DNA of 57,758 nt from an uncultured delta proteobacterium (GTDB taxonomy: Bacteria; Desulfobacterota; Syntrophobacteria; Syntrophobacterales; Syntrophobacteraceae). The notes under the pieces are model-generated. The model saw nothing but the letters and a program-made list of their open reading frames with translations, searched no databases and was not told the DNA's origin. This document shows, piece after piece, positions 1 to 57,758 of the stretch. Within the stretch, counting starts at the first letter, position 1. Every line of letters starts with the position of its first letter. The position numbers and the translations under genes were made by a program. Location: NCBI GenBank assembly GCA_963808625.1, contig CAWEHK010000048.1:1-57758 (forward strand), given 5' to 3'.

Positions 1-1330
1 CCCTCCTCGTGGATGCCCGCCGGAAACCTTTGATTACACAGTAACGCTGACTGACGACCAAGTGTTTCAATCCTTGTTCTTATGGATGCCCGCCGGAAAC
101 TCTAAACTTTACTCAGCTAGTCACCTCATCAGTGTTTCAATCCTTGTTCTTATGGATGCCCGCCGGAAACCGAACCGTATGCACTGGGTGATCCAATGTT
201 AATTGTTTCAATCCTTGTTCTTATGGATGCCCGCCGGAAACTCACTGATCTCCAGCGCGTCTGATATACCGATATGTTTCAATCCTTGTTCTTATGGATA
301 CCCGCCGGAAACCATGCCGCATACCTCGACGTTCTTCTGCATCGAGGGTTTCAATCCTTGTTCTTATGGATGCCCGCCGGAAACGCTAGCGACACTCAAG
401 GACCAGATGGCGGAAGGTGGTTTCAATCCTTGTTCTTATGGATGCCCGCCGGAAACAGTAGAGGTGCTTCCATGGCGATCTGACCAGGTGACAGAGTTTC
501 AATCCTTGTTCTTATGGATGCCCGCCGGAAACACGTTCGACAAATGCCTCTGCGTGTGACCAACCAAGTAAGTTTCAATCCTTGTTCTTATGGATGCCCG
601 CCGGAAACATCCAGTCAGATGCTGATACCGATGAGCCGCCAGCATTATGTTTCAATCCTTGTTCTTATGGATGCCCGCCGGAAACCGTCTGAGGCATCGC
701 AGTTTGGACTCCTATGATATGTTTCAATCCTTGTTCTTATGGATACCCGCCGGAAACCGGAGTCTGACAAAGCAATGCATCCCCGCCTCATGGTTTCAAT
801 CCTTGTTCTTATGGATACCCGCCGGAAACAGCAACGCACCGGTTCTTGACCTGGATATCTTAGGTTTCAATCCTTGTTCTTATGGATACCCGCCGGAAAC
901 GATAAAGGATTGAGGCTTACGCAACAGGCAGTCAGTTTCAATCCTTGTTCTTATGGATGCCCGCCGGAAACTGGGGTAACGGCAAGCAACGACAGTCGGA
1001 CTATTCAAGTTTCAATCCTTGTTCTTATGGATGCCCGCCGGAAACCACTGGCAGGCCCGCTAGTGACACCTCGGAATTGAGGGTTTCAATCCTTGTTCTT
1101 GTGGATGCCCGCCGGAAACAGGTGAGTCGGTCGCTATTACCTTCATGCAGACAGGTTTCAATCCTTGTTCTTATGGATGCCCGCCGGAAACATAAAACGC
1201 TTTGGGACGCTAAAGATGCCTTGAAGTTTCAATCCTTGTTCTTATGGATGCCCGCCGGAAAGCGTTCCCGCATTCGATCTGATGGGCTATGAGGTTTCAA
1301 TCCTTGTTCTTATGGATGCCCGCCGGAAAC
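1..1330 (-). CRISPR. CRISPR array: 18 full repeats plus a degenerate, truncated one at 1-27; spacers of about 32-40 bp
   Basis: Plus-strand repeat GTTTCAATCCTTGTTCTTATGGATGCCCGCCGGAAAC starts at 64, 134, 205, 276, 348, 420, 496, 572, 649, 721, 793, 864, 935, 1009, 1083, 1155, 1226 and 1294. On the minus strand it ends in ATTGAAAC (type I-B 8-nt handle). The degenerate repeat at left and AT-rich leader at right support minus-strand transcription. Confidence 0.98.
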
Positions 1331-1362
1331 CTCAATTTCGAAGAATACTTTGAGACATTGAA

Positions 1363-1902
<540 letters not shown>

Positions 1903-1933
1903 GGATTGTTTTTGAGTTTTACGCACTTTGCAG

Positions 1934-1971
1934 GTTTCAATCCTATGTTCTTATGGATGCCCGCCGGAAAC
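1934..1971 (-). CRISPR. Leader-proximal CRISPR repeat copy (1-nt insertion)
   Basis: gtttcaatcctatgttcttatggatgcccgccggaaac, preceded by a spacer-sized unique segment at 1902-1933. Confidence 0.85.
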
Positions 1972-2122
1972 CTCAATTTCCAACTCTTTGAGACATTGAA
2001 GTTGTTGTAATTTTTATGGTTGGGACTCCTTGCATGATGTTCAAAAGAATCAAGCCGACAAAAGGCCATTTTTCCTCTCTCCAGAGAAGAGTTAAAAGCT
2101 TGTTTTGCCTTCATCTTTTTCC
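1972..2122 (-). promoter_or_regulatory. CRISPR leader
   Basis: AT-rich non-coding 150 bp between the cas4 stop and the first repeat. Confidence 0.75.
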
Positions 2123-2713
2123 TCAAATCACCTTCTCACAAATATTTCTGTAGCAACAATCGACACACTTTGCGCCGTGCTTTGTGGGCCCAGGGTAAAC
2201 GCCTCTCTGAGCAACGTCCAGGAGATCTCTGACCACATTGTTCAGATCAGAATACATCTTCTCAGCAATATGCACTTCAATCAGTTTATTGCCACTCCGT
2301 GTGTAGATGATGTATCCACGATTTACCGGAAGTCTAAAATTCTCTTTTATCAGAATGCCATAAAATGCCAATTGGAATCTGTGGTTCTGAAAGGTCCTGT
2401 CCTTATATTCTGCATATTTGTAGTCAAGAGGGGCTGCGGTGCCGTCCTTCAGAAAAAGGATTTCATCCACAACGCCGCGAAGACCTGTTTCCGATGCCAG
2501 ATACACGCTTGTCTTGCGCTCGATGCATCCGATCTTCTTTCTCATATAATCCGGATTGACGCGTGCCTTGTCGTCGTGTACCGTCCGGCCTTGCTGTACT
2601 TTGAAGCGTTTTTCTTCGTGTTGAGAAATTCCCAGGTAGAGCTCGAAATACGTAAACCTTGGACAGAAAAGATATTCGAGTAGATTAGATGCTGTAACCG
2701 AGAATTCCTTCAA
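2123..2713 (-). CDS. cas4: CRISPR-associated exonuclease Cas4
   Basis: N-terminal YLFCPR, RecB-like GVVDE..LDYK, QLAFY, C-terminal CxxCCYxxxC Fe-S cysteines. Confidence 0.95.
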   Translation of the reverse strand: MKEFSVTASNLLEYLFCPRFTYFELYLGISQHEEKRFKVQQGRTVHDDKARVNPDYMRKKIGCIERKTSVYLASETGLRGVVDEILFLKDGTAAPLDYKYAEYKDRTFQNHRFQLAFYGILIKENFRLPVNRGYIIYTRSGNKLIEVHIAEKMYSDLNNVVRDLLDVAQRGVYPGPTKHGAKCVDCCYRNICEKVI

Positions 2714-2745
2714 GCACGACCTCCCACCCCTGAAGAATCTGGGGC

Positions 2746-3405
2746 TCAGCCAACATGAACCACTGTACCAAACCCTCTTGCCACTGATTTCCCCAGACCA
2801 AGGTAGTCGGGGATACGGAAATTTATGACAAACTTTCCACGAAACGAAAGCATTCTGTTGTCCTTGAAGTTCGAAGCCATCCCGGACAATCGCAGGTTAG
2901 TGAGGATGTGCGAATCCACATGGTAGCCAAGGGATTTGGACATGGACAGAATGTTTCCGACCAAGATGGACTTCAGGAGCCTTTCTTGGACGTCTTTGGA
3001 GCTTTGAATATATTGGCTGTAGTTCTTTTGATTGAGGGCCATCCAGGGAGTTGCAAAACAGTATTCGAAAAGATCATCTGCCTTGCCAAAAGTCTCCTCC
3101 GTCAACTGGATTTTCAGTTCCGAGTGGACACTTGGCCCGTAGCGACTCAGTTTCATTTCCCCTAGCCCGCCGTAAATTTCCTCCAAAACACCAATACCTT
3201 CCTCGATACCGATAACCATAGGAAATCTATTAATGACTTTATACTGAACTTTTGGATACTGGTACAAAAGACGACCAGCCTCCAGATGGTGGTGCAGGAG
3301 GGTATATTGAGGGAACTTGCCAGCCATGGCGCCCCTAAGTTTTGGTGTATCGCGGGCACAAAGTTCAATATCGCTAAAAATAATCCTCATAATCCTGAGT
3401 TTCAT
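2746..3405 (-). CDS. cas6: CRISPR endoribonuclease Cas6 (Cas6b-like)
   Basis: LLYQYPKVQYK, FATPWMALNQ, C-terminal Gly-rich loop GLGKSVARGFG; probable start MKLRIM. Confidence 0.9.
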   Translation of the reverse strand: MKLRIMRIIFSDIELCARDTPKLRGAMAGKFPQYTLLHHHLEAGRLLYQYPKVQYKVINRFPMVIGIEEGIGVLEEIYGGLGEMKLSRYGPSVHSELKIQLTEETFGKADDLFEYCFATPWMALNQKNYSQYIQSSKDVQERLLKSILVGNILSMSKSLGYHVDSHILTNLRLSGMASNFKDNRMLSFRGKFVINFRIPDYLGLGKSVARGFGTVVHVG

Positions 3406-3436
3406 GCTCCAAGCCTCCGACTCGACAGCAATCCCC

Positions 3437-5915
3437 CTAAAAAACAAAGCTGCCTGGCTCTTTTCTTATGAAACCGGTCAGTTTATCGTAGCACCCTTTG
3501 ACTTGTTCCTTGTTGACGTAAATGATTTCCCAATCGGCTACCGCCCTCCCGGGCGCTTTCTGTGCAGGCACACAAATGACATAGTTGTATAGGTCCTTTT
3601 TGATCCGGTTCAGCTCCCACTTTCTTTCAAAAGGGTCGTCACGGTGACAGGCTTCTCCGTACTGCCTCCATATGCGCTCAGCCTCAATGCCTACTTCGAT
3701 AAACAGGTCACGGGTGGGATATTCCGATTCAATCAGTCGAAATCTCTCGTTGTTGTCCCTGTCTTCACAGGCGGTGCAGAAACTGAGCTCGCTCAAAAGG
3801 TCGAGTATGAGCTCGGACGTGTCATCGGACTTACTGCCTTTAAGCCGCTCGAAATATTCGAGGCCCAAAGCCAGGAACTTCTTCTCGGGCAGCTCAGTTT
3901 TATCGCTCAGTACATCGATAGTCTTGGAAATGGTGAGGTCTGCACGACCATATATGTATTTGTAAAACTCCCGGCTGTTTTTCAACGAAAACAGCGTTAC
4001 CACGCCTTTCTTTCCTGGCTTGAAATTCCTGTTGCAGCGTCCTGCGACCTGGTTTACGGAATCGAGCGGGGCAAAGTCCCGATACACCCTGTCCACGTCA
4101 ATGTCCACCCCGGCTTCGACCAGTTGCGTAGAGACGATTATTTTGCGGCCCCTCAACTTCTTGATTGTCCTGATTCTTGCCAGACGATGTTTCGGGATAA
4201 TATTTGTCGAAAGGTAATAGAGCTTAACGCCCACAAGGTTTTGCTCCTTTACGTATTCCCGAATATCATCAAAGATGTTGATAGAACTGTTAATGGTATT
4301 CATTACGATAAGAAAACTATCCTGTGGATAGGTCAAAATATCTCCGCGTAGGATAGTCTTGAATTCATCAAGGCTCAGCGTTTCCTGGCTTCGGTTGACG
4401 AAAGTTATGCGGTCCAGGGCATCGAAACAGGCAGCTTTGGTTTTGGGGGAGACGAGCTCTTTGATTTCGTCTGCTTGAAAGATGATGGGCTGAGTCGCCG
4501 TCATAAACACGAACCGGGTGTGGAAAAGATGGGCGAACCGCAGGAACAACCTTCGCACCAGGTGCCAGTATTTGTAGGGAATGGTTTGAACCTCGTCGAG
4601 AATGACGATGGCATTAACGATGGCGTTGAATTTCCGAAGCATCCGGTTCTTGTTTGAGATGAGCGTATGGAAAAGCTGCATGAAGGTCGTGACCACAATT
4701 TCCGACTCCCAGCCTTCAATGAGGAGAAGGCTTTCGTCCGGTGGGGCTACTTCATCCTCTTGAAAACGAAAAGCGATTTCAGCCAGATGATGGTGCTTCA
4801 GCAGGATATTGCTCTCCGGTCGCCGTTGCTCGACCACTCGAAAAATGTCCTCAAAGACACTGAAATTCTGGTCGATAATGCTGAGGAAGGGAAGGCAATA
4901 GATGATTCTGGGCGTAAATCCTTCCCTTTGTTGGATTTGGCTTCTGAGCTTGAGGGCAAAGGAGAACGCCGTCAGGGTCTTGCCTGTGCCCGTTGGCACA
5001 TTGATGGAGTAGACTCGGTCTTGAAGATTGACGCTGCCAACAGCGCTGGTCACTTCATCGTAGATAAGATTGCGCAGGGGGTCGATCTGATTCACATGCC
5101 TGTCGGTCTTGAATTTTGCCAGACGATAACGGTCAACCAGATCGTCGGAGAGGAATGGTCTTTGATCGCCTGCCTGGTTGATCGACCTCATCCCGATTGC
5201 ATCCCTCTTATCCGCGCTCAGCAAGGCTGAATATAGAAACTGGAACAACAGATAGAGATCAATCCTGGTGTTTTTCCGATAAGTCCGAAACCTCGCCTTT
5301 TCTGCTCGCAGCATCTTTGTTCGGACCAGATCTTCAGCCTCCCGCCGGAACGATGCAAGATCAAATTCCACTTCCGGCCTGGCGGTCAGGATGGAATCGA
5401 ATGCGCCGGGCTCAATGCTGTCAAGCTGTCGCTTCACCACGGCAAGGGATTCGGCTCGCTGAGCGACAAGATCTCATCCCTGAGATTTCCGAGGTTACCA
5501 TGATGCCTCTTGACCGCCAGAAAAGCCAGTACGGGTAGGTATCCATACGCGGGATGGTCCAGAGAATACTTCGGGAAATGCCGTCTGCCACGATCCGGTA
5601 GGTGAAGAGCGAGGAGAGCAGGCTATGGTGGGTCTCATCCTTGTTTTTGAGCACCTTCTTCTTCTTTTCGTCCTTCTCACGAAGATAGCCTTGAAAGTAC
5701 CCGGTAGCCTTACCCAGATCATGGGCAAAACCCATCAGGAAAGCGGCATCTCCAAGGATCTCGCCATCGGTTTCGCCATCAATGGATACTCTTTTGTCTC
5801 TGATCTCGGAGCACATCACGGCGGTGTTATTCAAATGCTCGATCAGCAATTGCCCAGGACGCGCCAGAAGTCCTGTCGGTTCTTCGTCAGATGGATTCAT
5901 TGCCTTATAATTCAC
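3437..5915 (-). CDS. cas3: Cas3 HD nuclease-helicase (frameshifted near 5.45-5.6 kb)
   Basis: AHDLGK and HHSLLS in the 5' ORF; SADKRDA, PTGTGKT, LDEVQ, MTAT, STQLVEAGVDID and QVAGRCNR in the 3' ORF. Confidence 0.95.
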
Positions 5916-5935
5916 TCTGCACTTGTGGTGCTCAT

Positions 5936-6636
5936 TTACAGAAAGAGGACCTTGTCTCCGTTTGTCACCTCGAAGTAGTGTTCCGTTTGCGCCAGTATGG
6001 GCTTGCCGTTCCTTTCATAGACCACGGTCCCGAACTGCGTGACAATTCTCTTGCTATCCATCTCGAGCGGAATGTTGGCAGAAAAATACTCCTTCTCCTC
6101 TTCAAAGGTGACCAGAGTCCCTTCCTCAGGTATCACGCTGTTCAGAGCAACAGGTGACATCATCGAATGCCCGCTCTATTTCGAACTCTCCCACAAAGCT
6201 GAAATTGGCCAGCAGTTCACTCAATCCCAGAGAAACCGTGTACACCGATTCATGTTCTCCAGGGATCTCGCAGGCGGCTGAAGATCTCCGCTTTCTTGTG
6301 CTGGAAGTAAATCCTGTACCTGGGGTCTTTGACGTATTCCTGCCGGATCTGGGTCCTCTGCTTGATCTTGGAGAAGAGCTTCGCGCGTTTGGTGTCGATC
6401 AGGTTGTGGCTTATGCGAATCTTCTTGACAGGATTTAGCAGCCTTAATCCTATGGCAGCATCTTTCCTGAGGAAGAAGCGAGGGTACTCATTCTTCCCGA
6501 GTCCGACAATGGCGGAAATAATGCCTGCAATGGTAGGGCGCGGAGGAAAAGCGAAACTGAGTGGAGAGGTCGTGGTATAGGGCTTTTTGAAGTGCCCAAG
6601 ATCTCCCCATAGGTCAAAAACCAGAACGCTTTTCAT
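5936..6636 (-). CDS. cas5: Cas5, type I-B (frameshifted)
   Basis: VFDLWGDLGHFKKPYTTTSPLSFAFPPRPTIAGIISAIVG N-terminal signature; continues through a YTVSLGLSELLANF-type segment into ORF 5936-6163. Confidence 0.92.
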
Positions 6637-6647
6637 GTCTTTCTCCA

Positions 6648-7573
6648 TCAAGAGAACGTGATTTCGCTAGCCACAATGCCTTTGAGAAGATCGGCGATAG
6701 TTGCTTCTTTTTCATCGGCGACGAGGGTGAGGCGTGAGTCGATCCGATAGTCGACGGAGGCTATCCTGGCAGAATGCCCTTGAAGTGATGCTTTCAAAGC
6801 GCTGACATCCAGCCGTAATTCGCTGAGTCCCGCAGTTTCACCACGGGCAGATCAGTTTTGATAGTCACCATCCGGTCAAGGTCGCCAATGAAAAACCCGG
6901 GGGAATTGTAGTTGATCTTCAACAGAAGTCGGCAACTGGCCGAACTTGGATCGCGAGATAAGGTTCCGTGTCCCTTCCCACATTCCTTCAACAAGTAACT
7001 CGATATCATCCTGGGTAGCATTGGTGTCCACAGCCGCCGCCGGATTCACAATTCCGTGAAACGCAATAAGCGGTAGTAGAGAATATCCTCTTCGCGAAAG
7101 GTGGATTGCTTTGCTCCCTCCTTTGAAGCAAACGCTCCGGTCCCTTTGATATGCTTCATTACAACCGGATGCAGAGAGCGGCCCATCTTGAACTGCACCG
7201 GACCTGTCAGGGTAATGGAATCCTTGGGCAGCGGTATTGTTCCACCGAAAAGCCTCACGTCGATGCACGATTTCAATATCTCCTCACGATGGCCGTTAAA
7301 ATCCATTGCACGTGTCTTGCCGTCCTGTATTTTTCCCTCTTCGTCGGCGATCTCTCTTACGAAGATGTCATTGCCATTTTTTCCATTGTAACCTTTATAC
7401 GTGTATAGGTAATCTCTGATCGTCCGCTTCAAGCGTACATCCGTGACGATGTTATATCCAGTCTCCTCGTCAATACGAGGTTTATTTTCGTCCAGAGGGT
7501 CTCCATTAGGATTGGCATCCTTCACATCGTAGAGAAAAAGCAGTTCCGCTTTATTCGTCAGGCTGCTCATCAC
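6648..7573 (-). CDS. cas7: Cas7, type I-B Csh2-like (frameshifted)
   Basis: ANPNGDPLDENKPRID, TDVRLKRTIRDY, DVRLFG, TGPVQF; later frames give WEGTRNLISRSK. Confidence 0.95.
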
Positions 7574-9446
7574 CTTCCTCCTTCTTTGCGTTGAATAGGC
7601 CGGCCATGTTCATTCCCATGGTGAAATAAAAACTAATTTCGTCATTGGTACTCACCCATTTCGGTCCAGCAGCGATCATATATTGGGCTATGAGAGCCTC
7701 ATGTTTGCGGTAGAACTTATTCTTATCGTACTCTTCCAGTTTGTTTTGAGCCTCGTATGACAGCCTTTTCACGAGTGCTTCATTGAGCCGAAGTCCCTGC
7801 AATTTCGTACGGAAGGGCGTAGCATTTTTGTCCTTCCACTGTATGTTGAGCAACTTCTGCACCAGTACTCCCACAAGGAAGCACGCCTTCTTTTCAGCAA
7901 GGTCAAAGAATCCACGGTGCGCTTCAAAAAAAAGGTTAATTTTAGCAGGGACATCAGTCTCTCCCGTCCCGAAAGCATCCTTCAGTTCCTCGATGGGTTG
8001 AATATCCATACGTTCACCTCCTTTGCTCAAAATACGCAAGTCTGCTAGATAATTCAAAAGCATATAGCCGGAAAGACAATCGCGCTTTATATATTCATCC
8101 TTCACAAAGCTTGATCGTAGCTTTCTCATGATTGCCTGGATCAGAAAGTGATAATCGATACTCTTCAGGGAAAAGATCTTTCCCACGAGATCGAGGAAAT
8201 GTTCATCGAAAGATCTGGTCTTGCTCACATAGGGAAAAAAGTCCCTGAGCACTTTGAAATTAAACACAAGCAATCTCTTGCCATCTTTGTGAGAGACTTC
8301 TCGTTTGAAGATATCAATTTCATCAAGCCTCGCTTTGGCCTTGAAGAGCAGCCTGAAGCGAGAAGGCAGGACATCTTCCACATGCAGCAGAATGTTGAAG
8401 GCAGCCTGCTTCTCTCTGTAGAAGAGGAGATCGAAGCTCACATAGTCTTGCTTTTGGCTGAGCAACTCAAAAACCTCAGCCTCGGCATCCGTGAGGCGAT
8501 TGATATACTCCTGTTGGAAGCTGGCCTGTATGAATCTTTCTGCCCTATCCGCAAGTTCGCCCTCAAGGACATCGAGGACTTCTTCCATCGTCTGATCGCT
8601 GAAGAACTTTGGAATAAGAAGGTATTTAAAGCCATAGAAGCTGAAGTTGAGGTTGTCGTTGAGGTGTCGTTTGCCGAGTTCAAGGTTGCATGCGCAGTGC
8701 AGGCAGACAGGATAATTCTTCCAGGCATGCTGCTGCTTGAACCCACCGGTTACGAACCCCGGTTTGTCCACAGTGTAAAAGTTGTATGTGTTGACAAATC
8801 CATAGACTTCCGGCTGTTCGGTCAAGCATACCGAGCAGTGCTTGTTGTGGCCCAGGGATTTGGCGCCATACTGCTGATAGTATTTTGATTTGGACTTGTT
8901 GATGAGGACCTTCTGAAAAAGTTGCAGATCTCCGATATAAAACTTATCAGCACCCTCTAAGAGAGCGATCGTGACTATGGCGCCTTCCCCTTTTTCAAGC
9001 TCATTTGCCTTCTGGACCAGCCGCTGCTCAATGGCTTCGGTACTGGCAGAGAGAGCGTCGTTTATGGCCTTGGCGGTTCGCAACTCCTCCTCATTGAGTC
9101 CCAACTCCTTGCTTTCTTCCAAAATATCGCGAACGCTTCGCAAGATCTTGTTGTTAAAGGTTTTGCTGATGTCACCGGCAAACTTGGATGTCGGAGTGAT
9201 ATCAGACCCCTGTGAAGCACCTCGACGGTACAGATACTTAAGTAGATATGCCTTGGTGAACTCATCGACATCCACATCCTTGAAGACATAGCCCGCTTCC
9301 TGCTGTTCAAGGAGGATCACAAAGACCTTCCGGATGCCCCCTTTTTCATTGGGATTCTGGACGAAGTTACTCAACGATCCGGCAGTGCCATCCTTTGAGC
9401 CTGCCCACTTTCCGATTTTCATGATGGCAGTGATCATGTGCACCAT
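7551..9446 (-). CDS. cas8b: Cas8b large subunit (TM1802/Csh1-like)
   Basis: 631 aa; CSVC..YTVDKPGF..NYPVCLHC zinc motifs; C-terminal EISFYFTMGM; directly upstream of cas7. Confidence 0.92.
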   Translation of the reverse strand: MVHMITAIMKIGKWAGSKDGTAGSLSNFVQNPNEKGGIRKVFVILLEQQEAGYVFKDVDVDEFTKAYLLKYLYRRGASQGSDITPTSKFAGDISKTFNNKILRSVRDILEESKELGLNEEELRTAKAINDALSASTEAIEQRLVQKANELEKGEGAIVTIALLEGADKFYIGDLQLFQKVLINKSKSKYYQQYGAKSLGHNKHCSVCLTEQPEVYGFVNTYNFYTVDKPGFVTGGFKQQHAWKNYPVCLHCACNLELGKRHLNDNLNFSFYGFKYLLIPKFFSDQTMEEVLDVLEGELADRAERFIQASFQQEYINRLTDAEAEVFELLSQKQDYVSFDLLFYREKQAAFNILLHVEDVLPSRFRLLFKAKARLDEIDIFKREVSHKDGKRLLVFNFKVLRDFFPYVSKTRSFDEHFLDLVGKIFSLKSIDYHFLIQAIMRKLRSSFVKDEYIKRDCLSGYMLLNYLADLRILSKGGERMDIQPIEELKDAFGTGETDVPAKINLFFEAHRGFFDLAEKKACFLVGVLVQKLLNIQWKDKNATPFRTKLQGLRLNEALVKRLSYEAQNKLEEYDKNKFYRKHEALIAQYMIAAGPKWVSTNDEISFYFTMGMNMAGLFNAKKEEGDEQPDE

Positions 9447-9464
9447 CCTCCCAAAACAAAAGGG

Positions 9465-11195
9465 TCACTTCATCTCATGCAAGACGTCACTCGTTTTTCG
9501 CATATTAAGAATGGAGAGTAATTGGTCCAGTTCGCGAAAGGTTAGGCACCAGACTCCAGACTCAAGAGCCTCCCTGCAAAAACCCGACGGGGCTACACAC
9601 ATCAGTCTGTGAATGGGGATCTTTGCTTTCTGCTGGAAGAAACCTTTCTTCCTCAGCAATATGTCGATCTCCTTTTTAGTTACCGTCTTGCTTCGATGTT
9701 TGAACTCGCAAATCCAGTTCTCCTCGCCGATGCAAAGGGCGTCTATCTCAATATTTGAGGGCTTACCAAAAACCACTCCCAGCTCATCGAAATCGTTGCT
9801 GGAGTCAACCGCGTCGAACTTTGGCAGGAGCAACTCTCCATAGCGCTGCCCACTGAACTTCCGCAACATTTCCCGCAGATAGTACTCAAAGTATATTCCC
9901 AGTTCCGTCTTGAGGCTTGCGATGTACTCCTGGTAGTTCTGGGTGATCTTTCTGCTGATTGCATCCAGCCTTGGTTCATTCTGACCATGCACCGCGTTTA
10001 ACCAGATCTGCAGTGCCGGGTCGGATATAAGATAGCGTTTGTCCTTTCGCTCAATCAGGTCCAGGTTGTACAGAACGGAAAGAGGAGTGGTCAAGTAGCC
10101 AGTGCTCCTTTTCATCTTTCGAGCCAAATCGGTCAGAGACAAATCGCCTGAGGAGAGCTCTCGCAGTACCTCTTTCAGCAGGGCAACCTTCCTTACCCTG
10201 CCCAAAGATGTCTCGAAAAGGTAGCGGCAGTGGGAGTAAAGCCTGCCCCTGGTAATTTCAAAAACAAACGCCTCTTCGACATGTTGCTTGCTGATGATAG
10301 CAGTCCCGCCGGAGAGTCTTTCCGCTGAAGCAATAATGGCAACCAGATAAAACGGGTGGCCATGAGAAAGATTATAGATCAAGTTTAAAGCCTCGCCCGC
10401 AATAGTCTTACTGGTGCATCGGTGCACGAGATCGCAGGCATCATCTTTGTGGAAAGGTGTAACGTTCAGCCGCTCAACTCTTCCATAAAATGGCGAATCG
10501 TCACTTTCCAGAATATCGATCATCATTCGCACCGCGGAACCTGTAAACAGATACCATACGCTTTTCTGACCGGAGATAATGTTCTGCAGGAACCCTAACA
10601 GCTTGCTTCCACCGATTCCCCTGTTGGCCCTCGGGCGCATTGAGACGTTGCTCTCCAGGCCCTTGTAACTTCCCAGGTCCATAATGGCCTGGAACTCATC
10701 AAAAACCACTGCAGCTGTCACTCCGGCTTCGGTCGAAAAGGCGTCGATAAATCGCAGGACCCGGTCCAGAACAGGCCGCTCCTCTTCTGGCGACGGAGGA
10801 AAGTATGAGAGCAGGAATCTGGAAAGATCAGTCAGCACCTTGCTGCCTATTTCATCTGCAACACGAACTAAAATGGAAGGGTTGACCTCAAGGTCATCCA
10901 ACTCGGGAACCTCCATGTGTCGGATTTGTTGCGTGTACGCCCTGAGAAAGGCAAGAAGTAGGCGTACGGCAAACTTTCCGGGCGTGCCCATATTCCCTTG
11001 AACATCAAAAATGATTTTGACAGTACTGTCGCTGTTCAGTGTCCGCAGGAATTCCTCGGCAATAGAGCTCTTGCCGATTCGCCTGGGACCAACGAGGACC
11101 GCATTTTGATGCGGATAGACAGCACGAAGATGCTCCAGAAGAGTTCGTCTGTTGATAAAATCTGGGCCCGTCGCTGGATGTGAAATCGATATCAT
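9465..11195 (-). CDS. Archaeal-ATPase-family (STAND-like) ATPase with winged-HTH and C-terminal PD-(D/E)XK nuclease-like domain
   Basis: Walker A GPRRIGKS, Walker B VVFDEFQ, FTGS, PFYGR, GHPFYL; wHTH SLTDLARKM..YLISDP; C-terminal FEYYLRE..EIDAL..ICEFK; GAGGT RBS; intact 576 aa. Confidence 0.85.
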   Translation of the reverse strand: MISISHPATGPDFINRRTLLEHLRAVYPHQNAVLVGPRRIGKSSIAEEFLRTLNSDSTVKIIFDVQGNMGTPGKFAVRLLLAFLRAYTQQIRHMEVPELDDLEVNPSILVRVADEIGSKVLTDLSRFLLSYFPPSPEEERPVLDRVLRFIDAFSTEAGVTAAVVFDEFQAIMDLGSYKGLESNVSMRPRANRGIGGSKLLGFLQNIISGQKSVWYLFTGSAVRMMIDILESDDSPFYGRVERLNVTPFHKDDACDLVHRCTSKTIAGEALNLIYNLSHGHPFYLVAIIASAERLSGGTAIISKQHVEEAFVFEITRGRLYSHCRYLFETSLGRVRKVALLKEVLRELSSGDLSLTDLARKMKRSTGYLTTPLSVLYNLDLIERKDKRYLISDPALQIWLNAVHGQNEPRLDAISRKITQNYQEYIASLKTELGIYFEYYLREMLRKFSGQRYGELLLPKFDAVDSSNDFDELGVVFGKPSNIEIDALCIGEENWICEFKHRSKTVTKKEIDILLRKKGFFQQKAKIPIHRLMCVAPSGFCREALESGVWCLTFRELDQLLSILNMRKTSDVLHEMK

Positions 11196-11213
11196 TTGAC
11201 CTCACTTACCTGG

Positions 11214-11255
11214 GAATCCCTACGCATCCGTAGGCCTACGGATGCGTAGGGATTC
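11214..11255. repeat. Perfect 42-bp palindrome
   Basis: gaatccctacgcatccgtaggcctacggatgcgtagggattc equals its own reverse complement. Confidence 0.95.
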
Positions 11256-11276
11256 TTGTATAAACCAACGAAGCAA

Positions 11277-11305
11277 AGTATGAATGAGGCGAAGCGAGAT
11301 GTCAA
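11277..11305 (-). promoter_or_regulatory. Putative sigma70 promoter of the ATPase-Cascade operon
   Basis: Minus strand TTGACA-17 bp-CATACT, about 80 bp upstream of the ATPase start. Confidence 0.6.
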
Positions 11306-11457
11306 GCGTCAAGTACTTGGGCACCTACCTGATCAATGATGGGACTCTTATCATTTTGGGCGTCCCATAGAGCAGCGCCGCCTGCCCCCGATGTATTGAC
11401 CCAGAAGCTCCCCATTATATACCATAGGCTCTAACCAGCTGATTCTCACTTGGTTCA

Positions 11458-11754
11458 TCAAAAAAACTTCGCCAGGAGCTCTTCGTTTACCAGCTTCTTA
11501 TCGAATCCCTGGCCGAGGACCTTCACCTTTTTGAAATCCTCCTGGCAGAAGGGAAAGAGATAAACACTGTCGACCTTTTCATCGATCAGGCTGCGGCATT
11601 TTTCGGACAGTTCATCAAAGCGGTTGGATTCGAGCTTGCCAAGGAAAGCGCTCTTCTGGACCCGCTCAAGGCCGTATTGTTTGCAGGCCCTGGCTACCCT
11701 GCTGCGCACCTTGTCTTCCACAATATCGTAAATGATCCAGACCAGCACCGCCAC
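11458..11754 (-). CDS. cas2: Cas2
   Basis: IIYDI, ERVQKSAF, DSVYLFPFC; 98 aa; follows cas1. Confidence 0.95.
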   Translation of the reverse strand: MAVLVWIIYDIVEDKVRSRVARACKQYGLERVQKSAFLGKLESNRFDELSEKCRSLIDEKVDSVYLFPFCQEDFKKVKVLGQGFDKKLVNEELLAKFF

Positions 11755-11768
11755 CGGCGTCCTCCGCT

Positions 11769-12782
11769 TCAGAATTCCTTTATTTCAAGCCAATCGGGTC
11801 TCTTTTCACCGCACTCTGCCAGGAGGATATTTGCCAGGCGATGGCATTCATGCTGGATGATGTGACGCCGTTTGACATTTTTTCTGCGGTAGCGGACACT
11901 CTCGTCCAGATGCTTGTTCATGGCGTCCACCACGACCGGCTTCCCCTTCTGGTTGAGCGAAACGGATTCTTCCCGCGAATCGAAATAGTCATCTTTGATT
12001 TGCTTTCCCGTGAAAAGATAAACCGTGGTTTGTTCCCCATAAATGCGGAAGGGCTCGATCAGATCAAAGACCAGCGATTTCTTGTTGTAGTTATCGGTGT
12101 GGAGAAAACCCACGTAAGGATCGAGTCCCGAGAGGATGCAGGCTTTTTCAACCAGCGAGTAGAGAATCCCGTAGCAATAGTTGAGACAGGCATTGAAGGC
12201 ATCTTTTGCCGGTCTTCGCGACCGTTCCTTGAAGCGGTATTTCTCGGGCAGCACTCCGGACAGACACCGGAAGTAGGCCCTCCCCGCCGTGCCCTCCAAG
12301 CCCATGATGCGGTTCCGGATGGCTTCCAGATCAGAGCCCTCGGCAGCGAGGCTGGCTCTTGCATCCTCAATGACCTGGGTAAATGGCCCGAAGGATTCCT
12401 CCTTGTTGGGGCGGGCATACATCAGCTTCTTCAGAAAATTGATTTGGTTCGTGAGCTTCTGGGTGACGATCTCACCGACAAGCTGCAATCCGAGCGGGCC
12501 CTCTGCGGCCTCCAATTGTTTTCGCCGGACCAGGGCGGTGCTTCCCATTTTGGAAAACCAGACGCGACCAACCGGGTCTCCGTATTTGTCGAGAAAAACA
12601 ACGTCGATTTTATGCTCGAGCGCCAACACCAGGGCCTGGGTCGAGATCATGGCCTGATTCGAGATGATGATGCTTTCCACCTTCAGCGGAGAGATATCGA
12701 GAGTTCTCTCTTGCTGCTTCAAACGGAAGCATTCATCTTTCTGGGTAAGAAAGGTTCCCGGCGTGTTTACGACAAGCTGCAT
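11769..12782 (-). CDS. cas1: Cas1
   Basis: MGLEGTAGRAYF, RSRRPAKDAFNACLNYCYGIL, GLDPYVGFLH, SLVFDLIEPFR. Confidence 0.97.
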   Translation of the reverse strand: MQLVVNTPGTFLTQKDECFRLKQQERTLDISPLKVESIIISNQAMISTQALVLALEHKIDVVFLDKYGDPVGRVWFSKMGSTALVRRKQLEAAEGPLGLQLVGEIVTQKLTNQINFLKKLMYARPNKEESFGPFTQVIEDARASLAAEGSDLEAIRNRIMGLEGTAGRAYFRCLSGVLPEKYRFKERSRRPAKDAFNACLNYCYGILYSLVEKACILSGLDPYVGFLHTDNYNKKSLVFDLIEPFRIYGEQTTVYLFTGKQIKDDYFDSREESVSLNQKGKPVVVDAMNKHLDESVRYRRKNVKRRHIIQHECHRLANILLAECGEKRPDWLEIKEF

Positions 12783-13012
12783 CAGCGAACCTCTTTTCTC
12801 AAAAGTCAAAACCCGGATTAGCCGTTATGGCGCGAAGGTTAATTATCTCCATGGAACTCGTACTCCAACGTTAATCGACGTAACGGATGGGACGGATGGA
12901 GATAGTATGATAGTCTTTTACAAAATCCTTTGGCCGTTTGTCCATCGCGAAATTTTGTGTGAGAATGCAGAAATCAGCAATTTCTCAAGTCCGATAGCAA
13001 GCCCCCGGTCTC

Positions 13013-14510
13013 CTAAACCTCCAACGCCTTCCAGGCCCTTTCAATATTTTCCTCGATGGCCGGGTCTTCATGGGATAGATCGAGGGCCTCGATGACCAGC
13101 TCTTTCAGGGGATAGATGGCCGTCAGGGTGCGCTGCTGCAGTTCTGGGTCGAGGAGGCCGAGGGAGGCGAGGAAGTCCAGCCAGGCCGGGAGCAGTTCGA
13201 AGGTGACGGCGGTCTTGAGATCGTGCGACTCGAACTGGCTGAGCAGCCCTTCCAGATAAATCTCGAAGGTGGCGGCATCGGGGCAGAGGGGATGTTCAAA
13301 ACGGGGTCGCGGCTTTTTCTTCGATTTCTTTTTCGGGCGTTGCCGGGCCGCCTCGAGTGGCTCCTGCCCGGACTCCAACGCGCCATCATAGCGCAACGAC
13401 AAATAAAAAAACCATTGGATGCGGGCGAGGTGGCCCTTGGTCCAGGGTACATTGTGCGCCGTGCGCAGGTAACTCAGAAATTCGGTGCAGAGATGAAACA
13501 GCTGAAGTCTGAATGACTCCTCCCCCTGGGGTCCCCTCTTCCGGGCGCCATCGTGAGTGAAATCTTCGAGGGATCGGCGACTCCGGATCTTCCCGGAAAG
13601 GACCTGGAGATAAACCTCCAGATACTCGTGGGGGCACTTCGGAAAAATACCGCAGAGCCTCGACCAGGGTCGGGTCGTGCGCGTCCGGTTCCGGAGCGCG
13701 CTCCAGGTAGTCGAAGATCACGCAGTTGACGGCGAGGTCCTTGAGTTCGTCGATGGTATCAGCATCAATGATCCGGGATTCCTTGAGCGTCGGCCAGGCA
13801 GCACGAAGCGTCTTGAGCATCGCCGGGAGTTCGGCGTAGTAGGCCAATCTGTCAAGCATACCGGATAATACCTCGATGCGTTCTTCCGCGCGTTCTGCCA
13901 AGGCGATAGCCATCGCGGCAGCCGCTTCGGAATTTCCGGAAATCAACGCATTGGCGATGCTCCAGTCGAGATAAAATATGGCGCTCTCCTCATAGAGTTC
14001 GGGGCGGCGCGCCTGCAATGCGGCTGCGAGGGCATCGAAGCGATGCCGCTCATGGCGCTCGGCGCTGTCTTCATAGATCGTGCTGAGAGCCTCGAAAGTC
14101 AGCTCGTCATCCAGCACCCCGGGATCATCGAGCGCTTCGAGAAACAGTTCAAACCGGTCCTCATAATCGGCCTCTTCAAAATCCCTCCACCATGCACTCT
14201 CGGCAAGTTTGCCTTCGTCATAATCAGCGATATCATCACCTTCCCCACCCTCGCCAAAGTATTCATCGTCAGAGAAATCTTCCTCAAAGAAGTCTTCCTC
14301 AGAGAAGTCCTCTTCATCCACCGCCTCAAGGACGAATGGGAAATCCTCTGCCGGAGATGGGGCGGAAGGGGATTTTTCGTCGCGACTCGCCTCGGCCCGC
14401 TGTTGAGACAATCGTTCGCGTCTTTCCTCTTCGGCCTTTGCCAGGCAGCATTGTTTATATTTCTTGCCGCTGCCGCAGGGACACGGATCATTCCGACCAA
14501 CGCTTGTCAT
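13013..14510 (-). CDS. SEC-C motif-containing protein (frameshifted)
   Basis: N-terminal VGRNDPCPCGSGKKYKQCC, acidic linker, helical body continuing into ORF 13013-13402. Confidence 0.75.
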
Positions 14511-14679
14511 TGCTCTCTCCTTTGCGCTTGGCGGTCTGGAAAGACCGCCCTCCGTTGTGGTTCTCGAGGTGTTTGGGGTTTGTCAGCAAGAGCGCCCAAT
14601 GGTGGAGTCGTCTTCGGAAGGCCCCGCATTTCGCTGTCTCCGAGCCTCCCCCTCTTGCCGGCTCCGCATCTTCCGATCT

Positions 14680-17600
14680 TTAATTCTCCCTGATCAGCTT
14701 CAGCAGTTCTTCCGTGGACATTCTGCCGACCATATCGCTGCCGTCGAGGAGGCTGCTGGCCAGGTCCCGTTTTTCCTGGTGCAGTTTGACGATCTTTTCC
14801 TCGATGGTATTCCGCGCCACCAGGCGGTACACCGTGACCGGCCGATGCTGGCCGATGCGATGGGCGCGATCGGACGCCTGGTCTTCGACGGCGGGATTCC
14901 ACCAAGGGTCCATGTGGAGCACATAATCGGCGGCGGTCAGGTTCAGCCCCAGGCCGCCGGCCTTGAGGCTGATCAAGAAGAGGTCGCCCCAACCCGCCTG
15001 GAAGGCATCCACCTCGCGTTTCCGCTCGCGGGGCGGCGTGCTGCCATCGAGGTAGCGGTAGTCAAGGCCCTTGAGATCGAGGTATTCCCGAAGCAGTTTC
15101 AGATGCCCCACAAACTGGCTGAAGACCAGCGCTTTGTGATGGTTCTCGAGGAGCTCCGACACCACTTCACCGAAGAGCTCAAGCTTGGCACTGGGGAGGC
15201 TCGTCTTCGGCAGGACCAGGCGAGGATGGCAACAGGCCTGGCGCAGCTTCATGATCTCGGCAAGAATTTTCAGGTGCTTCTGGCCTACCGGGCTGTCATC
15301 GTGTTCCAGCCGCTCCAGTGCCTGCCGCCGCAAGGCTTCGTAGAACGCCGCTTCTTCGGGGCCCATTTCCACCTGGAGAACCACTTCCGTGCGCGGCGGC
15401 AGCTCCTCGAGGACCTGCGGCCTTGGTGCGCCTCAGGATGAATGGCTGGACCAGCTTCTTCAGGCGCTTCCTGGCTTCCCGATTGTTGTTGCGTTCGATC
15501 GGGACGGCATAACGCGTATTGAACCGTTCCTGGGAACCCAGCAGTCCGGGATTGATGAAATTGAAAAGGGTCCACAGCTCGCCGAGATGATTTTCGATAG
15601 GGGTGCCCGTGGTGATCAGCCGCATGTGGCCCTTGAGGTTCATGGCCGCCTGCGAGCGCTTGGCGGCGAAGTTCTTGATCGCCTGGGCTTCATCGAGGAC
15701 GATGGTGTGCCACTCGACGGAAGCCAGCAGGTCGGCTTCCTGGTAGAGGAGGCCGTAGCTGACGACCAGCACATCCATCTCTCCCAGCTTCGTCGACCAT
15801 CTGCTCCCGGTTGCCGCCCCCAAAAATATCCAGGTTCAGGGTCGGAGCAAACCGGTTCGCTTCCGCCACCCAGTTCATGCAGACGGAGGTGGGCGCCACC
15901 ACCAGGGTCGGCGCTCCCGGAGCGCGCTCCAGAATCAGCGCCAGCGCCTGCAGGGTCTTCCCCAGCCCCATATCGTCGGCGAGACACCCGCCGAGCCCCA
16001 GGTGGGCCAATCTGGCCAGCCACTGGTAACCCTCGACCTGGTAGTCACGGAGCTCGGCCTTGAGGGTTGAGGGGACGGCGGGCGTCAGTTGCAGCGCCGA
16101 GCGCATGTTCGGCGAGCCGCGCCAGCCAGCCCTGATCGGCATCCAGGCGGGGGAGCTGCGCGGTGAAATCCTCGATGGCCATGGCGGCAAGCGGGTGGAC
16201 ACGCAGTTCTTTGCCATGTCCTGTTCCGAGTAGTCGGCGAGCTCTTCCAGGCGTTTGCGCAGTTCGCGGGTGAGCGCCACGAACTGGCCCTCCCCGAGAG
16301 GCAGGAACCGGGTGCTCTCGCTCTCGATGAGCTCGAGCAGGCGCTTCATGTCGAGGACGAGATGGTCGTCCACCTGGAGCTCACCGCCGATTTCAAACCA
16401 GTCCGTCTTGCTGCGGATGCGCAAACGCAAACGATCGAACGAGACCTCTCTGGTGACTTTGAGCTTTTCCCCTTCCGGCCAGGCGAGAACGACCTCACCG
16501 CGCTCCTGCAAGGTCTTCAGCTCGAGCAACACCTGGAGGCAGCCCTGGAGATCGTCCACGCGCCATTGGCGCTCGTTTTCTTCGGCGGCGGCAAGCGTGG
16601 TGCAGGCGGCTTCCGCCGCTTCCGCCATGATTTTCTTCGCGGTTCAGATCGCGCCTGGTATGCATCAGCTTGCCATCAATTTCCGCAATCACATTTTCCA
16701 TCCCCGATCCCGGTTTGAGGTAGGGGCCATTCGTCCCAAAAGGCTGTACGAACATCTCGAAGCGGAAGCCGGACCCGGAAGGGACGATGTGCACCCGCGG
16801 CATGGCATCGGCGGTGACTTCCTGAATATCCCGGGAAATGCCACCGATAGCGGAATGCACGGTAACCTGAGAGGAGATGCCGGCCACCGCGTCCATGACT
16901 TCCCCGGCAGCGGAAGCCGGGACCTGCAAGCCCTTTGTCACCCAGGATCTTGGCAATGCGCAGGTGGTGATCGGAGAGCTCTACAACCTTGAAGCGCGTG
17001 GGCGTTTCCTGCACCAGGACCACTCGGTGAATCCTGGGCCTCCATGGAGAACTGGATGAGGATCCGGTGTCGGCGCGGGTAACCAAGACTTCCGGTTCAC
17101 CCTTGATTACCTCCACGGAGACCCCTGGCGACTTCTCGAGAAAGAGCAGGGGATGCCCGACCAGGGCCGGCAGCAGCCTGCTGGCTATTGAACCGGTACC
17201 GGGTGTCGTAGTAATAGCGTGCCTCGCGCTCGATGGCCGCGCATATGGCATGATCCTGCGGGGTGAGACAAGCCGGTTTTCGGCCTCCGAATAATCGGCT
17301 GAGCGCCACCGGCCGTCCTTTCGTCCATGTGCCCCGAACGCTCCGTTTCTGTTCCAGGGGCTGCACGGAGACAGTGCCGTGACGATAGTCCAGCAGCCAG
17401 ATCAACCTGGCATCAGTCGGCTGCAGCGGCGCCCCCTCGCGCCCCCGCTGCGATTTCGGTCAGAGCGCGCAGGCACTTTCGCCACGGTTCTTCGACCCGG
17501 ATTGCGGCCACGAAGGATGCCATGCCCGTTTCCTGGCGGATCTTTTCAATGGCGTGACGGCGCACCGGCGTTGGTCTCCTCCGCCCGGCAGAGCAGTTCC

Positions 17601-18990
17601 GCACATTCCATGGCCAGCCAGTTCAGCCCCACTTCCCGGGACTTGATGAAGAGCTCGCTCAGGGAGTCAATGTCCTCCTGCGCGAGCTGACCGTCACGCC
17701 AGTATAAGGCGAGGATGCGGAAAAACGCACTCAAACCGCTCTCCGCCCGGTCCTTGTCGCTCAGCGATGGCAGTGCTCCCGTCGCTTCGCCGTCCAGGGC
17801 CTGGACAATCGTTTTCATCGCCCGATACGATTTCGCCAGCAAGGTGTCTTCCCGGTGCCTGGCAATGGCTGCATCAAGCAAAGAGCCTATTTTCTTTGAC
17901 TCATGCATTGACCCGGGCTTCAACAGGGCGAGCATAAAAAACAAGCCTTCGAGACCCCCAAAGTAGGCAGTGCGCCTCCCATCGTTGCGGCGCAGTTTCT
18001 TCAGGTCGGCTTCAAAGGATGCAATGGCAGCGTCATTGTGGTCTCTCAGAAACCAAATCCACCCCTCCAACCCATAAAGCAGCATCGTTTCCCGGATCTC
18101 GGCCAGGAGTCCCTCGGCTTCCGTCAGATGCCCGCCGATCAGAAGTCTCGAAATAAGATGGTGGTAGAAGGCGGGGTCGTTCGCGAGGGGAATGGCTTCC
18201 CGGATTTGGGGGCTGGACGCATAAGCCAGGGCCTCGTCATCGGCATCGAGAAAGAACAGGGTATGATAGAAGATTGCGGTCAGGACATTCGCCTGCAACC
18301 CCGCCGGCAGAGCGCCAAACCAGTTGGCGTCGAAGGGATTGTTGCAGACTCGGACCAGGGGCTCCAACTGCCCGTATCTTGGGGCACAGTGGGTGTAGAG
18401 CTGCTGATACGATTTGTTGAGGAGTTTGGTATTCTGGGTGTAAAGACCGATACGCAGATCCCGCATGGCGCGCTGACAATACTTCGTCGCCGTCCCGGTG
18501 GTGTGATACGGGATCGGGGGTATTTCCTCCTGCACGGCCCGGGCCATGAGCTCAAAGCAGTTGCGCGCGGCGGGCAAGATCGCTGACCCCGGGCGTGCGG
18601 TTGGCCGCTTGGGGGAGCCCGTTTTGCCGGTTTTGGGGTCCCTTCGGGAGTCATCGGTTCGAGCTCATCCTGCGGAGCAATGACCGTATCCAGGGCGTGC
18701 CTGCTGCAGATCTCGATAATCGCTTCGTGGCATTGGAGGTGCCGGTTCAAGAGCTTGCGAGCCTGGAGCCGGTTGATGCAGGATTCGAGGTCGGCTGCCG
18801 TGGCCGGGCTGCCTTCGGGAAAGGTCAGGCCGGTGCGCCGGAAGCACTTCAGGAGGGTGGCTTCATCCGTCGGTTCACAGATCACCGAACAGAGCTGCAT
18901 GACCGCTTGATCTACGGGGGACAGGCGCTGGAAGACGGCAACCAGCTTTTCCCGGATTTGGCTTCTCTGGTCCACTGGGTTCCTCTTCAT
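14680..18990 (-). CDS. Large SNF2/SWI2-family helicase (multiple frameshifts)
   Basis: LRDYQ, LADDMGLGKT, VLDEAQAIKN, TGTPIENHL, LVFSQF, SLKAGGLGLNLT, DPWWNPAVEDQASDRAHRIGQ, with a long N-terminal region spread over several frames. Confidence 0.9.
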
Positions 18991-19067
18991 GCCAAGGATA
19001 GTCTGGAAATCAGGTTAATCGAAATAACGTTACCCGCCGCCGGGAAAAGATGCAACCTTTGAAAAGC

Positions 19068-19377
19068 AGTGGCTAGTGACTAGTGGCCACTGGCTAGCGA
19101 TTAGTGATTAGTGGCTTGTGGTTAATGGGTGGTGGATGGTGGCTGATGGCAACGCGTTGGCTTTCAGCAGTGTTCCATGAGAACTTACGGCGGCGTTCAT
19201 TACGGGCCGGACCAAATGATGTTTTGACAACCGGTATGGATGCGATAAAATCTCTGGCGGGTTTGAGTTACGTGGAGGCGTTGCCGGGCAGACCATCGGT
19301 CGCTGGTTACCAGCCACCAGCCGCTAATCACTGGCCACCAGCCACTGATCACTAGCCACTACTCACTAGTCACTAGC
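19068..19377. repeat. Inverted heptamer-repeat tracts flanking a unique core
   Basis: (TAGTGGC/TAGTGAT)n at left and (CTAGCCA/CCAGCCA)n at right; 14-bp terminal IR gctagtgactagtg (19072-19085) / cactagtcactagc (19364-19377). Confidence 0.75.
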
Positions 19378-19403
19378 TCCCAGATATAACGAGAGGATCT
19401 TTA

Positions 19404-20291
19404 ATGCGCCTAGCCATGCTTTCCCCCATTGCCTTCCCGACCGTTCGAGATCACCGGGGTCATCGCGAAAATGTAGTTTCCCTCCTCACGGAAGGTCTGG
19501 TGAGAAGAGGGGTGGAAGTTACCCTGTTTGCCACCCGGGATTCCGAGACGAAAGGAAGGCTGGTAGGCGTCTGTCCGCACGGCTACGAAGAAGACCGGAC
19601 CATTCTGCCCACGGTTTGGGAATCCCTCCATATCTCGGAGCTAATCGAGCGCAGCGAGGAATTCGATCTCATCCACAACCACCTGGACTACGTGCCGCTG
19701 ACCTATCTCAAGGTCACTTCAACGCCCATGATTACGACGATTCATGGCGCCCTGTCACCGGAAGTCCTGCCTGTTTACAGGAAATACAACGGCCTGGCGT
19801 TCTACGTTGCCACCGGTGCTGCGCAGCGGCACCCGGAGCTTGACTATATCGCCACCATCCATCAGGCTCTTGACGAGGAGGCATTCAGCGCCGACCGCAT
19901 GGTCCTGGACTACCTTCGCGTCTACGAGAAGATCCTCTCGCAGCGCCACCGCGACGACCACCGGCCGTGGGGCTATTACCTGGTGCTCGAGGAAAAACTC
20001 GATCATAAGGTCAAGAAGATTGTCGTCTACCCGGGCCAACGGCTCAGCCTTCAGCGCCACCGGCACCGGTCCGAGCACTGGTACATCATCCAGGGCCGCG
20101 CCGAGATTACCAGAAATGATGAAACGTTTATCGTGGCGTCCGGGCAGGCCATCGATATTCCCCAGGGGGCCTGGCATCGAGTCCGCAATCCCGATACGGG
20201 AAACATGGCCTTTATCGAAGTGCAGACCGGCGACTATTTCGGGGAAGACGATATCGAGCGCGCCGAGGATGATTATGGTCGGGTTCGATGA
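19404..20291 (+). CDS. GT4 N-terminal domain fused to mannose-6-phosphate isomerase (type II, cupin) domain
   Basis: VEVTLFAT, FDLIHNH, ITTIHG; then RPWG, VKKIVVYPGQRLSLQRHRHRSEHW, IEVQTGDYFGEDDIER. Confidence 0.85.
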   Translation: MRLAMLSPIAFPTVRDHRGHRENVVSLLTEGLVRRGVEVTLFATRDSETKGRLVGVCPHGYEEDRTILPTVWESLHISELIERSEEFDLIHNHLDYVPLTYLKVTSTPMITTIHGALSPEVLPVYRKYNGLAFYVATGAAQRHPELDYIATIHQALDEEAFSADRMVLDYLRVYEKILSQRHRDDHRPWGYYLVLEEKLDHKVKKIVVYPGQRLSLQRHRHRSEHWYIIQGRAEITRNDETFIVASGQAIDIPQGAWHRVRNPDTGNMAFIEVQTGDYFGEDDIERAEDDYGRVR

Positions 20292-20446
20292 GCCGGGAAG
20301 AGTGGTCAGTGGTCAGTGATCAGTGGCGGTCCAGGATTAGATCATCAACTTTCACCACGAAAGACACGAAACATCCGAAAGACCGGAGGTGATTCTTTGG
20401 TATTTTTCGTGTGTTTCGTGGTTGGAAATCGGCTCAGGATGGTTCC

Positions 20447-20728
20447 CTAAAGAGGTGTGAACTCGAACTCTTTGTCGTCCACCAGAAATACGACCTTTTC
20501 CTCCAGGTTCTCTTTCAGCTTGCCCACGATGATTCTTCTGCAGCCGGCGTCATGAAAGATAATCTGGTAGCTTCCGGCAGCATCCGGGCCTTGGGAAGCT
20601 TCGTCCTTGTCCTCCGAGCTCAGTTCCAGAATCGTCAGCTTCTGACATCTTTCCTTGGATTCGGTTGACTCGGAGCGAACGGTCACCTGATAGTTTCCGA
20701 AAAACCTGATGGGCATTTTGATCTTCAT
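20447..20728 (-). CDS. Hypothetical protein
   Basis: 93-aa ORF with normal composition and a GAGG-like RBS. Confidence 0.6.
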   Translation of the reverse strand: MKIKMPIRFFGNYQVTVRSESTESKERCQKLTILELSSEDKDEASQGPDAAGSYQIIFHDAGCRRIIVGKLKENLEEKVVFLVDDKEFEFTPL

Positions 20729-20734
20729 TTAGGC

Positions 20735-20928
20735 CTCGCAATGAAAAAAAGTGGTGAGTGAACTGGTTGATGGTTGATGGTTGATAGTTGATGATTGATA
20801 GTTGATGGTTGACGGTCAACTCGCAATGAAGAAAAGTGGTCAGTGAAGTGGTTGATAGTTGATTTGAGTTGATAGTTGATGGTTGATGGTTGACGGTCAA
20901 CTCGCAATGAAAAAAAGTGATCAGTGAA
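20735..20928. repeat. Tandem ~81-85-bp units containing GTTGAT(G/A) heptamers
   Basis: ctcgcaatgaa(a/g)aaaagtg.t(c/g)agtgaa at 20735, 20820 and 20901, separated by heptamer runs. Confidence 0.85.
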
Positions 20929-21000
20929 CGGTGGTCGGAAAGGCAGGTTGGAAAGCCTCCTGCCACCAAAAAGGCCCACTGCGGCAAGCTCGTTGCAGCA

Positions 21001-21816
21001 TCAGAATTGATCAGAGTTACTTAACATTTCTGCAAAGTCTTTGAGGGCTGTCATGTACTGCGCAAAACCCCGGAGAAAAATGTCATTGTGGTTGGCTCCC
21101 GGGATTTTGACCAGCGTTTTTTGCGGTGCGCCGCAGGCTTCATACAAAGCCTGGCCGTCGGAAAAGGGGATGATGTGATCGTATTCGGCGTGGATGATCA
21201 GGGTCGGTTTTTGATAATTCCGGATCTTGTCCACATTGCGAAAACCCGCCTCTTCTCTAAACCCCAGGCTGCGGGTATCGATGCCGAGAAGCTGGAGGAG
21301 CGGTTCCGCATAAGCAAAGCCGCTTTCCACGATGAGCCCATCGATCTCGCTCTGGTAATGGGCGGCGAGTTCAATCACCGATGCGCTTCCCAAGGATCTC
21401 CCCATGACGATGAAGGGGCCCGTGTAACCATTGTCGGTCAGCCAGCGTCTGGCAAATCCATAGATGACATGGCAGTCCTTCATCATGTCGCTGACGGTCG
21501 GCTTTCCTGTTGAGCGCCCGTACCCGCGATAATCAACGGCGAGGAAATTGATGTCCATCTGGTTGTAGACAGGCCCAAGATCATCGTAATCGGAGGCAAT
21601 CTCGCCGTTTCCATGAAAGAAAAGGACCGTGGCCGCCGTGTTCGAAGTCATGTGAAAGCGCGCCCCTATCTGCACCTCCCCGGCAACAGGGATAAGCATA
21701 TCGATGGCCGAACTCCGACCCTGTGATCCGCCCCATTCCTGTCTGGGATGAAACAGGAACATGAGGACCTCGGGCTTATCCAGAACCGCATAGTCAATTT
21801 GTGGAATATCAGTCAT
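21001..21816 (-). CDS. Alpha/beta hydrolase
   Basis: FFHGNGE, DYRGYG, GRSLG nucleophile elbow, IIHAEYD, GANHND. Confidence 0.9.
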   Translation of the reverse strand: MTDIPQIDYAVLDKPEVLMFLFHPRQEWGGSQGRSSAIDMLIPVAGEVQIGARFHMTSNTAATVLFFHGNGEIASDYDDLGPVYNQMDINFLAVDYRGYGRSTGKPTVSDMMKDCHVIYGFARRWLTDNGYTGPFIVMGRSLGSASVIELAAHYQSEIDGLIVESGFAYAEPLLQLLGIDTRSLGFREEAGFRNVDKIRNYQKPTLIIHAEYDHIIPFSDGQALYEACGAPQKTLVKIPGANHNDIFLRGFAQYMTALKDFAEMLSNSDQF

Positions 21817-21892
21817 GGCAACCTCTTGGCAGTTGGCTCTTAGCTTTTGGCTCTTAGTATGCCCCCGCATAAAATGGGTGTCCGAATGCCAC

Positions 21893-21974
21893 TCGTCATT
21901 CCCGCATGTTTCTGGCGGGAATCCAGGCTGTGCAAATTCCCTGGATTCCCGCTAAGAGCATGCGGGAATGACGA
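21893..21974. repeat. Palindromic REP-like element (CGTCATTCCCG..GGGAATCCAG..CTGGATTCCCG..GGGAATGACG family)
   Basis: Related copies at 22363-22427, 23306-23400, 35744-35815, 46556-46634, 46951-47029 and 47793-47863. Confidence 0.85.
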
Positions 21975-22448
21975 CCGGGTGGTAATGGACACTTTATTCT
22001 GCTGTGCTGTACTTAGCTCTTGGCTCTTGGCTGTTAGCTCCTGGGTGTTAGCTCCTGGGTGTTGGCTGTTCCTGTCAGGTTTTCGACCTTCGTTTTCGTT
22101 CTTGTGGTCCACGAGCCGATCACAAGATCGATATCCGAAGTTTGGTCTGCGGTCAAGGACATTCCCTTTCGGTTTTCTCTTTGCGGACGGCTGCAGGCGT
22201 GATCGGGGGCGGCACTGCCGGCGCGGCAATGAAGCCGGCGGGGAAACTCTTTGCTCCAGCGAAGGCTTCTCGCAGTGATAGGGCTTGGGGACTTGGTTGT
22301 CGTTTCATTTCTACTTATAATTATCATAGACGACACAGATGGTTGGTGCTCGACAGCTACATCGTCATACCGGCGAAAGCCGGTATCCGGGCAACTTTTC
22401 TGGATTCCGGTTTTCACCGGTATGACGTGTCAGGATCGTGGAGGAGAC

Positions 22449-23189
22449 ATGGACCGTTGCCTGCTTGTTTCGTTGGTTGCCATGCTTTTGTGGGTGCTTG
22501 CAGTGCCGAGCTTCGCCTCCGGTGCCGGCGACGACCCTTATCGCGTGCCGCGCGCCGGGATGGTGAAGGAGATTGAGGGCGACCTGGCACTCACCAGTGA
22601 CCGCCTTGGTAAAAAGGCGCTGAGTCAGTGTGTTCTCGATGCCATGCTCAACGTCCCGCGGCACGAGTTTGTTCCGGAACAATTCAGGCGGTATGCCTAT
22701 GAAAATCACCCGCTGCCCATTGGACAGGGCCAGACCATATCCCAGCCCTATATCGTGGCGGTTATGACCGACCTTCTCGAGGTCGGCAAAGGCAGCGTGG
22801 TATTGGAGGTGGGAACGGGTTCCGGCTATCAGGCTGCGATCCTGGCGTACTGCGTGAAGCAGGTCTATTCGATTGAGATCATTAAGGAACTTGGGGAAGA
22901 GGCAAAAGCGAGACTGCAACGGCTCGGCTATGAAAACGTTGAGGTTCGTGTTGGCGACGGCTACCAGGGATGGAAGGAGCACGCTCCGTTCGATGCGATC
23001 ATCGTCACCGCAGCGGCCAACCACATTCCGCCCCCGCTGATGGAACAACTCAAGCCCGGCGGCCGGATGGTCATCCCGGTTGGTGAACCGCACACGACTC
23101 AGTATCTGACCCTGGTGGAAAAGGATGAGGCGGGGAAGATCACCACAAAACGATTGTTGCCGGTCGCTTTTGTCCCTTTGACGGATTGA
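22449..23189 (+). CDS. pcm: Protein-L-isoaspartate O-methyltransferase
   Basis: VPRHEFVP, LPIGQGQTISQPYIVA, VLEVGTGSGYQAA, APFDAIIVTAA; GAGGAG RBS before ATG 22449. Confidence 0.93.
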   Translation: MDRCLLVSLVAMLLWVLAVPSFASGAGDDPYRVPRAGMVKEIEGDLALTSDRLGKKALSQCVLDAMLNVPRHEFVPEQFRRYAYENHPLPIGQGQTISQPYIVAVMTDLLEVGKGSVVLEVGTGSGYQAAILAYCVKQVYSIEIIKELGEEAKARLQRLGYENVEVRVGDGYQGWKEHAPFDAIIVTAAANHIPPPLMEQLKPGGRMVIPVGEPHTTQYLTLVEKDEAGKITTKRLLPVAFVPLTD

Positions 23190-23562
23190 ATTTGGAATTG
23201 TCCCGGGGAAAGCTCAGAGCGACTCTAAGAAACAGGAAATTAGTGCAAGAAACAGGAAATTAGCTGCTGCCCAGTGGTGACTATAATTCCAAATGAGCCC
23301 CGCAACGTCATTCCCGCATGCTTTTGGCGAAGAGAATCCAGACGAGGACTTCAGGATCCTTACAGGTCTGGACCCCCGCCAGAAACAGCGGGCGGTGACG
23401 CTAGGAAGGACTTTTTGGACACGCGCCGGACTCAAAGCGAGGCGGACGGCGGATGGACAAAGAAAAGGTTTCGCATTTTTACTAGGTCGCCATACAATGT
23501 GAAGGGCGAACGTCGGGATCGATTATCCGGGGAAATGAGGACCGAGGGGTGGAAAGACAAGG

Positions 23563-24645
23563 ATGACAAATAACGAACTAAACATGGTTGCGGTCATCAT
23601 GGCCGGAGGAGCGGGAACCAGGTTTTGGCCGCTGAGCACCGAAGCGAGGCCGAAACAGTTTCTGCAGCTCTTCGACGATCGGAGCCTGCTGCAAAAGAGC
23701 TTCGACCGCATCGCCGACCTGCTGCCGCCGCAGCGGGTCCTGGTTCTTACCAATGCCGCCTACGTTTCCCTGGTCCGGGAACAGCTGCCGGCAGTCCCGG
23801 CGGAAAATATCATCGGCGAGCCCGCACGGCGTGATACGGCAGCGGCGGTGACCCTCGGGGCGGTACTCTGCCGGAAGCGCTACGGCAACCCGGTCATTGT
23901 CACCCTGACCGCCGATCATATGATCGAGCCGGTCGCGCTTTTTCATCGCACGCTGCTCTCTGCCGCACGTTCGGCCCGCCGCAGTGGAGCGCTCTACACC
24001 TTTGGGATTCCGCCCACTTACCCGGCAACCGGTTACGGTTATCTCGAACTCGGCCGCAAGGTGGCACAGGACGACGGTATCGAGCACTTTGAATTGCTCC
24101 GGTTCAAAGAGAAACCCGATCTTGAGACCGCTCGCCGCTACCTGGCTTCGAAGGGCTTCTTCTGGAATTCGGGAATGTTTGTGTGGACCGCCGAGGCCAT
24201 TATCGAGGAACTGGACAGGCACCTTCCCAACCACCTGGAAAGCCTCGCTCGCGCCTGTGAATTCGACGGCACACCGCATTGGCCGGATGCCTTGAAGGCG
24301 GGTTTTGAGTCCCTGGAGGCAATCTCCATCGACTATGCCGTGATGGAGAAAGCGCGGGACGTGCGCTGTGCCGCCTCCACGTTTTTCTGGACGGATGTCG
24401 GGGGGTGGTTGGCTTTGCGGGATTTTCTTCCCGACGATGAGCATGGCAATAGTTGTCGCGGCAAAATCACCACCCTCCAGGCGGGAAACAACGTCGTGTT
24501 TGTTGAAGATCCTGAAGAGGAGGTGATGCTCATCGGGACCAATGATTTGATCATTGTGCGAACCGGAAACAAAACACTGATCGTGCAAAAGGACCATACG
24601 GAACTTGTGAAAGGACTGCTTCAGAAGCGAGAAGACCTCAAGTAG
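23563..24645 (+). CDS. manC: Mannose-1-phosphate guanylyltransferase
   Basis: IMAGGAGTRFWPLS..PKQFL, EPARRDTA, TGYGY, FKEKPD, WNSGMF, SIDYAVMEK. Confidence 0.93.
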   Translation: MTNNELNMVAVIMAGGAGTRFWPLSTEARPKQFLQLFDDRSLLQKSFDRIADLLPPQRVLVLTNAAYVSLVREQLPAVPAENIIGEPARRDTAAAVTLGAVLCRKRYGNPVIVTLTADHMIEPVALFHRTLLSAARSARRSGALYTFGIPPTYPATGYGYLELGRKVAQDDGIEHFELLRFKEKPDLETARRYLASKGFFWNSGMFVWTAEAIIEELDRHLPNHLESLARACEFDGTPHWPDALKAGFESLEAISIDYAVMEKARDVRCAASTFFWTDVGGWLALRDFLPDDEHGNSCRGKITTLQAGNNVVFVEDPEEEVMLIGTNDLIIVRTGNKTLIVQKDHTELVKGLLQKREDLK

Positions 24646-24665
24646 GGAGGTTTCCTCCGGTTCTT

Positions 24666-24956
24666 TTGATGAGGAGCTTGGCTATGAGTGCAGGTGTGGT
24701 TCTTAGATTTCCGAAACCCGGCAGGCTTGGTGATTGCCCCAGGTGCGGCCGCAATGACGGATACCTGAATGTTTACAAGGCGCACTGGTTCATTTGCCGA
24801 CGGCACCGAGTCAAATGGTACGCCGGCTACGACCTGTTTCCCACCTGGCAGAATGAAACGGAAGAAGATTGGAGGCGGAACCTGAGAATCCTCTCGCAAT
24901 ACCAGGAAGTGCGCGCGAAATACCGGAGACTGCGCACCATGGGCGGAGATGATTAA
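24666..24956 (+). CDS. Small hypothetical protein with CxxC and H/C motifs
   Basis: CPRCG..HWFICRRH; RBS GAGGAG precedes the ATG near 24684. Confidence 0.55.
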   Translation: MMRSLAMSAGVVLRFPKPGRLGDCPRCGRNDGYLNVYKAHWFICRRHRVKWYAGYDLFPTWQNETEEDWRRNLRILSQYQEVRAKYRRLRTMGGDD

Positions 24957-25007
24957 GCATAATCCATGGTGGGGGACAGGCGTGAGAGCCTGCCCCGCCC
25001 GTTACAT

Positions 25008-25385
25008 CTATTCAACCTTTTTCAGTTCTTTGCCGCAGGCGCATTTGCCGGGCGCCTGACTGATCGTGTCGCATTTACACCCGGCGCCGCAAGGACAGAC
25101 GTACTTGCCGACCATCGGGAATGCCGTTTCCTTTCCTTTGACCTCGACGTAAGCCTTATCGCCTTCAACCCTGGTGACTTTCGTTTTCACCAGGTCGTTG
25201 TTGCAAGTGCACTTGCCGGGGCTTCGGGAGAGGGTCAAGCACGGGCAGCTTTCGCCACAGCCGCAAACATAGACTTCATCCCCTGCCTTGAGATCGATTT
25301 TGCCTCCTTTGAGTTCGGCAAAACCGATCGCCACGAAAGCCAACGCAAAAACAACGACCAGACCAGCGAACAGTGCTCTCTTCAT
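25008..25385 (-). CDS. Secreted cysteine-rich putative metal-binding protein
   Basis: Signal peptide MKRALFAG..GFA; two repeats of YVCxCxxxCxC..PGKCxC. Confidence 0.75.
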   Translation of the reverse strand: MKRALFAGLVVVFALAFVAIGFAELKGGKIDLKAGDEVYVCGCGESCPCLTLSRSPGKCTCNNDLVKTKVTRVEGDKAYVEVKGKETAFPMVGKYVCPCGAGCKCDTISQAPGKCACGKELKKVE

Positions 25386-25694
25386 GTTCTTCTCCTTTCT
25401 CTTTCTCAAACCGGTTAACCTCAGGCCATATATTACCATGCATATCGAAACAGGCCCCCGTTGCGGGAGATTTCCTTGGAGCCCATTTCAAACCACGAAA
25501 GACAATGATTAGAATTCAAAAGAAAATCCTAAAGGTTACCCAAGGGATCATCATTCATCAGTTTGGGAGTAGTCGTTACCGGGAAAGCTCACCTTGTGCT
25601 GCTGTAACAACGCCTATTCCGCTCGGTCCGAGGCTCGGCATCGGCATAGTGAAATTTTGGACATCAACAAGCAAACCCTCACCAGCCAGGCCCC

Positions 25695-26084
25695 TCATTT
25701 TTGCGCTTGTGTCCGCGCCGCAAGCGCCTCCGATACCGCCTTCCGGACTGCGCTCAGAGCAAACGGTTTTTCCAAAAAAGCAGTGACTCCAAGCTGCGCT
25801 ACCTCGTGGAACTTCTCGCGAGTCGAGTGGGCGGTAATGACGATGATACTTATGTCCGGTTGGTGGCCCTTGATTCTTCGCGCCACCTCCATCCCATCCA
25901 TGTCCGGAAGGCAGAGGTCAACAATCAAAACGGCGTAATCCACCGTGTATCCCAGCCGGACTCCGCTATGACCATCCCCGGCACCGTCCACGGCAACCTC
26001 TTGCGATGCCAGTCCCAACGCAAGGGCTTCACAAACTGAGGATTCGTCATCAACCACGAGGATTCGAGTCGCCTGTTCACCCAT
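25695..26084 (-). CDS. Single-domain response regulator receiver
   Basis: ILVVDDE, IVDLCLPDMDG, ITAH, EKPF; GGAGG RBS. Confidence 0.88.
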   Translation of the reverse strand: MGEQATRILVVDDESSVCEALALGLASQEVAVDGAGDGHSGVRLGYTVDYAVLIVDLCLPDMDGMEVARRIKGHQPDISIIVITAHSTREKFHEVAQLGVTAFLEKPFALSAVRKAVSEALAARTQAQK

Positions 26085-26127
26085 TTCGCCTCCCTGTGTC
26101 CGCTGTGTTCTGCACATAGACGATGTT

Positions 26128-26145
26128 AAGCATGAATTATGCCAG
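26128..26145 (-). promoter_or_regulatory. Putative sigma54 (-24/-12) promoter
   Basis: Minus strand cTGGCATAATTCATGCtt = GG-N10-GC, about 45 bp upstream of the receiver gene and next to an NtrC-type gene. Confidence 0.6.
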
Positions 26146-26584
26146 GTCTTCCCGGACTCCTGCCCGTCCAATAAATAGCATTAATTTCAAATAGTTAGAA
26201 ACGTGCAATAAAAACCTGGCAAGCAACCAAAAGAATCTCTTGATTGTGCGTTTGAGAATATTGTGAGATGACAATCCAAATATTCCACCGCACTCCGGGT
26301 TGACCGCCGGAATTCAAGGGCTGGCGCACCTTCGCCGCGATGACAATATTCTCATCGCAGTCTCCAGCAGTTTCACCGGCCCTTACGGCCATCCTGCCGG
26401 TCACTGATTCCGGTGGGTGGGACTTTCTGCGAAGCAGTGCGCGCAGGATCAACCAAGGCGTATGCAGAACTCCATAAAGACAGCCCTTCCTGCGGAAGCA
26501 TAAAGCGCGTCCCCTTTGGCGGGAGCGATTTTGGGTCAGGGACGGAATGATTCGGCATGGAGCCGGAAAGGGCTCGTGATCGGA

Positions 26585-27949
26585 TCAGCTGATCTTCAAG
26601 TCATACTTCTTAATCCGGTATCTCATCTTATGGGCCGGCATGTTGAGGAGCCGTGCGGCTTCCAGCACGTTCCCACCGGTCTTGTCGAGGGCTTCTCGCA
26701 TGAGCCTTATGATGACGTCTTCATAGCCGGGCGTGCCCCCGGCAGGGCCCGGTTCCGACGGGACCGTGGTCTCCATGTCTGCCCGATGGAATGGCAGATG
26801 GTTTGGCAGGATGGTCGTCCCGCTTTCGAGCAGAATGATTCTTTCCACGGCATTGCGAAGCTCGCGCACGTTTCCCGGCCAGGAATAATCCAGCAGGGCC
26901 TTCCTGGCCTCCGGCGAAACCTTGGTAAAATTCCTGCCGTATTTCCGATTGAAGTGGCTGATGAAATATTCCGTAAGAGGCATGATGTCCATGACTCTCT
27001 CACGGAGCGGAGGAACGACGATGCGCACGACATTCAGCCGGAAAAAGAGGTCTCTTCGAAATACGCCCGCTTCCACGGACTTTTCCAGGTCACTATTGGT
27101 GGCGGAAATTATTCTTGCCGAAACACGGTGCGGTTTGGTCCCCCCCACCCGGTAGAACACCCGATCGTCGAGGACCCCAAGCAGTTTTGACTGATCTGCG
27201 AGGGACAGGGTGCCGATTTCGTCAAGGAACAGCGTGCCGCTCGCAGCATCTTCGAAACGGCCGATCCGGCCCTCGCTCTTGGCGCCGGTAAATGCCCCCC
27301 GCTCATACCCGAACAGCTCGCTCTCAAAAAGCTCATGGGGAATGGCCGAGCAGTTGACCTGGACGAAAGGGCCTGGAAACTCCGTGAAGCTATAATGAAT
27401 GGTGCGGGCTAAAACCCCCTTTCCCGATCCGGTCTCGCCCAAAATTAGAATGGGCGTCTCGATACTGCCCGTCACCTTCTGTGCGATCTCTGTCATAGCT
27501 TTAATCTGGGGGCTACTGCCAATCATATCAAACCGGTATCGTTCTACATTCGGCTTTTGAATCCGCCGGATCTTCTCCTTCAGAAGCTTGGTCTCCAGAG
27601 CGTTCTGCAGAGTGACTCTCAATTCCTGGGCATCGATAGGCTTGATCAGATAATCATAGGCCCCGAGTTTTAGCGCTTTGACGACCGTTCTGGTGTCTTC
27701 AACGGCGGTAATCATGATGACGACGATTTCCGGATAAGCGCTCTTCAGCTGCGCAAGCAAATCCATGCCGTTCACGTCCGGCAGTCCGATGTCGAGCAGG
27801 AGCAACTCGGGCTCGGTTTCGTGCAAGAGGCTCAGAGCCTGAGCGCCATGGTCTGCGGTCAGGACGTCACAGTCCCCCTCCAGCGCCAGGCGAAGCCCAG
27901 TCAAAATACTCTTGTCATCGTCAACAACAAGTACGGTACTCTTTGGCAC
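26585..27949 (-). CDS. Sigma54-dependent NtrC-family response regulator
   Basis: Receiver domain, [36 protein letters not shown], Fis-type HTH; probable GTG start after AGGAG. Confidence 0.95.
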
Positions 27950-28342
27950 TCCAATCTCCTGATTTTCCGTAAGGGCGCTCCTCGTGTCGCCGGAATCGGT
28001 GTCCTCCGCGATCGCTCCCAGGCATGGCAATACCCGATAGAGTGTCCTACACCGAAACCATCATTCCAGTGCTCGCGGAAATCCAGAAAATGACCGGACG
28101 CACGCTTCAGTGGGAATGATGACGGGAATTCGGACGCTCATTTAGGCACAACGCCCCTTAAAATACCTTAGAATTGACTGAATATACAATGTCATTCCCG
28201 GCGGACGCGGGCTGAGGGTATTATTCCTTTCAAATACATCCGTAACGCTCTGCTCAGCGCGGGGTTGGGGCACTTCAGATGGCTCACTGGGAGCGGAATC
28301 GCTTCAGGCTCGGGCGATGCCTGTGAACAGCGCACCGATCTC

Positions 28343-29494
28343 TCAGGGTGGCAGGGTGACCGTCACCGAAAGGTCTCGATTGTTTCGACGGAGGATGAGC
28401 TCATGGACCGTCTTGATCGAGAAGGCCCTGTGCACATCCATGAGGTTGAAAACGGGGGCGCCGTCGACCATCTTGAGGATATCGCCTGCTTTGAGTCCCG
28501 CTTTGGCAGCCGGGCTGTCCGGCAGCACTTCGAGGACCCTGAGCCCCCCTTTCGACGGCAACACGCGGAACAAAGCCCCCAGCCGCACCCGATGAACCGG
28601 TTCAGACCTGTTGGTGATCCAGACAAAATCGGCAATCCGAGGATCGTCCGTCCGTCCGAAGTAATCCAAAGGAATGGGCGCAATCGTCCGGTATGGGGCC
28701 TTCACTCGTTCATCGGCCAATTTGGGAACACCCACGCGATCACTGATATGACCCTTGCCGATGAGGACGACGATCCGCTCTTCCGGTGCACCTGAAGTAA
28801 GAGTCCGCGCCAGCGTTTCCGCCATGGTCTCTTCCCAGGCGAGCTGGGCTTCGAGGAAGGCACTGAAGTCTGCAATGTTGCCTTTGAGGTGTTGGCCGTA
28901 TTGTTGGCGAAGGTATTCCCGATGTTCCGGATCATTCACATGGAAGTCCTCCGCCACGCGCTTCCGCTCGGCAACAGTGAGCCCTGCCAGGCCGAATTGG
29001 GCGATCTTGCCGACGATTTCACGGGGAGCGTTGAGGCCGACAATCTTGAGGTGGTGGTCTCGGGCCCAGGTGAGGAGGCCGCGATAGAGGGGGAAGGGAT
29101 AACCCCACTCCTGGTCCCACTTGACCTCCTGAAGGAATTCCTCTTCCGTGATCAGGCCCCTCGCAAATTGATCCAGAAGCGGTTGCGCCTCTCGGGGAAA
29201 CATTTCCAGGGCGAGGACCAGCGACGGATTTTGCGCGTACAGGCCCTTCATCACTTGCAGCTGTACTCGATGGTCTTCGGTACTGTCGTGAGTTTCCCCC
29301 ACGTAAATGATCCTGTCCTGGGCGAGCTCCGTCATGAGGGTGTCCGGCGCAATGACCTTTCCCGAAGCGGTTTCGATGATGTCACCCACTCTCAGTCCCC
29401 CTGAGAGCCCCCCGAGATCCGGGTGACGGTGAACACCGCTAGCCGCACAGGCTGCCTGCATGGTCAGGACGATGCCTAACAGGATTGATTTCAA
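28343..29494 (-). CDS. ChaN-family lipoprotein with C-terminal PDZ domain
   Basis: Lipobox QAAC, YVGETHD..H, ALEMF, AQLAWEETMA, GKGH; PDZ VLPDSPAAKAGLKAGDIL. Confidence 0.8.
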   Translation of the reverse strand: MKSILLGIVLTMQAACAASGVHRHPDLGGLSGGLRVGDIIETASGKVIAPDTLMTELAQDRIIYVGETHDSTEDHRVQLQVMKGLYAQNPSLVLALEMFPREAQPLLDQFARGLITEEEFLQEVKWDQEWGYPFPLYRGLLTWARDHHLKIVGLNAPREIVGKIAQFGLAGLTVAERKRVAEDFHVNDPEHREYLRQQYGQHLKGNIADFSAFLEAQLAWEETMAETLARTLTSGAPEERIVVLIGKGHISDRVGVPKLADERVKAPYRTIAPIPLDYFGRTDDPRIADFVWITNRSEPVHRVRLGALFRVLPSKGGLRVLEVLPDSPAAKAGLKAGDILKMVDGAPVFNLMDVHRAFSIKTVHELILRRNNRDLSVTVTLPP

Positions 29495-29519
29495 GGCTTG
29501 TGCTGCATGATTCCTGGTC

Positions 29520-30617
29520 CTATGGGTTACAATGCTCTGCCTGCAAGAGTCTAATCAACTTGCGATTGGCCGCCGGGAAGGCATAACCGTCCAATTCTGC
29601 CGGGGTGACCCAGCGTCCATCCACGGCTGAGCGGAGCACGGGTTGCTGGCCGGTACCGTCGAGTCGGCAGGTGAAGGCGTGAAGGGTAACCCGGAATCGG
29701 GTGTAGTTGTGCCGGATCACCGCGAGTTCCCGCACACTGCTGATTTTCAGCTCCAACTCCTCCCGAAATTCGCGCACGAGGGCTTCTACAGTAGTCTCCC
29801 CGTGGTCCACCTTGCCCCCGGGGAATTCCCACAGATGCGGCATAAGTCCCGAAGGCGAGCGCTTCTGGATGAAGATCTTTCCCTGATGGACCAGGATGCC
29901 GACGGCAGTGTGAATGGGCACGATATCCCGCACCTTGTGCACGACCGGTCTCGAGTTGACCACACCGGCCTCCAATCCCCGGCAAAGGGTGGAGAGCGGG
30001 CATTCCGAACAGGTGGGGCGGGTCGGCGTGCAGACCAGTGCGCCGAGGTCCATGAGGGCCTGGTTGAAGCTCCTCGCTTTGCTCTTTGGCAGGAGGCGCT
30101 CGGCCATGTTCCACAGAGTCCTCTGGCTGTCTCTGTCCTGAATAGGTGCGGCAAGGTCAAAGAGCCGGGAAAGAATCCTCGCTACGTTTCCATCCACTGC
30201 CGCATGGGGGTCGTTGAAAGCAATGCTCATGATCGCGCCTGCGGTGTAGCGGCCGATTCCGGGAAGACTCAGGAGCACGCTGTAATTTCGTGGAAATTCG
30301 GCGCGAAAGTCCCTTACGAGGATGTGGGCCGTCCGATGGATATTCCTGGCACGCGAGTAGTATCCCAGCCCTTCCCAATACTTGAGAAGAGCTTCCTCCG
30401 GGGCGCGGACGATCCCCTGTAAATCAGGAAAGCGTTCCATCCAGCGGTGGTAATAGGGAAGCATGGTCTTCACCTGCGTTTGTTGGAGCATGATTTCGGA
30501 AATCCAAATTTCATAGGGGGTGTAGCGCAATCTCCACGGGAGGTTGCGCGCGTGTGTTTCGAACCAGTCGAGCAGGCTCGTCCGAATTCCCTGAAATCTT
30601 TTCTCTACCATGGTCAA
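29520..30617 (-). CDS. mutY: A/G-specific adenine glycosylase MutY with C-terminal Nudix (MutT-like) domain
   Basis: SEIMLQQTQV, WEGLGYYSRARN, LPGIGRYTA, VDGNV, Fe-S CxxxxxxCxxCxxxxxC; WEFPGGK..REFREE. Confidence 0.95.
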   Translation of the reverse strand: MTMVEKRFQGIRTSLLDWFETHARNLPWRLRYTPYEIWISEIMLQQTQVKTMLPYYHRWMERFPDLQGIVRAPEEALLKYWEGLGYYSRARNIHRTAHILVRDFRAEFPRNYSVLLSLPGIGRYTAGAIMSIAFNDPHAAVDGNVARILSRLFDLAAPIQDRDSQRTLWNMAERLLPKSKARSFNQALMDLGALVCTPTRPTCSECPLSTLCRGLEAGVVNSRPVVHKVRDIVPIHTAVGILVHQGKIFIQKRSPSGLMPHLWEFPGGKVDHGETTVEALVREFREELELKISSVRELAVIRHNYTRFRVTLHAFTCRLDGTGQQPVLRSAVDGRWVTPAELDGYAFPAANRKLIRLLQAEHCNP

Positions 30618-30938
30618 GCGAGGCTCGCTTAAAATTAAAGGGGCACGGTCAATGGACGCAAGACCTTTCCACTATACTTTGCAGCGCTTCCTACTCAAGT
30701 AATAAATTAGTCATTGCTGGTCTTTATGCATGAGGTTTCAAACGGCGGGAAACATTTCCTTTGAAAGAAGATGACACTCTTTCGACGGCATCGCACACCA
30801 TTTCCTGGAAAATCGAAGGAAATTGTAGTAGCCATGCTTGGACGGCGGATATTTCGGCCGCTAAAATTTGATCTGGAAAGGTGCGTGGAAGAAGCTCTCA
30901 GAGTCTTTTAACACGACGTTGTCCAATCAGGGGGAACG

Positions 30939-31760
30939 ATGCAGCCTTTGGCGATAGAGGTGAAAGACGTTTGGTTTTCCTATGACGGCCAGCCCGTCCT
31001 GCGGGCCGTGAATCTTTGCATCGAGCAGGGGGAGTTTCTGGCGATTCTTGGTCCCAATGGGAGCGGCAAGACCACGCTGCTGAAACTCATGCTGGGGATT
31101 GTTAAACCCAGCAAGGGGACCGTCCGGGTCCTCGGGCAGGAACCTTCAAGCGTTGCCGACCGGATTGGGTATGTGCCGCAGGATACCAATGTCAACAAGG
31201 ATTTTCCCATATCGGTGATGGATGTGGCCCTGATGGGAAGGCTCGGGCATGCCGGGCGTTCCCGCCGTTACTCCGCAGACGATCAAAGACTGGCAAAAGA
31301 GGCCCTGGAAAAGGTTAACATGTGGGAATACCGGAAGCGTCCCATCGGCAAACTCTCGGGCGGGCAGCGCCAGCGGGTGTTTATCGCCAGGGCCCTGGCG
31401 GCCGATCCCCAAATCCTCTTCATGGATGAGCCAACTGCCAGTGTTGACAAGGAATTTCAATCGGAACTCTATGATTTCCTGAAAGAACTCAATACCTCCG
31501 CAACCGTGGTGGTCGTCAGCCACGATCTCAGTGTGTTGTCCAGCTACGTCAAGTCGGTCGCCTGCTTGAATCAAACCCTCTATTTTCATGACTCGGCGGA
31601 GATCACGCAAGAGATGATCGATATGGCCTATCACTGCCCCGTGGACCTCATTGCCCATGGCCTCCCCCATCGGGTACTGCGCAAGCACGAGGAGCGATTG
31701 AGATATTCGGATGTTGGATGTCGGATGTCGGATTTCGGGTGGCGGATTCTGGAAGCCTGA
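30939..31760 (+). CDS. znuC: Zn/Mn ABC transporter ATP-binding subunit
   Basis: GPNGSGKT, YVPQ, LSGGQRQR, MDEP, VSHD, His-containing tail; the 3' end runs into a repeat tract. Confidence 0.88.
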   Translation: MQPLAIEVKDVWFSYDGQPVLRAVNLCIEQGEFLAILGPNGSGKTTLLKLMLGIVKPSKGTVRVLGQEPSSVADRIGYVPQDTNVNKDFPISVMDVALMGRLGHAGRSRRYSADDQRLAKEALEKVNMWEYRKRPIGKLSGGQRQRVFIARALAADPQILFMDEPTASVDKEFQSELYDFLKELNTSATVVVVSHDLSVLSSYVKSVACLNQTLYFHDSAEITQEMIDMAYHCPVDLIAHGLPHRVLRKHEERLRYSDVGCRMSDFGWRILEA

Positions 31761-31960
31761 TATGGGATATCGGATTACGGGACCGTGTTATCAATTCGTG
31801 TGTCTTTGTTAATCTTCGTGTGACTTCGTGGACAGCTTTCGGGAGATGTCGGATTTCGGATTGTGGATGTCGGATATGGGATACCGGATTCGGGGTCAGG
31901 TTGCTGGATATTAAACTGCATTCGTGTGTCTTCGTTTTTTCTTCGTGTGACTTCGTGGAC
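31703..31960. repeat. CGGATGT/CGGATTT heptamer tracts with TTCGTGTGACTTCGTGGAC motifs
   Basis: Two similar units between znuC and znuB; inverse copies at 35221-35240 and 35903-36020. Confidence 0.8.
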
Positions 31961-31983
31961 CGTTTTTTGCCGGGAATATTGAA

Positions 31984-32817
31984 ATGATCGACGCACTGCA
32001 CTTCGAGTTCATGCGCAATGCCATCCTCGCCGGTCTTTTGACCAGTATCGCCTGCGGGATTATCGGAACGCTGGTGGTGGTCAATCGTATCGTGTTCATT
32101 TCCGGGGGGATTGCCCATGCGGCGTATGGCGGAGTCGGGTTGGCCTTTTTCCTGGGGATCTCTCCTTTGCTTGGGGCGGCCGGGTTTTCGCTGCTGATTT
32201 CGGCAATCATGGCAATGGTTACCTTGAAAAATAAGCAGCGCGCCGACACGATCATTGGCGTCCTGTGGGCGGTTGGCATGGCGCTGGGTATCATCCTGAT
32301 CGACCTCTCAGCGGGGTACAATGTGGATTTGATGAGCTATCTCTTCGGGAGCATCCTCGCCGTTCCCGGTTCTGACCTGTTGCTGATGCTCGCCGTGGAC
32401 GTCGTCGTGCTGGTGGTCGTGGCCCGCTTCTACAACAGTTTCCTGGCAATGTCTTTTGACGAGGAATTTGCACTGGCGTCGGGAGTCCCCGTTAAGACCC
32501 TGTATTTCGTGCTGCTGGCAATGATGGCCTTGGTCGTCGTGATGGTCATCCGCGTGGTGGGACTGATTCTTGTTATCGCGTTGCTCACCATTCCGCCCTA
32601 TATCGCGGAACGCTATTCGCACACGCTGCGAGGCATGATGGTGTTGTCGGTAATCTTGAGTGCGGTTTTCAGCCTCGTCGGTCTGTGGCTTTCCTTCCTC
32701 TTCAACCTCACCTCCGGAGCTACCATCATCATGGTGGCTGCCTTTTTCTTCTTTGTTTCGCTGGGGGTGGAACGGATCCGCAGCAAGCCCGGCCGGGGCT
32801 CACCCGCCGGGGCGTGA
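31984..32817 (+). CDS. znuB: Zn/Mn ABC transporter permease
   Basis: GGIAHAAYGG, YLFGSIL, SFDEEFA, VGLILVIALLTIP; multiple TM helices. Confidence 0.9.
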   Translation: MIDALHFEFMRNAILAGLLTSIACGIIGTLVVVNRIVFISGGIAHAAYGGVGLAFFLGISPLLGAAGFSLLISAIMAMVTLKNKQRADTIIGVLWAVGMALGIILIDLSAGYNVDLMSYLFGSILAVPGSDLLLMLAVDVVVLVVVARFYNSFLAMSFDEEFALASGVPVKTLYFVLLAMMALVVVMVIRVVGLILVIALLTIPPYIAERYSHTLRGMMVLSVILSAVFSLVGLWLSFLFNLTSGATIIMVAAFFFFVSLGVERIRSKPGRGSPAGA

Positions 32818-33130
32818 GAGTTTCCCGGCAAAGATGCTGATCCTTGCTTTTAGGTCTCGGAAGAGCTGTAATTCTCAAATCCAACCGGATTCCCGCTCTG
32901 CCCACTTTTCCTCTCTGTCCACTTGCTAAAACATCTAAGATGTTATAGAAAGGTACACAATTTTAAATAGGTTGACAGAGGCCAAGCATAAAAAATGTGC
33001 ATACATAAATCGCTTAAGGCGGTAACGGGTTTTTTGTCCGAAGCCGCTACGAAACTTTTGTTCCTCTCAGTCTGAGCGTCTTTGACTGAACGGGTCTGGG
33101 AATTCAAACACATCGGATTTGGTAGACAAA

Positions 33131-35245
33131 ATGAACCCAACGAGACGCAATGAGGAAATCGTTGCCGAACTGATCGAAGAAGAACAAGAATTGGACTATG
33201 CGGCGGGGGCTTTCCGCCACATGCCACACCCTTTGTTAGACAAGGGGACGGCAGGCCCCAGGGGGAAAAGAGCGGGGTCGAGGAAGGGATTGGCCGCTCA
33301 TCCGTCTTCCCAGGCTTCAACCGTTGAGAGTTCGTGGACCCGACGCATCGCAAAAGCGATCCGGAACACGACGCGGTTATTGCTCGACACCCAATACGAC
33401 GAAGGTTACTGGTGGGCGGAGCTCGAATCCAATGTTTCGATCACCAGTGAATACATCATGCTTCACTACCTCCTGGGACTTTCGGATGCGGAGAAAGAAC
33501 GAAGCATGGTGAATTACCTCCTGAACCAGCAGCGCGCCGATGGCTCCTGGGGGTTGTATTACGGCGACGATGGGAACCTGAGCACCACCATAGAGGCTTA
33601 CTTTGCGCTTAAACTCGCCGGCGAGGATCCGCAATCCCCACCTCTCCTGAAGGCGAAAGAATATGTTCTCAGGCACGGAGGGATTGAGGCCTCGCGCGTG
33701 TTCACCAAGATCTGGCTGGCGCTCTTCGGCCAGTATGACTGGGATCGGGTCCCTTCCATGCCGGTCGAGCTGGTGCTTCTTCCACCCCATTTCCATTTCA
33801 ACATTTACGAATTCTCCAGTTGGGCGAGGGCTACCGTCGTTCCTCTCTCGATTGTCCTGAATATCCGTCCGAAGTTCGATCTGCCCTCCGGAAAAGCGCA
33901 TTCTGAGCTCTATCTGAAGGACGGCAGGGTAGCGCACACAGAAACGGTTTGCCTCGCTATACGCATAAGCTCTTCTTCCTCTTCGATCGCATCGCCAAAT
34001 GGATCGAAAGGAATCCGCTCCACACGCTGCGCAACCGCGCGATCCGGGCCGCTGAAACCTGGATCCTGGAGCATCAGGAAGAGAGCGGTGACTGGGGAGG
34101 AATCCAGCCTCCCATGGTCTATTGCATTCTGGCTCTGCATTACCTGGGCTATCCCTCGGACCATCCGGCGATGGTCAAGGGATGAGCGCTATCGAGGACT
34201 TCTGCCTCGAGGACAAGAGGGCCGCAGGATGCAGTCCTGCCTCTCCCCCGTATGGGATACGGCGCTCAATGCTCTGGCCCTTCTCGAAGCAGGTTTGCCC
34301 CCCGACCATCCCGCCCTCAAGCGGGCGGCATCCTGGTTGGTGAGCAGCAAATTATGACCGGCGGGGACTGGCAGGTGAAGAATTGCTGTACGCCGGGAGG
34401 ATGGGCCTTTGAATTCGTAAATACGCAGTATCCGGATGTGGATGATTCTGCCGTCGTCTTGACCACGCTCCATCGTTTGAGTTCCAGTCATACCGACGGC
34501 CTCGAGGCCGCCAAGCAACGGGGGATGGACTGGGTCCTTGAGCATGCAGAGCGATTCCGGAGGATGGGCGGCCTTCGATCGCAACAACGACATGGTGATT
34601 TTGAATCGAATCCCCTTCGCCGATCACGGAGCCATGGTCGATTACCCTACTGCGGATGTCACCGGAAGGGTCCTCGAAGCCATGGGGTATTTGGGTTTGA
34701 CAAATCACACCCGCGGGCGGTCACGGGGATCCAGTTCCTGCGCGAGCTGCAGGAGCCCGATGGCTGTTGGTGGGGACGGTGGGGCGTGAACTATATCTAT
34801 GGCACCTGGGGCGTGCTCCGGGGACTGATCAATATCGGCGAAGACCCGAAAGCTCCCTGGATTCAGGCGGCGCTGCAGCTGGCTCAAAGAACATCAGAAT
34901 GATGACGGCGGCTGGGGAGAAACGTGCGAATCCTACGCCAATCCCGAGCTCCGAGGCCAGGGGCCGAGCACCCCATCACAGACGGCCTGGGCGCTTATGG
35001 CCTTGATCGTGGGCGGTGAGGAGGACAGCTCCGAAGCCCGGCGGGGAATTCAATACCTCCTCAACACCCAAAAGCCCGATGGGGCTTGGGAGGAACTTTA
35101 CTTCACCGGCACCGGATTTCCCCAACATTTCTTCATCCGTTACCACAACTATCGCAACTGTTTTCCCTTAATGGCCCTGGGCCAGTACCTGGCAAAGCTC
35201 AAGGATAAACCCGGGGAGCTGTCCACGAAGTCACACGAATACTAA
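33131..35245 (+). CDS. shc: Squalene-hopene cyclase (multiple frameshifts)
   Basis: WWAELESNV, QW repeats (QRADGSW, QEESGDW, QEPDGCW), SPVWDT, YPDVDDSA (DxDD), WGVNYIYGT, FTGTGFP. Confidence 0.95.
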
Positions 35246-35353
35246 CGAAGACACACTAATAGAGCTTGTTAACCATCTCCAAACAAGCATTGCACGGAAC
35301 CCGTGGATTATCGGGACGGGGCTCGCCCCCATATGCATCAAGCTAACTTTACT

Positions 35354-35571
35354 GCCCTGAAGGGGCTTGATAAATCAGCCCAGGGTCAGCGCTAGCGCCA
35401 CCCTGGGGAGCCAGGTACAACACGACTATCTACCCTGAAGGGGTAGCATAAAACCTGGCGATACAACGATTTATCTAACCCTTTCAGGGTAAAGAAAAGG
35501 GAATTGGGTTTTCCCCTCCCAGGGTGGCGCTGTTGCTGACCCTGGGCTATTTTATGAAGCCCTTTCAGGGC
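35354..35571. repeat. ~215-bp inverted-repeat REP/MITE-like element
   Basis: gccctgaaggggctt..agcccagggtcagc..gccaccctgg mirrored by ccagggtggc..gctgaccctgggct..aagccctttcagggc. Confidence 0.8.
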
Positions 35572-35902
35572 ATTCATCATCCGACCGGCAACCGGTCGCA
35601 GGCACAAATCCACCTCGGGTAAACCCCTTAGCCTGATGCATATGAGGCTCGACCCCGCCCGAATGACCAACTCTGAATTTTGGACGATTGCCAAGTCACA
35701 CGAAGACCAGGACCTAATCTGAGCGATTTCGCCGCCAACTCTGCGTCATACCGGCGCAAGCCGGTATCCAGTAAGAAAAGCCAGAGACCGGATACCGGCT
35801 TGCGCCGGTATGTCGGGAGCAGGCTCTCAAAAAGGAATCGCTCAGTTTAGGTAAGCCTAACGAAGACACTCGAAAGGAGTCCACGGTCGCACTATCCAAC
35901 TT

Positions 35903-36020
35903 CCCCCATCCAAAATCCGACATCCAAAATCCGCAATCCGCAATCCGACATCCAAAATCCGACGTCCAAAATCCGACGTCCAAAATCCGAAATCCGACAT
36001 CCGAAATCCGACATCCGAAA
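35903..36020. repeat. AAATCCG/ACATCCG heptamer tract
   Basis: Run of about 16 degenerate heptamers downstream of panB. Confidence 0.85.
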
Positions 36021-36034
36021 TCTAGCGCTTCTTC

Positions 36035-36875
36035 CTATTCCCGACGCTTCAGCTTCGCGACTTCTTCCTCATTAATGGCAAAGCCATGTTCGGGACCCGG
36101 AAAGACCCCCTTTTCCACTTCTTCCCGGAAGTTTGCCAGAGCGTCCCTGATCGGTCCTGCGAGTTTGGCATACTGCTTGACGAATTTCGGGCGTGAACCG
36201 CTCAAAGAGCCCAAGCAAATCATGAATGACGAGGACCTGTCCATCGCAATCGCGGACCGGCGCCAATGCCGATGGTAGGAATGGGGATGGCTTCGGTGAC
36301 CATGGCTGCTATCGGTGAAGGAATTCCTTCCAGCACAATGCTGAAACAACCCGCTTCGGTGAGTGCCTGAGCGTCTTCGATAAGTTCCCTGGCCGCTTCA
36401 GCGGTCTTTCCCTGCACCTTGAATCCCCCGAATGCCGCTGAACTCTGCGGGGTCAGTCCTAAATGCCCCTGGACGGGAATTTGAGCATCCACAATGGCCT
36501 GTATCTGCGGCACAACTCTCCTGCCACCTTCGAGCTTTACCGCCTGCGCTCGGGCTTCCTTTATCAAACGACCGGCATTGAGCACGGCCTGTTCCACACT
36601 GACCTGGTACGAAAGGAAAGGCAGGTCACCGATCACCAGGGCATGTTTGGCCGTGCGTGCGACGGCACGGGTGTGATGGATCATCTCGTCCATGGTAATG
36701 GAGAGCGTATCCTCATGGCCAAGAACAACCATTGCCAGAGAATCTCCCACCAGAATCATATCGATCCCGCTCTGATCCACCCAAAGGGCCGTCGGATAAT
36801 CGTAGGCAGTCATCTCGGTGAGCTTCCGTTTGCCTTTGGCGGCGACAATATCAGGACGGTAACACGTTTTGTCAT
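36035..36875 (-). CDS. panB: 3-methyl-2-oxobutanoate hydroxymethyltransferase (frameshifted)
   Basis: [48 protein letters not shown]. Confidence 0.95.
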
Positions 36876-36924
36876 GATCAACACCTTTCGTCTTGGGTTG
36901 AGAATTCTTCTCAACTTCAAAACC

Positions 36925-37195
36925 GGTTCCCAAGCTCTGGCTTGGGAACCTACCTGCTTGGAAGCTCCAGCTTCGTCGGACCTGTGGATACCAATTGTAC
37001 CCAAGGGACATCGGAAGCTGAGTCGCCGCGTTCCGAAGCTGGACTTGGACGAGAAGCTGGAGCTTGGGAACGAGCGAAACTAGCGAACGAGCAAAAACCC
37101 TTACCATAACTACTGACCACTGACACTCGCCACTGACTACTGACCACTGACTACTGACTACTGACCACTGATCGCTGCCACTGATCACTAGCCAC
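36925..37195. repeat. GTTCCCAAGCTCxxGCTTGGGAAC REP-like cluster followed by a CTGAC(C/T)A heptamer tract
   Basis: Palindrome at 36925-36950, related units to 37074, heptamers at 37110-37195. Confidence 0.75.
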
Positions 37196-38128
37196 TATCT
37201 TTCAGATAGCTTGCCTCCAGTATTTTCACCAGCTGGGTAAGGGTCCGATTGACCGGAGTTGGAATCTGGGCCTGTTCCCCGAAGGCAACGATCGCGCCAT
37301 TGATGGCATCAATTTCGGTGCGTTTCCTGCGGTCCACATCCTGGCCCATGGAAGAACGGTTCCCGGCGGTCGCCTGGGCAATCGCCAACACCCGCTCGAC
37401 CATGTCTTCGCTGATCTGCGAAACCCTTTGCCCGGGCCACCAGCATGGCCTCTTCCACCGCTGCGCGGCAGAGGTCCCTGGCCACGGCGGTCTCAGCAAT
37501 AAAGCCGTTCCTGATCCCGGTCAGAGCAGTAATGGCATTGATCCCGACATTCGCATGCAGCTTTTCCCAGATAAGCTGTTCCATGCCGTCCCGGGCCTCA
37601 GTCTTGAATCCCAGCCTCCCGAAAGCGCTCAACCACCGCCTGCACGCGCGGTGAGGGCGGTCCCTGAGGTTCGCCGATAAAGGTCGGACCATTGCCTCCA
37701 TGGCGGACTCTGCCCGGTTCGACGAGCGTGGATCCCTGGGCCGTCGTCCCGACCAGGACCGATTCCCTGCCCACCAGCTGCGCGATCCGTTCCCAATTGC
37801 CGATGCCGTTCTGCAGGGTGAGAAACAGAGTATCGGGACGACAGTGTTCGATAACCTCGAAGACAGCGGCCTCGATGCTGTAAGTCTTGACCACCACGAG
37901 GACCAGGTCCGGGGTACCTCTTCAATGGAGCTCGGATGGTCATAGGCGGAAACCGCGTAACACTCGGCTGCTGCCGTCCAATTCCTCGACCACGAGACCA
38001 TTCCGGCGAATGGCTTGCGATATGCTCGCGTGTTAGTAGATAAGCAGGGAAACCCTGGCTTCAGTTCGTGAAAGCCTGGCCCCCAAAAGGCTTCCCAATG
38101 CCCCTGCGCCCAAGATCAGGATGTGCAT
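37188..38128 (-). CDS. panE: 2-dehydropantoate 2-reductase (frameshifted)
   Basis: [50 protein letters not shown]. Confidence 0.92.
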
Positions 38129-38183
38129 AACCTGTCCTTCTGCTCCCATTCGCCCCCGTTCAGGGGCAACTTGGATCGTTCTT

Positions 38184-38672
38184 TCAAAAGAGGAAGACAA
38201 ACAGCAAGAAGACCATTGCCAGAGTCACCAATACCGAGATCAGCAAAAAGATGTCCGGCAGCGTGGAAAACTCGGTATCTCCCTGGTTGATGTGACGACG
38301 CATATAGAAAAACCGCCACCCGGCCAGGAGCATGATAGCCGCACCCAAAATAAAGATCATCACACCCATGTATTGAGTTTTTCCCAGGTGAGCAAACTTC
38401 TCCGCCTGGGGCGAAATAACCCTGAGTTCACGAATCAGAAGATCGAAACGCTCGATGACGAAACTGAACACAATGAGCGAAATTCCGGTGCGGCACCACG
38501 CCAGGAAAGTCCTTTCATTGGCCATGTGATTCCGCTGCCAGGCAAAGAACGTGTTCTTGTCGGTCAAAGATCCTGCAGGATTCGGTGTCCTGGACGTGGC
38601 GACTGAGGACAAATGATTTGACCAGGGAACTGAGCCGATGGGGTGTTTGTTCACACTGGCTGTCTTTTCCAT
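38184..38672 (-). CDS. DUF202/YidH-family membrane protein
   Basis: HMANERTFLAWCRTGISL followed by TM segments. Confidence 0.85.
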   Translation of the reverse strand: MEKTASVNKHPIGSVPWSNHLSSVATSRTPNPAGSLTDKNTFFAWQRNHMANERTFLAWCRTGISLIVFSFVIERFDLLIRELRVISPQAEKFAHLGKTQYMGVMIFILGAAIMLLAGWRFFYMRRHINQGDTEFSTLPDIFLLISVLVTLAMVFLLFVFLF

Positions 38673-38731
38673 GACGTTTCCTCTTCATACCCAATGTTTG
38701 TTAATGAAAGCTCTGCAGGGAGCGGCGAATT

Positions 38732-39842
38732 TCAGCGGAGTTTCAGCGTAGCCAGGGAGATCAGAGCGAGGATGCCGGCAACAATCCACAGGCGAATGAC
38801 CACTTTGGTTTCGGCAATTCCTTTGTGCTGCAGGTTGTGATGCAGAGGAGCGCGATAGAAGATGCGCCGCCCCACCCATCTCACCCCGATTTTATCCTGA
38901 ATCTGGCTGGTAATGGCCTCGGCAAGGAAAAGCCCTCCGAGCAGCGGGAACAGCATTTCCTGTTTGAGCAGTACGGACATAACGGCCATGGTGCCGCCAA
39001 TCGCCAGGGAACCGGTATCACCCATGAAGATCTGGGCCGGATAGGCATTGTACCAGAGGAACCCCAAACCTGCCCCCACAAAAGCCGCCCCAAAAATGGT
39101 CAACTCTCCAACCCCTCTGAGATAGGGGTAAAAGAGGTAGCCCGAATAAATCCGATTCCCTTCGACATAGGCAAATATCCCAAGCACCGTGACCACAAAG
39201 AGAGCCGGCGTGATCGCCAGACCATCGAGCCCATCGGTGATGTTAACGGCATTGGAAACGAAAATGACGAAGAGGAGGATAAAGGTCCCGTAGACGAATC
39301 GGTCCCAAATCCACGAGAGCGTATTTATAAAAGGGGATGTAGAGCTTGGTCGCCAGTGCGGCTTCAAAGGGAGCGTAAGGGCCGACACAAAACCAGGCGA
39401 AACCGAAAGCAAAAAGCCCCTGCGCAATGAGCTTGTTGCGCTCCGAAATCCCCATATCGCCGCTGCGTCTCTGGACCTTCGAGTAGTCATCGCAAAAACC
39501 AAGCAAGCCAAACCAGAGCATTCCCGCCACGGAGCAAATGAGAAACGGGTTGTGCCAGTTTCCCCAGAGCGCCATGGAGCTGAGAACCGCCCCGATGATG
39601 AGGACTCCCCCCATCGTTGGCGTTCCGCTCTTGTCGAATGCGGAATGGACGCCGGTCTCGCGAACCTGGTCCAGAAGGCTCCGCCGGTGCATGAAGAGGA
39701 TGAAACGGCGGCTGAAAAGGAAAACGAAAATAACCGCAGTCAGCGCTGCCATGATCGCCCGGAAGGTTATGTAGTTCACCAGGCGGAAAAAGGAAAAGTA
39801 TCCGAGAGTTGCATCAGAAAATTGCCGATTTCGATAAACCAT
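38732..39842 (-). CDS. mraY: Phospho-N-acetylmuramoyl-pentapeptide transferase (frameshifted)
   Basis: YITFR, KSGTPTMGG, GFCDDY, SNAVNITDGLDGL, PAQIFMGDTGSL, APLHH..ETKVVIR. Confidence 0.93.
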
Positions 39843-39844
39843 GG

Positions 39845-42027
39845 CTAAGCAGTCCTCTCGCCGGGGTTGAGGTGAATGAGGCGAGATCTCCGGGCCCTCG
39901 CTTTCCTCCGTTAATCTCTCGCGGCAGCATTTCTGAACGCTCTTGTAGGTTTCCTTAATGGAGAAATGCGGCTGAAAATCCGTAGCGGTCAGAATGAAGC
40001 CGGAAATCTGCGTGAGCATGGCCTCTGAAGGTTTGACAACATTGCGTTCCACCAGGCGCCTGATGCCGACCAGCGCCGCGTTTGCGGACTTGCCAGTAGT
40101 GCGATTCTCTCAGGCGGAGCAGCACTTCCATGAGTATCTTGATCGGTCGCCGATTTCGCCGAGGGCCTTCGCCGCTTCTGCTGCCACCTCAAACGATTTG
40201 TCCTTCAGGCAGCTCAGCATGGCCGCAATCCAGATTTCGCTTTCCCTTCCAGGCGCGGAGCAAAGTGCGCTACGGCGCGCACACACCTGGGAGCGAACTT
40301 CAAAATAAGGGTCCTCGATAGCGATCAGCAAATGCTTTTCGATATTCGCATCACAGTGATTGAGCACCTGCAGGGCCTGAACAATATTGCGCCTGATAAA
40401 AGCAACCTGTTCGAAAGTCGCCCCCGCAACAGCGCCTGATGAAGCTCGCCGGGGTTCGGTCCACCAGCATATGCAGCAAGGTCGGGACCTTTTGATGATA
40501 ATGGGTGAACCCGACAAGTTTCACTCCCAGGTTGCGGTCCTGCCAATCCTTGTGGCTGAGCAAGCGCGGCCGCTCGATGCCGGTAGTAGACCAGATCGTC
40601 CTCATCTCCCACCACCAGCAGGGGGTCGTAGGCTTCGGGTGAACGGTCGATAGGCGGCGCTGAGCACCTGCAGGAGGCGCTGATTGCTCAGCAGCGGCTT
40701 TAAAGGGGACGGTGTCTCACTGGTCCCGTTATCGAAGCTATGGTCCTGATAGATCTCGCTCAGGATCCGCTCGACCGCACGGTGTCTGAAGAACGTCCTG
40801 CCTTTGGCCCCCATCTCCCGCAAGCGCTCAGGATCTTCCAAGCAGGCGCAAAATGCGCTCCGCCAAAAGCTTCCCCTTCCAACTTCTCCAGGACCTTGCC
40901 ATTTTCAACGACCGTATCCTCGAACACTATTTCCGTGGCGCCGCTGTGTTTCATGGCGCGGGCATTCATCACCTGGTGGTCCCCGGGGAGGTTCGCCTTG
41001 GGAATCAGAAAGGCCGGTTTGCCCATGCGGGAAATCTCATTCAGGCTTCCGGCGCCGCTGCGGCAGACGATCAGATCACTGATGGAATAGACATCGGCAA
41101 TGTTGTGAAAATAATCCTGGCGGTAGTAGAAGGTGTCGAGCAGGCCCTTTTCCTCGGCGGACAGGGTTTTCTCCAGGCGCATCGCGGTATCGGCGGCAGC
41201 GTCATACTCATTAGATTTGGCGAGACCCGTACCATGGATGATAAACAAACGCTCCCGATGGGGAATGAGATAGGGCAAGGCATCCACCAACGCCCGATTG
41301 ATGGTGCGGGCGCCCTGGGAACCGCCAAAGACAAAAACCACCCGCCGCTCTTCCGCGCACTTGAAACGGAAGGTGGGCAAGGGCCTCTTCCCTGGGTTTC
41401 AAAGCAATGGAATGGCGGATGGGGTAGCCCACCAGGACGCCGTTGCTGGGAAAGAACGAGAGGGTTTGAGGAAAGGTGAGGAGCACCCGGTCCACCCAGC
41501 GTCCCAGAAGCACATTCAGTTGCCCGGGAATACTGTTCTGTTCGTGCAGAAAGACCTTCGTCGGGGAGAGGCGAAGCAGCTGCAAAATCAGGGTAGCCAG
41601 GATGATCGGCGCGCTGACATACCCTCCGGTTGCGATCACCCAGCGGGGGGCAAACCAGAGGAGGATTGCCACGCCATGGATGGTTCCCATGGTCAATTTG
41701 CAGAGAAAGCGCACCAGCCGAAAGGAGGGCTTCAGTCCAGGAAATCCCTCGGAGGAGACAAACCGGAGCGGATAACCCGCCCGCCTCACAATGACGCTTT
41801 CCGCCTTGCCGCGCACACCAATGTAGAGGAAGTGTGCATGCGGTTCGCGCTTTCTCATGCCTTCGGCAATGGCTAGGGCTGGGTTGACATGGCCACCCGT
41901 CCCGCCGCCGGTCAGGATGATCCGCGCTTCCCTGGAAGCCAGCCGCCGCCATCGCCAACCGGCGAAACCGGCAAGCCCACAAAGCACAGGCCAAACAAAT
42001 GAACAGTATCACCATACTAGTACTCAT
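39845..42027 (-). CDS. murG: MurG-like glycosyltransferase with N-terminal TM helix and C-terminal HEAT-repeat extension (frameshifted)
   Basis: TGGGTGGHVNPA, GGYVSAP, HEQN, GGSQGA, CRSGAGS, DHQVMNA; then DPYFEVR and DKSFEVAAEAAKALGEIG HEAT-like motifs. Confidence 0.8.
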
Positions 42028-42145
42028 GAGCCTGATTTCTGCTGAATGCCCGTGAAAAAGCCATTCCCCTATTTTGGCGTCTGCTTGTGTGACCAACTAC
42101 CTGGTTGCGGAGCCAATTGCCTGGTTGTGGAGCCAATTGCTTGGT

Positions 42146-42199
42146 TGTGGGGCAGGCTTTCCAGCCTGCCAGGGGGCAGGCTGGAAAGCCTGCCCCACA
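42146..42199. repeat. Inverted REP doublet
   Basis: tgtggggcaggctttccagcctgcc..ggcaggctggaaagcctgccccaca, preceded by 20-bp tandem repeats; related copy near 20941-20967. Confidence 0.85.
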
Positions 42200-42243
42200 C
42201 AGTAGTTTTCTGCCCCACAAACAGGCTGCGGCCACCGGTCGTG

Positions 42244-42991
42244 CTAACTCCTCCCTGTACTCTCCTCCAGCACCCGTTCCCAGGGGATACAACCGGAGCG
42301 GACCAGTCTCACTGGAGAAGTGCTGACATCAACTATGGTAGATGGAAGTTTCTCGTACTTCCCTCCCGAGCGACCGGCACCAGTAACTTCATCGACCAGA
42401 GCGAAAAACTCAACGGAGGGCGGGTTTTCCAACCCGCCAGTCAAACTGGCATCAATGACCCCATCGACCTGAGCGAGAAACTCCGCCGGCACTTCCCGGA
42501 GCGTCTCGTACGGGCGCTCGCCGGCCGGATTGGCGCTGGTTGCCGTCAGCAACCCTCCCGCCTCGGCTGCCAGGGCTTGCGATACGGGATGAGAAGAGAT
42601 GCGAATGCCAATCTTACCCGTGTTCCCGTGGACCTGCGGCAAAATATGCGCAGCCGCCCGCAAAACAAGCGTAAGGGGTCCGGGCCAGAAGGCCTGAGCC
42701 AACCTTTCGGCCAGCATCGGCCATTCGGCCACCGCCTGATAAACCGCCTCGAGGTTTGCCGCAATCAGGGGAAGCGGTTTGCTGAATTCCCTGCCCTTGA
42801 TCCGGTAGATCCTCTCAACAGCCAACAGCAGCCCGGGATCTCCGCCCAAACCATAGAAGGTTTCTGTCGGGTAGAGGATGACGCCCGCCTCGGGAAAGTA
42901 ACTTGCCTGCGAGACCGAGTATTTCCGGTTCCGGGCGTTCCGGATTAACCCTCCAAATGGGTGTATCAAGAGTGAACGCACCCGGTTGCAT
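42244..42991 (-). CDS. tsaC: Threonylcarbamoyl-AMP synthase (Sua5/YrdC; frameshift near N-terminus)
   Basis: YPTETFYGL, IKGR..KPL, FWPGPLT, TATSAN, PSTIVD. Confidence 0.92.
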
Positions 42992-43008
42992 GACTCCGGT
43001 TAGCGGAG

Positions 43009-43570
43009 CTATCCGCGCTTCGGCTTTTTGTCTTCCGCCTTCTGACGCCTGCTGGTGAGGTATTCCTCGAGTTTTCTGGTTTTTGTTTCCGACAATATCT
43101 TCCGCCATTTTCTTCTTAAAGAGCTGCAGTTTGCTGCTCAGCGCAGGTTCCTGCAAAGCCAGTATCTGCACGGCAAAGAGCGCCGCGTTGCGAGCTCCTC
43201 CCTTGCCTATGGCCATGGTGGCGACGGGAATTCCCGGAGGCATCTGGACGGTCGAGAGGAGGGCATCGAGGCCTTGCAGGGGAGAGGAAGCAACCGGTAC
43301 GCCGATGACCGGCAGGAGCGTTTCGGCCGCGAGCACCCCGGCCAGATGAGCCGCCCACCCGGCGGCGGCGATCAGGACCTTCAACCCGCGCTCGGCGCCG
43401 CTCCTGGCATAGGCAGAGGTTTCCCCGGGAGAACGGTGCGCCGAGAGAACGCGCACTTCATAGGGGACTTCAAACTCGTCCAGGACTTGCAGCGCCTCTT
43501 CCATAACCGGAAGATCGGAGTCGCTGCCCATGATCACTCCCACCTTCGGGGTGGGTTCTTGCTCCGCCAT
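43009..43570 (-). CDS. purE: N5-CAIR mutase
   Basis: [41 protein letters not shown]; 3' end inferred across a frameshift. Confidence 0.95.
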
Positions 43571-43600
43571 CTCTATTTTCCTCTGTTGTAAAAAGCATCT

Positions 43601-43725
43601 CACCGCAGAGACGCAGAGAGCGCAGAGAGAAACCTAGAAATGTCTCTGCACTGCCAACCTGCGATTTCCTGAAATTCTGTCAGGATTTTGCTCTAAGTTA
43701 TTGTTTTCTCTGCGTCTCTGCGGTG
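43601..43725. repeat. Inverted repeat CACCGCAGAGACGCAGAG..CTCTGCGTCTCTGCGGTG
   Basis: 18-bp perfect IR in the purD-purE spacer. Confidence 0.8.
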
Positions 43726-43730
43726 AATTA

Positions 43731-45026
43731 TTAGTTCTTGCCGATATCCTGGCGATAGTACATGCCCTCGAACGATACTTTCTCCATCTCCCTAAAAGCG
43801 ACGGCTCTTGCTTCGGTAAGGTCCTTCCCCTCGCTCACGATGCACAGGACCCGCCCGCCGGTGGTAAGCAGCTGCCCGGCGCCATCCCGTTCCGTCCCTG
43901 AATGAAAGGCAAGGCACGCGGGATCAATTCGGTCGACCCCCGTGATCGGGACGCCGATCTTATAGCGGTCCGGATAGCCCTTGTACCAGCCTTTTTTGCC
44001 CTTGGTGGGACCGCTCACGGCAATGAGGCAGAGACGGTAGTGTTGGTTCCAGGAGAGTCGAACGTCCTTCAGGCGCCCGGAGAGAATCGCCTCACAAACA
44101 TCGACCAGGTCGGTTTCAAGCCGCGGGAGAATGACCTGGGCCTCCGGATCGCCCAGGCGGATGTTGATCTCGAGCACGTGAGGGACGATCTTGGCCCCTT
44201 CCCCGGTGAGCATCAAGCCGAGATAAAGAATGCCGCGGTAGAGTATCCCGTACCGTTCCCGCACGCCATGAATGAGCGGTTCGGCAACCTGGGACATGAT
44301 CGTCCGGACGAGGGCATCGTCAAGCCACGGATGGGGCGAGTACGCTCCCATGCCCCCCGTATTTTTGCCTTCGTCATTGTCCCTGGCCCGTTTATAGTCT
44401 TGAACCGCTTCCATGGGAACGATGGAATAACCGTCGGTAAAGCAGAAAAAAGACAGTTCTCGCCCATACAGCCGCTTCTCGATGTCGACGCGGGCTCCGG
44501 CGTCGCCGAAAATGCGTTCCTCCATCACCGCATGGATCGCGGCCTCCGCGTCCCGGGTTTCGTCACAGACCAGCGAGCCCTTTCCCGCGGCCAGGCCGTC
44601 GGCTTTCACCACCACCGGGTAGCCCACCTGCCGGACGTAATCCCGAGCCCTCTCGGGATCGGAAAAGACCTCAAACTCGGGAATCGGGATTCCCAGTTCG
44701 CGCAGCATGAGCTTGGTATCGCATTTGCTGGATTCCAGGCGGCTCGCCCGCTGGCTGGGACCGACGATGGCCAGCCCCCGGCTCTCGAAAAGGTCGACAA
44801 TTCCAGCAGATAAGGGCTTTTCCGGTCCCACAAAGGTGAGGTCGATTCTTTCTTTCTCCGCGAAATCGGCCATTTCCTGGATTGTCCTGACGTCCACACA
44901 AGTGGCGATTTGCGCGATCCCGGCATTGCCATGGGCCACGTATACCTGCTTTACGCGCTGGCTTTGAGCGAACTTCCAGGCAATGGCATGGTCTCTGCCT
45001 CCGGTCCCGATGACGAGCACTTTCAT
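43731..45026 (-). CDS. purD: Phosphoribosylamine-glycine ligase
   Basis: MKVLVIGTGGRDHA, VGPE, VVKADGLAAGKG, QDYKR, NTGGMGAYSP, RLGDPE, TGGRVL. Confidence 0.97.
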   Translation of the reverse strand: MKVLVIGTGGRDHAIAWKFAQSQRVKQVYVAHGNAGIAQIATCVDVRTIQEMADFAEKERIDLTFVGPEKPLSAGIVDLFESRGLAIVGPSQRASRLESSKCDTKLMLRELGIPIPEFEVFSDPERARDYVRQVGYPVVVKADGLAAGKGSLVCDETRDAEAAIHAVMEERIFGDAGARVDIEKRLYGRELSFFCFTDGYSIVPMEAVQDYKRARDNDEGKNTGGMGAYSPHPWLDDALVRTIMSQVAEPLIHGVRERYGILYRGILYLGLMLTGEGAKIVPHVLEINIRLGDPEAQVILPRLETDLVDVCEAILSGRLKDVRLSWNQHYRLCLIAVSGPTKGKKGWYKGYPDRYKIGVPITGVDRIDPACLAFHSGTERDGAGQLLTTGGRVLCIVSEGKDLTEARAVAFREMEKVSFEGMYYRQDIGKN

Positions 45027-45087
45027 GAAGGATTCTTTCTCTCCTATGCTAAGGGGTGCACCTACACTTTTGACACAATACTCCAAG

Positions 45088-45702
45088 TCAGGAAGCCTTG
45101 TGGACAGCACGGGTGACGCCCTCCAAATAGTCGCAGATGTGTCCATCATAGGTGTGAGTAAGACAAAAGGCCTTACCGGCCAGAGCCAGGCTGGTTTCCC
45201 GCGAGATCCTCCCTTCCAGGCGGCGCATCTCCTCGAGGATGGCCGGATAATCATCGGGATCGGTAACCACCGCCACATACAGGTTGTTCTTGGCGGCCGC
45301 ACGAATCAACGTTGGTCCGCCGATATCGATGTTTTCGATGGCTTCGGCCAGGGTGCAGCCGGGACGTTCGATGGTCTTGACAAAAGCATAGAGATTCACC
45401 ACCACCATATCGATGGGTTCGATCCGGTGTGCGGCCATGGTCTTCACATGAGCGTCATTTTCCCGGATGCCGAGGATCCCGCCGTGGATTTTGGGGTGCA
45501 GCGTCTTGACCCGGCCGTCGAGCATTTCCGGAAACCCCGTGTAATCGGATACCTCGGTAATCGCCACTCCATGGTCACGGAGCAATTTGGCGGTACCGCC
45601 CGTGGACAGGATGTGGACGCCAAACCCTTGCAGACCGCTGGCAAAATCAGCCAGCCCGGTCTTGTCCGTGACACTGATCAAGGCACGACGAATCGGAAAC
45701 AT
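45088..45702 (-). CDS. purH: IMP cyclohydrolase (PurH N-terminal domain only)
   Basis: [38 protein letters not shown]; ends at 204 aa. Confidence 0.9.
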
Positions 45703-45714
45703 GGGATACCTCCT

Positions 45715-46473
45715 CTAGCGACCGTCTTGCGGCAGCAAGCGCGAAAAGAGCAACTCCGCTGCCTGGACGATCGGTGTATCATCCGGAAGGGTGATGGTGG
45801 GGTTCCCCTCCAGGTCATATTGGGCCACGAGCGGGTCCGCCGGCAACACGGCGATCCGCTCTTCCTCAAACAACTTCATGACCTCTTCAGGCCATGGCGG
45901 CAGGGCGCCTGCCACCTGGTTGACCAACAAAACCGTTTGCCGCACCTGCATGGGGAGGCTGCGCACCAGTTCGGCAATGCGGCAGGCGGCCGTGAGACCG
46001 CGGCGACTGGGGTCCGACACCAGCAGGAGCAGATCGACATCTTTCTGCGTCAACCGGCTAAAATGCTCCATCCCTGCTTCATTATCCACAACCAAATACG
46101 GGTAATTTTTCATCAGCCGGTCGATGAGCGAGCTGAGCAGGTTGTTCGCGGCGCAATAGCAGCCCGGTCCTTCCGGTCTGCCCATGGCAATGAGGTCAAA
46201 CCCTTTCCCTTCCACGAGGGACTGCTCCATCTTCATTTCCATGAAAATGTCCTTGGTCATCCCGACCGGGACGCTCGTTTTCATCATTTCCCGAGCATCC
46301 GAAAGGGTTTCCTCGAGGGCAACCCCGAGCACTTCATTGAGGTTGGAATTGGCATCGGCATCGATCGCGAGGATGGGTTTCATGCCGCATTTCAGCATAT
46401 GGCGAATGATCAGGCCGGCGATGGTCGTCTTCCCCGTCCCTCCTTTGCCCCCCAAAGCGATGGTATAGCTCAC
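45715..46473 (-). CDS. cooC: CO dehydrogenase/ACS nickel-insertion ATPase (CooC/AcsF)
   Basis: GKGGTGKTT, IDAD, GPGCYC, DNEAGMEH. Confidence 0.9.
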   Translation of the reverse strand: MSYTIALGGKGGTGKTTIAGLIIRHMLKCGMKPILAIDADANSNLNEVLGVALEETLSDAREMMKTSVPVGMTKDIFMEMKMEQSLVEGKGFDLIAMGRPEGPGCYCAANNLLSSLIDRLMKNYPYLVVDNEAGMEHFSRLTQKDVDLLLLVSDPSRRGLTAACRIAELVRSLPMQVRQTVLLVNQVAGALPPWPEEVMKLFEEERIAVLPADPLVAQYDLEGNPTITLPDDTPIVQAAELLFSRLLPQDGR

Positions 46474-46494
46474 AGACTGTCTCCTCTCTGTCTA

Positions 46495-46661
46495 AGAGCG
46501 TGTCAGAAAACGGAACGCAAGTGCCCTTGTCGTGATTTCCGAATGAGCCCCGCATCGTCATTCCCGCCATGCTTTTAGCGGGAATCCAGGCTCTTAAACG
46601 CCTGCACCCCCACCAAAAACAGGTGGGGGTGACGCTAAGAGGGAGTTTTTGGACACGCTCT
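46495..46661. mobile_element. MITE-like element with ~16-bp TIRs enclosing a palindromic REP
   Basis: agagcgtgtcagaaaa ... tttttggacacgctct; similar elements at about 23216-23424, 46924-47090 and 47766-47899. Confidence 0.6.
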
Positions 46662-47103
46662 GGAAAAGTCATCCTATAGCACAACGCATGCTATCAATGA
46701 AGACCCAGAAAACAAAACTCAAGATAATCGTCAAGGAACGGCTCTGCCGACCCTTTCCGATGGGTTCGAGATGATTGCACCAAAAACGCTTGACTCAGGA
46801 TGTGGCGAAGTTGATAAATGGGCGCGGGGGAAGGCTTTTCTTGGCCTGCCTGGACCTCTGCGGGCAACGGGAAAAATGGCGATTTTCGGCAAACTTTATT
46901 TCTCATGGCGAGTCTCTTGGCTTAGAGAATGTTAAAAAAGTCGCTCCGAGCGTCACCCCGGCAGGTTCTTGGCCGGGGGCCAGGGTTTTGAAAGGTCTGG
47001 ATTCCGGCCAGAAGCCTGCCGGAATGACGATCAGGGGTCCACGCGAGAGCTCTTGCAGGCACTCTCATTTTGGGTTTTTGGACACCCTCTTAGAGGTTTC
47101 TCG

Positions 47104-47741
47104 ATGCACTTGAGCATCAAGGAAGCAGCGCGCATTCTCAACGTGAGTGAGAGCAAAGTGCGCGGCTATATTCTTCAGGAAAACTCGTGGTCGAGCGCAA
47201 GGGCAGGCAAATCCTTATCCCCGAGGCGCAACTCAAGGCCCTCGCTGACGCCGGAGAGTTCCTCCGGGAGGAAGCACCGCGCCGAGCCTCGACCCCGCTG
47301 CCGGGGACTCCGGCGAGGAAATCTTGAGGCCATTCTAATCGCCTGGCTTCCCTGGAAGCGCAGGTCACCGAAAAATGGCAATGGATGCAGAAAATCAGCG
47401 CCTCCATGAGGTCGGTCCGCGAACAGGATCGGCAGTTGGCCGAAAGAACCTCGAAATTGAAAAGTTGCAGCGCGATCTGCTCTACCAGAAACGGCTGTGG
47501 TGAAAAGGAGATTGAGGACCACCGTCGGGCCATGGAGGAAAAATTGGTGCTGATGGAGCAGGAAGCGTCGAAGAGGGCGGCCCACGAGCGCGAACTGCTC
47601 GAACAGAGGCTGGCTGAGGAGCGCCGGATCTGGTCCGAGAAACTTGCGCAGGAGCAGGAACGGTTCGCTCAGAGGCTGCTGGCAATGCGCCAGGAGGAAG
47701 GCTTCTGGTCGCGCCTGATGAGGATGATTACCTGGAGCTGA
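47104..47741 (+). CDS. Excisionase/MerR-like HTH plus coiled-coil protein (frameshifted)
   Basis: MHLSIKEAARILNVSESKVRGYI, Glu/Arg-rich coil, C-terminal GFWSRL amphipathic tail. Confidence 0.7.
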
Positions 47742-47918
47742 TGACCTTGCCTTCTGCCCTGTTTAGCAGGGTGTTGAACAATCATCTACCAACGTCACCC
47801 CGGCGAAGGCCGGGGTCCAGAGCGCCTTGCAGCGCCTGGATTCCGGTTTTCACCGGAATGGCGGACAAAGGGCCTTTGCGACACTTCTTCAACGGCCCTT
47901 CAGGCCCATCAGTTTTGC

Positions 47919-48506
47919 ATGGAAAGGGATTGCCTCAAGATGAAAGAACGCCTGAAACAACTGGTACTCGACTATGCCTTTCAATTCTCGGAGACTCCCG
48001 TGTTCAAGCTCGTGCATGGCGGTGTGAGTCAGTTCTATTTCAACTGCAAGCGGGTCACCCTGGACCCCGAGGGCCAGTACCTCATCGGGAATCTCGTGTT
48101 CGCCGCCATCCGCAACTTGAAGGTCAGGGCCATCGGCGGCTTGACCCTCGGGGCCGACCCCATCGCCAACGCCGTGGCCTACACCTCCTGGCTGGGGGGC
48201 GATCCAATACAGGCTTTCGTCGTGCGCAAGAAGCAGAAGGAACACGGCACGGCAAGCCTCATTGAAGGGCGCGTCCAGGCGGGTGATCGGGTGGTGGTGG
48301 TCGATGACGTGATCACCACCGGGGGGTCTACCCTCCAGGCGATCGCCGCCTGCCGCCAGGCCGGCCTCGAGGTGGTCAAGGTGGTGGTTCTGGTGGATCG
48401 GCAGGAGATGCAGGGGAGAGAGAACATCTTAAAGGAAGTCCGCGACGTGGAAGCACTCATCACGACTGAAGAAATCATGCAACTGTATCGCCAGCAGCGC
48501 CCCTGA
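47919..48506 (+). CDS. pyrE: Orotate phosphoribosyltransferase
   Basis: GGLTLGADP, VRKKQKEHG, VVDDVITTGGS, LVDRQE. Confidence 0.95.
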   Translation: MERDCLKMKERLKQLVLDYAFQFSETPVFKLVHGGVSQFYFNCKRVTLDPEGQYLIGNLVFAAIRNLKVRAIGGLTLGADPIANAVAYTSWLGGDPIQAFVVRKKQKEHGTASLIEGRVQAGDRVVVVDDVITTGGSTLQAIAACRQAGLEVVKVVVLVDRQEMQGRENILKEVRDVEALITTEEIMQLYRQQRP

Positions 48507-48697
48507 CTCGCATCAGGCCGGGAACCACATCAAGCCAAATTCTCAGGTCCCCGTTCGGGCAAGGAGATGACTTACGCTGTAGTAACAGCATGGGCGTGGA
48601 ATTCAAGCCCGCGCTTTAAACCTTTAACTGAATCCGCGACCATCGTATCGGAAAGAAATCACCGCTTCCTCATTTGACCCTATTGAACCCATCGTGC

Positions 48698-48721
48698 AGG
48701 GGCGACCGGCCGGTCGCCCCT
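48698..48721. repeat. REP-type perfect palindrome
   Basis: aggggcgaccggccggtcgcccct between convergent genes. Confidence 0.8.
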
Positions 48722-48756
48722 ACCGGTCCAAACCGGTCACTGACTTCTGCCGAGGT

Positions 48757-49203
48757 TTACCAGTCTTCCAGTGAGGCCGCCGGAAGATGGTGGCGATGTT
48801 CCGGAGCAGCCACGTAATTGTGAAGCGCCGTCTGGAGGGTCCCGGCAGCAAGATGAGCACAATGGTGATGGTCTTCGGGCAGATTTTCAATCATGCCCAG
48901 GAGGGTGTCCCCTTCGATCATGGCTGCGTCATCAAGGTTTTTTCCTATGGCCAGCATCAAGGCGAGCGACCCACAGAGTCTGCTGGCGCCGCACCCGTCG
49001 GTAAAGAAAGAGCCGTCTCTGATTTCCTCTCCCTCTATCTGCAAATAGAATTCCATCGTTTCGCCGCAAGGACCGGTGACCCTGGCGGAAGCAGTCGCCT
49101 CGGGCGATCTCCCGAATCTTATCGGTCTGGAATGCGTTGCCGTATCTTTTGACCCATAGGATTTGGCCGTCAGATTGCTGATCAATTTCGCCAACTCGCT
49201 CAT
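48757..49203 (-). CDS. NifU/IscU N-terminal-like Fe-S scaffold protein
   Basis: TGPCGETM, FTDGCG, HHCAHLA. Confidence 0.85.
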   Translation of the reverse strand: MSELAKLISNLTAKSYGSKDTATHSRPIRFGRSPEATASARVTGPCGETMEFYLQIEGEEIRDGSFFTDGCGASRLCGSLALMLAIGKNLDDAAMIEGDTLLGMIENLPEDHHHCAHLAAGTLQTALHNYVAAPEHRHHLPAASLEDW

Positions 49204-49237
49204 ATACCGCTTCCTTTGCTCACTTCATTGAAGCGCG

Positions 49238-49492
49238 TTAGAATGAATTCTTTCCGCAGCAACTGCCCGGTCCCGCGCATCCGGCCTGTGTCGGCGAACT
49301 TCCGCAGCAGGCCGTATCCCGAGACCCGGGAAGTCCTTGCCTGGCGGCTCCGGATAAGGAAGAAGAGGCAGAAAGCAACTTTTTCAGGTTCCCGCTGCCA
49401 CAACCCTTACAGGTGGGTGAATCATGGGACGAGGTGACCAGCACCTCGATCGTTGCTCCGCATTCGACACATAAGAATTCAAAAAGTGGCAC
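49238..49492 (-). CDS. FmdB-family zinc-ribbon protein
   Basis: MPLFEFLCVECG..CKGCGS, Cys-rich tail CCG..C..CCG. Confidence 0.85.
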   Translation of the reverse strand: MPLFEFLCVECGATIEVLVTSSHDSPTCKGCGSGNLKKLLSASSSLSGAARQGLPGSRDTACCGSSPTQAGCAGPGSCCGKNSF

Positions 49493-49542
49493 CACGCGCC
49501 TCCCGACCACACTGATTGGAAAAGGTCAATAAACAGCTCCCC

Positions 49543-49893
49543 CTAAAAGTTGAAGATCTTGGCTTCCGCGGCGATATCGATCAGATGTGGGCCTCCGTCA
49601 AGAGCCATGTTGGAGAAGAAGGTCGACTCGTCAACCTGACGAGCCTTGGCACAGGGAATTCAGACTCCAATGGGGACTTCCTTCTCGACCAGATAAGGCA
49701 GGTAATCATTCGGGCAATCACCGGTGACGGTTTTTGAGCCGAGGTTTCGGGTCTTGTCCGCCCAGGTAACGCCACCGTCAATAAAAAACAAATTCACCTT
49801 GTGACCCTTTACGTGGGCAATCTTGGCAAACTGGAAACACCTGGTTGCAGCCTCGATGTCATCATTGCTTAAGACAAACAGGAAAGCGGCCAT
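49543..49893 (-). CDS. DsrE-family selenoprotein (in-frame UGA at 49660-49662; 116 aa)
   Basis: VNLFFIDGGV; readthrough gives PIGV-U-IPCAKARQVDESTFFSNMALDGGPHLIDIAAEAKIFNF-stop, completing a DsrE-sized protein. Confidence 0.88.
49625..49645 (-). promoter_or_regulatory. Putative bacterial SECIS hairpin
   Basis: GGCUCGUCA-GGU-UGACGAGUC stem-loop; G-leading apical loop 23 nt after the UGA. Confidence 0.75.
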
Positions 49894-49964
49894 TCTCTTC
49901 CTCCATGCATTTGTTCGGACAATCGAATGAACGGAAACAGACAGTCACCAATAAAGAGGCATCC

Positions 49965-50342
49965 TCAATGGGCACACCCGCCGCCGGTATGGCCGGCACA
50001 GGTGAACCGGGCATCAAATTCGGGTAATTTCTGTTTCAGGATAAAGTTGATGTTCTCCCCCACCGTGCCCTCCGTTACGCGGAAGACGCGCACCCCCTGG
50101 GCCTGGAGTTTCATCAGGGCCCCCATGCCGATGCCGCCAACGGCAACCGCATCCACTTCGCGGCCTCCCAGGGCTTTCAACGGTTGGCACATCCCATGAG
50201 CGTGGTGCAGGTCATGGTTGTTGATTTCCTCGACGGTCCGGGTCTCGGTATCGACGATCACAAACCCCGGGGCTGACCCGAAATGCCCATAAACTTGGCT
50301 TTCCAAGCCTTGCAGGTTGGTGGTGGGAAAACAAATTTTCAT
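49965..50342 (-). CDS. NifB/NifX-family (FeMo-cofactor-binding-like) protein
   Basis: MKICFPT..VYGHFGSAPGF, HGMCQP, GGIGMGA, C-terminal CAGH..GCAH. Confidence 0.88.
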   Translation of the reverse strand: MKICFPTTNLQGLESQVYGHFGSAPGFVIVDTETRTVEEINNHDLHHAHGMCQPLKALGGREVDAVAVGGIGMGALMKLQAQGVRVFRVTEGTVGENINFILKQKLPEFDARFTCAGHTGGGCAH

Positions 50343-50492
50343 GTTATTTCTCCATTCTGATGAGACTTGCATAAAAGTCGATCGGACTTGGCCTGAGCGA
50401 GGATCCTGTCCGGGATCCATCTCGCTCCCCTTACAAGGGCAGTCCTGAACGTAACCGACGCAGAGGGATTTCAGGTTGGCTGCCCGGAGGCC

Positions 50493-50963
50493 TCAGTCGG
50501 GCTTGCGGGACGCATTGCGTCGGCATCCCTGTCCAGACCTCCCGACCCCTCGTTCTTCTTCGGTGCGAGCGATGTTATTGCTCTGGCAGACAGGGCATGC
50601 CGCCGGTCTGCCGGTTCCATAACCCACGCTCCACTTGTGTTGGCATTGACGACACCCGAAGGTTCGCTTTTCGGCCATCTCGATTGCACCTCCTTCAATG
50701 CGCAGAGCCAGCCCTTCAACCAGCACCCGGGCGACCTTGCCTCTGGCCTCCTCGATGATGCGGCCGAAGGTCTGGCGTGACACGTTCATCCGTGCTGCCG
50801 CCTGCTCCTGGTAGAGGCCCTCAAGATCAGCCAGGCGGATGGCCTCAAATTCGTCCATGGAAAGAATGATCTCTTCCAACACGACCCGAGGCACCCCCGC
50901 GGGTTTGAAGATCCTGCAGGGTGGTTCCCCACCGATTCTTCGGCAGCATTTCGGTCTCGACAT
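50493..50963 (-). CDS. DUF134 HTH protein with zinc ribbon
   Basis: MSRPKCCR..FKPAG, DEFEAIRLADLEGLYQEQAAARMNVSRQTF, CRQC..CPVC. Confidence 0.92.
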   Translation of the reverse strand: MSRPKCCRRIGGEPPCRIFKPAGVPRVVLEEIILSMDEFEAIRLADLEGLYQEQAAARMNVSRQTFGRIIEEARGKVARVLVEGLALRIEGGAIEMAEKRTFGCRQCQHKWSVGYGTGRPAACPVCQSNNIARTEEERGVGRSGQGCRRNASRKPD

Positions 50964-50986
50964 CTCGTCGACCTCCTTGGCGTCAT

Positions 50987-51016
50987 GATTATAAGCATAT
51001 GCTTATAATCGTCAAG
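50987..51016 (-). promoter_or_regulatory. Sigma70 promoter overlapped by a 24-bp perfect palindromic operator
   Basis: Minus strand TTGACG-16 bp-TATAAT; palindrome gattataagcatatgcttataatc at 50987-51010. Confidence 0.75.
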
Positions 51017-51459
51017 GGCAAAATTTTCGATGATGGTTTGGACCCCCTGCTTTGCAGGATCAGGTAAAGTCCGCAGGGGATCTTTCCCGCATCCCACTAC
51101 CGAGCAGTTTCTCCGGTGGTTGAAGGCGCCACAAAGACGACAGAGATTTTCAGACCCCTGCTGAACCGACTACCGATCAACGACAAACCGAGTTGAAGGA
51201 GTCTCAGGTCGGTTCGTGATTTACGCAAAGCGTCTGAGGAAATACGTCTGAGCCACGTATTGCGGCAGAGGGACTGGCAACATCCTCTGCGGGAGGAGGG
51301 CTTCGTGCTCTTCGACCCTTTGATCCCCTTGAAACTCCTCGAAAAGAAAGCGCAGGTGCCGATAAGGTTTGAGGCTTTCATGTCTTGGCCGCTTCGATGA
51401 TACTAACGCTCCTGGTACATGGTGTTCCCCCGATACTCACAAGGATCGTCTGGTAGGAA

Positions 51460-51663
51460 GCCTCGCTGAAAATGAACGATATCGAATTGTGGATGCTGTT
51501 TGGGAGTCAGTCATCGACGAGGATAAGTTCTACGCTGCCCAGGCTCTTCTGCCGAAGAATAGCGTTTCAAACCATGATGTTGCAACGCCTGTGAAGCACA
51601 ATTACCATTTTGAATGGCGGGTTGCTCTGGTGTGACAAGTGCAGAACGGAAATGGAGGGGTGA
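51460..51663 (+). pseudogene. Large serine recombinase internal fragment
   Basis: AVWESVIDEDKFYAAQALL..HNY, then after a 1-nt shift ILNGGLLWCDKCRTEMEG (end of recombinase domain plus start of zinc ribbon). Confidence 0.6.
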
Positions 51664-51781
51664 TCGCGCACACCGGGCCGTCCTGCCTCCTGAAAGCATA
51701 AAAACAGCCCTGTACGGGCAACCACCCGAAACAGGGCTTCTTACATTATCTGAACCTGAGATACGCTCTCAGGCATCTATC

Positions 51782-51830
51782 TGGCTCCCCGGGACGGACT
51801 CGAACCATCAACCTAGTGGTTAACAGCCAC
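51782..51830 (-). tRNA. 3' fragment of tRNA-Asn(GTT), i.e. the att-site duplication
   Basis: Minus strand GTGGCTGTTAACCACTAGGTTGATGGTTCGAGTCCGTCCCGGGGAGCCA contains the anticodon arm, T-arm and CCA; the 5' acceptor strand and D-arm are absent. Confidence 0.88.
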
Positions 51831-52015
51831 TAAAATATAGCTTTACTGGACTTACCATCAATTCTCTAATACTTCCATAAAACCTTACTTAACAAGCAGT
51901 TACATTTCTATTGACTTACTTCCTCATACCTGCTATTTCATTCTTCAGGTTGGAAATAGGGTTGGAAAAATAACCCGGTGGTTCAATCTCCGAAAAGGTT
52001 GGAAAGGGGTTGAAA

Positions 52016-53162
52016 ATGCCGAAGCGATTTAAGACCGATTATCCGGGGGTTTTTACAGAGAAGTGGATCGGAATTGGCGGCAAGGGCAAGGAGCGGATCT
52101 ATTACGTCCTCTACAAGAAGGATGGGAAAGTCATTGAGGCCAAGGCTGGCAGGCAGTTTGCCGACGATATGACCCCTGCCCGCGCCAACTAAGTACCGCT
52201 CTGCACTGATCGAAGGGCGGGAAACAACGCCACAGGAACAGAGACAAGCTAAGCGAACGGCAAAAGAAGCCGAGAAATCCCGCTGGACCATTTTAAACTC
52301 TGGGATCTGTACCGTGAAACATTTGCCCAAAACAAAGTCATCTGGCATGAGGGCCACAAGTTTGACAACTATCTCCGGACTGAATTTGGCGACAAGGAAC
52401 CCCTGAGCTCCTGGCACTGGATGTAGATCGTTTGAGAATCCGGATTCAAAAAAAAGGGAAGCACACTACCGCAGCACGAGTGTTGGAACTCTTGAGGCGC
52501 ACCATCAACTTCGGCGTGAAGCGGAGCCTTATCCCTCCTCTTCCTTCAAGATCGAAGTTCCCAAGCTAAACAATGAGGTCACAGAGGACCTTTCACGAGC
52601 AGCAGCTCGATGCACTACTGAATGCCATAGATGCAGATCCGGACCAAAAGGCTGCCAATATAATGAGGCTTGCCTTTGCAGCGGGATGCGACGATCGGAG
52701 ATTCTCAGATTGAAATGGGAAGACTTGATTTCGACGCGGTTTCATCCGTCTCGTTGACCCCAAGGGGGGACGCGATCAGTGATTCCTATGAACGACTCCG
52801 TCAGGACCATTTTAGCGGCATTCAACGCGCCAATGATAATCCTTATGTGTTCCCTGGCAGAATCGGGCGCACCTTACCGAGTGCGAACAAGCCTTAATCG
52901 AATCAAGAAGGCAGCCGGACTCCCGAAAGATTTCCGCCCGCTTCATGGCGTTCGACATTCTTACGCTTCCATGCTGGCATCTTCCGGCCAGGTGACCTCT
53001 ACATCCTACAGAAACTCCTGACCCATAAAAGTCCGACTGATGACGCAAGATATGCCCATCTCAGGGATGAGACCTTGAAACGAGCTTCCAACCTGGCCGG
53101 GGACATCATCAGTAAGGCTGTTGCGGTTGTTGGTAGTCAGGATAAACAGGAGTCCGGGTTAA
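52016..53162 (+). CDS. int: Tyrosine recombinase/integrase (frameshifted)
   Basis: GMRRSEI-like box I; HGVRHSYASMLAS..LQKLLTHKS..TQRYAH box II across frames. Confidence 0.9.
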
Positions 53163-53188
53163 GGCTGGTTCGATAAGAAGGGGAACCC

Positions 53189-53398
53189 ATGAACACAAGT
53201 GAAGCCGAGAAGATCGAAGAGCATTTCACGCCAAGTATCGAGACGGCGAAGGTGATGATCAAAGACTACTTCGAGCAGCATCACGGAGAAATCATTGACT
53301 ATGTGGATCTGACGAATGTTTTCGATTTGCCCTTGGCGCTCATTGTCGATGCCTGCGAAGAACTGGAAAAGGAGGGGAGAATTGCCGGAGTCGATTAG
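53189..53398 (+). CDS. Hypothetical protein (possible winged helix)
   Basis: 69-aa ORF with RBS; acidic and helical. Confidence 0.55.
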   Translation: MNTSEAEKIEEHFTPSIETAKVMIKDYFEQHHGEIIDYVDLTNVFDLPLALIVDACEELEKEGRIAGVD

Positions 53399-53675
53399 GA
53401 AACCAGAGCACAAGGTGCACAGGGCTCCTGGCGATGCCATCGAGGGAGACCAGATTCTTGTTGAATGCCGGAAACCGGGCAAGTGGCAGACGGCGCGAGC
53501 GTCGGAACGGCACCACTACTTTACCACCGTAGCCAACAAGAACGCCTATGCCGTTCTCGTGAGACGCTTTACCAATGTGAAGCAGTGATCATTTCCAGGG
53601 ATAGCCAGTGGGCGACAAGCGGGGCATCTCACCCGTTTCCCTGGAATCCTTGAGAACCGATAAGAGGAGTCGGCA

Positions 53676-54388
53676 GTGATGAAGAAAGAGTGGAGGGACC
53701 AGCATAATTACGAGTTCCCCGATGACTATTCCCTTCATCGGTGGGCTTGGGAATTTCTGAGAAGAAACTCTGGCTACATTGCCGATTGGGACTCCGCGCT
53801 TATACCTCTCGTCAAGGAAAGGCCTGGCGTTATCAACCGAATAAAGGGAACGAAGTTTTATATCCATTCGACCGAATGTTTTAATGAATGGGGACTCTCA
53901 CCAGGATACATAAACCCAGACCAGGATTGGCCGAAAGAAATTGCAATACATCAAAAACAGTGGTCTGGAATCTCTTATGGTGACGTAATTATCCCACATC
54001 AACCATTTCTAGATTTTCGTTTACTCAAAAATGATACCAATGGAGTTTTCGGTATGCGACTTACAAAAGACCAGATTGCAGTTGTTTTTGATTTGTCACT
54101 CCCTTTGAAACCTCAGTGGGAGAAGGTGAAACCCGATCTAAAGAAAATCCAGAGAGGTCTTGTGGCGCCGAGGAGGCACATAAACAAGTGGGGTACCTAT
54201 CTTCAGGTGTTTGATGCAAAACTCGCGGGTGCAAGGAACGGCGAGATATCTCAATAGTTTTCCCGGAAATAGAAAACGAGTATCCAGATCACATGGGGTC
54301 GAAATTAGTGGACGATACGTATGCACAAGCCAAGCGAATGATAGAGGGGGGTTATCGTTCCATTTGCCTATATAACCTTCGGGAATAA
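53676..54388 (+). CDS. DUF6499-DUF2285 (FseA-like) transcriptional activator (frameshift near 54250)
   Basis: WAWEFLRRN motif; YLQVFDAKLAGARNGEI, then in a shifted frame VFPE..AKRMIEGGYRSI. Confidence 0.78.
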
Positions 54389-54432
54389 GGTCTTGCTCTT
54401 ATTTCCGATATACCCAATTTACCCCTAAGGTT

Positions 54433-54464
54433 AGCCTCATACCATAACGTATGGGGCTTTTTTT
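54433..54464 (+). terminator. Rho-independent terminator-like hairpin
   Basis: AGCCTCATAC-cataac-GTATGGGGCT followed by a T-run. Confidence 0.65.
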
Positions 54465-54491
54465 GTGTCTTTTACGAAAGGGGTAAAACCG

Positions 54492-54680
54492 ATGAAAGAG
54501 TATCTAACCGAGAAAGAAGTTGCGGAAATGACGGGACTTGCTCTTAGCACTTTGCGCAACGACCGGAGCTTGGGGAGGAAGTTGTTTCCTTACTCAAAAA
54601 TCGGAAAAAGCGTGAGGTACGCCCGGCAAGATGTCGTTGCACGCATGGAGCGCGACAAGATTTCGATGCAGTCACAATGA
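54492..54680 (+). CDS. AlpA/excisionase-family HTH protein
   Basis: YLTEKEVAEMTGLALSTLRNDR..PYSKIGKSVRY. Confidence 0.88.
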   Translation: MKEYLTEKEVAEMTGLALSTLRNDRSLGRKLFPYSKIGKSVRYARQDVVARMERDKISMQSQ

Positions 54681-54762
54681 CGGCGGCGCGCGGCAAAAAT
54701 AGCAACACCAGGCGGGACCCTGGCGTCTGGTGGAACCTGAGCTCTAAAGGTGTCTCATTATT

Positions 54763-57400
54763 ATGAAACAGGACCGGGAAGTCAAGCCAAATCCTGATGC
54801 AGGGCGATCCTTCAAGGTGACCTTCGGGACCGACTTTCAGCAGGCATCCGGGACATGGACCGACCAGCGCCAGGTAACCTGGAAGCAACTCGCCACAACC
54901 CTGACAGCCCACAAAGAAGGGCCAAAAGACGGACCCTGTATCGTCCCTGCCATATTCCGGGAGCCGAAAAGACAACAGGCGCATGCGGAAGAAATAGCCT
55001 GCTTATTCTGGATTCTGATTGTGGTCACACCCTGGAAGAGATCGAGGCCCAGGTAAAAAAGCACCTTTATGCCGCCATCATCTATTCAACCCATTCACAC
55101 TTAACATCACTACAACCATCGGCCGCTGGATACCGGAAATTCAACGGAACACCCGAGCAGTATCTCACCAACAAAAAGCAGTATCTGGCCAGAGACGCCA
55201 GTGGTGCGAAAATCATAACAGAAGACGCCGACGAGGTGACGATAGAGACACAATCCATGCCCGAAATATCGGGTTGTTTTGCGTCTGGATCGCCCCTGGA
55301 AAGCATCAGACCACACAGAACAAGAAGCGGCTAACAATGCCTGGAGCCGGCGTTACAAAGCAGCAGCACAATACCTAGGGCTGACCATAGATCCGTCATG
55401 CTCGGACCCAAACAGGCTCTTTTTTTCCGTGGCATAGACGGGGAGAGCCATTCAAAGTCTGGTAATCGAGGGTTCGGATATTTCGATCTGGGATCTTCCG
55501 ATCGACGACGAGAACGCCCAAAACGAAAGAGACTCCAAGGAGACAGCAAAACCAGAAGGGTGAACAGACCGGACGTGATCGGCGCATTTAATCAGCGGTC
55601 GGCATCGAAACGGTCTTGGAGCGCAACGGATACAAAAAACCGGCTCCAAGTACCTCTCCCCATCGTCTTCCAGCAAAAGCCGGGAGTCAGCATTAAAGAT
55701 GGACGTGCCTACTCCCACCATCAAAGCGATCCGCTGTACGGGGGCGACGCAAAACATTCCCACGATGCTTTCGGTGCATTAAGGATCTTGGAGCACAACG
55801 AGCAATAAGCAGCGCAGTCAAAGCCGCGGCGAAAGAGTTGGGTACCCCGCCCAGGAAGAATTACCAAGAAGATGACGACATCAGCAAAACGAGAGACGGG
55901 GGCAATTCTTCCAACTATTGATGAAACATGCACCCCGGTCCGCATCGCCACCGCTGAGACGCCACCTATCCCTGGCAACCTATTGCCAGAATGGGCGGGC
56001 GAGTATGCGTCAGCATTGGCTGACTTTCTCCAAGTTCCATATGAACTGGCGTTCTGCAACGTCCTGGGAGTTGTTTCAGCGGCAGCAAGCAAGAAATTCG
56101 AGATAGTTGTGAAACCTGGGGTACTCTGAGCCCTTGAATCTTTACCAGCAATGTGGATTGCCCAGTAGTGAACGGAAATCAGCGGTTGTTGCCGCATGCT
56201 CACGGCCCATCGAGGAATGGGAACAACAGCAAGCGCGAGACCTTGAACCGCTCATTAAAGATGCCCACTCCGAATGCAGGACTCTTGAAAAAATCATCGA
56301 GGGCAAGCGAAAGAAGGCCACTCAAGCCAAGTCGGATGCTGAGCGGAAAGCACTTATCGAAGCAGATAAAGGAATCCGAGCGCAACCTACCTGCGATTCC
56401 CAAAATACCCCGATTGATTGCCGACGACGTTACGCCGGAACGCGCAGCCGAACTGATGTTTGAGAATAACGAAAAGCTGGCGATCCTATCGGCTCGAGGG
56501 GGGCCTTTTCGAGATTATTGCCGGAAGATACTCGAATGGAGTCCCCAATTTAGACTTGTTCCTGAAAAGTTTTTCGAGAGATCCAGTAAGAGTTGACCGG
56601 AAGCACGGCGTGCCAATCTGCATGAGATCCCCGGAACTGGTTGTCTGTATATCTCCACAGCCAGACGTTATTCAATCGCTTTCCGACAAACCCGGCTTTC
56701 GGGGAAGGGGTTTACTGGGCCATTCCTCTATTATTTTCCCAAAAGCATGGTGGGCTACCGGGAGGTTGACACCTGTGAAGTACCGAACAATGTCTCCGAA
56801 ACCCATCCAAGCAAGCTTCTCTCAATCCTTGAGATACCACCAGCTCAGAACTTGCACGGGGAAAGTGTAGCGTATCAATTAATGCTCAGCGATGAGGCAA
56901 GGGCCGCATGGCTTGAGTTTGCGGCAGCAGTCGAAGTCGATATGCGCGACGATGGCTATTTCACCAATTTCAAGGATTGGGGCTGGGTAGTTTTCCTGCA
57001 AACAGCGCGAATCGCCGGGTTATTTCACATCATTGATATGCTGGAAACAAGATCCCGATGCAAGTCAATGTTTCCAGCATGAAACGAGCAATCGAATGCT
57101 CAAGATTGCTTTCGGGCCATGCTGAAGTGGTGTTTCAACTAATGGGCAGCGATCCCGCCATCGAGGCGGCCAAGCATCTGCTGAACTGGATAGAGCGAGG
57201 GAAACTGGAAACATTCACCGCCAGAGACGCACACCGGGCGGTTATGGGACGCTACCCTAGACGGCAGCAGGATGCTTTAAGGCTGAAAGCGCTCTCATTA
57301 CCGTGGGTATATCTTCCCCATCCTTGATGAGCAGGCGCGAGGGCCAGGAAGACCGGCGAGCGCCAAGTATTTGGTGAACCCAAAAACGCATGAGGCATAG
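54763..57400 (+). CDS. Putative primase fused or linked to a DUF3987 (YfjI-like) helicase (multiple frameshifts)
   Basis: N-terminal LILDSD..IYSTHSH primase-like motifs; PSSERKS, DDVTPE, EGGLF, VRVDR, RGLL, C-terminal GRP..YLVNP. Confidence 0.75.
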
Positions 57401-57445
57401 TACCGTGTGGGCCTGGAAACCAAAAAACAATTCATTTTTGAACTC

Positions 57446-57549
57446 TATGGACAATATTGACAAAATTGACAAAAAGGCTGTTCCAAAGCTTTTGCAGTCT
57501 CAAATGCCTAATTCTGTCAATTCTGTCAATTCTGTCAATTCTGTCCATA
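57446..57549. repeat. Inverted arrays of 9-bp iterons (putative origin)
   Basis: tggacaata-ttgacaaaa-ttgacaaaa (57448-57474) facing ttctgtcaa x3 + ttctgtcca (57512-57547). Confidence 0.75.
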
Positions 57550-57758
57550 AAGGTGAAAAATTAACAATTCATCCCTATCCGAACGAAAACGGCCTGATGA
57601 AATGCGTTTATTGCCACCATTCGCAGACCACCTGCACCCGAGGCCATGAGCCGGAAGGGATCAGTCTTTTGAGGGATTGTCCCGATTTTCTATTCAATCG
57701 GGAACCGTATGATGCCTTCTACGCCATCCAGAAGGTGGTTTTACACTGAAAAGGAGAT

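Follow-up and report, generated by a model that had tools for sequence, protein, structure and literature searches.

Analysis of a 57,758-nucleotide contig from an uncultured delta proteobacterium (the whole stretch is referred to here as the window) reveals that the effector block of its type I-B CRISPR locus begins with a gene for a 576-residue protein (P0001), in which an archaeal-type ATPase is fused to a winged helix and a predicted nuclease, and that this gene is preceded by a tandem palindrome with the appearance of an operator. The reading we favor, to which we assign a probability of roughly 0.55, is that this ATPase-wHTH-nuclease represses its own synthesis and that, as a standing accessory gene of one type I CRISPR lineage, it switches both itself and the Cascade genes.

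The minus strand of the locus reads cas1, cas2, a 262-bp gap, the ATPase-nuclease gene, cas8b, cas7, cas5, cas3, cas6b, cas4 and the CRISPR array (Table 1). The frame of the ATPase-nuclease gene is open on this strand and interrupted by many stops on the other, in agreement with the preliminary description of an intact gene of 576 codons. That description regarded it as the first gene of the Cascade operon, which holds for the effector block, although cas1-cas2 precede it in the same orientation and the gene is thus internal to the cas locus. The reported distance of 18 bp to cas8b is correct if the latter starts at its first ATG (9446), whereas the start matched by homologs (9437) gives 27 bp. 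No terminator-like site was found on the minus strand between the two genes; given this and the distance of 18-27 bp, a transcript shared with the Cascade genes is to be expected. A tblastn search of the genome to which the window belongs found no paralogs of the gene.

Table 1. Features of the CRISPR locus and of the ATPase-wHTH-nuclease gene (coordinates refer to the window)
Feature	Coordinates	Strand	Basis
CRISPR array, 37-nt repeat, ~20 copies, runs off contig end	1..1971	-	
cas4	2123..2713	-	
cas6b	2746..3447	-	
cas3, HD + helicase, frameshifted in assembly	3437..5915	-	
cas5, frameshifted in assembly	5939..6651	-	
cas7, frameshifted in assembly	6654..7573	-	
cas8b, TM1802/Csh1 type; likely start 9437	7551..9446	-	homologs/profiles
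ATPase-wHTH-nuclease gene, P0001, 576 aa	9465..11195	-	ORF; Pfam ATPase_2; model and fold matches
Mrr-like PD-(D/E)xK nuclease fold, residues 432-573	9477..9902	-	1y88 match
Winged helix, ~residues 337-401; recognition helix ~365-377	9993..10187	-	model secondary structure
GxP motif (GHP), residues 279-281	10353..10361	-	G279, P281 in 59/59 homologs
Walker B, residues 162-167 (VVFDE = 163-167)	10695..10712	-	D166, E167 in 59/59 homologs
Walker A GPRRIGKS, residues 36-43	11067..11090	-	G36, R38, R39, G41, K42 in 59/59 homologs
Shine-Dalgarno-like GAGGT of ATPase-nuclease gene	11199..11203	-	read from sequence
Candidate operator, 34 bp, two overlapping 18-bp palindromes, period 16	11218..11251		shuffle test and genome scan
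Sigma70-like promoter TTGACA-17-CATACT	11277..11305	-	10/12 matches
cas2	11458..11754	-	
cas1	11769..12809	-	

In the window cas7, cas5 and cas3 are frameshifted with respect to intact homologs, while full-length frames of all three are present in the homolog loci L002, L003, L082 and L177. A nearby SNF2 helicase gene (14680-18990) is also split by frameshifts, and the CRISPR array is interrupted by a 539-nt poly-G run (1363-1901), probably an assembly artefact, with a near-duplicate repeat-plus-flank on either side. The split SNF2 gene and the poly-G run together suggest assembly errors, and the frameshifts in cas7/cas5/cas3 (3437-7573) and in the SNF2 gene are probably sequencing indels; given these suspected errors, the window copy is unable to show the system to be active. 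The position of cas6b varies: it follows cas3 in the window and precedes the ATPase gene in L002, L003, L081, L082 and L177. Elsewhere in the window there are intergenic arrays of 7-bp-unit repeats (19060-19377, 20766-20928, 31689-31890, 35880-36026 and 37109-37204), some of which form inverted pairs kilobases apart.

The domain anatomy proposed in the preliminary description (Walker A and B, GxP motif, winged helix and a nuclease-like tail with EID and EFK motifs) is borne out by motif conservation in 59 homologs and by fold comparison. An AlphaFold model of P0001 computed from these homologs (mean pLDDT 89.2) matches two structures far ahead of the others over residues 1-401, namely 2qen (Z 28.6) and 2fna (Z 27.7), with the next row at 19.6; the same two are the top Foldseek matches, and the ATPase, helical domain and winged helix superpose on them over ~330 residues, which supports the suggested membership in the archaeal-ATPase/STAND-like class. 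At the sequence level, the Pfam ATPase_2 profile detects P0001 with an E-value of 8.4e-8 (32.7 bits against a cut-off of 33.2) and matches 58 of the 59 homologs at E<=0.1 (best 1.6e-15); the winged helix gives weak matches to MarR and HTH_5 (22/59 homologs each), and PDDEXK_10 is matched in 30/59 at E<=0.1. A long helix (residues 410-445) precedes the nuclease fold, for which residues 432-573 match 1y88 (Z 12.2, rmsd 2.4, 116 residues aligned), a hit that stood at rank 48 since the ATPase part fills the list. In PMC3424549, 1y88 is listed with Mrr_cat, and COG1672/DUF234 is given as a PD-(D/E)xK-fused form. The C-terminal domain predicted alone reached a pLDDT of 35.9, its profile matched no PDB sequence, and a homodimer prediction for residues 1-450 scored 0.00, which is uninformative either way.

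The catalytic set of the predicted nuclease (E437, D485, E497 and K499) follows the E...D...ExK pattern. Within the tail motifs EID (483-485) and EFK (497-499), residues E483, D485 and E497 are invariant in the 59 aligned homologs, and position 499 is Lys in 47, Arg in 10 and Thr in 2; Arg occurs in loci L004-L006 of the I-D branch and Thr in two proteins of the I-B branch. The dN/dS values of the ATPase, wHTH and nuclease parts range from 0.07 to 0.31 in five of six pairs (the remaining pair and one further value are saturated), i.e. all three domains are under purifying selection where it could be computed. We conclude that P0001 is composed of an archaeal-ATPase domain (COG1672-type, STAND-like), a winged helix and an Mrr-like nuclease fold. 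The nuclease of the I-B branch looks intact and may be a second effector; as some I-D-branch proteins have Arg in place of the Lys, regulation may be the more constant role.

A protein search returned 67 proteins, i.e. the query, 65 sequences at 42-79% identity and one at 25%, with the named close homologs coming from Syntrophobacteraceae, Desulfobacterales and other Deltaproteobacteria, i.e. bacteria of the sulfate-reducing type. The gene is rare, as only 3 of 401 genomes of the phylum were matched at 1e-30, one of them distantly. Its link to cas genes is strong: among the matches listed, 18 of 19 distinct loci with a close homolog (at least 39% identity; L005 and L088 encode the same protein and are counted once) are type I cas operons, five of the 19 being of type I-D, although the number of independent cases is below 18, as L002, L003 and L177 are 91-93% identical. 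The close homologs are thus cas-linked, in accord with the earlier view of a dedicated, non-canonical cas-linked gene, and recurrence upstream of cas8b was found in 11 of the 19 close loci among the matches listed. The gene lies directly before cas8b in at least 11 loci (the window, L001, L002, L003, L081, L082, L086, L089, L090, L167 and L177), between cas3d and cas10d in at least three (L004-L006) and after cas5d in at least two (L083 and L085). Further arrangements among the matches listed are a position before a gene of no known kind and cas6b (L084), a disrupted copy followed by cas6b and another type of cas8b (L171) and a fragment next to an IS21 element (L087), the sole case among the close loci that does not belong to a cas operon. 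Matches to the Cas proteins of the window occur in only 3 of 145 distant loci (L007-L080, L091-L161) among the matches listed; in one of these three, L091, the homolog is located between cas3 and cas1.

Searches with the large subunits reveal the same linkage from the other side. Among the 401 genomes, the three with Cas8b at 55-56% identity are the three with the intact gene, whereas eight with Cas8b at 35-38% gave no match to the ATPase-nuclease; a reciprocal Cas8b search of 122 genomes added two with the gene and one without. In sum, the gene is present in 5/5 genomes with Cas8b at 55% identity or more and in 0/9 with Cas8b at 35-38%, and in a sample of 151 genomes it accompanies close Cas10d in 2/2 cases and is missing from one genome with Cas10d at 33%. 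In these matched genome samples the ATPase-nuclease goes with one lineage of Cas8b and one lineage of Cas10d. In a FastTree phylogeny of 103 rows, the cas-linked rows form one clade (71 rows, support 90, rising to 98 when the long-branched L091 and P0070 are included), and a 55-row subclade takes in the I-B rows but not the I-D rows, a topology that would fit one ancient acquisition kept through exchange of effector modules. The identity of the ATPase-nuclease tracks that of Cas8b (rho 0.90) and Cas1 (rho 0.89). Among mobile elements, plasmids yielded no match, phages one partial match at 22% and viral contigs one partial match at 24%.

The cas10d-like genes of L004, L005, L006 and L083 (~890 aa) match Cas10d profiles only at E-values of 1e-5 to 5e-9, and these loci represent a divergent lineage of type I-D. 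Cas1 of this lineage shares 50-66% identity with Cas1 of the I-B loci, and the repeat end of L005 resembles that of the window, two likenesses that suggest exchange of the effector module. The cas loci contain some additional genes, namely L084:2385-3077 (230 aa) and L003:8357-9223 (288 aa), whose products had no Pfam match and no convincing PADLOC match, and a BrxC-like fragment between cas4 and the CRISPR array (L177:3415-4581).

The preliminary description mentioned a promoter upstream of the gene and overlooked the tandem palindrome next to it. A sigma70-like site is indeed present, but three such sites were found in the region against 2.6 expected, and the one at 11305-11277 does not by itself rise above chance; most homolog loci likewise have a TTGAC(A)-like hexamer upstream of the gene. 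The candidate operator is part of a perfect 42-bp palindrome (11214-11255) that is flanked by the promoter-like site on one side and the ribosome-binding site on the other, and of 4,804,147 windows scanned in the 4.8-Mb genome it is the only one scoring at least 32/36. A single palindrome unit found elsewhere in the genome (C33:25242, inside an open frame) was taken as a chance occurrence. A REP-like dispersed repeat was considered and rejected, as the palindrome arm is unique in the genome at 0-1 mismatches.

Upstream regions of the homologs exhibit the same design in altered letters, i.e. two 18-bp palindromes with a 2-bp overlap, which end 12-36 nt ahead of the start codon. The half-sites are CCTA (window, L167), GCATAT (L001-L003, L177, L084) and ATATAT (L081), and in the I-D-type loci ATAAAT (L004, L006) and ATATAC (L083, L085). 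Among the matches listed, the tandem palindrome is significant (p <=0.02 against dinucleotide shuffles, with a peak at period 16 that in L003 is tied with 19) in 12 of the 14 close loci for which upstream DNA was available, with scores of 27-36/36; the same shuffle test found no significant operator in L005 and L082. Ten related cas loci without the ATPase-nuclease gene contain no window scoring 28 or more; the element thus accompanies the gene rather than the operon. It extends far beyond the cas-linked clade: among the matches listed, 61 of 129 distant family loci carry a tandem palindrome at p <=0.05, mostly with period 15, compared with 6 of 120 control regions upstream of other genes (the 129 were drawn from 144 distant loci, leaving out six with no motif, four with no start, four duplicates and one that was too short). 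Most distant family members are ATPase-wHTH proteins of ~370 aa that lack the nuclease. Bacterial and archaeal ATPase-wHTH proteins of ~370-400 aa (L010-L080, L096-L161) have palindromes of period 15-16 just upstream of their genes, and the tandem palindromes of this family may represent a previously undescribed, family-wide autoregulation. Period-16 tandem palindromes with other half-sites (TATGTC/GACATA), scoring 30/36, are present at G000:C49:47697-47730, ~130 bp upstream of a 355-aa gene, and at L081:6976-7009; these may serve a different regulator.

Judged by eye, the tandem palindrome of L004-L006 overlaps the -10 region, and those of L002, L003, L081 and L177 begin 12-13 nt past it, a placement with the geometry expected of a repressor site. 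In the window, the tandem palindrome is located ~19-52 nt beyond the predicted start site and is predicted to form a strong RNA hairpin (z -7.05), and a role at the RNA level is therefore possible there.

Covariation between protein and DNA bears on whether the winged helix recognizes the palindrome. In 40 relatives with period 15, the sequence window containing the recognition helix ranks first of 363 in predicting the operator sequence (partial r 0.30, Mantel p 0.0005, with overall protein identity removed), and the top nine windows all fall within the HTH; relatedness among the rows is not accounted for in the Mantel p, which makes the ranking of the windows the better control. In 18 rows with period 16, which include the cas-linked clade, the test for covariation of helix and operator was negative (r -0.07, p 0.76), and with the period classes pooled the recognition helix attained only rank 11 of 389, a result after which the split by period was chosen. 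On these sequence correlations, binding of the operator by the family's own proteins appears well supported; for the cas-linked clade, we infer it from the rest of the family by homology.

The tandem operator argues for a role of the winged helix in transcription regulation, and negative autoregulation through this domain is the simplest reading. According to this scenario, a type I CRISPR lineage took in an ATPase-nuclease gene together with its own promoter and tandem operator, and the winged helix would bind the operator and repress the transcript starting there. With cas8b-cas7-cas5-cas3 (or cas10d-cas7d-cas5d in the I-D loci) downstream in the same orientation, at distances of 0-60 bp, the switch would govern the Cascade genes too, and the protein would act as a regulator of the interference block in at least 14 loci where its gene precedes the large subunit. 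A signal read by the ATPase domain would free the operator and thereby raise the levels of Cascade and of the ATPase-nuclease itself; in the most speculative step, the predicted nuclease would then act as a second effector. STAND proteins are known to switch by nucleotide state. IniR (PMC5760070) is an example of a STAND-like regulator of transcription that contains an SSO1545-like domain, and Csa3b, which is reported to bind two palindromes and to repress the I-A interference cassette (PMC5389559), provides a precedent for the logic. Some observations sit less comfortably with regulation of Cascade: the operator is family-wide, so that it is older than the cas link and may have been retained for reasons other than control of cas genes, the position after cas5d in L083 and L085 implies no control of effector genes there, and the parallel identity of the ATPase-nuclease with Cas8b and Cas1 fits plain co-inheritance. 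A more far-reaching version, which we put forward only tentatively, is that a STAND-like ATPase heads I-B/I-D effector operons as a repressor-nuclease gated by infection, where one protein would keep Cascade low, let go upon a signal and cut nucleic acid as a back-up, and that the large, functionally unassigned archaeal-ATPase/wHTH family broadly consists of sequence-specific, self-regulating DNA-binding proteins.

Plain co-inheritance would also be expected if the gene were a self-regulated, stand-alone defence or addiction gene similar to PDC-S27 or PDC-S01, inserted once, in effect controlling nothing but itself and independent of CRISPR, an explanation we find rather improbable. A single insertion could explain all cas-linked rows, as they form one clade, and the adaptation modules of the I-B and I-D loci are related (Cas1 50-75% identical), yet the gene persists at four or more positions, next to large subunits of three kinds and down to 39% identity. 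Other inserts do occur in the same loci, e.g. PIN and PDC-S05/ORF6N-like genes, but these vary from locus to locus, whereas the ATPase-nuclease is found in all five genomes of the close Cas8b lineage, and the sole close copy outside a cas operon among the matches listed is the truncated one by the IS21 element. The distant relatives outside cas loci bear the same type of operator, some of them near methyltransferase or pPIWI-nuclease genes, and PADLOC gives weak matches to PDC-S27 and PDC-S01, all of which would suit an independent gene; a promoter-operator that heads effector genes can, however, hardly spare those genes.

The preliminary description favored an abortive-infection or anti-anti-CRISPR back-up coupled to Cascade, in which the nuclease, restrained by an intact Cascade or Cas3 or kept low through crRNA-like repression, would kill the cell or arrest its growth once an anti-CRISPR has put the system out of action. 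This proposal did not fare well and we consider it unlikely, despite the embedding of the gene in a cas operon, a nuclease motif that is intact in the window and in 47/59 homologs, purifying selection on the nuclease domain, and the existence of embedded back-up systems such as CRISIS (10.1101/2024.12.27.630466) and PrrC (10.1101/2024.01.29.577857). The neighboring large subunits (Cas8b and Cas10d) are unrelated, which makes a single physical partner less likely, and the catalytic Lys is replaced in L004-L006 and in two I-B-branch proteins. The best crRNA-like repeat unit in the 262-bp cas2-ATPase gap scores 25 against a null mean of 25, i.e. not above chance, no match to the repeat unit stands out in positions 1991-13400 of the window (very degenerate units might escape such a search), and the spacers have three 8-nt matches to the promoter gap, which is the chance level; between the gene and cas8b, where CRISIS has its repeat unit, there are just 18-27 bp. 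Least probable of all, in our opinion, is a catalytic helper, i.e. an ATP-dependent nuclease supplying prespacers or aiding target degradation: it would agree with the correlation with Cas1 and with the position of the gene just upstream of cas6/cas1 or cas1 in L083 and L091, but the loci own Cas3 and Cas4, related loci with Cas1 ~70% identical do without the ATPase-nuclease gene, and the operator would be left unexplained.

Among known proteins, the archaeal ATPases of the COG1672/ATPase_2 family, represented by 2qen (PAB2304) and 2fna (SSO1545), are alike in the ATPase, helical domain and winged helix at ~20% identity to P0001, which differs from them by the Mrr-like tail after the long helix and by its dedicated place in cas operons. 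Avs proteins have an N-terminal effector and a C-terminal TPR sensor. The Avs-type likeness invoked earlier is limited to the STAND-type ATPase core (PDB 8dgc, Foldseek E 1.8e-7): the Avs3 chain has 2004 residues against 576 in P0001, in which the nuclease is C-terminal and, according to the model and Pfam, there is no repeat domain and hence no TPR sensor. PDC-S27 and PDC-S01 are single-gene fusions of an ATPase and PD-(D/E)xK nuclease, from a collection of which most members await validation (PMC12988326); their PADLOC profiles match P0001 partially (E 2.6e-5 to 4e-3, 14-21 bits), over less than half of each profile, and the portion of that source consulted here mentions no cas link or operator for them. 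The CasR profile touches only the wHTH of P0001 (E 0.041, residues 341-390). Csa3b has a CARF-type sensor, whereas P0001 differs from Csa3/CasR in possessing a P-loop ATPase N-terminus and no CARF sensor, in its fused nuclease and in its association with I-B/I-D systems. The likeness lies in the paired palindromes at the promoter of interference genes, to which binding is predicted for P0001, while Csa3b is described as a 23-kDa regulator of type I-A that needs Cascade (PMC5389559).

A monophyletic clade of STAND NTPases tied to type I-E cas genes has been reported by Shmakov (10.1101/270033), who describes TPR repeats and loci without Cas1, Cas2 and Cas3, in contrast to the wHTH and nuclease, the complete I-B/I-D loci and the lack of TPR seen here. 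CRISIS/CreTA likewise embeds non-cas defence genes with their own promoter in a type I operon, which according to 10.1101/2024.12.27.630466 are repressed by an RNA resembling crRNA that a solitary repeat gives rise to, whereas no repeat unit above chance was detected upstream of the P0001 gene in the window and the control element resembles a protein operator. An entry "Mrr nuclease + ATPase" in Table S3 of PMC10910872, compared by its description only, refers to a gene of ~1 kb, which is too short for the ATPase-wHTH-nuclease fusion. In the literature searched, which comprises few subscription papers and includes PMC12669027 and PMC8730458 in partial text, an ATPase-wHTH-nuclease in I-B/I-D operons is undescribed, as are, within the same coverage, tandem operators for the archaeal-ATPase/wHTH family; the Shmakov 2018 profile set could hold the ATPase-wHTH-nuclease family.

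We conclude that the ATPase-nuclease gene is real, rare and dedicated to cas loci as an accessory, and that it is assembled from known parts. Its association with I-B and I-D systems and its operator are new, and with the operator its likely role shifts from a killer to a regulator with a nuclease attached. Control and induction of type I interference genes are known for few systems, and the protein is a candidate for a new class of cas-operon regulator with a named putative binding site. It also illustrates how a stand-alone defence gene might come to be incorporated into a CRISPR locus. For the widespread STAND-like ATPase family, which includes abundant defence candidates, operator-specific self-regulation would be the first concrete function offered, and if this is true, the operators of the archaeal-ATPase/wHTH family would be readable straight from genomes.
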